Assembly: GCF_003991155.1 (NCBI RefSeq)
Contig: NZ_CP031293.1
Reading direction: 5' to 3' (one strand)
DNA length: 64,000 nt
Origin: Escherichia coli
GTDB lineage: Bacteria; Pseudomonadota; Gammaproteobacteria; Enterobacterales; Enterobacteriaceae
Shown: positions 1 through 64,000 of the stretch, one piece after another
How the letters are laid out: each line of letters opens with the position of its first letter
How positions within the stretch are numbered: position 1 is the first letter of the stretch
Made by a program: the position numbers and the translations under genes
The notes under the pieces: model-generated
The model's input: the letters and a program-made list of their open reading frames with translations, nothing else
Databases searched by the model: none
What the model was told of the DNA's origin: nothing

Positions 1-69
1 TAGTATAAAAACGGGACTCATCAGTGACTTCGTGCAATCCAACGAACTCTGGACGAAAAAATTACGCAT

Positions 70-282
70 ATGCTTAAGGAAATTGACGTGTGGTCACATT
101 CGGCTTTGAGAAAAAACGGTATCGAGAATTATTCTGTGGTGAGGATCGCAAACAAATTAAAATCAGAAAGAACAGCAGCCAATTATTCAGATGATGTCCG
201 GAAGCTTTTTATATTGCACGAGCGCGTTTGCCCAAAGCAGGTTGTTAAAAGGTGGGGATATAGAAATGGACCCGGCGACTGA
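70..282 (+). CDS. hypothetical small ORF (70 aa); coding status uncertain
   Basis: ATG-initiated ORF whose stop codon lies inside a plus-strand terminator hairpin; no recognisable motif; I do not recall an annotated gene here. Confidence 0.2.
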   Translation: MLKEIDVWSHSALRKNGIENYSVVRIANKLKSERTAANYSDDVRKLFILHERVCPKQVVKRWGYRNGPGD

Positions 283-299
283 ACGCCGCCGGGTTTTTA
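271..299 (+). terminator. rho-independent terminator-like hairpin with T-run
   Basis: cccggcg...cgccggg stem followed by ttttt on the plus strand, just before the convergent ppsA stop. Confidence 0.5.
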
Positions 300-300
300 T

Positions 301-2679
301 TTACTTGTTAAGTTCAGCCAGGCTTAACCAGGTTTGCACCACGGTGTCCGGGTTCAGAGACAGGCTATCGATCCCTTCTTCCATCAACCATGCGGCAAAG
401 TCTTCGTGGTCGGACGGGCCCTGACCGCAAATCCCGACATATTTGCCCTGTTTCTTCGCGGCACGAATCGCCATCGACAGCAGTGCTTTCACCGCATCGT
501 TGCGCTCATCGAACAGTTCAGATACCACGCCGGAGTCACGATCCAGACCGAGCGCCAGCTGCGTCATGTCGTTTGAGCCAATTGAGAAGCCGTCGAAATA
601 TTCGAGGAACTGCTCGGCCAGCAAGGCGTTGGACGGAATTTCACACATCATGATGATTTTCAGCCCGTTCTCACCACGTTTCAGCCCCTGACGCGCCAGT
701 TCGTCAACCACCGCTTTCGCCTGATCTACGGTACGCACGAACGGGATCATGATCTCAACGTTGGTCAGCCCCATGTCGTTGCGCACACGTTTCACTGCTT
801 CACACTCCAGCGCGAAGCAGTCGCGGAAGCTGTCGGAAACATAGCGGCCCGCGCCACGGAAGCCGAGCATCGGGTTCTCTTCATCTGGCTCGTAACGCTC
901 ACCACCGACCAGGTTGGCATATTCGTTCGATTTAAAATCAGAGAGACGGACAATGACGCGCTTCGGATAAAACGCGGCACCCAGCGTCGCGATCCCTTCA
1001 GTCAGACGACCAACGTAAAATTCACGCGGAGAATCAAAACCTTTCATCATCTCGCGGATTTCGTTTTGCAACTGCGGTTCTTGATCGTCAAACTCAAGCA
1101 GTGCGCGTGGGTGGACGCCAATCATACGGTTGATGATAAATTCCAGACGCGCAAGTCCCACGCCTTCGTTCGGCAGACAGGCGAAGTCGAAAGCTCGGTC
1201 CGGGTTACCGACGTTCATCATCACCTTCAACGGCAGGTCCGGCATCGTTTCTACGCTGGAGCTTTTCACGCTAAATTCCAGCAACTCCGCATAGACGTAA
1301 CCGGTATCACCTTCGGCACAAGAAACAGTGACGTTCTCACCGTCTTTCATCCGTTCTGTTGCATCTCCACAGCCCACTACCGCCGGAATACCCAGTTCAC
1401 GAGCGATGATCGCCGCGTGACAGGTACGACCGCCACGGTTGGTGACGATGGCAGATGCTTTCTTCATGATCGGTTCCCAGTCCGGGTCGGTCATGTCAGT
1501 AACCAGCACGTCGCCAGGTTCGATGCGGTTCATTTCGCTGATGTCATGGATGACTTTCACCGGACCCGCGCCGATGCGATGACCGATAGCACGGCCTTCG
1601 GCGATAATCTTACCCTGTGAATGCAGCGTATAACGCTCCATGACCTGACCGCGTGAGCGCACGGTTTCCGGACGCGCCTGCACAATGAACAGTTTGCCGG
1701 TGTGGCCATCTTTCGCCCACTCAATATCCATCGGGCGACCGTAGTGTTTCTCAATTTGTACGGCCTGTTTTGCCAGTTCCTGCACTTCTTCGTTGGTCAG
1801 CGAGAAGATGTCACGCTGTTCCTGCGGTACGTCTTCGATTTTAACCTGCTTGCCGTGCTCCTGGGTCGGCGCGTAAACCATGCGGATTTTTTTCGACCCC
1901 ATGGTGCGGCGCACGATAGCCGGGCGATTCGCCGCCAGTGTCGGTTTGTGCACGTAAAACTCATCCGGGTTAACCGCACCCTGCACGACCATTTCACCAA
2001 GGCCCCATGCGGAAGTGATAAACACCACCTGGTCAAAGCCGGATTCGGTATCAATGGAGAACATCACGCCAGAAGATGCGAGGTCGGAGCGCACCATCCG
2101 CTGAACACCGGCGGAGAGCGCCACGCCACGGTGATCGTAACCCTGGTGCACACGATAAGAGATGGCGCGATCGTTAAACAGAGAAGCAAATACATGTTTC
2201 ACTGCCACGAGAACGGCGTCAAAACCCTGAACGTTGAGGAAAGTTTCCTGCTGACCGGCAAAAGAAGCGTCCGGCATATCTTCTGCAGTAGCGGAGGAAC
2301 GCACCGCAAACGAAGCGTTTTCGTCATCGGCGGAAAGCTGTGCATAGGCTTCGCGGATGGCGTTTTCCAGCTCAGGCTGGAAGGGAGTGTCGATAATCCA
2401 CTGGCGGATTTGCGCGCCCGCTTTCGCAAGCTGGGTAACATCGTCAATATCCGTTTTATCCAGCAGTTCATAAATGCGCTGGTTTACGCCGCTTTGGTCC
2501 AGAAACTGGTTAAACGCGTCGGCGGTTGTGGCGAAACCATTCGGAACGGAAACACCCATTCCGGAAAGGTTAGTAATCATTTCACCCAGGGAGGCATTTT
2601 TGCCCCCAACCCTGTCTACATCATTCATGCCGAGTTGGTTATACCAAAGCACCAGCGGTGACGAGCCATTGTTGGACAT
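301..2679 (-). CDS. ppsA: phosphoenolpyruvate synthase
   Basis: 792-aa ORF; translation recognisable as PEP-utilising enzyme ([21 protein letters not shown]); divergent from ppsR. Confidence 0.95.
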
Positions 2680-2765
2680 CGAACAATCCTTTTGTGATAA
2701 ATGAACGGTTTGAGAAACACATTTCTGCGCATTTATCTTTGCATATTTAACCGGATGAAAAAAAC

Positions 2766-2781
2766 GGTGAATCGTTCAAGC
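2766..2781. promoter_or_regulatory. putative Cra (FruR) box in ppsA promoter region
   Basis: ggtgaatcgttcaagc resembles the Cra half-palindrome TGAATCG/TTCAAG; ppsA is a known Cra-activated gene; site assignment is from memory. Confidence 0.45.
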
Positions 2782-3010
2782 AAATATATTTTTTTACTTT
2801 TTAAGACTGATCCCAGCGTTGCGCAAATCTGCTCTCTTCGACAATTTCCACATAAACCATCGGTATAAACGAAACCATAAAAATGAAATGCTGTTTTCAT
2901 AAAAAATAAAATTGAAGGTTCATTTATAAACCAGACATAACGTTCTACGCTTCTGTGCGTTTTTAATTTATGCTTTCATAGAATTATGTCTGCATCACGG
3001 GAAGAACAAA

Positions 3011-3844
3011 ATGGATAATGCTGTTGATCGCCACGTTTTTTATATTTCTGATGGTACGGCAATAACTGCGGAGGTATTAGGACACGCAGTAATGTCACAA
3101 TTTCCCGTCACTATCAGCAGCATTACGCTGCCGTTTGTCGAAAATGAGAGCCGTGCACGGGCAGTGAAGGATCAGATTGACGCAATTTATCACCAGACAG
3201 GTGTGCGCCCGCTGGTCTTCTACTCCATCGTGTTGCCGGAGATTCGCGCCATCATCTTGCAAAGTGAGGGCTTTTGCCAGGATATCGTTCAGGCGCTGGT
3301 TGCCCCGCTACAACAAGAGATGAAACTGGATCCCACGCCGATTGCTCATCGTACCCATGGCCTGAACCCTAATAACCTCAATAAATATGATGCGCGTATT
3401 GCGGCGATTGATTACACCCTTGCCCATGACGACGGCATTTCGTTGCGCAATCTGGACCAGGCTCAGGTGATCCTGCTCGGTGTTTCTCGCTGTGGTAAAA
3501 CCCCCACCAGTCTGTATCTGGCAATGCAATTTGGTATCCGCGCGGCAAACTACCCCTTTATTGCCGACGATATGGATAATCTGGTGCTACCCGCGTCGCT
3601 CAAACCGCTTCAGCACAAATTGTTCGGCCTGACTATCGACCCGGAACGTCTGGCGGCGATTCGCGAGGAACGTCGGGAGAACAGTCGCTATGCCTCGCTT
3701 CGTCAGTGCAGGATGGAAGTCGCGGAAGTGGAAGCGTTGTACCGTAAAAATCAGATCCCGTGGATTAACAGTACCAATTATTCGGTAGAAGAGATTGCCA
3801 CCAAGATCCTCGATATCATGGGCCTTAGCCGCCGAATGTACTAG
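3011..3844 (+). CDS. ppsR: PEP synthase regulatory protein (bifunctional kinase/pyrophosphorylase)
   Basis: 277-aa ORF with P-loop-like [11 protein letters not shown]; divergent partner of ppsA. Confidence 0.9.
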
Positions 3845-3855
3845 AAAACTAGTGC
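3838..3855. promoter_or_regulatory. TrpR operator of aroH
   Basis: gtactagaaaactagtgc is a near-perfect palindrome matching the Trp operator family (GTACTAG..CTAGT.C); overlaps the ppsR stop codon. Confidence 0.6.
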
Positions 3856-4000
3856 ATTGGCTTGCTTTTTTGTTATCATGCTAACCACCCGGCGAGGTGT
3901 GACACACCTCGCACTTGAAATCAGCTGCGATTGGTTTATCGTGATGCGCATCACTTCCCGGTAGTCCTGCCGTAGAAGCAACAAATTTCTGAGACTTGTA

Positions 4001-5047
4001 ATGAACAGAACTGACGAACTCCGTACTGCGCGTATTGAGAGCCTGGTAACGCCCGCCGAACTCGCGCTACGGTATCCCGTAACGCCTGGCGTCGCCACCC
4101 ATGTCACCGACTCCCGCCGCAGAATTGAAAAAATACTGAATGGTGAAGATAAGCGACTGTTGGTCATTATTGGCCCCTGCTCGATCCACGATCTCACCGC
4201 TGCAATGGAGTACGCCACCCGTCTGCAGTCGCTGCGCAACCAGTACCAGTCACGGCTGGAAATCGTAATGCGCACCTATTTTGAAAAACCACGAACTGTT
4301 GTCGGCTGGAAAGGACTCATCTCCGATCCAGATTTAAACGGTAGCTATCGGGTAAATCACGGTCTGGAGCTGGCGCGCAAATTACTTTTACAGGTAAATG
4401 AGCTGGGCGTCCCTACCGCGACTGAGTTCCTCGATATGGTGACCGGTCAGTTTATTGCTGATTTAATCAGTTGGGGCGCGATTGGCGCTCGTACTACCGA
4501 AAGTCAGATCCACCGCGAAATGGCTTCAGCACTCTCCTGTCCGGTAGGTTTTAAAAATGGTACCGATGGCAACACGCGGATTGCCGTGGATGCTATCCGC
4601 GCAGCCCGCGCCAGCCATATGTTCCTCTCACCAGACAAAAACGGTCAGATGACCATCTATCAGACCAGTGGCAACCCGTATGGCCATATTATTATGCGTG
4701 GCGGCAAAAAACCGAATTACCATGCCGATGATATCGCTGCAGCCTGCGATACGCTGCACGAGTTTGATTTACCTGAACATCTGGTGGTGGATTTCAGCCA
4801 CGGTAACTGCCAGAAGCAGCACCGTCGCCAGTTAGAAGTTTGTGAGGATATTTGTCAGCAAATCCGCAATGGCTCTACGGCGATTGCTGGAATTATGGCG
4901 GAAAGTTTCCTGCGCGAAGGAACGCAAAAAATCGTCGGCGGTCAGCCGCTCACTTACGGTCAATCGATTACCGACCCGTGTCTGGGCTGGGAAGATACCG
5001 AACGCCTGGTCGAAAAACTCGCCTCTGCGGTTGATACCCGCTTCTGA
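4001..5047 (+). CDS. aroH: DAHP synthase, Trp-sensitive
   Basis: 348-aa ORF; DAHP synthase class I sequence; preceded by TrpR operator. Confidence 0.93.
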   Translation: MNRTDELRTARIESLVTPAELALRYPVTPGVATHVTDSRRRIEKILNGEDKRLLVIIGPCSIHDLTAAMEYATRLQSLRNQYQSRLEIVMRTYFEKPRTVVGWKGLISDPDLNGSYRVNHGLELARKLLLQVNELGVPTATEFLDMVTGQFIADLISWGAIGARTTESQIHREMASALSCPVGFKNGTDGNTRIAVDAIRAARASHMFLSPDKNGQMTIYQTSGNPYGHIIMRGGKKPNYHADDIAAACDTLHEFDLPEHLVVDFSHGNCQKQHRRQLEVCEDICQQIRNGSTAIAGIMAESFLREGTQKIVGGQPLTYGQSITDPCLGWEDTERLVEKLASAVDTRF

Positions 5048-5052
5048 ATGCG

Positions 5053-5082
5053 TGCCCATTCCTGACGGAATGGGCATTTCTG
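5053..5082 (+). terminator. aroH rho-independent terminator
   Basis: tgcccattcc-tgac-ggaatgggca hairpin followed by tttctg. Confidence 0.6.
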
Positions 5083-5178
5083 CGCAACTTGTTGTCTTCT
5101 CAACACATTACTGCTTGCTCTGGCCCGCCAGAATATTGATAATAAGAATCATTGTTATATCAATTATTATTAATTTTT

Positions 5179-5370
5179 ATGCGTTATACGGATAGCAGAA
5201 AACTCACGCCTGAAACGGATGCCAATCACAAGACCGCTTCCCCGCAGCCCATTCGGCGAATTACCAGCCAGACACTGTTAGGTCCGGATGGCAAACTGAT
5301 TATCGATCATGACGGGCAAGAATATCTGCTCCGTAAAACTCAGGCTGGCAAGCTGCTGTTGACCAAGTAG
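5179..5370 (+). CDS. ydiE: small HemP-like protein (63 aa)
   Basis: ORF trimmed to internal ATG ([12 protein letters not shown]...); position after aroH as in K-12. Confidence 0.7.
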
Positions 5371-5373
5371 CCT

Positions 5374-6849
<1,476 letters not shown>

Positions 6850-6872
6850 TTAAACACCAGCAAACAGGAGGG

Positions 6873-7586
6873 TTATCGCTGAACCAACGTCGTTATCTGA
6901 TTTACAGGAACGGCAGGCCACAGGCATCCCTGGAGAGCATGGAAATCAAAGGGGGTAATCTGTGCCATTATTTCTGGCGTATCAATGCCCCCCGCGATGA
7001 TGCAATTGCAACATGGGGAAATTTGCGCCTGGATCGCACGAATAAACGGTTCGAAGGAGCGATGCGTGATTTGTTGCTGAATAAAACTTTTATCCAGCAT
7101 GACGCGGGTGAAAAGACCATCAAAAACCGCTTTCATTGTGCTATTGCCTGCGCCCAAATTACCTAACACAAGGGGATACATTTGCGATAAGGAAAAAAGA
7201 TCGCGATTATCTTTTCCTTCATCGAGATGCGGGTAATTCTCATTAATCAACAGTTCAATAAACGGATATTTTAATAGTTCGCCCGCGTAATTATCCCTGT
7301 CTAATAATAAAGTAGCCACTTGTGGGGTTAAATTAAGCCAGGCAAAGAGTTTATGTTGAATAAAAAAGTGTTGGCATGATTTTAGCAATTCCAACTGCTC
7401 AGAAAATAATTGCCAATGTTGCTCCTCGGTAAGTTGCGCTATAACCCGACTCGTCGGTATACGAACCGTACCATCTTCACTGGAGAAATGGGTAATTAAC
7501 TCAACGCCGACAAGGTCTTGCTGGTTATCTCTTATCGGCAGGAAATAGCAATCAGAATGATAAAGATTCTCCAAAAAAATCTTCAT
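6873..7586 (-). CDS. ydiV: anti-FlhD4C2 factor, degenerate EAL-like domain
   Basis: 237-aa ORF; synteny. Confidence 0.85.
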   Translation of the reverse strand: MKIFLENLYHSDCYFLPIRDNQQDLVGVELITHFSSEDGTVRIPTSRVIAQLTEEQHWQLFSEQLELLKSCQHFFIQHKLFAWLNLTPQVATLLLDRDNYAGELLKYPFIELLINENYPHLDEGKDNRDLFSLSQMYPLVLGNLGAGNSTMKAVFDGLFTRVMLDKSFIQQQITHRSFEPFIRAIQAQISPCCNCIIAGGIDTPEIMAQITPFDFHALQGCLWPAVPVNQITTLVQR

Positions 7587-7832
7587 GGTAACCGTCCCTC
7601 TCGAAGGATGTTTTTCAGTATCCGGCTAAAAGGGATGAGGCCATAAGACATAACAATTACAGAAGGAGTAACTTTCATTTGTTCCATGTTAACCACTTTT
7701 TCAGGGGTCCTTTTATTAGATTATCCTGATTATAAACGAATAATCCATTTACGGAATTTTTGTCTGTAAAATACTACTGTATTCAGGAGTAAATGGACGG
7801 AGATGTATCATCGCCGTCCATTTTTCGACATA

Positions 7833-8297
7833 CTAGATTCGTCTCGCCTGCCAGAAATTTTTCTGCCAATAAACATTATCGAGTGAGGAACGCATCACTC
7901 CCTTGCTGGTAGAGGCGTGGATAAATTGGTTGTTGGTATCGTAAATACCTACATGCAAACCATTTTGTCCGGAGCCCGTTTTGAAAAAGACCAGGTCACC
8001 AGGCAGCAACTCGTCTTTATCAATTTGCGTGCCGATAGAGGCTTGTTCTTTGGTTTCTCGGGGCAGCTGCAAATCGAAACGATCGCGCATCGTCACAACC
8101 ACAAACCCCGAACAGTCCACACCGCGCCGCGTCATGCCACCATAACGATACGGCGTGCCATGCCAGCTCTGTAGCTGGTCGTTCAAACCGGCAATAACGG
8201 TAATCGAATCAGAAAGTCTGGCATTTGGCGGCGGTGCTTTATGGTGGCTACACCCGGCCAGAAACAGTGCTGTGATCAAAATAAGGCAGAAACGCAT
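7833..8297 (-). CDS. nlpC: NlpC/P60-family lipoprotein
   Basis: 154-aa ORF with lipobox (LFLAGCSHH) and Cys/His peptidase motifs (DCSGF, HVGIY). Confidence 0.88.
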   Translation of the reverse strand: MRFCLILITALFLAGCSHHKAPPPNARLSDSITVIAGLNDQLQSWHGTPYRYGGMTRRGVDCSGFVVVTMRDRFDLQLPRETKEQASIGTQIDKDELLPGDLVFFKTGSGQNGLHVGIYDTNNQFIHASTSKGVMRSSLDNVYWQKNFWQARRI

Positions 8298-8374
8298 TCC
8301 GTACGGTTCCTCTGTTTTTTATTCTTGCATTAATTTAGCGTCGTAATTACCCGATTTTCAAGATACTAATGAAA

Positions 8375-9124
8375 TCAGATGGTCGAAATCAGCATTCTGT
8401 GACCTTCGATATCCAGACGGCGAAAATTCATCCCATAGGCCTGCGCCAGATTTGGCGGCGTGAGCACCTCTTCCCTGCGTCCACTGGCCAGCATTTTTCC
8501 ACCTTTTAGCAACCACGCCCGATGCGCATGACGCAATGTATGGTTGAGATCGTGACTGCTCATCACAATCGCCAGTCCTTGCTGACACAGCGCGCTCAGA
8601 ATTTTGTCTAACGCACTTTGTTGCGCAACATCAAGACTGTTCATAGGCTCATCAAGAAGTAGTAATTGGCCTGCGGGATTGGCTTGTGGTGTGATTTGCA
8701 GCACCACCGCAGCAAGACGTACGCGTTGCCATTCGCCGCCGGAAAGTTGATTGGTGCTACGTCCGAGTTTGTCATCAAGAGCCAGCGCCCCTGCGACATC
8801 ATTCAGTAGTTCGGTACGCGTTTTATCGTGCTGATGCAGTGTCAGGTAGTGCCAGACCGGCATTGCAAACGGCGGCGTCTGCTGTTGTGAAAGATAGGCG
8901 CGATGCAGCGCGAGTTTTGTTGCGGACCATGCTTCCAGTGGTTGCCCCGCGAACTGAATGCTTCCCTTACCGCTGGTCATTCCGGCCATTCGTGCAAGCA
9001 AGGTACTCTTACCCGCGCCGTTCGGCCCCACCAGGTGCAGGATCTCCCCAGCCCGAACCTCGCCAGAAAGCGGCCCCAGGCGGGTAGATTCCGCAACATC
9101 CTGTAACTGCATCACAATAGACAT
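8375..9124 (-). CDS. btuD: vitamin B12 ABC transporter ATP-binding protein
   Basis: 249-aa ORF with Walker [10 protein letters not shown] and signature LSGGEWQR. Confidence 0.92.
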
Positions 9125-9675
9125 TATTTTGCCAACGCCAGTTTAATGCTTTCCATCACAATGGGATCTTCCGGCGTCATATCCGGGGAAAAACGCTGGA
9201 TGACCAATCCGTCCCTGCCAACTAAAAATTTCTCAAAATTCCATAAAATATCATCAGGGTACAGCGGTGCACGACCTTTGCTGACCATACGGGCATAGAA
9301 TCCGCTCTCTTCCGGCGCGACTGCGGTCGGCGCTGCGGCAATCAATTTTTGATACAGCGGATGGCGTCCTTCGCCATTAACTTCAATCTTACTGAACATC
9401 GGGAACGTCACCCCCCATGTGGTGGTACAGTAAGTTTTAATCTCTTCATCGCTGCCCGGTTCTTGTTCCAGAAACTGGTTGCACGGGAATCCCAGCACCA
9501 CAAAACCACGATCAGCCCAGGCTTTCTGAATATTCTCCAACTGCTCATATTGCGGCGTTAAGCCACACTTTGAGGCGACATTGACAATCAACAGCACATT
9601 ACCGGCGTACTTCTCCAGCGTGGTCACTTCACCGTCGATATCTTTCACTACGGTCGTCAGAATGGAATCTTGCAT
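9124..9675 (-). CDS. btuE: glutathione peroxidase-family protein
   Basis: 183-aa ORF with [12 protein letters not shown] and WNFEKFL peroxidase motifs; sits between btuC and btuD. Confidence 0.9.
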
Positions 9676-9737
9676 CGTTTCTCCTGGGTGTGGTCAGTAA
9701 AAATCTTAGCTTTTAATCATAGACCGTCTTTTTGCGG

Positions 9738-10718
9738 CTAACGTCCTGCTTTTAACAATAACCAGATAAACACCGGCGCACCCAACGTTGCGGTGACCAC
9801 GCCAATAGGCAGCTCTGCGGCAGCTAATGCCAGGCGCGCTACAATATCGGCCAGCAGCAATGCGCTCGCCCCTGCCAGCGCGCAGCCGGGAAGTAATACG
9901 CGATGATCGGTTAAACCACACAGCCGGAGAATATGTGGGATCACCAGACCAATAAAGCCGATAGCACCCGCCAGCGCCACACTGACGCCAACCATCCAGC
10001 CGGTCGCTGCCACCAACACATTGCGCCAGAACCACAGGGGTAAACCCAGTTGCCGCGCCGAGATCTCGCCAAGTGCTAACATATTCATTGGCCTGGACTG
10101 ACAACAGATCCACAACAACACGGGGATCAATGCCAGCATCAGCCAGCTTTGCCGCCAGTCTACGCCGCCAAAACCGCCCATCATCCAGTACATCAGCTGA
10201 CGTAAATCAACAGAGGTGGAAAAGTAGATAGCCCACGTCATTAGTGCGCTACAGATAATCCCTAATGCAACGCCAGCCAGCAATAACCGACTGGTCGAAA
10301 GATGACGACGGGCGAAACGTAAGAGTATTAAAGTGATGATAAGCGCGCCAGCAATCGCACACAGCCCCAGCGCCCAGTTGGGGAGTTGCCCTTGCCCAAG
10401 CAATACCGCGGCGATAAGCCCCACGCCTGCGCCATTAGAGACGCCAAGTAGTCCAGGTTCTGCCAGAGGATTTTCAAACAACGCCTGCATTACAGCGCCG
10501 GATATAGCCAGCGCCGCACCAACCAGCAATACAGCCAGCGTACGTGGCAGGCGAATTTGCCAGACGAACAGTTCGCCACGAGGAGTAAACCAGTCACCTG
10601 GCGAGATCCATTGTTCACCGGCGCAAAGGCTTAAGAGAAGCGCCAGCAGCATCAAAACTGACAGGCATAATAACCAGCGAATATTTTGTCGCTGTTGTTG
10701 GCGGGCAAGTGTCAGCAT
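9738..10718 (-). CDS. btuC: vitamin B12 ABC transporter permease
   Basis: 326 aa from second ATG of the 329-aa ORF; polytopic membrane protein; btuCED order. Confidence 0.9.
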
Positions 10719-10779
10719 GGTATCCATTCTGCTGAAGTGTCATGGCGTTGATTTTACGGTGACTCTTCGACAGTGAAAA

Positions 10780-10808
10780 GAAAAAAGGCCGCAGAGCGGC
10801 CTTTTTAG
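10780..10808 (-). terminator. ihfA rho-independent terminator
   Basis: ggccgc-agag-cggcc hairpin flanked by A-run and T-run. Confidence 0.65.
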
Positions 10809-10818
10809 TTAGATCAGA

Positions 10819-11118
10819 TTACTCGTCTTTGGGCGAAGCGTTTTCGACCCGGCTTTTTAACTTCTGCCCGGGTCTGAAGGTCACCACGCGCCGTGCTGTA
10901 ATGGGAATATCCTCGCCCGTTTTCGGGTTACGTCCCGGGCGTTGATTCTTATCACGCAGATCGAAGTTACCAAAACCAGAGAGTTTCACCTGTTCGCCGT
11001 TTTCCAGAGCGCGACGGATCTCTTCGAAAAACAGTTCAACCAGTTCTTTGGCATCCCGCTTGCTAAGCCCAAGCTTATCAAACAGATATTCTGACATTTC
11101 AGCTTTTGTAAGCGCCAT
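10819..11118 (-). CDS. ihfA: integration host factor alpha subunit
   Basis: 99-aa ORF ([39 protein letters not shown]...). Confidence 0.95.
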
Positions 11119-11122
11119 AGGT

Positions 11123-13513
<2,391 letters not shown>

Positions 13514-13524
13514 CTATTCCTGCC

Positions 13525-14550
<1,026 letters not shown>

Positions 14551-14573
14551 TTAATTTTTTCAAAACGCGCATA

Positions 14574-14600
14574 CAAAAAAAGCCTCCACTGGGAGGCTTT
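14574..14600 (-). terminator. pheST attenuator (leader terminator)
   Basis: agcctccactgggaggct hairpin followed by a T-run on the minus strand, between the pheM leader and pheS. Confidence 0.7.
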
Positions 14601-14646
14601 CAGGCGCTGTTTTCCGTTTCTCTTCTCACGCGCTAGCCTCCTGGAG

Positions 14647-14691
14647 TCAGGTGCTAAAGTAAAAAAAGAAGCGGAAAATAGCAGCATTCAT
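14647..14691 (-). CDS. pheM: pheST leader peptide (Phe-rich, 14 aa)
   Basis: reverse complement reads ATG AAT GCT GCT ATT TTC CGC TTC TTT TTT TAC TTT AGC ACC TGA = [14 protein letters not shown]. Confidence 0.85.
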
Positions 14692-14771
14692 TGCTTGCGT
14701 TACCTTTTGGTACTCTTCAAAAGACCTTTATTGAAAAGGCTACGGCGATAAAAGTCAATGTTTTGATGGCG

Positions 14772-14803
14772 TTGAAACGAAAAGAGGGAGACTAGCTCCC
14801 TCT
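14772..14803 (-). terminator. rplT terminator
   Basis: agagggag-acta-gctccctct hairpin followed by a T-rich tract on the minus strand. Confidence 0.6.
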
Positions 14804-14813
14804 TTCAACTGGC

Positions 14814-15197
<384 letters not shown>

Positions 15198-15223
15198 TTA
15201 AAAAGTTAAAAAACGTTAACGGC

Positions 15224-15445
<222 letters not shown>

Positions 15446-15517
15446 TTAATAAACGAAACAAAGGCGAACAATGCCTGTGAAGCCCAAAGGCTCCACAGAC
15501 AGTGCTACTTGAAGGCC

Positions 15518-16063
<546 letters not shown>

Positions 16064-17992
16064 TTATTCCTCCAATTGTTTAAGACTGCGGCTGCGAATC
16101 TCTTGTTGCAGCTTCTCGATCACTTCATTTACGTCCATGCTTCCCAGGTCTTTACCACGGCGGGTGCGAACGGCAACTTTGCCTGATTCCACCTCTTTAT
16201 CACCACAGACCAGCATATACGGGACGCGACGCAAAGTGTGCTCGCGGATTTTAAAGCCAATCTTCTCATTTCTCAAGTCTGCTTTAACACGAATGCCCGC
16301 ATTTGATAGTTTTTGCGTCAATTCGTTAACGTATTCAGACTGCGAATCGGTAATATTCATGATAACAACCTGAACCGGCGCAAGCCAAGTCGGGAAGAAA
16401 CCAGCGAATTCTTCGGTCAGGATACCGATGAAACGTTCCATCGACCCCAGAATTGCGCGGTGAATCATTACCGGTACCTTACGCTCGTTGTCTTCGCCCA
16501 CATAGGAGGCGCTCAGACGAGACGGCAAGGAGAAGTCCAGCTGTACTGTACCGCACTGCCATGCACGATCGAGGCAGTCATACAGGGTAAATTCAATTTT
16601 CGGACCGTAGAAAGCGCCTTCACCCAGTTGATATTCAAACGGGATGTTGTTTTCTTCCAGCGCAACCGCCAGGTCCGCCTCAGCACGATCCCACATTTCG
16701 TCGCTGCCAATACGTTTTTCAGGACGAGTGGAGAGTTTGACGACGATCTTCTCGAAGCCAAAAGTGCTGTACATATCATAGACTAAACGGATACATCCGT
16801 TAACTTCATCGCGAATTTGTTCTTCAGTACAGAAGATATGCGCGTCATCCTGGGTAAATCCACGTACGCGCATCAGGCCATGCAGCGAACCTGACGGCTC
16901 GTTACGGTGGCAGCTACCAAACTCGGCCATACGCAGCGGCAAATCGCGATACGACTTCAGCCCCTGGTTGAAAATTTGTACGTGACCCGGGCAGTTCATC
17001 GGCTTAATGCAGTATTCACGGTTCTCAGAAGACGTGGTGAACATTGCATCTTTGTAGTTGTCCCAGTGACCGGTTTTTTCCCACAGAACACGGTCCATCA
17101 TGAACGGACCTTTAACTTCCTGATACTGGTACTCTTTCAGTTTAGAACGAACAAACACTTCCAGTTCACGGAAGATGGTCCAGCCATCGTTGTGCCAGAA
17201 TACCATACCCGGTGCTTCTTCCTGCATATGGTACAGGTCGAGCTGTTTACCGATTTTACGGTGGTCGCGTTTCGCGGCTTCTTCCAGGCGCTGCAGGTAA
17301 GCGTTAAGCGCTTTTTTGTCTGCCCACGCCGTACCGTAAATACGTTGCAACATTTTGTTGTTGCTGTCGCCACGCCAGTAAGCCCCTGCCGTTTTCATTA
17401 GTTTGAAATGATGGCAGAAACGCATGTTCGGTACGTGCGGACCGCGGCACATATCGACATATTCTTCATGGAAGTACAGACCTGGCTTGTCATCATGGGC
17501 GATGTTTTCGTCAAGAATGGAGACTTTGTAGCTCTCCCCACGGTTGGCGAAAGTTTCACGCGCTTCGTGCCAGCTGACTTTCTTCTTAATGACGTCGTAG
17601 TTTTTCTCAGCAAGCTCATGCATCCGCTTCTCGAGTGCTTCGACATCTTCCTGGGTTAACGTACGGTCAAGATCAACGTCGTAATAAAAACCGTTGTCAA
17701 TAACCGGGCCGATTGCCATTTTGGTATGCGGCCAAAGTTGTTTAATCGCGTGCCCTAACAGGTGCGCACAGGAGTGACGAATGATCTCCAGACCTTCTTC
17801 GTCTTTGGCGGTAATGATCGACAGTTGTGCGTCGTTTTCAATCAGATCGCAAGCATCAACCAGTTCGCCATTAACGCGCCCTGCGATACAGGCTTTCGCC
17901 AGACCTGGACCAATGTCCAGCGCAACATCCATGGGGCTTACAGCGTGGTCGTAATGGCGTTGGCTGCCATCAGGAAGAGTTATAACAGGCAT
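16064..17992 (-). CDS. thrS: threonine-tRNA ligase
   Basis: 642-aa ORF with class II aaRS motifs; upstream of infC. Confidence 0.96.
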
Positions 17993-28835: not shown

Positions 28836-29099
28836 TTACTCAGTCACTTCCCCTTCCTGGCGGATCTGATTTGCCCAACGCTGGGCGGATTCAGGCACAG
28901 TAAACGCCGGTGAGCGCATAAATGACTCCCCCATCAGTACAAACGCAACATATTTGCCACGCAGCATCCAGACATCACGAAACGAATCCATCTTTATCGC
29001 ATGTTCTGGCGGCGCGGGTTCCGTGCGTGGGACATAGCTAATAATCTGGCGGTTTTGCTGACGGAGCGGTTTCTTCATTACTGGCTTCACTAAACGCAT
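28836..29099 (-). CDS. cedA: cell-division modulator CedA
   Basis: 87-aa ORF (alternative ATG at 29078 gives 80 aa, MKKPLRQQNRQ...). Confidence 0.8.
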   Translation of the reverse strand: MRLVKPVMKKPLRQQNRQIISYVPRTEPAPPEHAIKMDSFRDVWMLRGKYVAFVLMGESFMRSPAFTVPESAQRWANQIRQEGEVTE

Positions 29100-29281
29100 A
29101 TTAAAAATCAGAAAAACTGTAGTTTAGCCGATTTAGCCCCTGTACGTCCTGCTTTGCGTGTATTTCATAACACCGTTTCCAGAATAGTCTCCGAAGCGGG
29201 ATCTGACTGGTGGTCTATAGTTAGAGGGTTTTTTGACCAAAACAGCGGCCCTTTCAGTAATAATTTAAGGAGACGAGTTCA

Positions 29282-31543
29282 ATGTCGCAACATAACGAAA
29301 AGAACCCACATCAGCACCAGTCACCACTACACGATTCCAGCGAAGCGAAACCGGGGATGGACTCACTGGCACCTGAAGACGGATCTCATCGTCCAGCGGC
29401 TGAACCAACACCGCCAGGTGCACAGCCTACCGCCCCTGGGAGCCTGAAAGCCCCTGATACGCGTAACGAAAAACTTAATTCTCTGGAAGACGTACGCAAA
29501 GGCAGTGAAAATTATGCGCTGACCACTAATCAGGGCGTGCGCATCGCCGACGATCAAAACTCACTGCGTGCCGGTAACCGTGGTCCAACGCTGCTGGAAG
29601 ATTTTATTCTGCGCGAGAAAATCACCCACTTTGACCATGAGCGCATCCCGGAACGTATTGTTCATGCACGCGGATCAGCCGCTCACGGTTATTTCCAGCC
29701 ATATAAAAGCTTAAGCGATATTACCAAAGCGGATTTCCTCTCAGATCCGAACAAAATCACCCCAGTATTTGTACGTTTCTCTACCGTTCAGGGTGGTGCT
29801 GGCTCTGCCGATACCGTGCGTGATATCCGTGGCTTTGCCACCAAGTTCTATACCGAAGAGGGTATTTTTGACCTTGTTGGCAATAACACGCCAATCTTCT
29901 TTATCCAGGATGCGCATAAATTCCCTGATTTTGTGCATGCGGTAAAACCAGAACCACACTGGGCAATTCCACAAGGGCAAAGCGCCCACGATACTTTCTG
30001 GGATTATGTTTCTCTGCAACCTGAAACTCTGCACAACGTGATGTGGGCGATGTCGGATCGCGGTATCCCGCGCAGTTACCGCACCATGGAAGGCTTCGGT
30101 ATTCACACCTTCCGCCTGATTAATGCCGAAGGGAAGGCAACGTTCGTACGTTTCCACTGGAAACCACTGGCAGGTAAAGCCTCACTCGTTTGGGATGAAG
30201 CACAAAAACTAACCGGACGTGACCCGGACTTCCACCGCCGCGAGTTGTGGGAAGCGATTGAAGCAGGCGATTTTCCGGAATACGAACTGGGCTTCCAGTT
30301 GATTCCTGAGGAAGATGAATTTAAGTTCGACTTCGACCTTCTTGATCCAACTAAACTTATCCCGGAAGAACTGGTGCCCGTTCAGCGTGTCGGCAAAATG
30401 GTGCTCAATCGCAATCCGGATAACTTCTTTGCCGAAAACGAACAAGCAGCATTCCATCCAGGTCATATTGTTCCTGGTCTGGACTTCACCAACGATCCGC
30501 TGTTGCAGGGGCGTTTGTTCTCTTATACCGATACACAAATCAGTCGTCTTGGCGGACCAAATTTCCATGAGATTCCGATTAACCGCCCGACCTGCCCTTA
30601 CCATAATTTCCAGCGTGACGGCATGCATCGTATGGGGATCGACACTAACCCGGCGAATTATGAACCGAACTCGATCAACGATAACTGGCCGCGCGAAACA
30701 CCGCCGGGGCCGAAACGCGGCGGTTTTGAATCATACCAGGAGCGCGTGGAAGGCAATAAAGTTCGCGAGCGCAGCCCATCGTTTGGCGAATATTATTCCC
30801 ATCCGCGTCTGTTCTGGCTAAGTCAGACGCCATTCGAGCAGCGCCATATTGTCGATGGTTTCAGTTTTGAGTTAAGCAAAGTAGTTCGTCCGTATATTCG
30901 TGAGCGCGTTGTTGACCAGCTGGCACATATTGATCTCACTCTGGCCCAGGCGGTGGCGAAAAATCTCGGTATCGAGCTGACGGACGACCAGCTGAATATC
31001 ACCCCGCCTCCGGACGTCAACGGTCTGAAAAAGGATCCATCCTTAAGTTTGTACGCCATTCCTGACGGTGATGTGAAAGGTCGCGTGGTAGCGATTTTAC
31101 TTAATGATGAAGTGAGATCGGCAGACCTTCTGACCATTCTCAAGGCGCTGAAGGCCAAAGGCGTTCATGCCAAACTGCTCTACTCCCGAATGGGTGAAGT
31201 GACTGCGGATGACGGTACGGTGTTGCCTATAGCCGCTACCTTTGCCGGTGCACCTTCGCTGACGGTCGATGCGGTCATTGTCCCTTGCGGCAATATCGCG
31301 GATATCGCTGACAACGGCGATGCCAACTACTACCTGATGGAAGCCTACAAACACCTTAAACCGATTGCGCTGGCGGGAGACGCGCGCAAGTTTAAAGCAA
31401 CAATCAAGGTCGCTGACAAGGGTGAAGAAGGGATTGTGGAAGCTGACAGCGCCGACGGTAGTTTTATGGATGAACTGTTAACGCTGATGGCAGCACACCG
31501 CGTGTGGTCACGCATTCCTAAGATTGACAAAATCCCGGCGTAA
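29282..31543 (+). CDS. katE: catalase HPII (large-subunit monofunctional catalase)
   Basis: 753-aa ORF with catalase core ([22 protein letters not shown]) and C-terminal domain. Confidence 0.95.
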
Positions 31544-31553
31544 ATATGGATAA

Positions 31554-31579
31554 GGTCACGCCCCCTGGGGAGTGACCTT
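31554..31579. terminator. hairpin between convergent katE and chbG
   Basis: ggtcacgccccctggggagtgacc palindrome; no clear T-run. Confidence 0.35.
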
Positions 31580-31589
31580 ACCACCTTAC

Positions 31590-32360
<771 letters not shown>

Positions 32361-33713
32361 TTAATGTGCTTTTTTAAGCTCTGCGATGCAGTCGGCAAAA
32401 TTTGGCAACCATTTCTCGTGCGCCAGAATCATCTCGCGTGCCAGCAGCTCAGCATCGCGATCGGAATGCACCAACGGACTAAGGTTTAGGGCCAGTAACA
32501 CATCGTTAAACTCTCCGCTAAGTGCGGCGTTGCTGGCAGCAATCTCGAAGCCTTTAATGGTGTGAATCAGCCCCATCACTTTATCATCGAAATGCGTAAT
32601 GCGCGGATGTGGCGTCGCGCCATCGCGCCCCAGCGTACAGGTCATTTCTACCGCCCAGTCTGCCGGAATATTATCAATATGCCCATGATGCGGGATATTA
32701 ACGTAATGTTCAGCTTGCTTGTCGTTGTAGATAGCGTTGATCACTTCGCACGCTGCATCAGAGTAATAAGCCCCACCGCGCTGTTCCAGTTCTTTCGGCT
32801 TAACTTTCAACTCCGGGTTTTTATATAGCTCAAAAAGTTGTTTCTCGACTTTCTGTACTACCTGCGCTCGTGCGCCGCCTTTGTAGTATTCGCCCATTTC
32901 AATAGCCAGCATCTCTTTTTGCTTGAAGTAATAAAGCAAATAAGAACACGGCAACAGATTCAGAGAACGAATTAAGCCTTCGCTAAATGGCAGATCGAAA
33001 ATATTTTTAACGCCAGATGCTTTTAACTGCCCGGATGCCACACCATCAAGCAATTCGGCAAAGCGTGATTTGCCATTTACCAGCACATCTTTAATGAACA
33101 CCATATGGTTGAGGCCGAACAGATCGATAGATAAATCATCGCTGTCTTTCAGCATCAGAACATCGCGAATAAACATCTTCATGCCTATCGGAATATTACA
33201 CACGCCGATAAAGCGTTTAAATCCGGTATGACGATAAACGGCTTCAGTGACCATTCCCGCCGGGTTAGTGAAGTTAATCACCCATGCATTCGGACAAAGT
33301 TCTTCGACATCTTTTACGATGTCAAAAATCACCGGAATGGTACGCAGACCTTTAAACAGACCGCCCGCGCCGTTAGTTTCCTGACCAAGATAACCATGAC
33401 TTAATGGAATACGTTCATCCAGTTCGCGCGCCGGTAATTGGCCTACGCGCAGTTGGGTAGTAACGAAATCAGCATCTTTCAATGCTTCGCGGCGATCCAG
33501 CGTTTTATAAAGCTTCATCGGGACGCCAGCGTTATCAATCATCCGTTGGCAGAGATCAAAAATAATATCCAGTTTCTCTTTACCATCTTCGACATCCACC
33601 AGCCATAATTCGCTGACCGGCAATTCGTGATAACGCTTAATAAATCCTTCCAGTAACTCCGGGGTATAGCTGCTCCCGCCACCAATAGTGACGACTTTTA
33701 ATTTCTGGCTCAT
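32361..33713 (-). CDS. chbF: 6-phospho-beta-glucosidase, GH4, NAD/Mn-dependent
   Basis: 450-aa ORF with N-terminal Rossmann motif (KVVTIGGGSSYTPEL). Confidence 0.92.
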   Translation of the reverse strand: MSQKLKVVTIGGGSSYTPELLEGFIKRYHELPVSELWLVDVEDGKEKLDIIFDLCQRMIDNAGVPMKLYKTLDRREALKDADFVTTQLRVGQLPARELDERIPLSHGYLGQETNGAGGLFKGLRTIPVIFDIVKDVEELCPNAWVINFTNPAGMVTEAVYRHTGFKRFIGVCNIPIGMKMFIRDVLMLKDSDDLSIDLFGLNHMVFIKDVLVNGKSRFAELLDGVASGQLKASGVKNIFDLPFSEGLIRSLNLLPCSYLLYYFKQKEMLAIEMGEYYKGGARAQVVQKVEKQLFELYKNPELKVKPKELEQRGGAYYSDAACEVINAIYNDKQAEHYVNIPHHGHIDNIPADWAVEMTCTLGRDGATPHPRITHFDDKVMGLIHTIKGFEIAASNAALSGEFNDVLLALNLSPLVHSDRDAELLAREMILAHEKWLPNFADCIAELKKAH

Positions 33714-33817
33714 AATTTCTCCCTTCAGTACAGAATACTGATATCTGGCATATCTGCCCCCCCGGACATAAATAATCCAGCAACAGGACAGATATGTGAA
33801 TTGTCAGGTATAACGAC

Positions 33818-34149
33818 TTACTGATTAAATTCAGTCAATTTCTTACGATAGCTCTTAGGCGTAAAGGACGTTAATTTCTTAAACGTTTTAATAAACAAAC
33901 TCGGGCTACTATAACCGGCCTCAAACGCAATATCCGTCACTGAATAGTTGGTCATTTCCAGTTGTTTTTTGGCAAAATTAATACGGATTTCATTAATAAT
34001 CTGCATTGGCGTTTTGCCATAATATCGTTGAGTCGCTCGCGTCAAATATTCCTGTGATTTGGCTGACAACGTCACCATATTCTCCAGCGCCGATTCACTA
34101 AACTGCTCTTTATCATGCATCTTTTCTACCGTACTTTTCAGCCACTGCG
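33818..34149 (-). pseudogene. chbR: chbR 3' fragment (AraC-type HTH domain), separated from the 5' part by IS1
   Basis: ORF 33818..34120 encodes an AraC/XylS HTH region; the two fragments minus one copy of the 9-bp duplication total 843 nt = 280 codons plus stop, the intact ChbR length. Confidence 0.85.
34141..34149. repeat. IS1 target-site duplication, left copy (GCCACTGCG)
   Basis: identical 9-mer directly flanks both IS1 ends. Confidence 0.9.
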
Positions 34150-34204
34150 GGTGATGCTGCCAACTTACTGATTTAGTGTATGATGGTGTTTTTGAGGTGC
34201 TCCA

Positions 34205-34480
34205 GTGGCTTCTGTTTCTATCAGCTGTCCCTCCTGTTCAGCTACTGACGGAGTGGTGCGTAACGGCAAAAGCACCGCCGGACATCAGCGCTATCTCTGC
34301 TCTCATTGCCGTAAAACATGGCAACTGCAGTTCACTTACACCGCTTCTCAACCCGGTACGCACCAGAAAATCATTGATATGGCCATGAATGGCGTTGGAT
34401 GCCGGGCAACCGCCCGCATTATGGGCGTTGGCCTCAACACGATTTTCCGCCATTTAAAAAACTCAGGCCGCAGTCGGTAA
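34205..34480 (+). CDS. insA: IS1 InsA (transposition repressor)
   Basis: 91-aa [46 protein letters not shown]... (zinc-finger-like Cys pairs). Confidence 0.93.
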
Positions 34481-34902
34481 CCTCGCGCATACAGCCGGGC
34501 AGTGACGTCATCGTCTGCGCGGAAATGGACGAACAGTGGGGATACGTCGGGGCTAAATCGCGCCAGCGCTGGCTGTTTTACGCGTATGACAGGCTCCGGA
34601 AGACGGTTGTTGCGCACGTATTCGGTGAACGCACTATGGCGACGCTGGGGCGTCTTATGAGCCTGCTGTCACCCTTTGACGTGGTGATATGGATGACGGA
34701 TGGCTGGCCGCTGTATGAATCCCGCCTGAAGGGAAAGCTGCACGTAATCAGCAAGCGATATACGCAGCGAATTGAGCGGCATAACCTGAATCTGAGGCAG
34801 CACCTGGCACGGCTGGGACGGAAGTCGCTGTCGTTTTCAAAATCGGTGGAGCTGCATGACAAAGTCATCGGGCATTATCTGAACATAAAACACTATCAAT
34901 AA
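34399..34902 (+). CDS. insB: IS1 InsB frame (expressed as InsAB' transposase by -1 frameshift)
   Basis: 167-aa ORF in the -1 frame relative to insA, overlapping the A6C slippery site. Confidence 0.9.
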
Positions 34903-34917
34903 GTTGGAGTCATTACC

Positions 34918-34926
34918 GCCACTGCG
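34918..34926. repeat. IS1 target-site duplication, right copy (GCCACTGCG)
   Basis: identical to 34141-34149. Confidence 0.9.
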
Positions 34927-35437
34927 GTACATCATCAATCACCTGTTCTTCGCGGTAATGACGTAAACGGTTAATGACATAAAAAGTAACCATCTCAACA
35001 AACTCTTCCAGCCCTGTTTCGCGGAAATTCAATGAAGAAATCACTGTTTCCACATAGGTGAGAAAAGCGTTATTGGTCCGGTATACCTGCGAAGCTACAA
35101 AGCAATAAGGCAACAACGGCAGGTAATGCTGCTCAAAAAAGCGTTTACTGATCCCAACGTTCAATATGCGCGTGGCACCAAACTCATAAAAACTTTGATG
35201 GTGCGAACCTAACGGAATAAAAACAAAATCGCCCCGTTCCAGTAACACGCGCTTACCGTTAATCTCCTGGAAATAACGCCCGGTTAATACCAGAGTAAAT
35301 TCATAATAGTCGTGCTGATGCAGTCCGCTGATACTCTCAGTTTTGTTATAGATAAACACATGGAAATTTTTGCCATTAAACAACTGCTGTTCTCGGGCGG
35401 TGGCAATTTCCGGCGCGTTAATCACTGGCTGCATCAT
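34918..35437 (-). pseudogene. chbR: chbR 5' fragment (N-terminal cupin-like sensing domain), truncated by IS1
   Basis: ORF 34913..35437 reads from the chbR start codon into the IS1 right end and terminates there. Confidence 0.85.
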
Positions 35438-35444
35438 CGACTCC

Positions 35445-35795
35445 TTATGCCTTCAGTTTTTCATGAAGCTCAATTAATTCAGTAATCAGTTCACGCGCAA
35501 GCATGGACGTCATTAAATGATCCTGAGCGTGGACCAGCACCAGACTCACTTTCATCTTACCTTCGCCCGCATCGCCTTCAATCAGTTTCGTCTGTACCAG
35601 ATGCGCTTCATTCAATGCCATCCGTGACTGATCCATCATGGCTTTTGCTGCGGCAAAATCGCCCTGCTTCGCCTGTTTCAGTGCCGCATACGCCAGGCTG
35701 CGCGCTTGTCCGGAGTTGATGATAAGCCCCATCACCACTTCTTCCAGCTCTTCAGCTTCTGTTTGCGTATCGGGAATGTTATCGAGATCCATCAT
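35445..35795 (-). CDS. chbA: PTS chitobiose-specific IIA component
   Basis: 116-aa ORF. Confidence 0.9.
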
Positions 35796-35845
35796 ACATC
35801 GTTCCTCTCTTTTCTTACCGGCACGATTACCCGTACCGGCATCGA

Positions 35846-37204
35846 TTAAAATTTCAGGGCGTTAGCGATATCTTCTTCGCTCTCTTCTTTATCAATCGCG
35901 TTTTGTGCTTTGTTAGCGACCACAACAAAGGGCAGATAAATTAACGTTGCGATACCAAGGTTGAAGAGTGCAACCAGCAATGCGGCGACGCTACCGTTGG
36001 TGTTAAAGAAGGCTCCCAGACCGGTTGGCATGGTCCACGGTGCAATATTGGTCACCGGAGGAATAATGCCCATGTAGTACGCTGCCAGGGTGATTGCCGC
36101 CAGAATCGGTTGTACCAGTACAAACGGGATAAACATCACCGGGTTCATGATAATTGGCAGACCAAACAGAATCGGTTCGTTAATCTGGAAGATGCCGGAC
36201 GGCAGCGCCAGTTTTGCCACCTGACGATAATCAGCACGGCGAGAGGCGATAAAGATAGCCAGGATCAGACCTAAAGTCGCACCACTGCCCCCAAGGAAAA
36301 TAAAGGAGTCCAGCATCGGCTTGGCCCAGATATGGAAGGTCTTACCGGCTGCCAGCGCCGCTTCGACGGAACCATATTGCTGATAGGTCGCGATATTTTC
36401 CAGCGCCCACGGCGTCATAATGCCGTTGTCCAGTGCGGTCAGCGCCAGCGCACCATGAATACCGAAGAACCAGAGCAGTGGAACAAAGATCACATAGGCC
36501 CAGCCCACCACGCTACCCAACGATGCCAGTGGGGTTGAGATGGTATCCATAATGATCTGATGGAAGTTGGTGCCCCAGGTATTCAACGCCCAGGCAATAA
36601 TCCCCATCACGGAAAGAATAATAAAGCCGGGAATTAAAGCCGAGAAGGAACGCGATACTGAAGCAGGTACGCTATCGGGCAATTTAATGACCCAATTGCG
36701 GCGGACAATAAAGGTAAACATTTCTGCCACCACCAGGCCAATAATAATCCCGGAGATGATATTCGCCCCACCTAACCAGTTTGCGCCAACCGCATAGGCC
36801 TCACCGACACTATATGGGGTGACGGTCATAAATGCTGCAACGGATAACAACCCAGCCGCCAGCGCATCGACTTTACGCTCTTCTGCCAGCGCCATGCCAA
36901 TAAAGAACGGTGCCATTAAAGACATTATCCCTAATGTTCCGTTATATACGTTGCCGCCAATACCTTTCAGACCATTAAGTGTTTCAATGGTTGAGGCATC
37001 CAGGCGAATACCTAAGGAATAAAAAAACGACCCCTCCCCAAAGCTTAGAAAAACGTTGTTAATTAATACAAACATGGCCCCCGCAAGGGTTAACGGCATT
37101 AAGCGAATAAAGCCATTTTTGATTGCATTAACGTGTGGCTGCTTTCCTATTTTAACTGCAAAAGGGAGGAGTACCTTTTCAAGCGATGCAATAACATTAC
37201 TCAT
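35846..37204 (-). CDS. chbC: PTS chitobiose-specific IIC permease
   Basis: 452-aa polytopic ORF. Confidence 0.92.
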
Positions 37205-37287
37205 AGAAAAATACCCTTAAAAACCGCAATTTAAATATTGCGGTATTGATTTATGAAATAACTCTTTGACGGGAAAATTTAAAAAAA

Positions 37288-37608
37288 TTAATTTGCTGCG
37301 GCTTTTTTAATCGCTGCAACCGCAGCCTTAAGCACGCCTAAACCATCGACTTTGCCATAAAGCAACGAGTCAATTACTTCAACCGGTTTGTTGGGTAACA
37401 AACGCTGGATTTCGGGCAACATATAAGCAATCTGCGGCCCTAATAACACGACATCGGCATTCTGACCTTTTTCACCAGCCAGTGTTTCCGGAAATGCTTC
37501 AATAATGACCGGAACTTCATATTTTTCTGCCTGTGCGCGCATTTTTGATACCAGTAAAGAGGTAGACATGCCCGCAGAACAAAACAGATAAATGTGTTTC
37601 TTTTCCAT
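37288..37608 (-). CDS. chbB: PTS chitobiose-specific IIB component
   Basis: 106 aa from [19 protein letters not shown] (active-site Cys); internal ATG of the 119-aa ORF. Confidence 0.9.
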
Positions 37609-37790
37609 AAAACTGCCCTCATCGACGATTATCTGTAAGCCAGACACTCCGCAAGCCTTAACCTGCTTCCATGCTCTGGGTAACTTGCGAAACCAACATG
37701 ACTTTTTTTGTGGCTGAAAGGAGTATACGGTATAGACCTGAGCAATAGTATTTCTTTGACCTTATAAATTGTCTCTCCTTGACCTGCGGT
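37609..37790 (-). promoter_or_regulatory. chb operon promoter/regulatory region (approximate)
   Basis: position upstream of chbB; individual regulator binding sites not resolved from sequence. Confidence 0.35.
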
Positions 37791-37849
37791 TATGACCCTC
37801 TTCACATTTCGGGCAAATAATTCGCGAAGATAATTAAGAACTCAGGCCA

Positions 37850-37875
37850 AAAAAAACCGGCGCAATGGCCGGTTT
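37850..37875 (-). terminator. osmE rho-independent terminator
   Basis: minus strand reads aaccggccattgcgccggtt followed by an 8-nt T-run. Confidence 0.6.
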
Positions 37876-37906
37876 CCGTTGTAACTCAAGCTTTCAGGCG
37901 AAGTGA

Positions 37907-38245
37907 TTACTTCGCAGCCTGTGGATCAGTGTCGTATTCAGCACAGGTCTGATAACCGGAGTTGATGACATGTCCGGTATCATCTAACGCGACAAAGTAG
38001 GTTTCTGCTTTACCATCACGTTGACCCAGGATGTAGGTCTGGCAAGTACCACGAGCATGGATCATGCTCACTTCAGACGAAGGTTTACCCGCAATTTGTG
38101 CAACCTGCGCCCGGCTCATGCCTTTTTTGACGTCTTTCACCACAGGCTGTACAAACTGGTCTTTGGTACGATCATAAGCCGTACAACCCGCCAGCATGGT
38201 TAATACCGCCGCTGCACTCAGAATTCCTGCCATATTCTTGTTCAT
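37907..38245 (-). CDS. osmE: osmotically inducible lipoprotein E
   Basis: 112-aa ORF with lipobox ([10 protein letters not shown]). Confidence 0.88.
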
Positions 38246-38446
38246 ATTCCGTCCTCTTGTTTATCAGCGTGTTAGATAAGCCTGGAATACATTGGGCGCT
38301 TTTTCAAGCCCGTGAACGAAACGGCTCCGCTTTCAGAGGATTCCTGTATGACGTTTTAACCACCATTCAGCCCGCTGTCGCTTGTCGTTTCAGTAGCAAC
38401 GGGTTAGCTTTAAGGAAGTTTTGTCTTTTCTGTCTGGAGGGGTTCA

Positions 38447-39274
38447 ATGACATTGCAACAACAAATAATAAAGGCGCTGGGCGCAAAACCGCAGATTAAT
38501 GCTGAAGAGGAAATTCGTCGTAGTGTCGATTTTCTGAAAAGCTACCTGCAAACTTATCCGTTCATTAAATCACTGGTGCTAGGGATCAGCGGCGGTCAGG
38601 ACTCCACGCTTGCCGGTAAGCTGTGCCAGATGGCGATTAATGAGCTGCGCCAGGAAACCGGCAACGAATCACTGCAATTTATTGCCGTACGCCTGCCCTA
38701 TGGTGTTCAGGCCGACGAACAAGATTGCCAGGATGCCATTGCCTTTATTCAACCGGATCGCGTATTAACCGTTAATGTCAAGGGCGCGGTATTGGCCAGC
38801 GAACAGGCGCTGCGCGAAGCGGGTATTGAATTAAGTGATTTTGTCCGTGGCAATGAAAAAGCGCGTGAGCGGATGAAAGCACAATATAGCATTGCGGGTA
38901 TGACCAGCGGTGTCGTGGTGGGCACCGATCATGCAGCAGAAGCCATTACCGGATTCTTCACTAAATATGGTGACGGCGGTACAGACATTAATCCACTGTA
39001 TCGTCTCAACAAACGTCAGGGTAAACAGTTACTGGCAGCATTAGGTTGCCCGGAACACCTTTATAAGAAAGCGCCAACTGCCGATCTGGAAGATGATCGC
39101 CCTTCTCTGCCAGATGAAGTGGCACTCGGCGTGACCTATGACAATATCGACGACTATCTGGAAGGGAAAAACCTACCTGAACAGGTCGCCAGAACAATAG
39201 AGAACTGGTATCTGAAAACCGAACATAAACGCCGTCCGCCAATTACCGTTTTCGATGATTTCTGGAAGAAGTAA
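38447..39274 (+). CDS. nadE: NH3-dependent NAD+ synthetase
   Basis: 275-aa ORF with PP-loop (SGGQDST). Confidence 0.95.
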
Positions 39275-39313
39275 TAATTTGCACATATTGGTTTGTGCGA
39301 AAAAGAGTACTTT

Positions 39314-39350
39314 GTTCACGCCGGATGCGGCGTGAACGCCTTATTCGACC
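39314..39350. repeat. REP-like palindromic element
   Basis: gttcacgccggatgcggcgtgaacgccttat matches the REP consensus family (GCCGGATGCGGCGTGAACGCCTTATCCGGCCTAC). Confidence 0.65.
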
Positions 39351-39503
39351 TACAAAACTATGCAAATTCAATATATTGCATGAGTCGAATAGGACTGACA
39401 GGCGTAGCACGTCTCACGGTGTAACCTTTGTCATCGCCCCGCCTCTTTTTTAATCGCTCCCCGCCTGTTACACTGGATAGATAACCAGCACTCGGAGTCA
39501 ACA

Positions 39504-41004
<1,501 letters not shown>

Positions 41005-41042
41005 TTAGTGGCGATCAGGCTTTTTTTGCATCTGTTTGAGAA

Positions 41043-41118
41043 CAAAAAAGAAAACCGCCGATCCTGTCCACCGCATTACTGCAAGGTAGTGGACAAGACC
41101 GGCGGTCTTAAGTTTTTT
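41043..41118 (-). terminator. spy terminator (long hairpin, A-run/T-run flanked)
   Basis: ccgccg...cggcgg extended stem with flanking A6 and T6. Confidence 0.6.
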
Positions 41119-41128
41119 GGCTGAAAGA

Positions 41129-41614
41129 TTATTCAGCAGTTGCAGGCATTTTACCTTTTGCCGCTGGACGTTCTGTCAGACGCTTCTCAAAATTAGCATT
41201 AAATTGCTTTTTCTGTTCCGGCGTCAGGATGTTGTAAATCTTGTTCTGGGTTTCCATGTGCGCCAGCATGTTAGCTTTGCGCTGTTCTTCCATTTTTGCG
41301 ATCTGCGCTTCAGCTTTTGCTTTATCGAAGGTATCGCTGGCAATGATGTCATGCATTGCGCGGCGTTCTTCCAGCGGCGGACGTTTCATCTGGTCACGCT
41401 GGCCTTTCATGATTTCGCGGATCTGCTGTTTCTGCGCGTCGGTCAGGTTCAGGTCTTTGAACATCATGTCCTGATGCGGACCGAACTTGCCTTTGTGGTG
41501 CATCATCGGCTTCGCGTCAGCCGGTGCTGCGGTAGTGGTGTCTGCGGCATGGGCCAGGTTAGCCGCGCCAAGAGCCAGGGTAGAGGCAACAAACAGTGCA
41601 GTTAATTTACGCAT
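41129..41614 (-). CDS. spy: periplasmic ATP-independent chaperone Spy
   Basis: 161-aa ORF with signal peptide and charged helical repeats (LTDAQKQQIREIMKGQRDQMKRPP...). Confidence 0.93.
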   Translation of the reverse strand: MRKLTALFVASTLALGAANLAHAADTTTAAPADAKPMMHHKGKFGPHQDMMFKDLNLTDAQKQQIREIMKGQRDQMKRPPLEERRAMHDIIASDTFDKAKAEAQIAKMEEQRKANMLAHMETQNKIYNILTPEQKKQFNANFEKRLTERPAAKGKMPATAE

Positions 41615-41911
41615 ATTCTATATCCTTCCTTTCAGTTATTTATTACGGCTTTCTTAAGTAGCGTGCCGTGTTGACGAGATTAACTTTACTGACTTTAGCG
41701 TCAATTAATCAGAGCAACGGTAAAACAATGAAAGTGTAAAAAACACTTTTGCGCCAATTATGGAGAAAAAAAGAAAATTTGATGGAGAGTAATGAGAAAA
41801 TATTACAACACGATGATTTTGCAGAGATTATGAAGAACTATACCGGATGACTGGTGATAAATAAAGCAAATAACCAGGATTAATCTGTATTAATTTATAA
41901 GAAAGTAACTT

Positions 41912-41938
41912 AATACCCGCAGAATGATTTCTGCGGGT
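41912..41938 (-). terminator. putative astE terminator hairpin
   Basis: cccgcagaa-tgatt-tctgcggg stem-loop just downstream of the astE stop; weak T-tract. Confidence 0.45.
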
Positions 41939-41943
41939 AAGTA

Positions 41944-48007
<6,064 letters not shown>

Positions 48008-48416
48008 TTAATAATAAGTAATGTTTGCGCTGTAAATGTAGATTGCAGGGTTCGTGCCAGCCAGTGATAAAAGTGCATAAACGGCGGAGGCTAACTGAAA
48101 ATCAAGGAGTTATAACCACATCATATGCATTTAAAGTGCATATAAAGTGAATACGTTTGCGATGTGGGTGAATAAAAAGAATAAAAAACGCAATGTTATG
48201 CAGAAGTAAAATATAATTCTGGAATTGTGATCATTGACGAAATTTACTGGAAATTACTGCGCCATTCTGACGCAGCGCGCACCAAAAGCGGGCATTTTTT
48301 GCGCCATCGTTGACATCATTAACAACCATCGATCAAATCACTTAACAACAGGCGGTAAGCAAAGCGAAATTCTGCTACCATCCACGCACTCTTTATCTGA
48401 ATAAATGGCAGCGACT

Positions 48417-49223
48417 ATGAAATTTGTCTCTTTTAATATCAACGGCCTGCGCGCCAGACCTCACCAGCTTGAAGCCATCGTCGAAAAGCACCAGCCGGAT
48501 GTGATTGGCCTGCAGGAGACAAAAGTTCATGACGATATGTTTCCACTCGAAGAGGTGGCGAAGCTCGGCTACAACGTGTTTTATCACGGGCAGAAAGGCC
48601 ATTACGGCGTGGCATTGTTGACCAAAGAGACGCCGATTGCTGTGCGTCGCGGCTTCCCTGACGACGGCGAAGAGGCACAACGGCGAATTATTATGGCGGA
48701 AATCCCCTCGCCGCTGGGTAATGTCACCGTGATCAACGGTTACTTCCCACAGGGCGAAAGTCGCGACCATCCGATTAAATTCCCGGCGAAAGCGCAGTTT
48801 TATCAGAACCTGCAAAACTATCTCGAAACCGAACTTAAGCGTGAAAATCCGGTGCTGATTATGGGCGATATGAATATCAGTCCTGGCGACCTGGATATTG
48901 GCATTGGCGAAGAGAACCGTAAGCGCTGGCTGCGTACCGGAAAATGTTCTTTCCTTCCGGAGGAACGCGAATGGATGGAGAGACTGATGAGCTGGGGGTT
49001 GGTCGATACCTTCCGCCATGCGAATCCGCAAACAGCAGATCGTTTCTCATGGTTTGATTACCGCTCAAAAGGTTTTGACGATAACCGTGGTCTGCGCATC
49101 GACCTGCTGCTCGCCAGCCAACCGCTGGCAGAATGTTGCGTAGAAACCGGCATCGACTATGAAATCCGCAGCATGGAAAAACCGTCCGATCACGCGCCTG
49201 TGTGGGCGACCTTCCGCCGCTAA
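48417..49223 (+). CDS. xthA: exodeoxyribonuclease III
   Basis: 268 aa from [18 protein letters not shown]. Confidence 0.95.
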
Positions 49224-49389
49224 TTTAGCTGCTCTCCTGGCACAAACGGAGTCAGGAGAATTAACCTTGAGAAAAATCAACAAACTGTCAGTAATGATTT
49301 GTTGCCTGCCGTCCTTTGTTATACCGTCACAGCGTTTTTAGTTGTCTGACCACTTCTCTATTATCAAGTTTGATATAGGAAACTCCACG

Positions 49390-50100
49390 ATGAACGCTGA
49401 GCGTAAATTTCTTTTTGCCTGTCTTATTTTTGCGCTGGTCATTTACGCTATCCACGCTTTCGGTTTATTCGAGCTGCTCACCGATTTACCTCACTTACAG
49501 ACACTCATTCGCCAGAGCGGATTGTTCGGTTATAGCCTCTATATTCTGTTATTCATCATTGCCACCCTCTTTCTGTTGCCAGGAAGCATACTGGTGATCG
49601 CTGGAGGGATAGTTTTTGGCCCGCTCTTAGGGACACTACTATCATTAATTGCCGCCACGCTGGCCTCCTCGTGCTCATTCCTGCTGGCGCGCTGGCTGGG
49701 ACGTGATTTACTGCTGAAATACGTTGGTCATAGCCATACCTTTCAGTCCATTGAAAAAGGCATTGCGCGTAACGGTATTGATTTTCTTATTCTGACCCGC
49801 TTAATCCCGTTGTTTCCTTACAATATTCAAAATTACGCTTACGGATTAACCACAATCGCCTTCTGGCCTTATACCCTTATTTCGGCACTCACGACCCTGC
49901 CCGGTATTGTTATTTATACCGTGATGGCAAGCGATCTCGCCAATGAAGGCATTACGCTGCGCTTTATTTTACAACTCTGTCTGGCGGGCCTGGCGCTGTT
50001 TATTCTCGTCCAGCTCGCAAAACTCTACGCTCGACACAAACATGTGGATCTGTCTGCTTCTCGCCGCAGCCCACTTTCTCACCCAAAAAATGAAGGATAG
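49390..50100 (+). CDS. ydjX: DedA/TVP38-family inner-membrane protein
   Basis: 236 aa from MNAERKFLF; multiple TM segments. Confidence 0.8.
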   Translation: MNAERKFLFACLIFALVIYAIHAFGLFELLTDLPHLQTLIRQSGLFGYSLYILLFIIATLFLLPGSILVIAGGIVFGPLLGTLLSLIAATLASSCSFLLARWLGRDLLLKYVGHSHTFQSIEKGIARNGIDFLILTRLIPLFPYNIQNYAYGLTTIAFWPYTLISALTTLPGIVIYTVMASDLANEGITLRFILQLCLAGLALFILVQLAKLYARHKHVDLSASRRSPLSHPKNEG

Positions 50101-50104
50101 AACA

Positions 50105-50782
50105 ATGTTGCAACATTATTCAGTGTCATGGAAAAAAGGACTGACTGCACTCTGCTTACTGGCTGTTGCTGGGCTTAGCGGCTGCGATCAAAAAGAGAAT
50201 GCGGCGGCAAAAGTGGAATACGACGAACTTTCGAACAGCCAACCGCTGCGTGTCGATGCTAATAACCATACGGTAACCATGCTGGTGCAAATTAATGGTC
50301 GTTTCCTCACCGACGACACTCGTCACGGTATTGTGTTTAAAGATGGCTCCAACGGACATAAATCGCTGTTTATGGGTTATGCGACCCCGAAAGCATTTTA
50401 TGAAGCCCTGAAAGAGGCAGGTGGTACGCCGGGCGAAAACATGACGATGGATAATAAAGAAACGACTCATGTCACAGGCAGCAAACTGGATATTTCGGTC
50501 AACTGGCAAGGGGCGGCAAAAGCGTATTCCTTCGATGAAGTGATTGTTGACAGTAATGGCAAGAAACTGGACATGCGCTTTGGCGGTAATTTAACGGCAG
50601 CAGAAGAGAAGAAAACGGGTTGCCTGGTGTGTCTGGATAGCTGCCCGGTCGGCATCGTCAGCAATGCAACATACACTTATGGTGCGGTGGAAAAACGCGG
50701 CGAAGTGAAATTCAAAGGCAATGCCTCAGTTCTCCCGGCGGATAACACGCTGGCAACGGTTACCTTTAAAATCACCGAATAA
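50105..50782 (+). CDS. ydjY: lipoprotein with Cys-rich motif
   Basis: 225 aa from MLQHYSVSWKK; lipobox LSGC; CLVCLDSCP motif. Confidence 0.78.
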   Translation: MLQHYSVSWKKGLTALCLLAVAGLSGCDQKENAAAKVEYDELSNSQPLRVDANNHTVTMLVQINGRFLTDDTRHGIVFKDGSNGHKSLFMGYATPKAFYEALKEAGGTPGENMTMDNKETTHVTGSKLDISVNWQGAAKAYSFDEVIVDSNGKKLDMRFGGNLTAAEEKKTGCLVCLDSCPVGIVSNATYTYGAVEKRGEVKFKGNASVLPADNTLATVTFKITE

Positions 50783-50796
50783 AGCCAGGATAAAGG

Positions 50797-51504
50797 ATGA
50801 TGAAGATGCAATCGCGAAAAATCTGGTACTACCGTATAACCCTCATCATCCTGTTGTTCGCTATGCTGCTGGCATGGGCGCTGCTTCCCGGCGTCCATGA
50901 GTTTATCAATCGCAGCGTTGCGGCGTTTGCCGCCGTGGACCAACAGGGTATAGAACGCTTTATTCAGTCTTACGGCGCACTGGCGGCAGTTGTCTCGTTC
51001 TTGTTGATGATTTTACAGGCCATTGCTGCACCGCTACCTGCGTTTTTGATCACCTTTGCCAATGCGTCGCTGTTTGGCGCGTTCTGGGGGGGATTGCTGT
51101 CGTGGACCAGTTCGATGGCCGGCGCGGCGCTGTGCTTTTTTATCGCCAGAGTGATGGGCCGCGAAGTGGTGGAAAAATTAACCGGCAAAACCGTACTTGA
51201 CAGTATGGACGGCTTTTTCACTCGCTACGGCAAACACACCATCCTGGTATGTCGGTTATTGCCTTTTGTGCCTTTTGATCCCGTAAGCTATGCTGCCGGT
51301 TTGACTTCAATACGTTTTCGCTCGTTTTTTATCGCCACCGGGCTTGGTCAGTTACCGGCGACTATTGTTTATTCTTGGGCGGGCAGCATGTTAACAGGCG
51401 GTACCTTCTGGTTTGTCACCGGACTGTTTATTCTGTTTGCCCTGACCGTGGTGATTTTTATGGCGAAGAAAATATGGCTTGAGCGCCAGAAGAGGAATGC
51501 CTGA
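50797..51504 (+). CDS. ydjZ: DedA/TVP38-family inner-membrane protein (paralogue of ydjX)
   Basis: 235-aa polytopic ORF. Confidence 0.82.
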   Translation: MMKMQSRKIWYYRITLIILLFAMLLAWALLPGVHEFINRSVAAFAAVDQQGIERFIQSYGALAAVVSFLLMILQAIAAPLPAFLITFANASLFGAFWGGLLSWTSSMAGAALCFFIARVMGREVVEKLTGKTVLDSMDGFFTRYGKHTILVCRLLPFVPFDPVSYAAGLTSIRFRSFFIATGLGQLPATIVYSWAGSMLTGGTFWFVTGLFILFALTVVIFMAKKIWLERQKRNA

Positions 51505-52052
51505 TGGGTTTACCGCCGCTTAGCAAAATTCCTTTCATTTTACGTCCGCAGGCGTGGCTGCATCGTCGCCATTACGGCGAGGTGCTAAGCCCGATTCGCT
51601 GGTGGGGGCGGATCCCGTTTATCTTTTATCTGGTGTCGATGTTTGTCGGCTGGCTGGAGCGCAAACGCTCACCGCTCGATCCGGTAGTGCGATCGCTTGT
51701 CAGCGCGCGCATTGCGCAAATGTGCCTGTGTGAGTTTTGCGTGGATATCACCAGTATGAAAGTCGCCGAGCGTACCGGCAGCACCGATAAACTGCTGGCA
51801 GTGGCTGACTGGCGGCAAAGCCCGCTCTTTAGCGATGAAGAACGGCTGGCGCTGGAGTACGCCGAAGCCGCAAGCGTCACACCGCCAACGGTCGATGATG
51901 CCCTGCGTACCCGACTGGCTACCCATTTTGACGCTCAGGCACTCACCGAACTGACGGCATTGATCGGCCTGCAAAACCTGTCAGCCCGTTTTAATTCTGC
52001 CATGGACATTCCCGCTCAGGGGCTGTGCCGTATTCCTGACAAACGTTCTTAA
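51504..52052 (+). CDS. ynjA: AhpD/carboxymuconolactone-decarboxylase-like protein with CxxC
   Basis: 182-aa ORF; start overlaps the ydjZ stop; CLCEFC motif. Confidence 0.8.
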   Translation: MGLPPLSKIPFILRPQAWLHRRHYGEVLSPIRWWGRIPFIFYLVSMFVGWLERKRSPLDPVVRSLVSARIAQMCLCEFCVDITSMKVAERTGSTDKLLAVADWRQSPLFSDEERLALEYAEAASVTPPTVDDALRTRLATHFDAQALTELTALIGLQNLSARFNSAMDIPAQGLCRIPDKRS

Positions 52053-52058
52053 GGAGAG

Positions 52059-53228
52059 ATGATGCGCCATTGTGTATGGTTGCTGGGATTGTTATCGCTG
52101 TTTTCTTTGGCAACACATGCCAGTGACTGGCAGGAAATTAAAAATGAGGCCAAAGGGCAAACCGTCTGGTTTAACGCCTGGGGCGGCGATACCGCAATTA
52201 ACCGCTATCTCGACTGGGTTAGCGGCGAGATGAAAACCCATTACGCTATAAACCTGAAGATTGTTCGTCTCGCGGATGCCGCAGACGCGGTGAAGCGCAT
52301 TCAGACCGAAGCTGCTGCCGGGCGCAAAACAGGCGGTTCGGTGGATCTGCTCTGGGTGAACGGCGAAAACTTCCGCACCTTAAAAGAGGCTAATTTACTG
52401 CAAACTGACTGGGCGGAGACCCTGCCCAACTGGCGCTATGTCGACACACAGCTGCCGGTGCGGGAAGATTTTTCAGTGCCTACAGAAGGGGCAGAATCAC
52501 CCTGGGGCGGCGCGCAATTGACGTTTATCGCCCGCCGCGATGTTACGCCACAGCCACCACAAACGCCGCAAGCCTTACTGGAGTTTGCTAAAGCCAATCC
52601 CGGCACGGTTACCTATCCGCGCCCACCGGACTTTACCGGCACGGCGTTTCTTGAACAGTTGCTGATTATGCTGACGCCCGATCCCGCAGCATTAAAAGAA
52701 GCGCCGGACGATGCAACTTTCGCCCGTGTCACTGCTCCCTTGTGGCAATATCTTGATGCGCTACATCCGTATTTGTGGCGCGAAGGAAAGGATTTCCCGC
52801 CTTCGCCCGCGCGGATGGATGCTCTGCTGAAAGCCGGCACATTGCGCCTGTCGCTGACCTTTAACCCCGCGCATGCGCAGCAAAAAATCGCCAGCGGCGA
52901 TTTACCCGCCAGCAGTTACAGTTTTGGCTTTCGCGAGGGGATGATTGGCAACGTGCATTTCGTCACCATTCCTGCCAACGCGAATGCCAGTGCTGCGGCG
53001 AAGGTAGTTGCCAATTTCCTGCTCTCACCCGATGCGCAACTGCGTAAAGCAGATCCCACTGTCTGGGGCGATCCTTCTGTTCTCGATCCGCAAAAACTGC
53101 CTGACGGGCAGCGCGAAACATTGCAATCGAGAATGCCGCAGGATCTGCCGCCGGTACTGGCTGAACCGCACGCAGGTTGGGTAAATGCGCTGGAACAAGA
53201 ATGGCTACACCGTTACGGTACGCATTAA
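52059..53228 (+). CDS. ynjB: ABC transporter periplasmic substrate-binding protein
   Basis: 389-aa ORF with signal peptide (start could be the second ATG at 52062). Confidence 0.82.
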   Translation: MMRHCVWLLGLLSLFSLATHASDWQEIKNEAKGQTVWFNAWGGDTAINRYLDWVSGEMKTHYAINLKIVRLADAADAVKRIQTEAAAGRKTGGSVDLLWVNGENFRTLKEANLLQTDWAETLPNWRYVDTQLPVREDFSVPTEGAESPWGGAQLTFIARRDVTPQPPQTPQALLEFAKANPGTVTYPRPPDFTGTAFLEQLLIMLTPDPAALKEAPDDATFARVTAPLWQYLDALHPYLWREGKDFPPSPARMDALLKAGTLRLSLTFNPAHAQQKIASGDLPASSYSFGFREGMIGNVHFVTIPANANASAAAKVVANFLLSPDAQLRKADPTVWGDPSVLDPQKLPDGQRETLQSRMPQDLPPVLAEPHAGWVNALEQEWLHRYGTH

Positions 53229-54736
53229 TCTTTTTGCTGTGGGCGATGGTGGCGGTGATTTATGCACCGCTGATCCCGGCAACTCTCACGCTGATATCGC
53301 CTGCTTTATCGTTGACACACTGGCAGGCGTTATTTGCCGATCCACAGTTACCGCAGGCATTACTGGCAACGCTGGTGTCGACAACCATCGCGGCGGTCGG
53401 GGCGTTGTTGATTGCCCTGCTGGTGATTGTGGCGCTGTGGCCTGGGCCGAAATGGCAGCGTATGTGCGCCCGTCTGCCGTGGCTGCTCGCCATTCCCCAT
53501 GTGGCTTTTGCCACCAGCACCCTTCTGCTCTTTGCTGACGGAGGGCTGCTTTATGACTATTTCCCATATTTCACTCCGCCAATGGACAAATTGGGTATTG
53601 GGCTGGGCTTCACGCTGGCGGTGAAAGAAAGCGCATTTCTATTGTGGATCTTAGCGGCAGTATTGAGCGAAAAACGGCTGTTGCAGCAACTCATTGTGCT
53701 GGATTCGCTGGGCTACAGCCGCTGGCAATGCCTGAACTGGCTGCTGTTGCCCTCCGTCGCGCCTGCGCTGGCAATGGCGATGCTGGCGATTGTGGCCTGG
53801 TCGCTGTCGGTCGTGGATGTGGCGATTATTCTTGGGCCAGGTAATCCCCCGACGCTGGCAGTAATTAGCTGGCAGTGGTTAACTCAGGGCGACGCCGATC
53901 AACAAACGAAAGGCGCACTCGCCAGCCTGCTGCTGATGCTGTTACTCGCCGCCTACGTTTTGCTGGACTATCTGCTATGGCGTGGCTGGCGGCGTACTAT
54001 TCCCCGCGTAGATGGCGTTCGTAAGCCTGCCACGCCTTTATTGCCAGGCAATACGCTGGCGAGTTTTTTACCCTTAACCGGTGTGCTGTGTGTGGTTCTG
54101 CTGGCGATCCTCGCGGATCAGTCGACGATCAATAGTGAAGCGCTCATCAACAGCCTGACAATGGGGCCGGTGGCGACATTCATCGCTTTGCTCCTGTTAC
54201 TGCTGTGGCTGGAATGGGGGCCACAGCGTCGCCAATTGTGGCTATGGTTGCCTATTTTATTACCCGCTCTGCCGCTGGTGGCGGGCCAGTACACGCTGGC
54301 GCTATGGCTGAACCTGGATGGAAGCTGGACGGCGGTGGTCTGGGGGCATCTGCTGTGGGTAATGCCGTGGATGCTGTTTATCCTGCAACCCGCCTGGCAG
54401 CGCATTGATTCACGGTTAATTTTGATTGCGCAAACACTGGGCTGGTCGCGGGCCAAAATCTTCTTTTACGTAAAATGCCCACTCATGTTGCGCCCTGCGT
54501 TGATTGCCTTCGCGGTGGGATTTTCAGTCAGTATTGCGCAGTATATGCCGACGCTGTGGCTGGGCGCGGGGCGTTTTCCGACGCTCACCACTGAAGCGGT
54601 GGCATTAAGCAGCGGCGGCAGCAACGGCATTCTCGCCGCCCAGGCTTTATGGCAACTACTGTTGCCGCTTATTATTTTTGCCCTGACCGCGTTAGTCGCA
54701 AAATGGGTAGGTTATGTCAGACAAGGACTCCGCTAA
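53201..54736 (+). CDS. ynjC: ABC transporter permease, fused double transmembrane domain
   Basis: 511 aa from ATG at 53201; 5' end overlaps the ynjB 3' end. Confidence 0.8.
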   Translation: MATPLRYALIFLLWAMVAVIYAPLIPATLTLISPALSLTHWQALFADPQLPQALLATLVSTTIAAVGALLIALLVIVALWPGPKWQRMCARLPWLLAIPHVAFATSTLLLFADGGLLYDYFPYFTPPMDKLGIGLGFTLAVKESAFLLWILAAVLSEKRLLQQLIVLDSLGYSRWQCLNWLLLPSVAPALAMAMLAIVAWSLSVVDVAIILGPGNPPTLAVISWQWLTQGDADQQTKGALASLLLMLLLAAYVLLDYLLWRGWRRTIPRVDGVRKPATPLLPGNTLASFLPLTGVLCVVLLAILADQSTINSEALINSLTMGPVATFIALLLLLLWLEWGPQRRQLWLWLPILLPALPLVAGQYTLALWLNLDGSWTAVVWGHLLWVMPWMLFILQPAWQRIDSRLILIAQTLGWSRAKIFFYVKCPLMLRPALIAFAVGFSVSIAQYMPTLWLGAGRFPTLTTEAVALSSGGSNGILAAQALWQLLLPLIIFALTALVAKWVGYVRQGLR

Positions 54737-55389
54737 TGCTCTGCGTGAAAAATGTTTCGCTACGTTTACCAGAAAGCCGCTTGCTGACAAACGTTAACTT
54801 TACGGTGGATAAAGGTGACATTGTCACGTTAATGGGGCCGTCTGGCTGTGGAAAATCTACACTGTTTTCATGGATGATTGGTGCGCTGGCCGGACAGTTT
54901 TCTTGTACAGGTGAGCTATGGCTCAATGAGCAACGGATTGACATGCTACCCACCGCACAGCGTCAGATTGGCATTCTTTTCCAGGATGCACTGTTATTTG
55001 ACCAATTCAGCGTCGGGCAAAATTTACTGCTGGCTCTGCCAGCGGCACTCAAAGGTGTTGCAAGGCGCGATGCGGTAAATGATGCGCTGGAGCGTGCGGG
55101 GCTTGGCGGTATGTTCCATCAGGATCCTGCCACTTTGTCTGGCGGTCAGCGAGCGCGCGTTGCTCTAGTACGCGCCCTTCTCGCTCAGCCAAAAGCGTTG
55201 CTACTGGATGAGCCATTCAGCCGTCTTGATGTAGCTCTGCGCGATAATTTTCGCCAGTGGGTGTTCAGCGAAGTTCGCGCCCAGGCGATCCCAGTCGTTC
55301 AGGTAACGCACGATCTCCAGGATGTTCCTGCTGATAGCCCCGTTCTGGATATGGCGCAGTGGTCAGAAAATTACAACAAACTGCGATAA
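54736..55389 (+). CDS. ynjD: ABC transporter ATP-binding protein
   Basis: 217 aa with Walker A GPSGCGKST and signature LSGGQRAR; start overlaps the ynjC stop. Confidence 0.85.
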   Translation: MLCVKNVSLRLPESRLLTNVNFTVDKGDIVTLMGPSGCGKSTLFSWMIGALAGQFSCTGELWLNEQRIDMLPTAQRQIGILFQDALLFDQFSVGQNLLLALPAALKGVARRDAVNDALERAGLGGMFHQDPATLSGGQRARVALVRALLAQPKALLLDEPFSRLDVALRDNFRQWVFSEVRAQAIPVVQVTHDLQDVPADSPVLDMAQWSENYNKLR

Positions 55390-55455
55390 CGCAAAGTTTT
55401 TCTCAATGCGTCAGTTCAGAATGGCGCTCTCAAAAATACAATGTCGGGATTTTCG

Positions 55456-56763
55456 ATGAAACGTGTTTCTCAAATGACCGCGCTGGCAATGGCTTTAGGG
55501 CTGGCTTGCGCTTCTTCGTGGGCCGCTGAACTGGCGAAGCCTCTTACACTTGACCAGCTTCAACAACAAAATGGCAAAGCGATTGATACTCGCCCCAGCG
55601 CGTTTTATAACGGCTGGCCACAAACCTTAAATGGCCCTTCCGGTCATGAACCTGCCGCCTTAAACCTCTCTGCTAGCTGGCTCGACAAAATGAGCACCGA
55701 ACAGCTCAACGAGTGGATCAAGCAACATAACCTGAAAGCCGATGCCCCGGTGGCGCTGTACGGTAATGACAAAGATGTCGATGCCGTCAAAACGCGTCTG
55801 CAAAAAGCAGGTTTTACGCATATCTCCATCCTGAGTGACGCGCTAAGCGAACCTTCCCGTCTGCAAAAACTGCCGCACTTTGAGCAGCTGGTTTATCCGC
55901 AATGGCTGCATGACCTGCAACAAGGTAAAGAGGTTACGGCGAAACCTGCCGGTGACTGGAAAGTCATTGAAGCGGCCTGGGGCGCTCCTAAGCTTTACCT
56001 TATCAGCCATATTCCCGGCGCTGACTACATCGACACCAACGAAGTGGAAAGCGAACCGCTGTGGAACAAAGTTTCTGATGAACAACTGAAAGCGATGCTG
56101 GCAAAACACGGCATTCGCCATGACACCACGGTCATTCTGTACGGGCGTGACGTATACGCTGCAGCGCGTGTGGCGCAAATTATGCTTTATGCCGGCGTGA
56201 AAGATGTGCGCCTGCTGGACGGAGGCTGGCAAACCTGGTCCGACGCGGGTCTGCCCGTTGAGCGCGGTACGCCACCGAAAGTGAAAGCGGAACCGGATTT
56301 CGGCGTGAAGATCCCGGCACAACCGCAACTGATGCTTGATATGGAACAAGCGCGTGGACTGCTGCATCGCCAGGATGCATCGCTGGTGAGTATTCGTTCG
56401 TGGCCGGAGTTTATCGGTACGACCAGTGGTTACAGCTATATTAAACCAAAAGGTGAAATAGCCGGAGCACGTTGGGGACACGCTGGTAGCGACTCGACGC
56501 ATATGGAAGATTTCCATAACCCGGATGGCACCATGCGTAGCGCCGATGATATTACCGCTATGTGGAAAGCATGGAATATCAAGCCAGATCAGCAAGTTTC
56601 ATTCTACTGCGGCACCGGCTGGCGCGCGTCCGAAACCTTTATGTACGCACGCGCAATGGGCTGGAATAACGTCTCCGTTTACGACGGCGGCTGGTACGAA
56701 TGGAGCAGCGATCCAAAAAATCCGGTAGCAACCGGTGAACGCGGCCCGGACAGCAGCAAATAA
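55456..56763 (+). CDS. ynjE: periplasmic multi-domain rhodanese (sulfurtransferase)
   Basis: 435 aa from MKRVSQMTAL with signal peptide; rhodanese active-site loop YCGTGWR. Confidence 0.88.
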   Translation: MKRVSQMTALAMALGLACASSWAAELAKPLTLDQLQQQNGKAIDTRPSAFYNGWPQTLNGPSGHEPAALNLSASWLDKMSTEQLNEWIKQHNLKADAPVALYGNDKDVDAVKTRLQKAGFTHISILSDALSEPSRLQKLPHFEQLVYPQWLHDLQQGKEVTAKPAGDWKVIEAAWGAPKLYLISHIPGADYIDTNEVESEPLWNKVSDEQLKAMLAKHGIRHDTTVILYGRDVYAAARVAQIMLYAGVKDVRLLDGGWQTWSDAGLPVERGTPPKVKAEPDFGVKIPAQPQLMLDMEQARGLLHRQDASLVSIRSWPEFIGTTSGYSYIKPKGEIAGARWGHAGSDSTHMEDFHNPDGTMRSADDITAMWKAWNIKPDQQVSFYCGTGWRASETFMYARAMGWNNVSVYDGGWYEWSSDPKNPVATGERGPDSSK

Positions 56764-56771
56764 CATTGCAA

Positions 56772-57398
56772 TTACTGACGCTGGAGCGACTTCAGCGTCA
56801 GATACCCACTCCACACCCGCGTAAAGGTCGTCATCCAGCACAACGCACCAAATACCCACGCAAACCACGGAAAACAGGCCGGAAAGAGGCAACTCAGAAC
56901 AAACAGCAAAATCGTCTCGCTGCCTTCGGTTAACCCGCCCAGATAATAAAACGATTTATGCGCATAACCAGGATTATCAATCTGATGTTTCGCCGCCAGC
57001 GCAGCAAAAGCGAGAAAACTGCTGCCCGTGCCGATAAACGCAAACAGCAGCCAGCCGCCTGCCAGCGCATTTTGCTCCGGTGCAGCAAGAATAAAACCAA
57101 ACGGCACCAGCGCGTAAAAGAGAAAATCGAGAGAAATATCGAGAAAGCCGCCCGCGTCGGTAAGCCCTCTGCGCCGCGCCAGCGCACCGTCCAGACCATC
57201 AAGCAGCCTGTTCAACAAAATGGCGACTAGCGCCGCCAGATACCAGCCCAGCGCCAGAAAAGGCAGTGCCAGCACGCCGATGGCAAATCCCACTAATGTT
57301 AAACCATCTGGCGTAATGCCCGGTTTATCAAGAACCCGCACGCACTGATGCAACAACGGTTTAATCCGGGGATGAAGATGGCGGTCTAGCACAGGCAC
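56772..57398 (-). CDS. ynjF: CDP-alcohol phosphatidyltransferase-family membrane protein
   Basis: 208-aa ORF with CDP-OH P-transferase-like motif (DGLDGALAR). Confidence 0.8.
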   Translation of the reverse strand: MPVLDRHLHPRIKPLLHQCVRVLDKPGITPDGLTLVGFAIGVLALPFLALGWYLAALVAILLNRLLDGLDGALARRRGLTDAGGFLDISLDFLFYALVPFGFILAAPEQNALAGGWLLFAFIGTGSSFLAFAALAAKHQIDNPGYAHKSFYYLGGLTEGSETILLFVLSCLFPACFPWFAWVFGALCWMTTFTRVWSGYLTLKSLQRQ

Positions 57399-57478
57399 TC
57401 CTTAAATATAAAGCCTTTCTGATTGAGCAACAGTGCGGATATTATGGCATTTTTCGCTTATCTGCCCGTGTGTAATTT

Positions 57479-57886
57479 ATGAAAATGATTGAAGTTGTTG
57501 CCGCCATCATCGAACGTGATGGCAAAATTTTACTCGCGCAACGCCCCGCCCATAGCGATCAGGCGGGATTATGGGAGTTTGCCGGTGGTAAAGTCGAGCC
57601 GGATGAAAACCAGCGGCAGGCGCTGGTGCGTGAGTTACGCGAAGAACTGGGCATCGAAGCAGCTGTGGGTGAATATGTTGCCAGCCATCAGCGAGAAGTT
57701 TCGGGGCGGATTATCCATCTTCATGCCTGGCACGTACCCGACTTCCACGGGACGTTACAGGCACATGAACATCAGGCGCTGGTCTGGTGCTCACCTGAAG
57801 AGGCGCTGCAATATCCGCTGGCCCCTGCTGACATTCCACTATTAGAGGCATTTATGGCTTTACGCGCCGCCAGACCAGCGGATTAG
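57479..57886 (+). CDS. nudG: Nudix hydrolase (CTP/dCTP pyrophosphohydrolase)
   Basis: 135-aa ORF with Nudix box GGKVEPDENQRQALVRELREELGIE. Confidence 0.9.
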   Translation: MKMIEVVAAIIERDGKILLAQRPAHSDQAGLWEFAGGKVEPDENQRQALVRELREELGIEAAVGEYVASHQREVSGRIIHLHAWHVPDFHGTLQAHEHQALVWCSPEEALQYPLAPADIPLLEAFMALRAARPAD

Positions 57887-58124
57887 TGCTAAGGGTTTTG
57901 TCATCACGCTGGCATTGCAGCAGTATTCCCTCGGCTTTAATTACCGCTCCTTCAGAATAATTTTTATCCTGATAAACGCAGCACTGAGTACAGGGCTGCG
58001 CTGACTGCCCGCCTGAACTGAACACTTCTGGCGGTACGTTTACCTCCACGTCCGGATGATAATGCGGGTTAGCCAGTGCAATTAATGGAAATGCTAATAC
58101 TACGGCGAACAATGCTCGACTCAC
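57852..58124 (-). CDS. ynjH: small secreted protein (DUF1496-like)
   Basis: 90-aa ORF with signal peptide; 3' end overlaps nudG by 35 nt. Confidence 0.7.
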   Translation of the reverse strand: MSRALFAVVLAFPLIALANPHYHPDVEVNVPPEVFSSGGQSAQPCTQCCVYQDKNYSEGAVIKAEGILLQCQRDDKTLSTNPLVWRRVKP

Positions 58125-58359
58125 AGGGAACTCCTTAACGTTATTGTCTCTGCTACTAATAACGGTAGCCGGGCGGCATAACTTTAGCGTCTGAGTTATC
58201 GCATTTGGTTATGAGATTACTCTCGTTATTAATTTGCTTTCCTGGGTCATTTTTTTCTTGCTTACCGTCACATTCTTGATGGTATAGTCGAAAACTGCAA
58301 AAGCACATGACATAAACAACATAAGCACAATCGTATTAATATATAAGGGTTTTATATCT

Positions 58360-64000: not shown

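Follow-up and report, generated by a model that had tools for sequence, protein, structure and literature searches.

In Escherichia coli K-12 the convergent genes fadK (plus strand) and ppsA (minus strand) are separated by 56 bp, and this spacer holds a GC-rich hairpin, CCCCGGCGactaaaCGCCGCCGGGG (MG1655 1784702-1784726; in outline CCC(C)GGCG-loop-CGCCGCCGGG(G)). The arrangement is the rule in the species: in 5304 of 5426 complete E. coli genomes, K-12 among them, the hairpin is the common terminator of these two convergent genes. On the plus strand fadK ends 24 nt before the hairpin, and the island-less strain STEC299 carries after the stem the same T-rich tail, TTTTTATTTA, as the window described below; for ppsA, on the minus strand, the stem-loop comes 6 nt beyond the stop codon and has the weaker of the two U-tracts. 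For K-12 under LB and glucose conditions, Adams et al. (PMC7815308) list by Term-seq neither a 3′ end at this hairpin (17846xx-17847xx) nor one assigned to ppsA, and Supplementary file 2 of the same work lists a bicyclomycin-sensitive Rho termination region at 1784357 on the minus strand, antisense to fadK and some 375 nt past the end of ppsA (score 6.7, p = 1.7e-10). These two results are consistent with some read-through on the minus strand in K-12 and suggest that the hairpin may be a leaky terminator for ppsA. We found nothing specific in the literature on a ppsA/fadK terminator, an sRNA or a small protein at this locus.

The window considered here is a stretch of 64,000 nucleotides from an E. 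coli genome (contig NZ_CP031293.1), and its first 300 positions hold the orthologue of this hairpin in altered surroundings. The gene for phosphoenolpyruvate synthase, ppsA, occupies 301-2679 on the minus strand, and 6 nt downstream of its stop codon (301-303) lies the stem-loop at 270-294, with the arms CCCGGCG (271-277) and CGCCGGG (287-293) followed on the plus strand by TTTTT (294-298). An earlier first-pass annotation of the window had described both the hairpin, which we place at 270/271-293/294, and the convergence of ppsA with the open reading frame (ORF) discussed below, and was right in both. The hairpin folds better than shuffled sequence, with -21.1 kcal/mol on the minus strand (z = -5.8; 0 of 200 shuffles as good) and -17.5 kcal/mol on the plus strand (z = -3.5), and a consensus scan finds it terminator-like on both strands. 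The minus-strand stem comprises 10 pairs, one of them a G.U that on the plus strand is an A.C mismatch, in the window as in K-12, which fits selection on the ppsA transcript. The T-rich tract TTTTTATTTA (294-303, plus strand) overlaps the ppsA stop and is the U-tract for fadK in strains of the K-12 type; the plus-strand U-tract, UUUUUAUUU, is strong because the hairpin is shared with convergent fadK in about 98% of E. coli. The minus-strand tail UCCAUUUCUAUAU (269 to 257) is weaker, and the minus-strand U-tract UCCAUUUCUAU, although weak to modest, passes the rule of the terminator scan (5 or more T in 8). Across the ten Escherichia sequences compared the stem does not vary, all differences falling in the loop and tail, and of 5426 complete E. 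coli genomes 5420 contain a match to the hairpin plus the adjoining end of ppsA. With its stable stem-loop, 3′ U-rich tract, position after a stop codon and conservation in orthologous loci, the hairpin is an ordinary ppsA terminator, known and universally conserved in E. coli, and termination would be expected to occur at it in this strain as well.

What distinguishes the locus from that of K-12 is an accessory island, an operon of sugar-acid type with four minus-strand genes, which separates fadK from the hairpin and lies to the left of window position 1 (L001 8171-11812, NZ_AP021933.1). The genes encode an anion permease (Na_sulph_symp/CitMHS), a 2-hydroxyacid dehydrogenase, a YhcH/YjgK/YiaL (DUF386) protein and an SDR oxidoreductase. 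Positions 1-330 of the window are matched in just 115 of the 5426 complete genomes; of six island-bearing RefSeq genomes that we opened, five show the full four-gene cluster, and the sequence taken from CE10 covers the permease end of it. The permease start codon lies 189 nt to the left of window position 1, and positions 1-300 are the right-hand part of a 488-bp spacer that extends from this start codon to the ppsA stop. In the island-bearing strains fadK is shifted about 4.1 kb away and has a different C-terminus: its last 13-16 codons or so end in KDILQRLEQTCVEA and a stop, as against KDIMRRLTQDVCEEIE and a stop in island-less strains (L001 8040-8170 and L002 2600-2680, respectively), and one island breakpoint therefore lies inside the 3′ end of fadK. 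Beyond this altered end fadK has a hairpin of its own, AAAGCACCTTACACGCAAGGTGCTTTATT, common to it and the convergent SDR gene.

These changes alter the meaning of the ppsA hairpin on both strands. Unlike in K-12, its plus-strand side follows no annotated gene. Likewise, transcripts that read through it on the minus strand pass into the upstream region of the island and not into antisense fadK; the K-12 Rho region has no counterpart in the window, and by analogy with K-12, read-through in the window strain would enter the upstream region and then the operon of the island, both of which are co-directional with ppsA. The proposal that a plus-strand transcript ends at the hairpin holds for island-less E. 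coli, where fadK ends just upstream; in this strain the hairpin has one clear client, ppsA on the minus strand.

The ORF itself begins with an ATG at position 70 and ends after 70 codons with a TGA at 280-282, inside the hairpin loop, as the first-pass annotation had described it and as the sequence and the list of ORFs confirm. Some of the accompanying statements have to be revised. It was thought to be the only plus-strand ORF to reach the hairpin, but a second one, of 77 codons (191-424), passes right through. It was described as perhaps an unannotated small protein, yet it is not strictly unannotated: a few GenBank submissions, for example those of E. coli MS 21-1 and 908525, contain the exact 70-aa sequence as a "hypothetical protein". 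These calls are best read as overprediction; in the 25 of 114 RefSeq records listed, nothing is annotated under positions 75-268. A second frame, open from the window edge and ending in GHIRL, was suspected to be the tail of an upstream gene. Its stop does lie at 107-109, but when upstream sequence is added from genomes that are 100% identical over 1-330 it turns out to be merely an ORF of 39 codons, with a GTG start 11 nt to the left of the window edge. The same extension shows that the nearest annotated gene is the anion permease, on the opposite strand.

Little about the 70-codon frame exceeds what chance would provide. When the 488-nt spacer is shuffled 5000 times with its dinucleotides preserved, the mean length of the longest ORF is 64 codons, and one of at least 70 codons arises with P = 0.33 when all six frames are counted and P = 0.08 when only ATG starts on the plus strand are; given the former value, the length is therefore expected by chance. 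Judged by eye, the upstream AACTCTGGACGAAAAAATTACGCAT contains no suitably spaced GGAG-like element that could act as a Shine-Dalgarno sequence, and GC3 is 0.44 in the ORF as compared with 0.62 in the neighbouring genes. A Pfam scan of the 70-aa and 77-aa products found no family. In distant-mode BLAST against E. coli genomes, positions 75-268 are single-copy and chromosomal only, with no paralogous or repeat-family copies. In these respects the ORF resembles the spurious short "hypothetical protein" frames of AT-rich intergenic DNA, which lack homologues and a ribosome-binding site, change at a neutral rate, have variable ends and chance-expected lengths, and are called by some annotation pipelines and not by PGAP. 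It differs from them in one feature, namely that its 5′ end overlaps a truly conserved stretch, and this conservation is at the level of DNA motifs and not of codons.

Nine genomes were aligned over the spacer: five E. coli island haplotypes (the WP2/window type, CE10, ECCNB12-2, Res13 and PS10-3), the E. coli contig end CYAV, Escherichia sp. E4385, E. whittamii and Escherichia sp. MOD1-EC7003 (MOD1); E2586 was compared separately, making ten sequences in all. Codon 57 (238-240) is CAG in the window type, CE10, ECCNB12-2 and E. whittamii and the stop codon TAG in the other six (Res13, PS10-3, E4385, E2586, MOD1 and CYAV), in which the ORF has 56 codons and stops short of the hairpin; the TGA within the hairpin loop is a lineage-specific ending. 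The upstream boundary varies too. A run of six A's at 56-61 has seven in the cryptic-clade strains E4385 and E2586, where the 39-codon frame is joined to the ORF to give 83 codons. In E. whittamii a TAT to TAA change stops the frame at codon 21, and MOD1 has stops at codons 8 and 21 as well as a 14-nt insertion. In CYAV an insertion at window position 84 or thereabouts takes away the start; its end resembles a terminal inverted repeat of the IS903 family, and it is presumably IS903-like. At this contig end (CYAV01000034.1; L004 1-97), a different sequence ending in TTATTTATTCAACAAAGCC meets the window sequence, and the junction yields a chimeric 84-aa "partial hypothetical protein" (P0003).

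The substitutions tell the same story. Over codons 1-56 there are 33 variable sites, distributed 10:11:12 over the three codon positions, and NG86 dN/dS in the ORF frame is 0.44-0.78, with 0.32-1.29 in two out-of-frame controls and about 0.02 in the neighbouring genes; dN is about 0.07 in the ORF and 0.0016 in ppsA. For the 83-codon form, E4385 and E2586 give a dN/dS of 1.0, whereas the same pair gives 0.027 in ppsA and a dN of 0 in the permease. Likewise, between WP2 and Res13 the divergence over window positions 96-240 is 0.083, as compared with a dS of 0.082 in ppsA and 0.094 in the permease, whereas the permease-proximal 147 nt of the spacer differ by just 0.020. The part at 156-250 is specific to Escherichia, has no similarity in other genera beyond about position 155 and drifts at an approximately neutral rate. 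A word-indexed search of 5.8 billion protein clusters found three matches to the ORF, all from Escherichia and of differing length, and an exhaustive phmmer search of 1.84 billion representatives with the 83-aa form returned Escherichia matches and two long repeat proteins; neither search found a homologue outside Escherichia. The two repeat proteins were dismissed as artefacts, their E-values being the sum of 6-7 weak repeat matches. The ORF at 70-282 is a chance, fast-decaying frame without protein-level selection. A small protein is spoken against by the flat distribution of variable sites, by dN/dS values equal to those of out-of-frame controls and by the stops in E. whittamii and MOD1, and the substitution pattern across strains is a non-coding one, the very outcome that the first-pass annotation had named as speaking against a protein.

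The conservation that does exist in the spacer lies upstream of the permease operon, in a block of about 180 bp from window position -25 or so to 155 (minus strand), the right-hand part of which fills positions 1-155. It is found in three genera (L001 11975-12155, L011 5690-5865 and L010 4790-4970) and moves with the operon through three different chromosomal contexts. Reading from the permease side, it contains a -10-like TATACT on the minus strand (7 to 2) within TTTTTATACT, which is invariant in Escherichia, Citrobacter youngae and the Enterobacteriaceae MAG UBA3516; an interrupted dyad at 27-48, ACTTCGT-N8-ACGAACT (also given as ACTTCGT-N8-ACGAAGT), with half-sites kept in the three genera, without compensatory changes and with its centre some 43 bp upstream of the presumed start of transcription; a perfect palindrome, GCATATGC (66-73), invariant across the three genera, within which the ATG of the ORF sits; and, in an invariant stretch at 92-99, the minus-strand motif ATGTGAYC (99 to 92). 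The flanks of GCATATGC remain palindromic through TA to CG changes on both sides (alignment columns 95/108 and 96/107). ATGTGAYC may resemble a CRP-type TGTGA half-site, which we offer as a lead only. In the first 25 codons of the ORF frame the cross-genus differences fall 9:8:7 on the three codon positions, as against 41:18:238 in the adjacent permease, in which about 51% of third positions are changed; the block is therefore conserved as DNA motifs and not as protein.

Position and conservation in three genera make it most likely that this block is the promoter and operator region of the permease operon, and its motifs are probably an operator array for a putative regulator encoded elsewhere. 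The candidate -35 element, AAGTCA, is poor (3 of 6), and a simple promoter scan passed over the TATACT site. The arrangement is like that of activator- or repressor-controlled sigma-70 catabolic promoters, with a -10-like TATACT, a weak -35, a dyad about 43 bp upstream and, farther upstream, additional palindromes and the TGTGA half-site, and it differs from these in that the island has no linked regulator gene. Two other readings of the block were rejected. A structured minus-strand leader or riboswitch has no covariation support in RNAalifold (-20 kcal/mol over 213 columns, with a covariation term of +0.62, from three independent lineages), and paired changes in the alignment of the block are confined to the flanks of GCATATGC, a single event. 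A pseudogene of a regulator is contradicted by conservation that is not codon-like and by the lack of a linked regulator in E. coli, C. youngae and UBA3516. Furthermore, the region upstream of a permease that is 77% identical, from a metagenome-assembled genome (L012), contains scattered look-alike motifs that are not collinear with those of the block, and we attribute them to chance. A mini-ORF of 10 codons, MKNYRTVIQT (L001 11936-11968, minus strand; window -65 to -33), preceded by AAGGGAT, falls between the -10-like element and the permease start codon, some 120 nt ahead of the latter, in what is presumed to be the leader. At the corresponding position in UBA3516 an extra 2-hydroxyacid dehydrogenase gene starts. 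The mini-ORF could be a remnant of such an extra gene, or it could encode a leader peptide.

It is informative to consider where else the operon occurs, as located by searching other genomes with the permease protein. E. whittamii and MOD1 have it at the same locus, and cryptic-clade Escherichia carry it too; in C. youngae it is at a different locus, adjoining a GNAT gene and a toxin-antitoxin pair, and in UBA3516 it takes a two-gene form flanked by malZ and proY. No linked regulator gene was found by the operon in E. coli, C. youngae, UBA3516, E. whittamii or MOD1. The genes of the island are not intact in every genome: the 2-hydroxyacid dehydrogenase of ECCNB12-2 is annotated as frameshifted (L018 3418-4376), the dehydrogenase is fragmented in the assemblies of E4385 and E2586, and the YhcH gene is split in E4385 (L003 4886-6386; L020 427-1387). 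In some lineages the island thus appears to be in decay, although decay and assembly error are both compatible with these observations. For E. coli paired with E4385 or E. whittamii, the dS of the permease and the divergence of the spacer are 0.08-0.19, well below the ppsA dS of 0.26-0.32, and this difference suggests that exchange of the island among Escherichia species postdates the divergence of the flanking core gene.

With the anatomy of the spacer, its pattern of conservation and the absence of coding constraint directly observed, we consider it probable (at roughly 0.87) that window positions 1-300 are non-coding, a spacer between the start of an accessory operon and the ppsA stop that contains a chance ORF and the ancestral ppsA terminator. 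The spacer has three parts: the block from about -25 to 155, which would hold the operon promoter and a regulator-binding region; some 100 bp of Escherichia-specific sequence at about 156-250, in neutral drift; and the hairpin at 270-294, the ancestral intrinsic terminator of ppsA. The 70-codon ORF is a frame that happens to be open across all three, and a CAG where others have TAG at 238-240 lets it run on to the TGA in the hairpin loop in this lineage. Neither the hairpin nor the ORF calls for a new gene, and both are ordinary.

Other explanations have to be weighed against this one, and those that give the region a coding past or present fare worst. If it were the 3′-UTR of a plus-strand gene further upstream, or what decay had left of the end of one, as the frame ending in GHIRL had suggested, one could point to the openness of that frame from the window edge to 109 and to its fusion with the 70-codon frame where seven A's are present; yet the frame remains at 39 codons when upstream sequence is added, and the fused 83-aa product lacks a homologue outside Escherichia. 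Moreover, there is no plus-strand gene upstream of the ORF for about 4 kb, the next four genes leftward are all on the minus strand, and fadK, some 4 kb off, has its own hairpin. The context in the six sampled genomes contradicts the idea, the suggestion that the region is simply a 3′-UTR falls with it, and we find it hardly credible. A real but young and lineage-restricted small protein, of 56, 70 or 83 aa according to lineage and translated from a plus-strand transcript that ends at the hairpin, has somewhat more to recommend it: E4385, E2586 and all five of the E. coli island haplotypes sampled in which the locus is uninterrupted keep the ATG-initiated frame intact, some pipelines annotate it, and a good plus-strand hairpin with a U-tract follows it. 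Against this stand a dN/dS near 1 that cannot be told from out-of-frame controls, the flat variable sites, the stops in E. whittamii and MOD1, a tolerated IS insertion, start and stop positions that both vary by lineage, the lack of a Shine-Dalgarno sequence, an atypical GC3, the want of a homologue beyond Escherichia, a length expected by chance and the absence of annotation in the 25 of 114 RefSeq records listed. Such a protein is in our estimation very unlikely, although the 56-83-aa forms of the ORF may be translated weakly or in particular lineages.

The same hairpin could also end a plus-strand RNA that is not coding, that is, an sRNA, or an RNA antisense to the upstream region of the operon, that starts within the spacer (for example at the promoter-like 106-135 or 186-215) and stops at the T-tract. 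There are two sigma-70-like matches on the plus strand, the hairpin is followed by UUUUUAUUU, and conservation within E. coli is good at positions 241-269, immediately ahead of the hairpin (none of the 29 differ between WP2 and Res13). However, the promoter-like matches reach scores of 9 of 12 and are no commoner than chance would make them (2, as against 0.9 +/- 1.1 in shuffles), the T-tract is accounted for by its ancestry as the fadK terminator, the body at 96-240 evolves at a neutral rate, and the conservation at 241-269 is not significant (about 2.3 differences would be expected) and lies in the zone of the minus-strand U-tract. In a search of Rfam 15 at a permissive E-value, no family reached even E = 0.1; the best match had E = 0.14, and all bit scores were far below the gathering thresholds. 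We regard such an RNA as quite unlikely. A more elaborate version, in which a divergent or antisense plus-strand RNA would run from near the conserved block to the T-tract, possibly encode in some lineages a very young, fast-evolving peptide of 56-83 aa and modulate the permease operon or the 3′ end of ppsA, is similarly unlikely. Taken together, a plus-strand sRNA or a very young peptide has a small chance of being present. If a plus-strand transcript of this sort were real, the regulator-less island would carry an RNA-based control element of its own.

The preferred reading, a non-coding spacer with a chance frame and an inherited terminator, removes a false small-protein candidate from this locus. 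It also gives what looked like a plus-strand terminator a simpler identity, that of the ordinary convergent fadK/ppsA terminator, robbed of its plus-strand partner by an accessory island. Finally, the motif footprint of about 180 bp that accompanies a regulator-less permease/dehydrogenase operon in three genera provides a starting point for studies of how this island is controlled.

Follow-up and report, generated by a model that had tools for sequence, protein, structure and literature searches.

Among the operators recognized by the Trp repressor TrpR, whose gene trpR is a core gene of Escherichia coli, trpO overlaps the -10 region of the trp promoter and is supplemented by attenuation that involves the leader peptide trpL. 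In the regulation of mtr and aroL, TyrR takes part together with TrpR. The aroH operator of E. coli K-12 is reportedly described in Zurawski 1981, Grove and Gunsalus 1987 and Kumamoto 1987, and the control of aroH by TrpR is said to be the subject of Kumamoto 1987, Klig 1988 and Grove and Gunsalus 1987. A second aroH promoter was reportedly treated by Hudson, Rellos and Davidson (Hudson 1991). The aroH operator is already known, a textbook regulatory site. TrpR negatively regulates aroH (PMC5343134), and the TrpR-aroH interaction is limited to bacteria closely related to E. coli (PMC5343134).

The ppsR-aroH locus and its palindrome

The window, that is the whole stretch of 64 kb that was analysed, is E. 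coli DNA: the 401 bases around the palindrome discussed here match E. coli 2016C-3878 without a difference (100%), and of 5426 complete E. coli genomes 5422 carry the region with at least 95% identity (97% in the lowest-ranked match listed). In the RefSeq annotation of matching E. coli genomes ppsR is followed by aroH. Here ppsR (ydiA; positions 3011-3844, plus strand) is an open reading frame of 277 aa that matches the NCBIfam PpsR equivalog with 430.6 bits and is annotated as such by RefSeq in identical DNA. The gene of the tryptophan-sensitive DAHP synthase, aroH (4001-5047, plus strand), is an open reading frame of 348 aa, supported by the NCBIfam Trp-sensitive AroH model (701.7 bits) and by RefSeq. 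The list of open reading frames also gives ppsA (301-2679) and selO (5374-6810), both on the minus strand. The K-12 MG1655 counterparts of ppsR and aroH lie at 1787445-1788278 and 1788435-1789481, with 98% identity over the aligned region; trpR, which is annotated in K-12, lies outside the 64-kb window.

At 3838-3855, read on the plus strand, is the palindrome GTACTAGAAAACTAGTGC, with the core GTACTAG-AAAA-CTAGTGC. Its 7-bp arms are complementary save for one T/G position, its 4-bp centre AAAA is asymmetric, and flanking AT...AT widens the symmetry to ATGTACTAG/CTAGTGCAT at 3836-3857; at its fullest the symmetry covers 3835-3858. The original prediction had placed a near-perfect palindrome of the Trp-operator type at 3836-3857, and this was borne out: the sequence has one mismatch to the symmetric TrpR consensus GTACTAG-N4-CTAGTAC, the next best site in the 64 kb having four, and GTACTAGAAAACTAGTGC is single copy in the window even when three mismatches are allowed (0.02 copies expected from dinucleotide shuffles). 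Its two GNACT half-sites are inverted, AG follows each of them to give the CTAG steps, and 4 bp separate the two CTAGs. An overlap with the ppsR stop codon, also claimed, was found as well, since the stop codon TAG (3842-3844, plus strand) lies within the left arm: ppsR ends with the codons ATG TAC TAG, of which the Tyr codon and the stop (TAC TAG) make up the left half-site. The distance to aroH, given beforehand as about 145 bp, is 145 nt from the end of the palindrome to the ATG at 4001.

K-12 MG1655 shares 17 of the 18 bases; at the corresponding place between ppsR and aroH it carries GTACTAGAGAACTAGTGC, which we take to be the classical, experimentally defined aroH operator. The best consensus sites upstream of K-12 trpL, aroH, mtr, trpR and aroL have 1, 1, 2, 3 and 3 mismatches, respectively, and are presumably the classical operators of these genes. 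On the basis of the consensus match and of this orthology, we are close to certain that the palindrome at 3838-3855 is the long known TrpR operator of E. coli aroH. The identity that had been proposed for it from the letters is in this way supported, TrpR control of aroH being recorded in PMC5343134.

The allele in the window is an uncommon one. It has in common with the K-12 operator the locus, the distances to the two genes and 17 of 18 bases, and the promoter elements are identical apart from single-nucleotide differences in the spacer. At the central position 3846 the window has A where K-12 has G, by which the internal GAACT of K-12 becomes AAACT; in the flank, at 3859, a G stands in place of the A of K-12, turning TTAG into TTGG. 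As a result of these two changes a second TrpR site, staggered by 8 bp, is a poorer match in this DNA, with 7 mismatches (counted by eye) against 5 in K-12. Of 5420 E. coli genomes, 43 have a 41-nt haplotype identical to that of the window and 2038 have the K-12 type; these 41-mer haplotype counts set only a bound on the frequency of the G-to-A change at 3846.

Conservation across the Enterobacterales

A comparative scan with one genome per species possessing AroH returned 80 loci. The ppsR-aroH synteny was found throughout the Enterobacterales. Of the 25 loci of Enterobacteriaceae type, 24 have the operator, with 0-2 mismatches or, in Mangrovibacter, 3; in Enterobacter sp. BIGb0383 the right arm is missing. 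The site is present in Escherichia, Citrobacter, Enterobacter, Pseudocitrobacter, Pluralibacter, Kosakonia, Cedecea, Shimwellia, Phytobacter, Siccibacter and relatives, its commonest form outside Escherichia being GTACTAA...CTAGTAC, in which the ppsR stop codon is TAA. Judging from these loci, the overlap of operator and stop codon is conserved across the Enterobacteriaceae. Hafnia, Edwardsiella and Budvicia have weaker operator candidates. In the same 80-locus scan no operator was found in Yersinia, Serratia, Rahnella, Rouxiella, Erwinia and Pantoea, nor in Proteus, Providencia, Photorhabdus, Xenorhabdus and Arsenophonus, all of which keep the synteny. The loci of Vibrio, Photobacterium and Aeromonas have no ppsR beside aroH and, save one exception with 3 mismatches, no comparable site. 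The loss of the operator outside the family despite the conserved synteny agrees with the restriction of the aroH interaction to close relatives reported in PMC5343134.

We expressed conservation as the fraction of bases identical to the window over 23 aligned sequences, a set from which E. coli K-12, E. coli SCPM and Mangrovibacter were left out. In a diverged spacer the operator arms, the -10 element of the upstream promoter aroHp1, the hexamers of the downstream promoter aroHp2 and the arms of a CRP site (CRP-1; promoters and CRP site are treated below) stand out as islands. The left operator arm reaches 0.88 and the right one 0.78, the aroHp1 spacer 0.39 and the aroHp1 -10 element 0.75; the values for aroHp2 are 0.88 (-35) and 0.86 (-10). 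This pattern supports a functional DNA site at the palindrome.

The left arm is within coding sequence, and its conservation of 0.88 could have another origin, since ppsR ends with ATG TAC TAA or ATG TAC TAG in most of the 25 aligned sequences of Enterobacteriaceae type (with TGA in two). One could then suppose that the palindrome is non-functional, the left arm being kept only as the C-terminus of PpsR (Met-Tyr-stop) and the right arm being a chance match. We give practically no credence to this explanation: the right arm CTAGT(A/G)C is non-coding and yet conserved at 0.78, beside a spacer at 0.39; Enterobacter sp. ENT03 has a complete operator about 20 bp past the ppsR stop; the chance expectation for such a palindrome in the window is only 0.02; and the orthologous site of K-12 is taken to be the experimentally defined operator.

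Two promoters upstream of aroH

The promoter names aroHp1 and aroHp2, together with guide RNAs at stated distances from the two starts, are given in the supplementary table of a CRISPRa study (bioRxiv 10.1101/2022.07.14.500123). Four of these guides could be mapped onto the window and put the start of aroHp1 at 3883/3884 and that of aroHp2 at 3949/3950. The aroHp1 start, back-calculated in this way from the guide offsets to within 1 nt (plus strand), is preceded by an extended -10 element, TGtTATCAT (3871-3879, plus strand; hexamer 3874-3879), which we read from the letters and whose hexamer is conserved at 0.75 and keeps a fixed distance to the operator. A weak -35 region at about 3850-3856 (plus strand) falls on the right operator arm and agrees with the consensus at 2 of 6 positions; because of this poor match aroHp1 was not called by a sigma-70 consensus scan of 3700-4100. 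Relative to the aroHp1 start, the operator is centred at about -37.5 and spans about -46 to -29, and so overlaps the predicted core promoter aroHp1 of the tryptophan-sensitive aroH. This agrees with the known overlap of the aroH operator with the -35 region.

According to this arrangement, when tryptophan is plentiful the TrpR dimer with bound L-tryptophan would occupy the two inverted GNACT/CTAG half-sites and, since the operator covers about -46 to -29, would sterically exclude RNA polymerase from aroHp1, so that less tryptophan-sensitive DAHP synthase would be made.

The downstream promoter aroHp2 (3915-3942, plus strand) consists of TTGAAA (3915-3920), a 16-bp spacer and TATCGT (3937-3942), and is the sole sigma-70 consensus match in 3700-4100. 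Its start at 3950 (plus strand), with a leader of 51 nt, is given both by the guide offsets and by Kim et al. 2012 (PMC3415461), who map a start at 1786408 (U00096.2), 51 nt before aroH, with 414 reads (PMC3415461), from primary-transcript enriched RNA of cells in glucose M9 (PMC3415461, supplementary file 2). It lies 66 bp downstream of the aroHp1 start and about 103 bp from the operator centre. In glucose minimal medium it is the only start listed for aroH (PMC3415461), and in that work a second start is listed only if it reaches at least 50% of the strongest; aroHp1, being unlisted, therefore has less than half of the aroHp2 signal in glucose M9. The TrpR-controlled promoter may thus be the minor one in glucose minimal medium, and aroHp2 probably supplies expression that would not be directly blocked by TrpR. 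The promoter aroHp2 is already on record, through the EcoCyc promoter names and the start map of Kim 2012. The portion of the Ettwiller 2016 start-site supplement that we could consult has no coordinates near the aroH locus, and the accessible portion of the Kim 2012 supplement has no Klebsiella aroH start, only a match in the orthologue table.

These two starts decide several points of the original prediction. It had foreseen a leader of roughly 140 nt, which was not borne out: the leaders measure about 117 nt from aroHp1 and 51 nt from aroHp2, the former falling short of 140 nt because the operator lies over the -35 region and not at the start point. A start mapped far from the palindrome would speak against the operator; that of aroHp1 is near, and the claim stands. 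Only the aroHp2 start, for which the operator is at about -103, lies far from it. Of the view that operator and promoter elements are embedded in the 3' end of ppsR, the part concerning the left half-site is correct, while the -35 region, the spacer and the -10 element of aroHp1 are downstream of the stop codon.

CRP sites at aroHp2

A CRP ChIP-seq peak of ETEC H10407 was assigned to aroH, with the MEME sites AGTGATGCGCATCACG and TGCGAGGTGTGTCACA (PMC4287617, Table 1). Both are present in the window as their reverse complements, without an assigned strand. CRP site 1, cGTGAT-GCGC-ATCACt (3940-3955; AGTGATGCGCATCACG), has 2 mismatches to TGTGA-N6-TCACA, and CRP site 2, TGTGACACACCTCGCA (3898-3913; TGCGAGGTGTGTCACA), has 1. 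The centre of site 1 is at -2.5 of aroHp2 and +64.5 of aroHp1, that of site 2 at -44.5 of aroHp2 and +22.5 of aroHp1, so that CRP bound in vivo would lie in one case across the aroHp2 start and in the other against its -35 hexamer, which site 2 abuts. Among the 23 aligned sequences the arms of site 1 are conserved at 0.97 and 0.98 around a variable centre (0.71). The CRP pattern as such is not enriched in the window, with 21 occurrences found against 25 expected.

The locus resembles the other CRP ChIP-seq targets (Haycocks 2015) in having two 16-bp matches to TGTGA-N6-TCACA, here 42 bp apart, under an in-vivo peak. Compared with activating CRP sites, on the other hand, the positions are atypical, and repression or modulation of aroH by CRP would seem as likely as activation; no functional study of CRP action at aroH was found in the literature.

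Two other identities were considered for this sequence. An FNR site, considered on account of the related motif TTGAT-N4-ATCAA, was rejected, since CRP is favoured both by the G with which the arm begins and by the ChIP data for CRP. The reading of GTGAT-N4-ATCAC as an RNA hairpin was set aside, since it is the core of the CRP consensus and lies under the CRP ChIP-seq peak; covariation is uninformative for it because the arms are invariant. Site 2, for its part, lies inside an inverted repeat with a 9-bp stem (3892-3912), which appears as a hairpin in the leader fold.

Contents of the aroH leader

Between the palindrome and the aroH ATG there are 145 nt, with conserved blocks and two hairpins, which is what one could expect if the operator marked the start region and were followed by a single leader of about 140 nt carrying an attenuator or a riboswitch. 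This possibility was evaluated at the RNA level. The leader has no match in Rfam even at E = 10, the terminator scan gave no terminator-like site within 3884-4000, and no TGG (Trp) codon is found in its short reading frames. Secondary-structure prediction, which had been suggested as a check, gave leader folds no more stable than shuffled sequences (z -0.50 and -0.12). There is accordingly neither an attenuator nor a riboswitch nor a Trp-codon leader peptide by the features searched for. Moreover the starts at about 3884 and 3950, with leaders of about 117 and 51 nt, contradict a leader of about 140 nt, and the blocks of conservation fall on the promoter hexamers, on the CRP palindrome (fixed arms, variable centre) and on the ribosome-binding site, a Shine-Dalgarno-like GAGA (3991-3994, plus strand) within a conserved TCTGAGA, 6 nt before the ATG and conserved at 0.95. 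A leader RNA device following the operator is in our opinion very improbable. The conserved part of what had been taken for a leader is instead a second promoter with CRP sites, both on record; of the further regulation that had been anticipated there, the second promoter and in-vivo CRP binding were found, and an RNA device was not.

A hairpin common to both aroH transcripts, CUUC.CGGUA....UGCCG..GAAG, was obtained from the folds at 3954-3978 (plus strand), in the 5'-UTR. Over 23 distinct sequences 92.9% of its cells are paired, against 30-65% in slid controls, and three pairs are changed on both sides; this gives modest support to a putative conserved 5'-UTR hairpin.

A possible terminator of ppsR

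The palindrome might have an additional role, which does not exclude its role as operator. A terminator-like element, recognized by the terminator scan and by RNA folding, extends over 3827-3871 (plus strand): a hairpin at 3827-3866, whose core is made of the operator arms, leads into six U residues at 3866-3871. It is conceivable, though on balance doubtful, that the palindrome is also the core of an intrinsic terminator ending the ppsR transcript just past its stop codon. In support of this, the scan flags exactly this palindrome (one site in 3700-4100 against 0.4 expected), and the hairpin has -19.0 kcal/mol and a z of -3.96, with 0 of 200 shuffles as stable. The same hairpin and U-run occur in K-12 (-13.7 kcal/mol, z -2.2) and in Citrobacter youngae (-17.6 kcal/mol, z -2.75), with different outer stems: AGC/GCU here, GAAUCG/CGAUUU in Citrobacter and AGU/AUU in K-12, the last paired by eye and not drawn in the computed minimum-free-energy fold. 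Four differences from K-12, at 3829, 3859, 3864 and 3865, extend the RNA stem and bring it from -13.7 to -19 kcal/mol (folds compared by eye). In E. albertii hairpin and U-tract are weaker.

Several observations weigh against a terminator. A transcribed palindromic operator always folds, the T-run doubles as the aroHp1 spacer, and there are no more than 3 G-C pairs in the core stem. Enterobacter, Pseudocitrobacter, Pluralibacter and Kosakonia lack the U-run and the extended stem and still have conserved operator arms; since the arms are kept where the extended stem and the U-run are lost, conservation tracks the DNA site and not a terminator. The 3'-end list of Adams 2021 contains no sense-strand ppsR end and no aroH entry. 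As for the alleles by which the haplotypes differ, they are 35 bp apart, and linkage alone could explain their co-occurrence.

If the terminator were real, it would insulate aroH from ppsR read-through, and the terminating ribosome could modulate the formation of the hairpin, because the stop codon is within the left arm. The more extended proposal, that in Escherichia and Citrobacter the approximately 45 bp of 3827-3871 carry four overlapping signals (the stop codon, the terminator stem and U-tract, the TrpR operator, and the aroHp1 -35 region and spacer), we consider rather unlikely. Were it true, ppsR translation or read-through and the occupancy by TrpR could influence each other, and the rare allele of the window would shift the balance, with a stronger RNA stem and a weaker staggered TrpR half-site.

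Comparison with known TrpR operators

The identification of the palindrome as the TrpR operator of aroH has its value as a positive control, a real operator having been recognized from sequence alone. What is added is that aroH has a promoter besides the one linked to the operator, and that the latter may not be the principal one; the known picture of aroH control is unchanged by these details.

Compared with the other members of the TrpR regulon, the aroH site resembles trpO (K-12 GTACTAGTTAACTAGTTC), which is bound by the same repressor, has the same half-site architecture with 1 consensus mismatch, and is likewise accompanied by another match at an 8-bp stagger. Unlike trpO, the operator of aroH is placed on the -35 region, the aroH leader is without an attenuator and a second promoter is found downstream. 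The operators of trpR, mtr and aroL, also of the TrpR regulon, have a recognizable GTAC...GTAC symmetry but are more degenerate, with 2-3 mismatches, the CTAG steps being changed to CTCT/CGAG, CCAG/CGAG or CTAG/ATGG. The aroH site is therefore, jointly with trpO, the best consensus match of the TrpR regulon.

Operator region and the end of ppsR

The TrpR operator (3838-3855) overlaps the ppsR stop codon, and in this strain the region 3826-3866 carries a rare haplotype. Among 5420 complete E. coli genomes, 43 share it exactly and 2038 have the K-12-type haplotype. The haplotype differences fall at 3846, which is the operator centre, at 3859, in a staggered TrpR half-site, and at 3829, 3864 and 3865, which belong to the outer stem of an RNA structure. 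At this end of ppsR the palindrome and its flanks (3827-3871) are predicted to form a terminator-like RNA hairpin of -19 kcal/mol (z -3.96) that leads into U6. Hairpin and U-run are common to K-12 and Citrobacter youngae, weaker in E. albertii and absent in the remaining genera compared. Within ppsR itself, the 3'-end list of Adams 2021 includes a strong antisense 3' end at K-12 position 1787648, minus strand, equivalent to about 3214 in the window.

The arrangement of the operator varies among relatives, whose aroH loci are cited by their number and in their own coordinates. In Enterobacter sp. ENT03 (L013, ~1815-1860) the full operator GAACTAGTAAGCTAGTAC lies about 20 bp past the ppsR stop, and the end of ppsR is still ATGTACTAA; operator and stop codon therefore overlap usually, but not obligatorily. 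In Enterobacter sp. BIGb0383 (L020, ~1852-1870) ppsR terminates ATG TAC TGA and the operator has no right arm (GTACTGAAATCCCGGTTT, 6 mismatches), with the aroHp2 and CRP block kept whole; this locus appears to have lost the TrpR operator naturally. The TrpR-like sites of Hafnia and Edwardsiella (L022, L047, L049), at -134/-136, and of Budvicia (L033, L038), at -211, are weaker (2-3 mismatches, as in GTACTAGTAAAAAAGTAC), stand at different distances from aroH and are clear of the ppsR stop. These may be independent or degenerate operators.

Conservation of the second promoter and CRP sites

Conservation in the ppsR-aroH spacer peaks at 3915-3955 and not at the operator. This block contains the promoter aroHp2 (TTGAAA-16-TATCGT, start 3950) and, overlapping it, a near-consensus CRP palindrome, GTGAT-N4-ATCAC. 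Directly upstream of the -10 hexamer, and extending into it, the stretch GATTGGTTTA (3929-3938) is nearly invariant between genera (0.8-1.0 per position), a conservation that exceeds the need of a promoter spacer; possible readings are the A/T-rich flank of CRP site 1 (3940-3955) or a site for another protein.

The more upstream CRP site 2 (3898-3913) varies in the cross-genus alignment. At the equivalent position several genera have a CRP-like site stronger than that of E. coli, with T(G/T)TGATG(C/T)(G/A)CATCAC in Escherichia sp. ESNIH1, Enterobacter sp. ENT03 and Pluralibacter, and in Enterobacter cloacae and E. asburiae a GC-rich hairpin replaces it. The spacer of Citrobacter youngae (L040, ~1870-2000) is shorter by about 30 bp; in the alignment it has neither the inverted repeat that contains CRP site 2 nor the -35 hexamer of aroHp2, but it retains the operator, the aroHp1 -10 and CRP site 1.

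We found no study in the literature on the functional effect of CRP at the aroHp2 region. Both aroHp2 and the CRP palindrome are already on record: the promoter in the start-site map of Kim 2012 and, as its title indicates, a second aroH promoter in Hudson 1991, and CRP at aroH in the CRP ChIP-seq of Haycocks 2015.

Follow-up and report, generated by a model that had tools for sequence, protein, structure and literature searches.

An IS1 insertion at the start of the DNA-binding region of chbR in a small clade of Escherichia coli

What has broken chbR in this stretch of the E. coli chromosome, and what would the break mean for the chb (chitobiose) operon? The window (the whole 64-kb stretch of DNA analysed here) carries the operon on the minus strand, between osmE and katE, with the gene order chbB-chbC-chbA-chbR-chbF-chbG. 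The broken gene lies between chbA and chbF, as expected for ChbR in chbBCARFG, and its two pieces are separated by a single insertion sequence (Table 1). The best explanation, with a probability of roughly 0.93, is that an IS1 that looks active entered chbR by simple transposition in the ancestor of what is now a small E. coli clade, the allele most likely persisting through dispensability of the operon.

Table 1. Coordinates of the interrupted chbR gene, its IS1 element and the neighbouring chb genes in the window.
Feature	Position	Strand	Remarks
chbG, chitin disaccharide deacetylase	31590-32348	-	intact; last operon gene, downstream of the insertion
chbF (celF), 6-phospho-beta-glucosidase	32361-33713	-	intact; downstream of the insertion in the operon
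chbR 3' fragment, duplicated nt 512-520 to stop codon	33818-34149	-	AraC-type double HTH; NF007633 positions 181-280
9-bp target-site duplication GCCACTGCG, left copy	34141-34149
Complete IS1, 768 bp	34150-34917	+	ends and length read from the sequence; RefSeq transposase label 'IS1-like element IS1B family'
IRL, left 23-bp terminal inverted repeat GGTGATGCTGCCAACTTACTGAT	34150-34172	+	weak IS1 promoter overlaps IRL
insA, 91 aa, GTG start	34205-34480	+	InsA is the repressor and DNA-binding part of the transposase
insAB' transposase gene, 232-aa product	34205-34902	+	-1 frameshift at the A6C motif AAAAAAC, 34456-34462
IRR, right 23-bp terminal inverted repeat, reverse complement GGTAATGACTCCAACTTATTGAT	34895-34917	+
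9-bp target-site duplication GCCACTGCG, right copy	34918-34926		chbR nt 512-520
chbR 5' fragment, codons 1-173 and first base of codon 174	34918-35437	-	cupin/AraC-type ligand-binding domain; NF007633 positions 1-173
chbA, PTS IIA	35445-35795	-	intact, upstream of the insertion
chbC, PTS IIC	35846-37204	-	intact, upstream of the insertion
chbB, PTS IIB	37288-37608	-	intact, upstream of the insertion

The inserted element is a complete IS1, as the earlier note had stated, and the coordinates given there are all correct. All the defining features of IS1 that can be tested in sequence are present, namely the length and ends, the insA-insB frameshift at the A6C motif, and the target duplication. 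The insA and insB frames are both open; InsA matches the zinc-binding domain NF050000 and positions 1-81 of the IS1 transposase model, and the 232-residue InsAB' scores 243.8 bits against the NF033558 IS1 transposase model (cutoff 100), covering profile positions 1-199 of 199. RefSeq annotates insAB' as intact with a programmed frameshift. The terminal sequences GGTGATGCTGCCAACTTACTGAT and GGTAATGACTCCAACTTATTGAT are the standard (canonical) IRL and IRR of IS1, in agreement with the identity of the whole element to annotated copies given below. The inverted repeats had been described as intact, which holds for both ends, but they do not repeat each other perfectly: IRL and IRR are complementary at 18 of 23 positions and are thus imperfect inverted repeats. 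With coding and end sequences intact, this copy looks active for transposition. A promoter scan picks out CTGCCA-16-TATGAT (34157-34184, plus strand) as a promoter-like site overlapping IRL, which fits the published position of P-IS1, the weak IS1 promoter described as overlapping IRL (PMC12428005). The same source lists as hallmarks of IS1 a length of 768 bp, IRL and IRR, insA and insB, the A6C motif, a 232-aa InsAB', and an 8- or 9-bp duplication.

Over its full length, the element is 92-100% identical to RefSeq-annotated IS1 copies. It shares its length, 23-bp ends, A6C-dependent InsAB', and 9-bp duplication with the IS1 family of E. coli K-12 (IS1A to IS1F). A few bases separate it from IS1A-annotated copies (98.7-99.1% identity), with nothing different in kind, and it is 98.3-99.6% identical to other copies labelled IS1B family by RefSeq. 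The 64-kb window contains a single IRL and a single IRR, hence a solitary IS1; a composite IS1 transposon (Tn9-like) was considered and ruled out, no second IS1 copy being present in the 64-kb window. An Rfam scan of the window returned nothing at the chbR::IS1 locus, its only finds being the Phe leader and STnc540.

On both sides, the element is bordered by the nonamer GCCACTGCG, a perfect 9-bp duplication as previously claimed. A 9-bp match at a fixed offset would arise by chance with a probability of 4^-9, about 4e-6. In alignments, the repeat seems to span 10 bp, with a G at 34150 and another at 34927; the canonical IS1 end fixes the duplication length at 9 bp, not 10. When IS1 and one GCCACTGCG are removed, an 843-nt minus-strand ORF of 280 aa plus stop is restored, as the earlier note had computed. 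This restored chbR is 100% identical to the uninterrupted chbR of many genomes, and its product matches the NCBIfam equivalog NF007633 with 585.4 bits (cutoff 264), residues 1-280 aligning with profile positions 1-280.

The insA gene reads opposite to chbR, which starts at 35437 on the minus strand and is broken after nt 520, the first base of codon 174. What survives as an ORF (34913-35437) is 174 aa long: 173 native residues are followed by an Arg and then by a TAA contributed by IS1. The 3' fragment has neither a promoter nor a start of its own, and an internal ATG at 34120 would yield 100 aa. Both pieces are flagged as pseudogene fragments by RefSeq, and the window holds no intact functional chbR. 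In the restored protein, Pfam recognises Cupin_2 (28-81) and AraC_binding (38-81), then HTH_AraC (190-223 and 234-273) and HTH_18 (202-273). Alignments with SoxS, RamA, and RobA start at ChbR residue about 164-166, the start of the DNA-binding fold; since they begin there, the IS1 break falls at the very start of the DNA-binding domain of ChbR. The earlier placement at about codon 173, between the two domains, is thus roughly right, the exact break being the first base of codon 174 at the start of the DNA-binding domain. As read from the frames, the AraC-type DNA-binding domain is cut off from the chbR promoter and start codon, and the previously proposed ChbR ORF lacking this domain corresponds to residues 1-173 plus Arg, then stop.

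The 1,620-bp locus was looked for in 5,426 complete E. coli genomes and recurs exactly, as one alignment piece with 100% identity, in three chromosomes. These are EC0585 (human urine, Zhuhai), CUVET16-465 (cat urine, Bangkok), and CREC-544 (human rectal swab, Incheon); the sequencing was done by separate groups in China, Thailand, and Korea. The window shows no difference from EC0585 over 13.6 kb and 3 SNPs over 64 kb; over 13.6 kb, it differs once from CUVET16-465, and CREC-544 carries a 1-bp indel in chbC. CREC-544 belongs to ST457 (PMC5884925) and has been used as an ST457 reference (PMC9860340). In all three carriers, RefSeq annotates a transposase of the IS1B family with a chbR pseudogene fragment on each side; the chbR::IS1 allele is already recorded in the public annotation of the same clone and is not a private mutation. 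In the literature library searched, no paper on this allele came up.

This distribution bears directly on whether IS1 was placed in chbR by a repeat collapse or a chimeric join. E. coli carries IS1 in multiple copies, with 11 matching places in the median genome, and such repeats are a classic source of misassembly. The carrier chromosomes, however, have just two to three IS1 places, leaving little scope for confusion. Three independent complete assemblies agree on the junctions, on the 9-bp duplication, and on the IS1 itself (identical at 768/768 positions, against 92-99.6% identity to IS1 copies in other genomes), and the window itself is a fourth, slightly different sequence, given its 3 SNPs relative to EC0585. 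Moreover, a misjoin would not yield a clean target duplication that restores the ORF upon IS1 removal. The identical junctions exclude the assembly artefact that the earlier note had named among its refuting scenarios, the residual chance of such an error being negligible.

The comparison with related genomes that had been proposed yields a close relative with an empty site. In WP2-W18-ESBL-08, chbR is uninterrupted and GCCACTGCG occurs once, and the flanks differ from the window by 4 SNPs in 30.8 kb. This genome has the same lineage-specific protein alleles of katE, chbG, ydjO, nadE, and cho. This near-identical empty-site relative rests on a direct 30.8-kb comparison with one genome; ranking by a 25-kb query was uninformative, genomes with any nearby IS1 reaching 100% coverage and outranking empty-site relatives. 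The identical uninterrupted chbR allele also occurs in at least 21 further genomes among the matches listed. Besides, chbB, chbC, chbA, chbF, and chbG are all undamaged in the window. The empty site in a 4-SNP relative and the intact state of the other chb genes argue for a relatively recent event, in agreement with the earlier note; the insertion is recent relative to the divergence from close empty-site relatives, yet common to a small clade.

IS1 has entered chbR on other occasions. A query with IS1 oriented as in the window retrieved 19 genomes, comprising the three carriers and 16 others with a same-orientation IS1 in chbR, chbC, or chbF. Pieces were joined on one strand only, hence a separate search was made with IS1 reversed; it added 17 genomes, for a total of 36 of the 5,426 (0.7%). 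An orientation bias, suspected when the first 19 genomes all showed the window orientation, thus came from the way in which the query ascertained genomes. In chbR, IS1 was mapped to at least 14 distinct sites, in both orientations. With IS1 as in the window, the duplicated chbR nucleotides are 79-87, 185-193, 202-210, 336-344, 512-520, 646-654, 669-677, and 670-677; with IS1 in the opposite orientation, they are 68-75, 76-83, 233-241, 535-543 or 535-542, 669-677, and 807-815. The site at nt 512-520 is found only in the clade formed by EC0585, CUVET16-465, and CREC-544. Five genomes that aligned in one piece with the reversed-IS1 query had been thought to carry a reversed IS1 at this same site, a view dropped once their junctions were located at nt 535-543 (or 535-542), 15-23 bp away. 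Like the present allele, the other natural chbR::IS1 alleles have an 8- or 9-bp duplication and pseudogene pieces that are annotated in nearly all of them; unlike it, they are independent events in unrelated strains, some of them involving other IS1 variants. All simple chbR or chbC insertions mapped show a duplication of 8 or 9 bp. The deletion-associated IS1 copies in TO6 and ES4 show none, and deletion derivatives occur too.

Does this recurrence reveal an advantage of losing chbR? Inactivation of chbR or of the chb operon could be beneficial in host-associated E. coli, the recurrent hits then being convergent positive selection. The number of distinct sites in both orientations would fit such a view, as would the further hits in chbC and chbF and the presence of the ST457 allele in human and cat isolates from three countries. 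Two 9-bp targets have, furthermore, been hit repeatedly by different IS1 variants: two variants are found at nt 669-677 in the window orientation, and three at nt 535-543/535-542 in the opposite one. In contrast, repeated hits on one nonamer in both orientations are expected of a mutational hot spot, the exact site being of no consequence to selection, and just 0.7% of the genomes are affected.

Control genes also speak to this question. Queries of the same design, placing that IS1 in the middle of 852 nt of host DNA, were built for three other genes of the window. In the window orientation, IS1 was found in 19 genomes for chbR (41% GC), in 20 for ydiV (42% GC), in 20 for ydjO (35% GC), and in one for xthA (53% GC), where it is inserted in ydjY rather than in xthA; this comparison covers three genes and counts genomes, not independent events. 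IS1 has long been known to prefer AT-rich DNA, a preference reportedly established by Galas, Calos and Miller in 1980 and by Zerbib et al. in 1985. The equal counts in the AT-matched ydiV and ydjO, with almost none in the GC-rich xthA, fit this preference rather than special selection, and recurrence as a sign of selection became unnecessary. The comparison shows that chbR is not exceptional as an IS1 target, its rate being typical of AT-rich dispensable genes, though weak selection might play some part. An advantage of chbR or chb loss as the cause of the recurrent hits is therefore unlikely. Less likely again is a more specific version, according to which ChbR loss is positively selected in extraintestinal or host-adapted E. 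coli (e.g., by keeping ChiX free or saving cost), the allele aided the spread of the ST457-related clade between humans and pets in East and South-East Asia, and the hits at nt 535-543 and 669-677 are convergent adaptive events.

The structural steps of the transposition can be read from the sequence, and nothing in it speaks against them. The IS1 transposase cut GCCACTGCG (nt 512-520 of chbR) with a 9-bp stagger, and repair then duplicated these 9 bp on either side of the 768-bp element. The gene was presumably targeted because it is AT-rich (41% GC), the kind of DNA preferred by IS1. With the chbR frame ending after residue 173 and one Arg, the DNA-binding domain would be lost, and the truncated ChbR could not activate, leaving the chb operon non-inducible, as far as the known chb regulon indicates. 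Polarity would add to this: IS1 insertions have a classical polar effect whichever way they point, and with IS1 between chbA and chbF, even transcripts that read through should give reduced expression of chbF and chbG. The allele most likely persists through dispensability of the operon in the niches of the lineage. A weak promoter-like site is observed in the chbR-chbF spacer (33800-33772, minus strand) and could allow some chbF/chbG expression; the number of promoter-like sites corresponds to that expected by chance from shuffled sequence.

The regulatory part of this prediction follows from the role of ChbR. A review that cites Plumbridge and Pellegrini 2004 describes NagC and ChbR as repressing chbBCARFG without inducer, induction requiring a second signal that turns ChbR into an activator, and chb expression as dependent on activation by ChbR (PMC3551598). 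Since ChbR is the chitobiose-dependent activator required for induction (with CAP), the operon should be non-inducible, and the expected phenotype is that of a non-inducible operon, not of a deregulated one. The net phenotype is expected to be no growth on chitobiose and no chbR route to cellobiose-positive mutants. Another review describes ChbR-dependent chb mRNA as a decoy that titrates the ChiX sRNA (PMC4098024, citing Plumbridge and Pellegrini 2004); no chitobiose-induced chb mRNA would be expected to play this role in carriers. In a preprint, deletion of chbR improved growth on cellobiose when the operon was driven by a constitutive promoter (bioRxiv 10.1101/086900). This result is consistent with the repressor face of ChbR and does not apply to the native promoter. 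Of the points treated here, the polarity on chbF/chbG, the activator role, the clade-level distribution, and the commonplace background rate go beyond the earlier note.

The insertion might instead have rewired the operon rather than silenced it, either by an outward IS1 promoter driving chbF and chbG or by the free 100-aa C-terminal fragment (ATG at 34120) acting as a ligand-independent regulator, like the isolated C-terminal domains of some AraC-family proteins. A -35-like hexamer, TTGGCA, is indeed present on the outward-reading strand of IRL, but the promoter scan gives nothing like a sigma-70 site that points outward from IRL on the minus strand; at 17-bp spacing, TGAAAA is the best -10 candidate (3/6). 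As for the fragment, its 100-aa ORF retains ChbR profile positions 181-280, whereas the first helix of the MarA/SoxS-type fold is missing (the SoxS alignment starts at ChbR residue 164) and no recognisable ribosome-binding site precedes the ATG. The natural IS1 insertions, spread from nt 68 to nt 815 in both orientations, point to simple loss of function rather than to a specific truncated product. A precedent for activation exists in that IS elements upstream of the chb promoter are reported to activate the cryptic operon (Parker and Hall 1990). Weighed together, these observations make rewiring very improbable.

The classical polar IS1 mutations of the gal and lac operons, reportedly described by Jordan, Saedler and Starlinger and by Fiandt, Szybalski and Malamy, likewise place IS1 inside a polycistronic sugar operon, where it breaks one cistron, with reduced expression expected for the distal genes whatever the orientation. 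In contrast to gal and lac, the cistron interrupted here is the operon's own activator, and the loss of induction is predicted to dominate over polarity. Cellobiose use gained when IS insertions activate the cryptic cel (chb) operon, as reported by Parker and Hall in 1990 and by Kachroo et al. in 2007, concerns the same operon, IS1 being among the elements involved. In those cases, the insertions are located upstream of the promoter or in nagC, in combination with gain-of-function changes in chbR, whereas the present insertion lies within chbR and destroys it, which would block the evolutionary route to cellobiose, the opposite of cel activation.

The event is a textbook case of an IS element inserted within a gene, and such insertions are commonplace in dispensable genes that are AT-rich. 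As a background rate, such genes of about 0.8 kb carry IS1 in about 20 of 5,426 genomes per orientation, and a GC-rich neighbour in almost none; at this rate, a single clean IS1 insertion in an AT-rich dispensable gene is unsurprising, and the finding matters little beyond bookkeeping. Within that bookkeeping, the allele offers a clean marker, typable by PCR, for the small clade of EC0585, CUVET16-465, and CREC-544, whose complete genomes are near-identical and of which CREC-544 is published as ST457. Carriers are predicted to be unable to use chitobiose or to evolve cellobiose use via chbR, and metabolic models based on gene presence would get their chitobiose use wrong.

IS1 insertion into chbR, the regulator gene of the chitobiose operon chbBCARFG, recurs at particular nine-nucleotide targets in other complete E. 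coli genomes. The segment at nt 669-677 of the restored gene is clearly an IS1 hot spot, having received at least four separate insertions in unrelated genomes. These events include 9-bp duplications made by two IS1 variants, one insertion with an 8-bp duplication (at 670-677), and one IS1 in the opposite orientation. The segment at nt 535-543, located 15-23 bp from the IS1 site of the window, is a second hot spot. It has been used by three different IS1 variants (an IS1A-like element, a copy flanked by an 8-bp duplication, and IS1X2), all of them in the orientation opposite to that of the window's element. Coordinates of both targets, together with those of two RNA features of the window, are listed below.

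IS1 targets in chbR and Rfam matches in the window
Feature	chbR position (nt)	Window position	Strand	Target sequence	Loci or basis
IS1 target in chbR	669-677	33984-33992		CGGATTTCA (plus strand)	L002, L010, L011, L012, L026
Second IS1 target in chbR	535-543	34118-34126		CATCTTTTC	L020 to L023
STnc540 sRNA		10719-10877	minus		Rfam, gathering threshold; downstream of or overlapping ihfA
pheST Phe leader		14573-14697	minus		Rfam, gathering threshold

Damage elsewhere in the chb operon has also been observed. In CREC-544 (L001), a near-identical genome sharing the chbR::IS1 allele of the window, chbC (locus 8029-9386; window equivalent 35846-37204) is frameshifted by a 1-bp deletion absent from the window and from EC0585 and CUVET16-465, the two other such genomes. 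This frameshift stems either from an error in sequencing or from a second hit to an operon that is putatively already silent. Strain L6-21 (L023) combines the IS1 at nt 535-543 with an IS903B within chbF and a frameshifted chbC, which looks like the stepwise decay of the whole operon following loss of its regulator. Strains TO6 (L017) and ES4 (L008) display deletions associated with IS1, without target duplication: TO6 lacks a segment from chbR nt ~653 into chbF, and ES4 harbors a truncated chbF and two IS1 copies. In strain MLI110 (L025), IS1 lies at chbR nt 807-815, about 10 codons short of the stop, and the shortened gene is annotated in RefSeq as an intact protein (WP_247175564.1) that may be a functional C-terminal variant of ChbR.

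Over its 64 kb, the window differs from EC0585 at only three positions (13094, 52289, and 63406), and therefore derives from another member of this clone or from a different version of the assembly. The interval between thrS and yniD, a locus occupied by the arpB pseudogene in K-12, contains an espL1-like gene (18515-20413; "type III secretion system effector") that is intact. At gathering threshold, the Rfam scan of the window returned no matches beyond STnc540 and the Phe leader.

Among 5,426 complete E. coli genomes, IS1 was found inside or adjoining the AT-rich control genes ydiV (window 6873-7586) and ydjO (27744-28547) in 20 genomes each, in one orientation, and the GC-rich xthA (48417-49223) in a single genome. 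These counts provide a useful background rate when weighing IS1 findings.

Follow-up and report, generated by a model that had tools for sequence, protein, structure and literature searches.

Nine genes at the ydjX–ynjF locus of Escherichia coli: a candidate system for the transmembrane movement of selenium or reactive sulfur

The window analysed here is a stretch of 64,000 nucleotides of Escherichia coli DNA (NCBI RefSeq assembly GCF_003991155.1, contig NZ_CP031293.1). Gene coordinates were those of the RefSeq annotation converted to the window (Table 1). By genome comparison, several complete E. coli chromosomes matched positions 49000–57500 at 100% identity, and 5383 of 5426 complete E. coli genomes carried this segment at ≥80% coverage. 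Junctions were read from the sequence. Gaps of 4, 14, 9 and 66 nt separate ydjX/ydjY, ydjY/ydjZ, ynjA/ynjB and ynjD/ynjE, respectively; ydjZ/ynjA and ynjC/ynjD overlap by 1 nt (TGATG and TAATG) and ynjB/ynjC by 28 nt. Such tight junctions are ordinary in operons and not unusual per se. The genes, junctions and motifs listed in an earlier description of the locus (the sequence-only reading) were all present, and its protein family assignments were upheld by RefSeq and by profile and structure-relative searches.

Table 1. Features of the ydjX–ynjF locus and its surroundings, in window coordinates
Feature	Position	Strand	Description
FNR box TTGAGAAAAATCAA	49267..49280		upstream of ydjX; consensus match
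ydjX	49390..50100	+	DedA/VTT membrane protein, subfamily COG0398 (YdjX type)
ydjY	50105..50782	+	exported lipoprotein, invariant TGC-x2-C-x3-C motif; core component of the system
ydjZ	50797..51504	+	DedA/VTT, subfamily COG0398 (YdjZ type); conserved partner of YdjY
ynjA	51504..52052	+	AhpD-like (CMD family); CxCxFC(V/I)D motif, C-terminal QGLC
ynjB	52062..53228	+	periplasmic substrate-binding protein
ynjC	53201..54736	+	fused double ABC permease, 511 aa
ynjD	54736..55389	+	ABC ATPase
sigma-70-like promoter TTCAGA-16-TACAAT	55415..55442	+	before ynjE; consensus scan only
ynjE	55456..56763	+	periplasmic three-domain rhodanese
ynjF	56772..57392	-	CDP-alcohol phosphatidyltransferase; newly assigned to the system
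selD (selenide, water dikinase)	61740..62783	-	RefSeq; nearby, membership of the system not implied

The genes from ydjX to ynjE had been described as a tightly coupled cluster. Co-transcription holds for ydjXYZ-ynjABCD, which forms one operon directly activated by FNR: Myers (2013) reports a ChIP peak for FNR, a site at -60.5 and expression that depends on FNR. It does not extend to ynjE, which is transcribed separately from an FNR-dependent promoter of its own and is directly activated from a site at -41.5 (Myers 2013). In a consensus scan of the sequence, the FNR box TTGAGAAAAATCAA agreed with 9 of 10 specified positions and was the best match in the xthA–ydjX intergenic region; no good FNR box was found before ynjE by the same scan (best match 6/10). 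With the convergent ynjF, there are three transcription units in E. coli: ydjX-ynjD, ynjE and ynjF.

YdjX and YdjZ are paralogues (27% identity, E = 1e-17). YdjX is named a TVP38/TMEM64 family protein in RefSeq and scored 27 bits against the model of the UndP transporter UptA, for which the cut-off is 250. Published work takes YdjZ as its E. coli representative of COG0398 and groups YdjX with it; the cell-division defect of yqjA yghB is complemented by neither. In published comparisons with the eukaryotic scramblases TMEM41B/VMP1, COG0398 DedA proteins have scramblase-like residues and lack residues of the UndP flippases; for YdjX and YdjZ a lipid substrate is putative. Their commonest published fusion partner is a pyridine-nucleotide disulfide oxidoreductase. 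The published survey of COG0398 reported a link with aerobic metabolism, whereas the ydjX operon is activated by FNR and its relatives lie in anaerobes. YdjY contains a lipobox (LSGC) and the sequence CLVCLDSCP. Its relatives, found in 124 of 100,044 species, have three invariant cysteines and an invariant Arg-His and are exported in every case; the search for a characterised structural relative of YdjY found none.

Co-occurrence across genomes, which the sequence-only reading had put forward as a check, bore out the pairing of ydjY with DedA: a DedA gene lay ≤9 kb from ydjY in 43 of 47 taxa (43 of 46 in the genome scan). One rhodanese::YdjY lipoprotein was encoded with no DedA gene within 9 kb. 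Gemella, Finegoldia and other taxa have minimal ydjY-DedA modules, and YdjZ resembles the C-terminal half of 390-aa DedA proteins of Firmicutes (a close likeness, judged by eye). Two proteins make up the invariant core, namely YdjY, an exported lipoprotein with three cysteines, and a YdjZ-type COG0398 DedA protein; a second DedA protein of the YdjX type usually accompanies them.

Anaerobes from several phyla carry the system. The MAG locus L095 matches the E. coli gene set almost one to one: a YdjZ-type DedA gene (58% identity to YdjZ) adjoins a rhodanese::YdjY gene, and the same set has a YdjX-type DedA gene (35% identity to YdjX), YedF and DUF3343; on the convergent side are a CCG protein, YnjF-like (27%) and YnjB-like (37%) proteins, permeases and an ATPase (39%). 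Homologues of YnjB (29–37% identity), with permeases and ATPase, adjoin ydjY in 11 taxa. YnjF-like genes matching the same NCBIfam profile were present in 8 taxa, usually directly beside a ynjB-like gene, so the boundary of the system, formerly set at ynjE, was moved to include the convergent ynjF. The nine genes ydjXYZ-ynjABCD, ynjE and ynjF very probably constitute one functional system.

Several fusions and neighbours of ydjY bear on cysteine and chalcogen chemistry. Rhodanese::YdjY fusions were seen in at least four proteins with several architectures (among them P0276, Pfam Rhodanese E = 2e-10, and P0270, with a precomputed Pfam Rhodanese match). P0310 is a DedA::YdjY fusion, a further relative is fused to an OlsE-like FA_hydroxylase, and in Desulfobacterota there are DedA fusions with Fer4/CCG, HdrD-like domains. 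In other phyla, exported rhodaneses of the YnjE type or another type adjoin ydjY or are fused to YdjY, and most rhodaneses beside ydjY have signal or lipoprotein peptides. The Facklamia cluster includes a CcdA-like protein and a ResA-like thioredoxin. At least one of SelD, YedF (model TIGR03527), DUF3343 ('Se_S_carrier') and a SclA-like desulfurase was encoded beside ydjY in 9 of 47 taxa; seven of these nine are Desulfobacterota, which implies few independent events. In L028 the gene that immediately follows ydjY encodes SelD, scoring above its NCBIfam cut-off, and SelD also lies near ydjY in L083, L084, L087 and Facklamia. Neighbours of ydjY also include the selenoprotein-containing families ArsS, C_GCAxxG_C_C and 'diclust_near_Sec', and in Facklamia SelB; the proximity of SelD may thus be a mark of 'selenium islands', where selenoprotein genes gather, and not of selenium supply. 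The nearness of selD had been offered as a clue in E. coli itself. The gene does lie about 5 kb past ynjE, but on the minus strand and beyond ynjF, nudG, ynjH, gdhA and topB; it is 4.3 kb from ynjF and adjoins topB. This proximity alone proves nothing, and selD is listed in Table 1 because SelD adjoins ydjY in several other lineages.

The CEFC motif noticed earlier in YnjA is present and belongs to a longer conserved motif, CxCxFC(V/I)D. YnjA matched solved structures of the CMD/AhpD family down to E = 1e-9, and among NCBIfam models 'YciW-related (seleno)protein' matched it best, with a score of 101 bits that falls short of the cut-off. In Salmonella-type and Kluyvera loci, a ynjA-like gene is relocated beside ynjF, which it overlaps on the opposite strand; this arrangement, too, counts towards a single system that includes ynjF. 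YnjE has a signal peptide and a FYCGTGWR loop and is nearly the protein of the solved YnjE structures 3ipo and 2wlr (E = 1e-285 or better, few residues differing). A 460-residue 'Sulfurtransferase' (PDB 6ktv, 6kvw and 6h98) aligned with YnjE residues 33–427 (E = 1e-88), sharing the FYCGTGWR active-site loop and a SGYxYIK segment. It is probably EanB, the enzyme of Chlorobium limicola that makes ergothioneine anaerobically. YnjE differs from it in being exported, in having no EanA-like methyltransferase partner nearby and in the DAYHME segment, with Thr in YnjE and Tyr in the other protein. In vitro, YnjE was reported to have no thiosulfate:GSH activity and to act poorly with thiosulfate or 3-mercaptopyruvate.

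YnjE might instead serve molybdenum-cofactor biosynthesis, passing sulfur to MoaD through MoeB; the transporter operon would then be unrelated, and both would be under FNR control because molybdoenzymes are anaerobic. Myers (2013), with reference to earlier biochemistry, calls ynjE a molybdopterin synthase sulfurtransferase, and the gene has its own FNR promoter. However, YnjE is periplasmic, with a cleavable signal peptide, whereas MoeB and MoaD are cytoplasmic. The molybdopterin synthase sulfurtransferase role is said to come from work by Dahl et al. in J Biol Chem in 2011. The recurrence of exported or YnjE-type rhodaneses with ydjY in distant phyla favours placing YnjE within the ydj/ynj system, and a separate molybdenum-cofactor role is highly improbable. 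The assignment by Myers (2013), like the poor sulfurtransferase activity in vitro, also speaks against a chalcogen relay.

YnjB belongs to PRK11622 (563 bits; Pfam SBP_bac_8, E = 8e-15). In sequence and structure matches, its nearest solved relatives were PhnS, PotD/F, FbpA and ThiB (12–18% identity); Sbp, CysP and ModA were absent from the top matches of both kinds. Many of its invariant residues have aromatic or acidic side chains. Judged by these relatives, YnjB resembles binders of polyamines or phosphonates (also iron), not those of sulfate, thiosulfate or selenium oxyanions. The sulfur or selenium ligand formerly suggested for it does not agree with these relatives, and the same likeness to amine, phosphonate and iron binders weighs against a chalcogen relay. 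The PhnU2 model matched YnjC in two stretches, and the counterpart of YnjC in Firmicutes is split into two genes. YnjD has a Walker A motif (GPSGCGKS), an LSGGQ signature and a Walker B motif (LLLDEP); its nearest NCBIfam models were PhnT2 and ThiQ (134 bits), both below cut-off. The nearest sequence and fold relatives of YnjBCD are the importers PotABCD, PhnSTUV and ThiBPQ, which are likewise built from a binding protein, a double permease that is either fused or split, and one ATPase (class II/cluster D). The ydj/ynj importer differs from them by its 12–18% identity, by equivalog scores far below cut-offs, by having no TPP riboswitch and by the placing of YnjB in its own NCBIfam subfamily, PRK11622.

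Database names suggest a simpler role: YnjBCD would import thiamine or sulfate/thiosulfate, YnjE would assimilate the imported thiosulfate and the other genes would be incidental. RefSeq names YnjE 'thiosulfate sulfurtransferase' and JGI names YnjB 'putative thiamine transport system substrate-binding protein', in line with the ThiQ score of YnjD, weak matches of YnjC to CysT and ModB and the presence of ThiB among the structural neighbours of YnjB. These NCBIfam scores are all far below cut-offs, however, and neither a TPP riboswitch nor one of any other type was found in 48900–57700. The absence of Sbp, CysP and ModA from the top matches of YnjB and the weak activity of YnjE on thiosulfate also stand against such a role, and the keeping of the whole gene set across phyla argues against incidental neighbours. 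We hold it to be very improbable.

The phosphatidyltransferase raises the possibility of an anaerobic system for membrane-lipid remodelling, of which chalcogen transport is not the purpose. YnjF contains the motif DGx2ARx7Gx3Dx3D, and its best NCBIfam matches were archaetidylinositol-phosphate and PIP synthases, neither of which reached the cut-off. YnjBCD would import a head group of the amino alcohol/polyol type, YnjF would join it to CDP-diacylglycerol to give a minor phospholipid, YdjX/YdjZ would scramble this lipid to the outer leaflet, and YdjY, YnjE and YnjA would modify or maintain it; in other taxa a kinase with TIGR04282 and the GT2 protein TIGR04283 would do the equivalent job. The clusters do contain CDP-alcohol phosphatidyltransferase, scramblase-like DedA, LPG_synthase_TM flippase-like and GT2 genes, and the FA_hydroxylase::YdjY fusion and the aromatic/acidic invariant residues of YnjB, whose nearest relatives bind amines or phosphonates, point the same way. 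So do published observations on ynjC: the P213S variant had a strong fitness gain under colistin, and the deletion lowered uptake of a cationic dye. YnjF and TIGR04282/3 never occurred together (8 taxa each, 0 with both), an exclusion that is not significant (Fisher p = 0.32). No YnjF-dependent lipid is reported in the literature searched. Lipid remodelling leaves unexplained the Cys3 site of YdjY, the rhodanese fusions, the Fer4/CCG-DedA fusions and the SelD, YedF and DUF3343 neighbours, and the commonest, minimal module, ydjY with DedA, is without a lipid-synthesis gene. We regard it as unlikely.

In many clusters ArsS occurs together with TIGR04282 and TIGR04283 genes, which points to an arsenic or sugar-lipid pathway and against a chalcogen relay. 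In Campylobacter concisus and Facklamia, one operon contains ydjY, ArsS (TIGR04167, above cut-off) and a pair of DedA genes, TIGR04282/TIGR04283 genes (NCBI name 'arsenosugar biosynthesis', the glycosyltransferases) were found in 8 taxa, and operons common to such genes and ydjY-DedA are present in Campylobacter, Facklamia, Syntrophus and Catonella. Three cysteines are a typical As(III) ligand set. The ligand of the Cys3 site of YdjY might be As(III) or else an organoarsenical; together with the associated enzymes, the DedA pair would form an arsenosugar/arsenolipid pathway that survives in E. coli in reduced form. The nucleoside hydrolase and APH-type kinase would suit a route that turns a 5'-deoxyadenosyl adduct into a sugar-1-phosphate. 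ArsS, the kinase and the glycosyltransferases are, however, absent from E. coli and other YnjF-type clusters; E. coli has YnjF and YnjA instead, and the two sets never co-occur in the sample. Neither ArsM, ArsR nor ArsB was seen in the neighbourhoods examined, ArsS is labelled '(seleno)protein' by NCBI, and its arsenic substrate is putative in anaerobes. FNR control and near-universal presence in E. coli fit a housekeeping anaerobic role better, and arsenic handling is very unlikely.

The sequence-only reading had held that the function and substrate of these genes were unpublished, and none was found in the literature searched; nor was any selenium phenotype, ligand or biochemical activity for them. 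Its proposal of a sulfur or selenium module gains circumstantial support from the rhodanese::YdjY fusions, the exported rhodaneses and the selenium genes in 9 of 47 taxa; as an import module it does not agree with the relatives of YnjB, and it had left the lipid components out of account. That the system performs a cysteine-based relay of sulfur or selenium is a little short of an even chance. Our best guess, put forward somewhat more tentatively, is that under anaerobic conditions selenium or sulfane sulfur is relayed through the envelope, perhaps on a lipid-linked carrier. Involvement of a lipid-linked intermediate is doubtful, and selenium specifically as the cargo slightly more so. In favour of a lipid link are the scramblase-like residues of COG0398 DedA proteins, the YnjF, LPG_synthase_TM and GT2 genes of the clusters, the OlsE-like FA_hydroxylase::YdjY fusion and the effect of ynjC P213S on fitness under colistin. 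Under anaerobiosis, a reduced chalcogen, most likely selenium and alternatively sulfane sulfur, would be relayed across the inner membrane. The periplasmic rhodanese YnjE and YdjY would hold the atom on their cysteines as a persulfide, perselenide or (seleno)trisulfide. It would then cross the membrane via the YdjX/YdjZ pair, perhaps, in the weakest step, on a lipid-linked carrier made by YnjF from an amine-type compound imported by YnjBCD. At the inner face, YnjA, AhpD-like and rich in Cys, would use thiol chemistry to set it free, with SelD or some other protein as the recipient; the place of YnjA would be taken in other phyla by Fer4/CCG reductase domains, sometimes fused to DedA. Selenium is needed in formate dehydrogenases mainly under anaerobic conditions, and induction by FNR fits this need. 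An uncharacterised 'specific' selenite route has been published for E. coli, and according to a published source no high-affinity selenium transporter is known. On the strength of its gene neighbours and fusions, the system can be put to the test as a candidate carrier of selenium or reactive sulfur through the cell membrane.

At the level of the DedA family, a precedent is the DedA protein of Cupriavidus metallidurans CH34, linked genetically to selenite uptake and resistance (Ledgham et al. 2005); for this protein no YdjY, rhodanese or ABC partner is described, and its phenotype concerns toxic selenite under aerobic conditions. YedE/YedF and YeeE/YeeD (TsuA/TsuB) are alike in design, each joining a membrane translocator to small Cys-bearing carriers for reactive sulfur or selenium. 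YeeE/YeeD serves thiosulfate uptake. The families are unrelated: here the parts are a COG0398 DedA pair and the novel-fold Cys3 lipoprotein YdjY, and the ABC importer and phosphatidyltransferase have no counterpart in those systems. YedE, YedF and DUF3343 were predicted to be selenium-related by published comparative genomics, and YedF and DUF3343 sit inside some ydjY clusters.

Gene coordinates were taken from the RefSeq annotation and converted to window coordinates; they are listed below with those of the other features. The window is part of the E. coli chromosome: several complete genomes of the species match bases 49000-57500 at 100% identity, and 5383 of the 5426 that are complete carry this stretch at a coverage of at least 80%. 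The sequence-only reading had described a tightly packed gene series with a 4-nt gap between ydjX and ydjY, overlaps at ydjZ/ynjA, ynjB/ynjC (28 nt) and ynjC/ynjD, and 66 nt between ynjD and ynjE. These junctions were read in the sequence as described (TGATG at ydjZ/ynjA, TAATG at ynjC/ynjD), the protein motifs were found, and the observation was confirmed as a whole. The CEFC of YnjA is a piece of a longer conserved motif, CxCxFC(V/I)D. The interpretation of the genes as an import or trafficking module for sulfur, selenium or thio-metabolites is partly supported, and the mechanism is one that we infer. A database protein of 451 aa (P0242, E. coli-like) is a YdjX::YdjY read-through fusion, most likely created when a frameshift or misassembly bridged the 4-nt gap, and not natural.

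Coordinates of the genes and other features (window coordinates for E. coli; own coordinates for the comparison loci, numbered L)
Feature	Location	Strand	Remark
ydjX	49390-50100	+	RefSeq
ydjY	50105-50782	+	RefSeq
ydjZ	50797-51504	+	RefSeq
ynjA	51504-52052	+	RefSeq
ynjB	52062-53228	+	RefSeq
ynjC	53201-54736	+	RefSeq
ynjD	54736-55389	+	RefSeq
ynjE	55456-56763	+	RefSeq
ynjF	56772-57392	-	RefSeq
selD	61740-62783	-	RefSeq; past ynjF come nudG, ynjH, gdhA, topB and selD
FNR box of ydjX	49267-49280		
Sigma-70-like promoter	55415-55442		ahead of ynjE
Second FNR-type sequence	56336-56349		within ynjE coding region
Inverted repeat	56777-56801		ynjE/ynjF junction
nudG/ynjH overlap	57852-57886		nudG +, ynjH -
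L002, small membrane protein	10649-11029		
L004, small membrane protein	10666-11130		
L010, small membrane protein	10656-11051		
L007, DedA with additional helices	10946-12118		Firmicute
L010, genes upstream of ydjY	2433-9803		metagenome contig
L012, corrinoid genes	11343-14640		Bacillota MAG
L023, corrinoid genes	5197-7780		Finegoldia magna
L079, 'selenium island'	1026-16844		Facklamia lactis
L093, locus without ydjY	7593-14935		Salmonella-type
L094, locus without ydjY	7659-17517		Kluyvera
L097, rhodanese::YdjY lipoprotein	9001-9987		apparent spore-former

The genes ydjXYZ-ynjABCD form a single operon directly activated by FNR from a site at -60.5, and ynjE is a separate unit directly activated by FNR from a site at -41.5; membership of the FNR regulon is backed by ChIP and RNA-seq (Myers et al., 2013). 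The FNR box of ydjX (TTGAGAAAAATCAA) matched 9 of 10 positions. A box, in vivo occupancy and FNR-dependent expression are thus all on record, the latter two from the published study. Before ynjE, the best match reached 6 of 10 positions and the published -41.5 site was not recognisable in the sequence; a sigma-70-like promoter is located there. A second near-consensus FNR-type sequence (TTGATATGGAACAA, one mismatch) lies within the ynjE coding region. It may be due to chance, because FNR-type matches with at most two mismatches numbered 48 in the window versus 35 in shuffled sequences, a slight excess only. A search of 48900-57700 against Rfam at E <= 1 for TPP, Moco and SAM riboswitches gave two chance-level matches only, and control by a riboswitch was rejected. 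Within the 3' end of ynjF, where this gene converges on ynjE, there is a perfect 8-bp inverted repeat (TGACGCTG...CAGCGTCA) that may, judging from its sequence, form a bidirectional terminator hairpin. The 3' ends of the convergent nudG and ynjH genes overlap by about 35 nt.

YdjY was assigned to the YdjY domain family (NCBIfam NF040466; Pfam PF27149) with 146 bits for a cut-off of 50. PF27149 was precomputed for every homologue found; a search of E. coli YdjY against the installed Pfam library gave no significant match. Cysteines C173, C176 and C180, together with R73 and H74, are invariant across 42 homologues, and the signal is that of a Sec-type lipoprotein, without twin arginine. The name 4Fe-4S ferredoxin, found in some sources, was rejected: Fer4 Pfam matches appeared only at E >= 0.09, there are three conserved cysteines (CxxCxxxCP) and not the four of a cluster (CxxCxxCxxxCP), and YdjY has a Sec lipoprotein signal where a ferredoxin would be cytoplasmic or exported by Tat, with a fold unrelated to ferredoxins. 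Replacement of a YdjY cysteine by selenocysteine was also rejected, an in-frame TGA within the motif being present in none of 80 loci. The family is rare, with relatives in only 124 of 100,044 species (scan of one genome per species) and 1.84 billion proteins yielding no more than 392 representative clusters. It is found in Escherichia, Citrobacter, many Firmicutes, Desulfobacterota, Campylobacterota and one spirochaete, and distant anaerobes carry homologues at 50-60% identity. GC content is 46-49% in ydjX-ydjY versus 56-59% in ynjBC; horizontal acquisition of ydjY was not retained on composition, a clear island signature being absent.

Four proteins join YdjY to a rhodanese, with differing domain order, and one (P0310) joins it to a DedA. 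Another (P0359, from a 4.1 kb contig of JGI metagenome 3300041965) joins an N-terminal OlsE-like fatty-acid hydroxylase (PF04116) to a divergent YdjY domain. The YdjY motif of the latter is SGCIVCLESCPGG, a variant also found in P0374 and P0310, and by this motif the three seem to make up a second YdjY subfamily.

ORFs around ydjY were clustered in 81 loci representing 47 taxa, and neighbours were counted within 9-10 kb. A DedA gene was found near ydjY in 43 of the 47 taxa and Fer4/CCG (HdrD-like) proteins in 17, the DedA of Desulfobacterota carrying Fer4/CCG domains as fusions. A YnjB-like binding protein (29-37% identity to YnjB) with permeases and ATPase was present in 11 taxa, a rhodanese in 10, a YnjF-like CDP-alcohol phosphatidyltransferase in eight, TIGR04282/TIGR04283 transferases in eight and the ArsS radical-SAM enzyme in five. 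The YnjF-like genes mostly adjoin the ynjB-like gene and have the same NCBIfam profile as YnjF. The YdjY-DedA pairing is not absolute, since an apparent spore-former (L097, with SpoVR and Germane genes nearby) encodes a rhodanese::YdjY lipoprotein and has no DedA within 9 kb.

Nearly the entire E. coli set is gathered in a single compact cluster in one MAG locus (L095). One strand encodes a YdjZ-type DedA (58% identity), a rhodanese::YdjY protein, a small membrane protein, a YdjX-type DedA (35% identity), a YedF-like protein and a DUF3343 'Se_S_carrier'; the convergent strand encodes a CCG protein, a YnjF-like protein, a YnjB-like protein, two permeases and an ATPase.

CDP-alcohol phosphatidyltransferases are multi-pass membrane proteins with the motif DGx2ARx7-8Gx3Dx3D. 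YnjF belongs to this family: it carries DGLDGALARRRGLTDAGGFLDISLD and, by hydropathy scan, five predicted hydrophobic segments, and PF01066 was precomputed for its orthologues. No equivalog could be assigned, the archaetidylinositol-phosphate synthase model giving 61 bits for a cut-off of 180. In Salmonella-type and Kluyvera loci, the gene order is xthA - DedA - DedA - ynjB - ynjC - ynjD - ynjE and ydjY is absent; a ynjA-like CMD gene is relocated to the minus strand and overlaps the ynjF start. This overlap links ynjA to ynjF and so brings ynjF into the system. Among enterics, ydjY is thus optional and ynjA travels with ynjF. Taken together, ydjXYZ, ynjABCD, ynjE and ynjF very probably constitute one system with YdjY and a YdjZ-type DedA as its core. 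The genes are known and annotated; the system-level boundary, the conserved core, the fusions and the linkage to selenium genes were not found in the searchable literature, and neither was a paper that says what the operon or ynjF does.

YdjX and YdjZ, which are 27% identical, belong to the COG0398 subfamily of the DedA/VTT superfamily. RefSeq places both in the TVP38/TMEM64 family, and PF09335 was precomputed for their Salmonella-type and Kluyvera orthologues and for their partners in other phyla. The literature uses YdjZ as the E. coli example of COG0398, and YdjX falls in the same cluster. An undecaprenyl-phosphate (UndP) flippase of the UptA/COG0586 type was rejected for both, the UptA model giving 27 and 35 bits for a cut-off of 250. 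The re-entrant helices of UndP flippases carry acidic and basic residues at their tips; according to the literature, COG0398 proteins are without these residues and resemble eukaryotic scramblases. Neither YdjX nor YdjZ complements the cell-division defect of a yqjA yghB mutant, and the commonest fusion partner of COG0398 DedA is a pyridine-nucleotide disulfide oxidoreductase. In Campylobacterota and Desulfobacterota, small four-helix membrane proteins of 126-154 aa come after ydjY. Firmicute DedA proteins of 380-400 aa have four additional N-terminal helices, which may be a fused equivalent of these small proteins; E. coli has a counterpart of neither.

YnjE is a near-exact match to the YnjE structures 3ipo and 2wlr, including the CGTGWR loop, and belongs to the rhodanese superfamily. 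Its closest solved relative after YnjE itself is a 460-residue 'Sulfurtransferase' (6ktv, 6kvw, 6h98; full-length, E = 1e-88), which we take to be EanB, the anaerobic ergothioneine synthase. The two share the Cys loop and one Tyr segment, and a second Tyr is Thr in YnjE; these residues are presumably the catalytic Cys and substrate-binding tyrosines. If this identification is right, the subfamily of YnjE includes an imidazole C-S bond-forming enzyme that uses polysulfide. The EanB type is a three-domain rhodanese, cytoplasmic and paired with the histidine methyltransferase EanA, whereas YnjE is exported, and no EanA-like gene was found near ynjE in the RefSeq neighbourhood.

The RefSeq name thiosulfate sulfurtransferase (EC 2.8.1.1) requires efficient transfer from thiosulfate, and published data on YnjE fall short of this: no thiosulfate:GSH activity was apparent and the enzyme was poor with thiosulfate or 3-mercaptopyruvate. 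YnjE is periplasmic and its physiological substrates are called 'unclear' in the literature. Nearly all ydjY-adjacent rhodaneses have signal or lipoprotein peptides. The rhodanese fusions and these exported neighbours link the function of YnjE to that of YdjY and put the chemistry on the outer side of the membrane. A role of YnjE in molybdenum-cofactor biosynthesis has scarcely any probability in our estimate. YnjA belongs to the AhpD-like/CMD family, with matches to solved CMD structures down to E = 1e-9 and the Pfam CMD domain precomputed for its orthologues; its C76-x2-C79 pair sits inside the conserved CxCxFC motif.

YnjBCD has the make-up of a type I ABC importer with a class II binding protein. 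YnjB matched SBP_bac_8 (E = 8e-15), YnjC matched permease models in two stretches and YnjD matched 185 ABC ATPase families, its Walker A, LSGGQ signature and Walker B being read in the sequence. By profile and fold, the nearest solved relatives of YnjB are PhnS, PotD/PotF, ferric-ion binders and ThiB (12-18% identity). The ligands of its fold neighbours (TM-scores 0.6-0.75) are 2-aminoethylphosphonate, polyamines, iron, thiamine, sugar phosphates and GABA. This narrows the ligand class in that YnjB is not an Sbp- or ModA-type oxyanion binder. Among the invariant YnjB residues, Trp, Phe, Tyr, Asp, Glu and Asn are frequent, which would favour an amine-type ligand.

The database reading of this transporter as a thiamine or thiosulfate importer is highly improbable. 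ThiB is among the solved relatives of YnjB, but the ThiBPQ assignment was rejected: ThiQ gave 134 bits for a cut-off of 245, ThiB (2qry) reached only E = 0.24 by profile and 15% identity by fold, and a TPP riboswitch is absent. For sulfate, thiosulfate or molybdate, CysT and ModB models gave 24-29 bits for cut-offs of 180-246; Sbp, CysP and ModA were absent from the PDB profile matches and from the top 50 Foldseek matches, and a CysPUWA/Sbp or ModABC importer was rejected. A P213S change in YnjC has been reported to give a strong fitness gain under colistin.

SelD above the NCBIfam cut-off is encoded directly after ydjY in a Syntrophaceae MAG. It is found near ydjY in four more lineages, with YedF (TIGR03527), DUF3343 and a SclA-like desulfurase. 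At least one of SelD, YedF, DUF3343 and SclA-like is encoded near ydjY in 9 of 47 taxa. Caution about the selenium link is called for, as seven of the nine are Desulfobacterota and several ydjY neighbour families are NCBI '(seleno)protein' families. The Facklamia lactis locus (L079) combines a TIGR04282-kinase fusion, TIGR04283, ArsS, a CcdA/DsbD-like protein, a ResA-like thioredoxin, two DedA, a nucleoside hydrolase, a small membrane protein, ydjY, a rhodanese, SelD, a YedF-like protein and SelB. Its PrdB-like ORF is 155 aa long and may end on a Sec codon. SelB and the probable selenoprotein genes of this locus offer an alternative reading of the selenium link, that of genes grouped in a 'selenium island'. 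ArsS also bears on arsenic or organoarsenical metabolism, a role of the system that we regard as very unlikely.

The most economical reading of the whole would be a cysteine-based relay that moves reduced chalcogen across the inner membrane under anaerobic conditions. YnjE and YdjY would act outside the membrane, the DedA pair within it and YnjA on the inner side, where other phyla would have Fer4/CCG or C_GCAxxG_C_C proteins in its stead. Pure lipid remodelling is a rival that the scramblase-like DedA and YnjF support and that leaves the YdjY cysteine site, the rhodanese fusions and the selenium genes unexplained; we consider it unlikely. For the chalcogen relay, YnjBCD and YnjF are the least clear part. 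YnjF and the kinase/TIGR04282/TIGR04283 set (the TIGR set) could both attach a small molecule, imported or synthesised, to a lipid. YnjF and the TIGR set were together in none of 16 taxa (Fisher p = 0.32, not significant), and mutual exclusion is only suggestive. Such an attachment and the recurring flippase-like genes make a lipid-linked intermediate plausible, as a tentative proposal.

Within the chalcogens, selenium is favoured by the SelD/YedF/DUF3343 neighbours, by the link of DedA to selenite uptake and resistance in Cupriavidus metallidurans CH34, by the uncharacterised 'specific' selenite route of E. coli, by FNR control and by a gap among transporters, no high-affinity selenium transporter being known (2022 review). 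No report tying the ydj/ynj genes to selenium was found in the searchable literature. In its full form, the YdjY-DedA(COG0398) core and YnjE would be a dedicated selenium-acquisition route, in which YnjF, or the TIGR set of other taxa, would build a lipid-linked carrier out of a YnjBCD import; the carrier would be flipped across the membrane and the cargo would pass to YnjA or Fer4/CCG reductases and then to SelD. This is a long shot. If true, the 'specific' selenite pathway of E. coli would be the YdjY-DedA route, and COG0398 DedA would gain a first substrate-level function and bacteria a new mode of trace-element uptake.

As annotation, the nine-gene boundary and the YdjY-DedA-rhodanese linkage hold whether or not the element is selenium. 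E. coli K-12 deletion strains already exist, so this picture of the system gives specific experiments. They bear on specific bacterial selenium acquisition at trace levels, on the cargo of COG0398 (the second-largest DedA subfamily and the nearest to human TMEM41B and VMP1), on the true role of the periplasmic rhodanese YnjE, and on the orphan transferase YnjF and orphan importer YnjBCD, including the benefit of a ynjC mutation under colistin.

Other genes were observed beside ydjY in single loci. In Finegoldia magna (L023), genes for an MtaA/CmuA-type methylcobalamin methyltransferase and a corrinoid reductive activase lie directly upstream of ydjY, and RACo, URO-D and B12-binding genes are near ydjY in a Bacillota MAG (L012). 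These corrinoid genes are a possible hint that a thiol, a selenol or a metalloid gives or receives a methyl group. On a metagenome contig (L010), a two-component system and a Psr/Phs-like molybdopterin oxidoreductase (Molybdopterin, NrfD, Fer4_11) are divergent and upstream of ydjY. There ydjY is followed by a small membrane protein gene and a DedA gene, the same three-gene order as in Sulfurospirillum diekertiae (L040).
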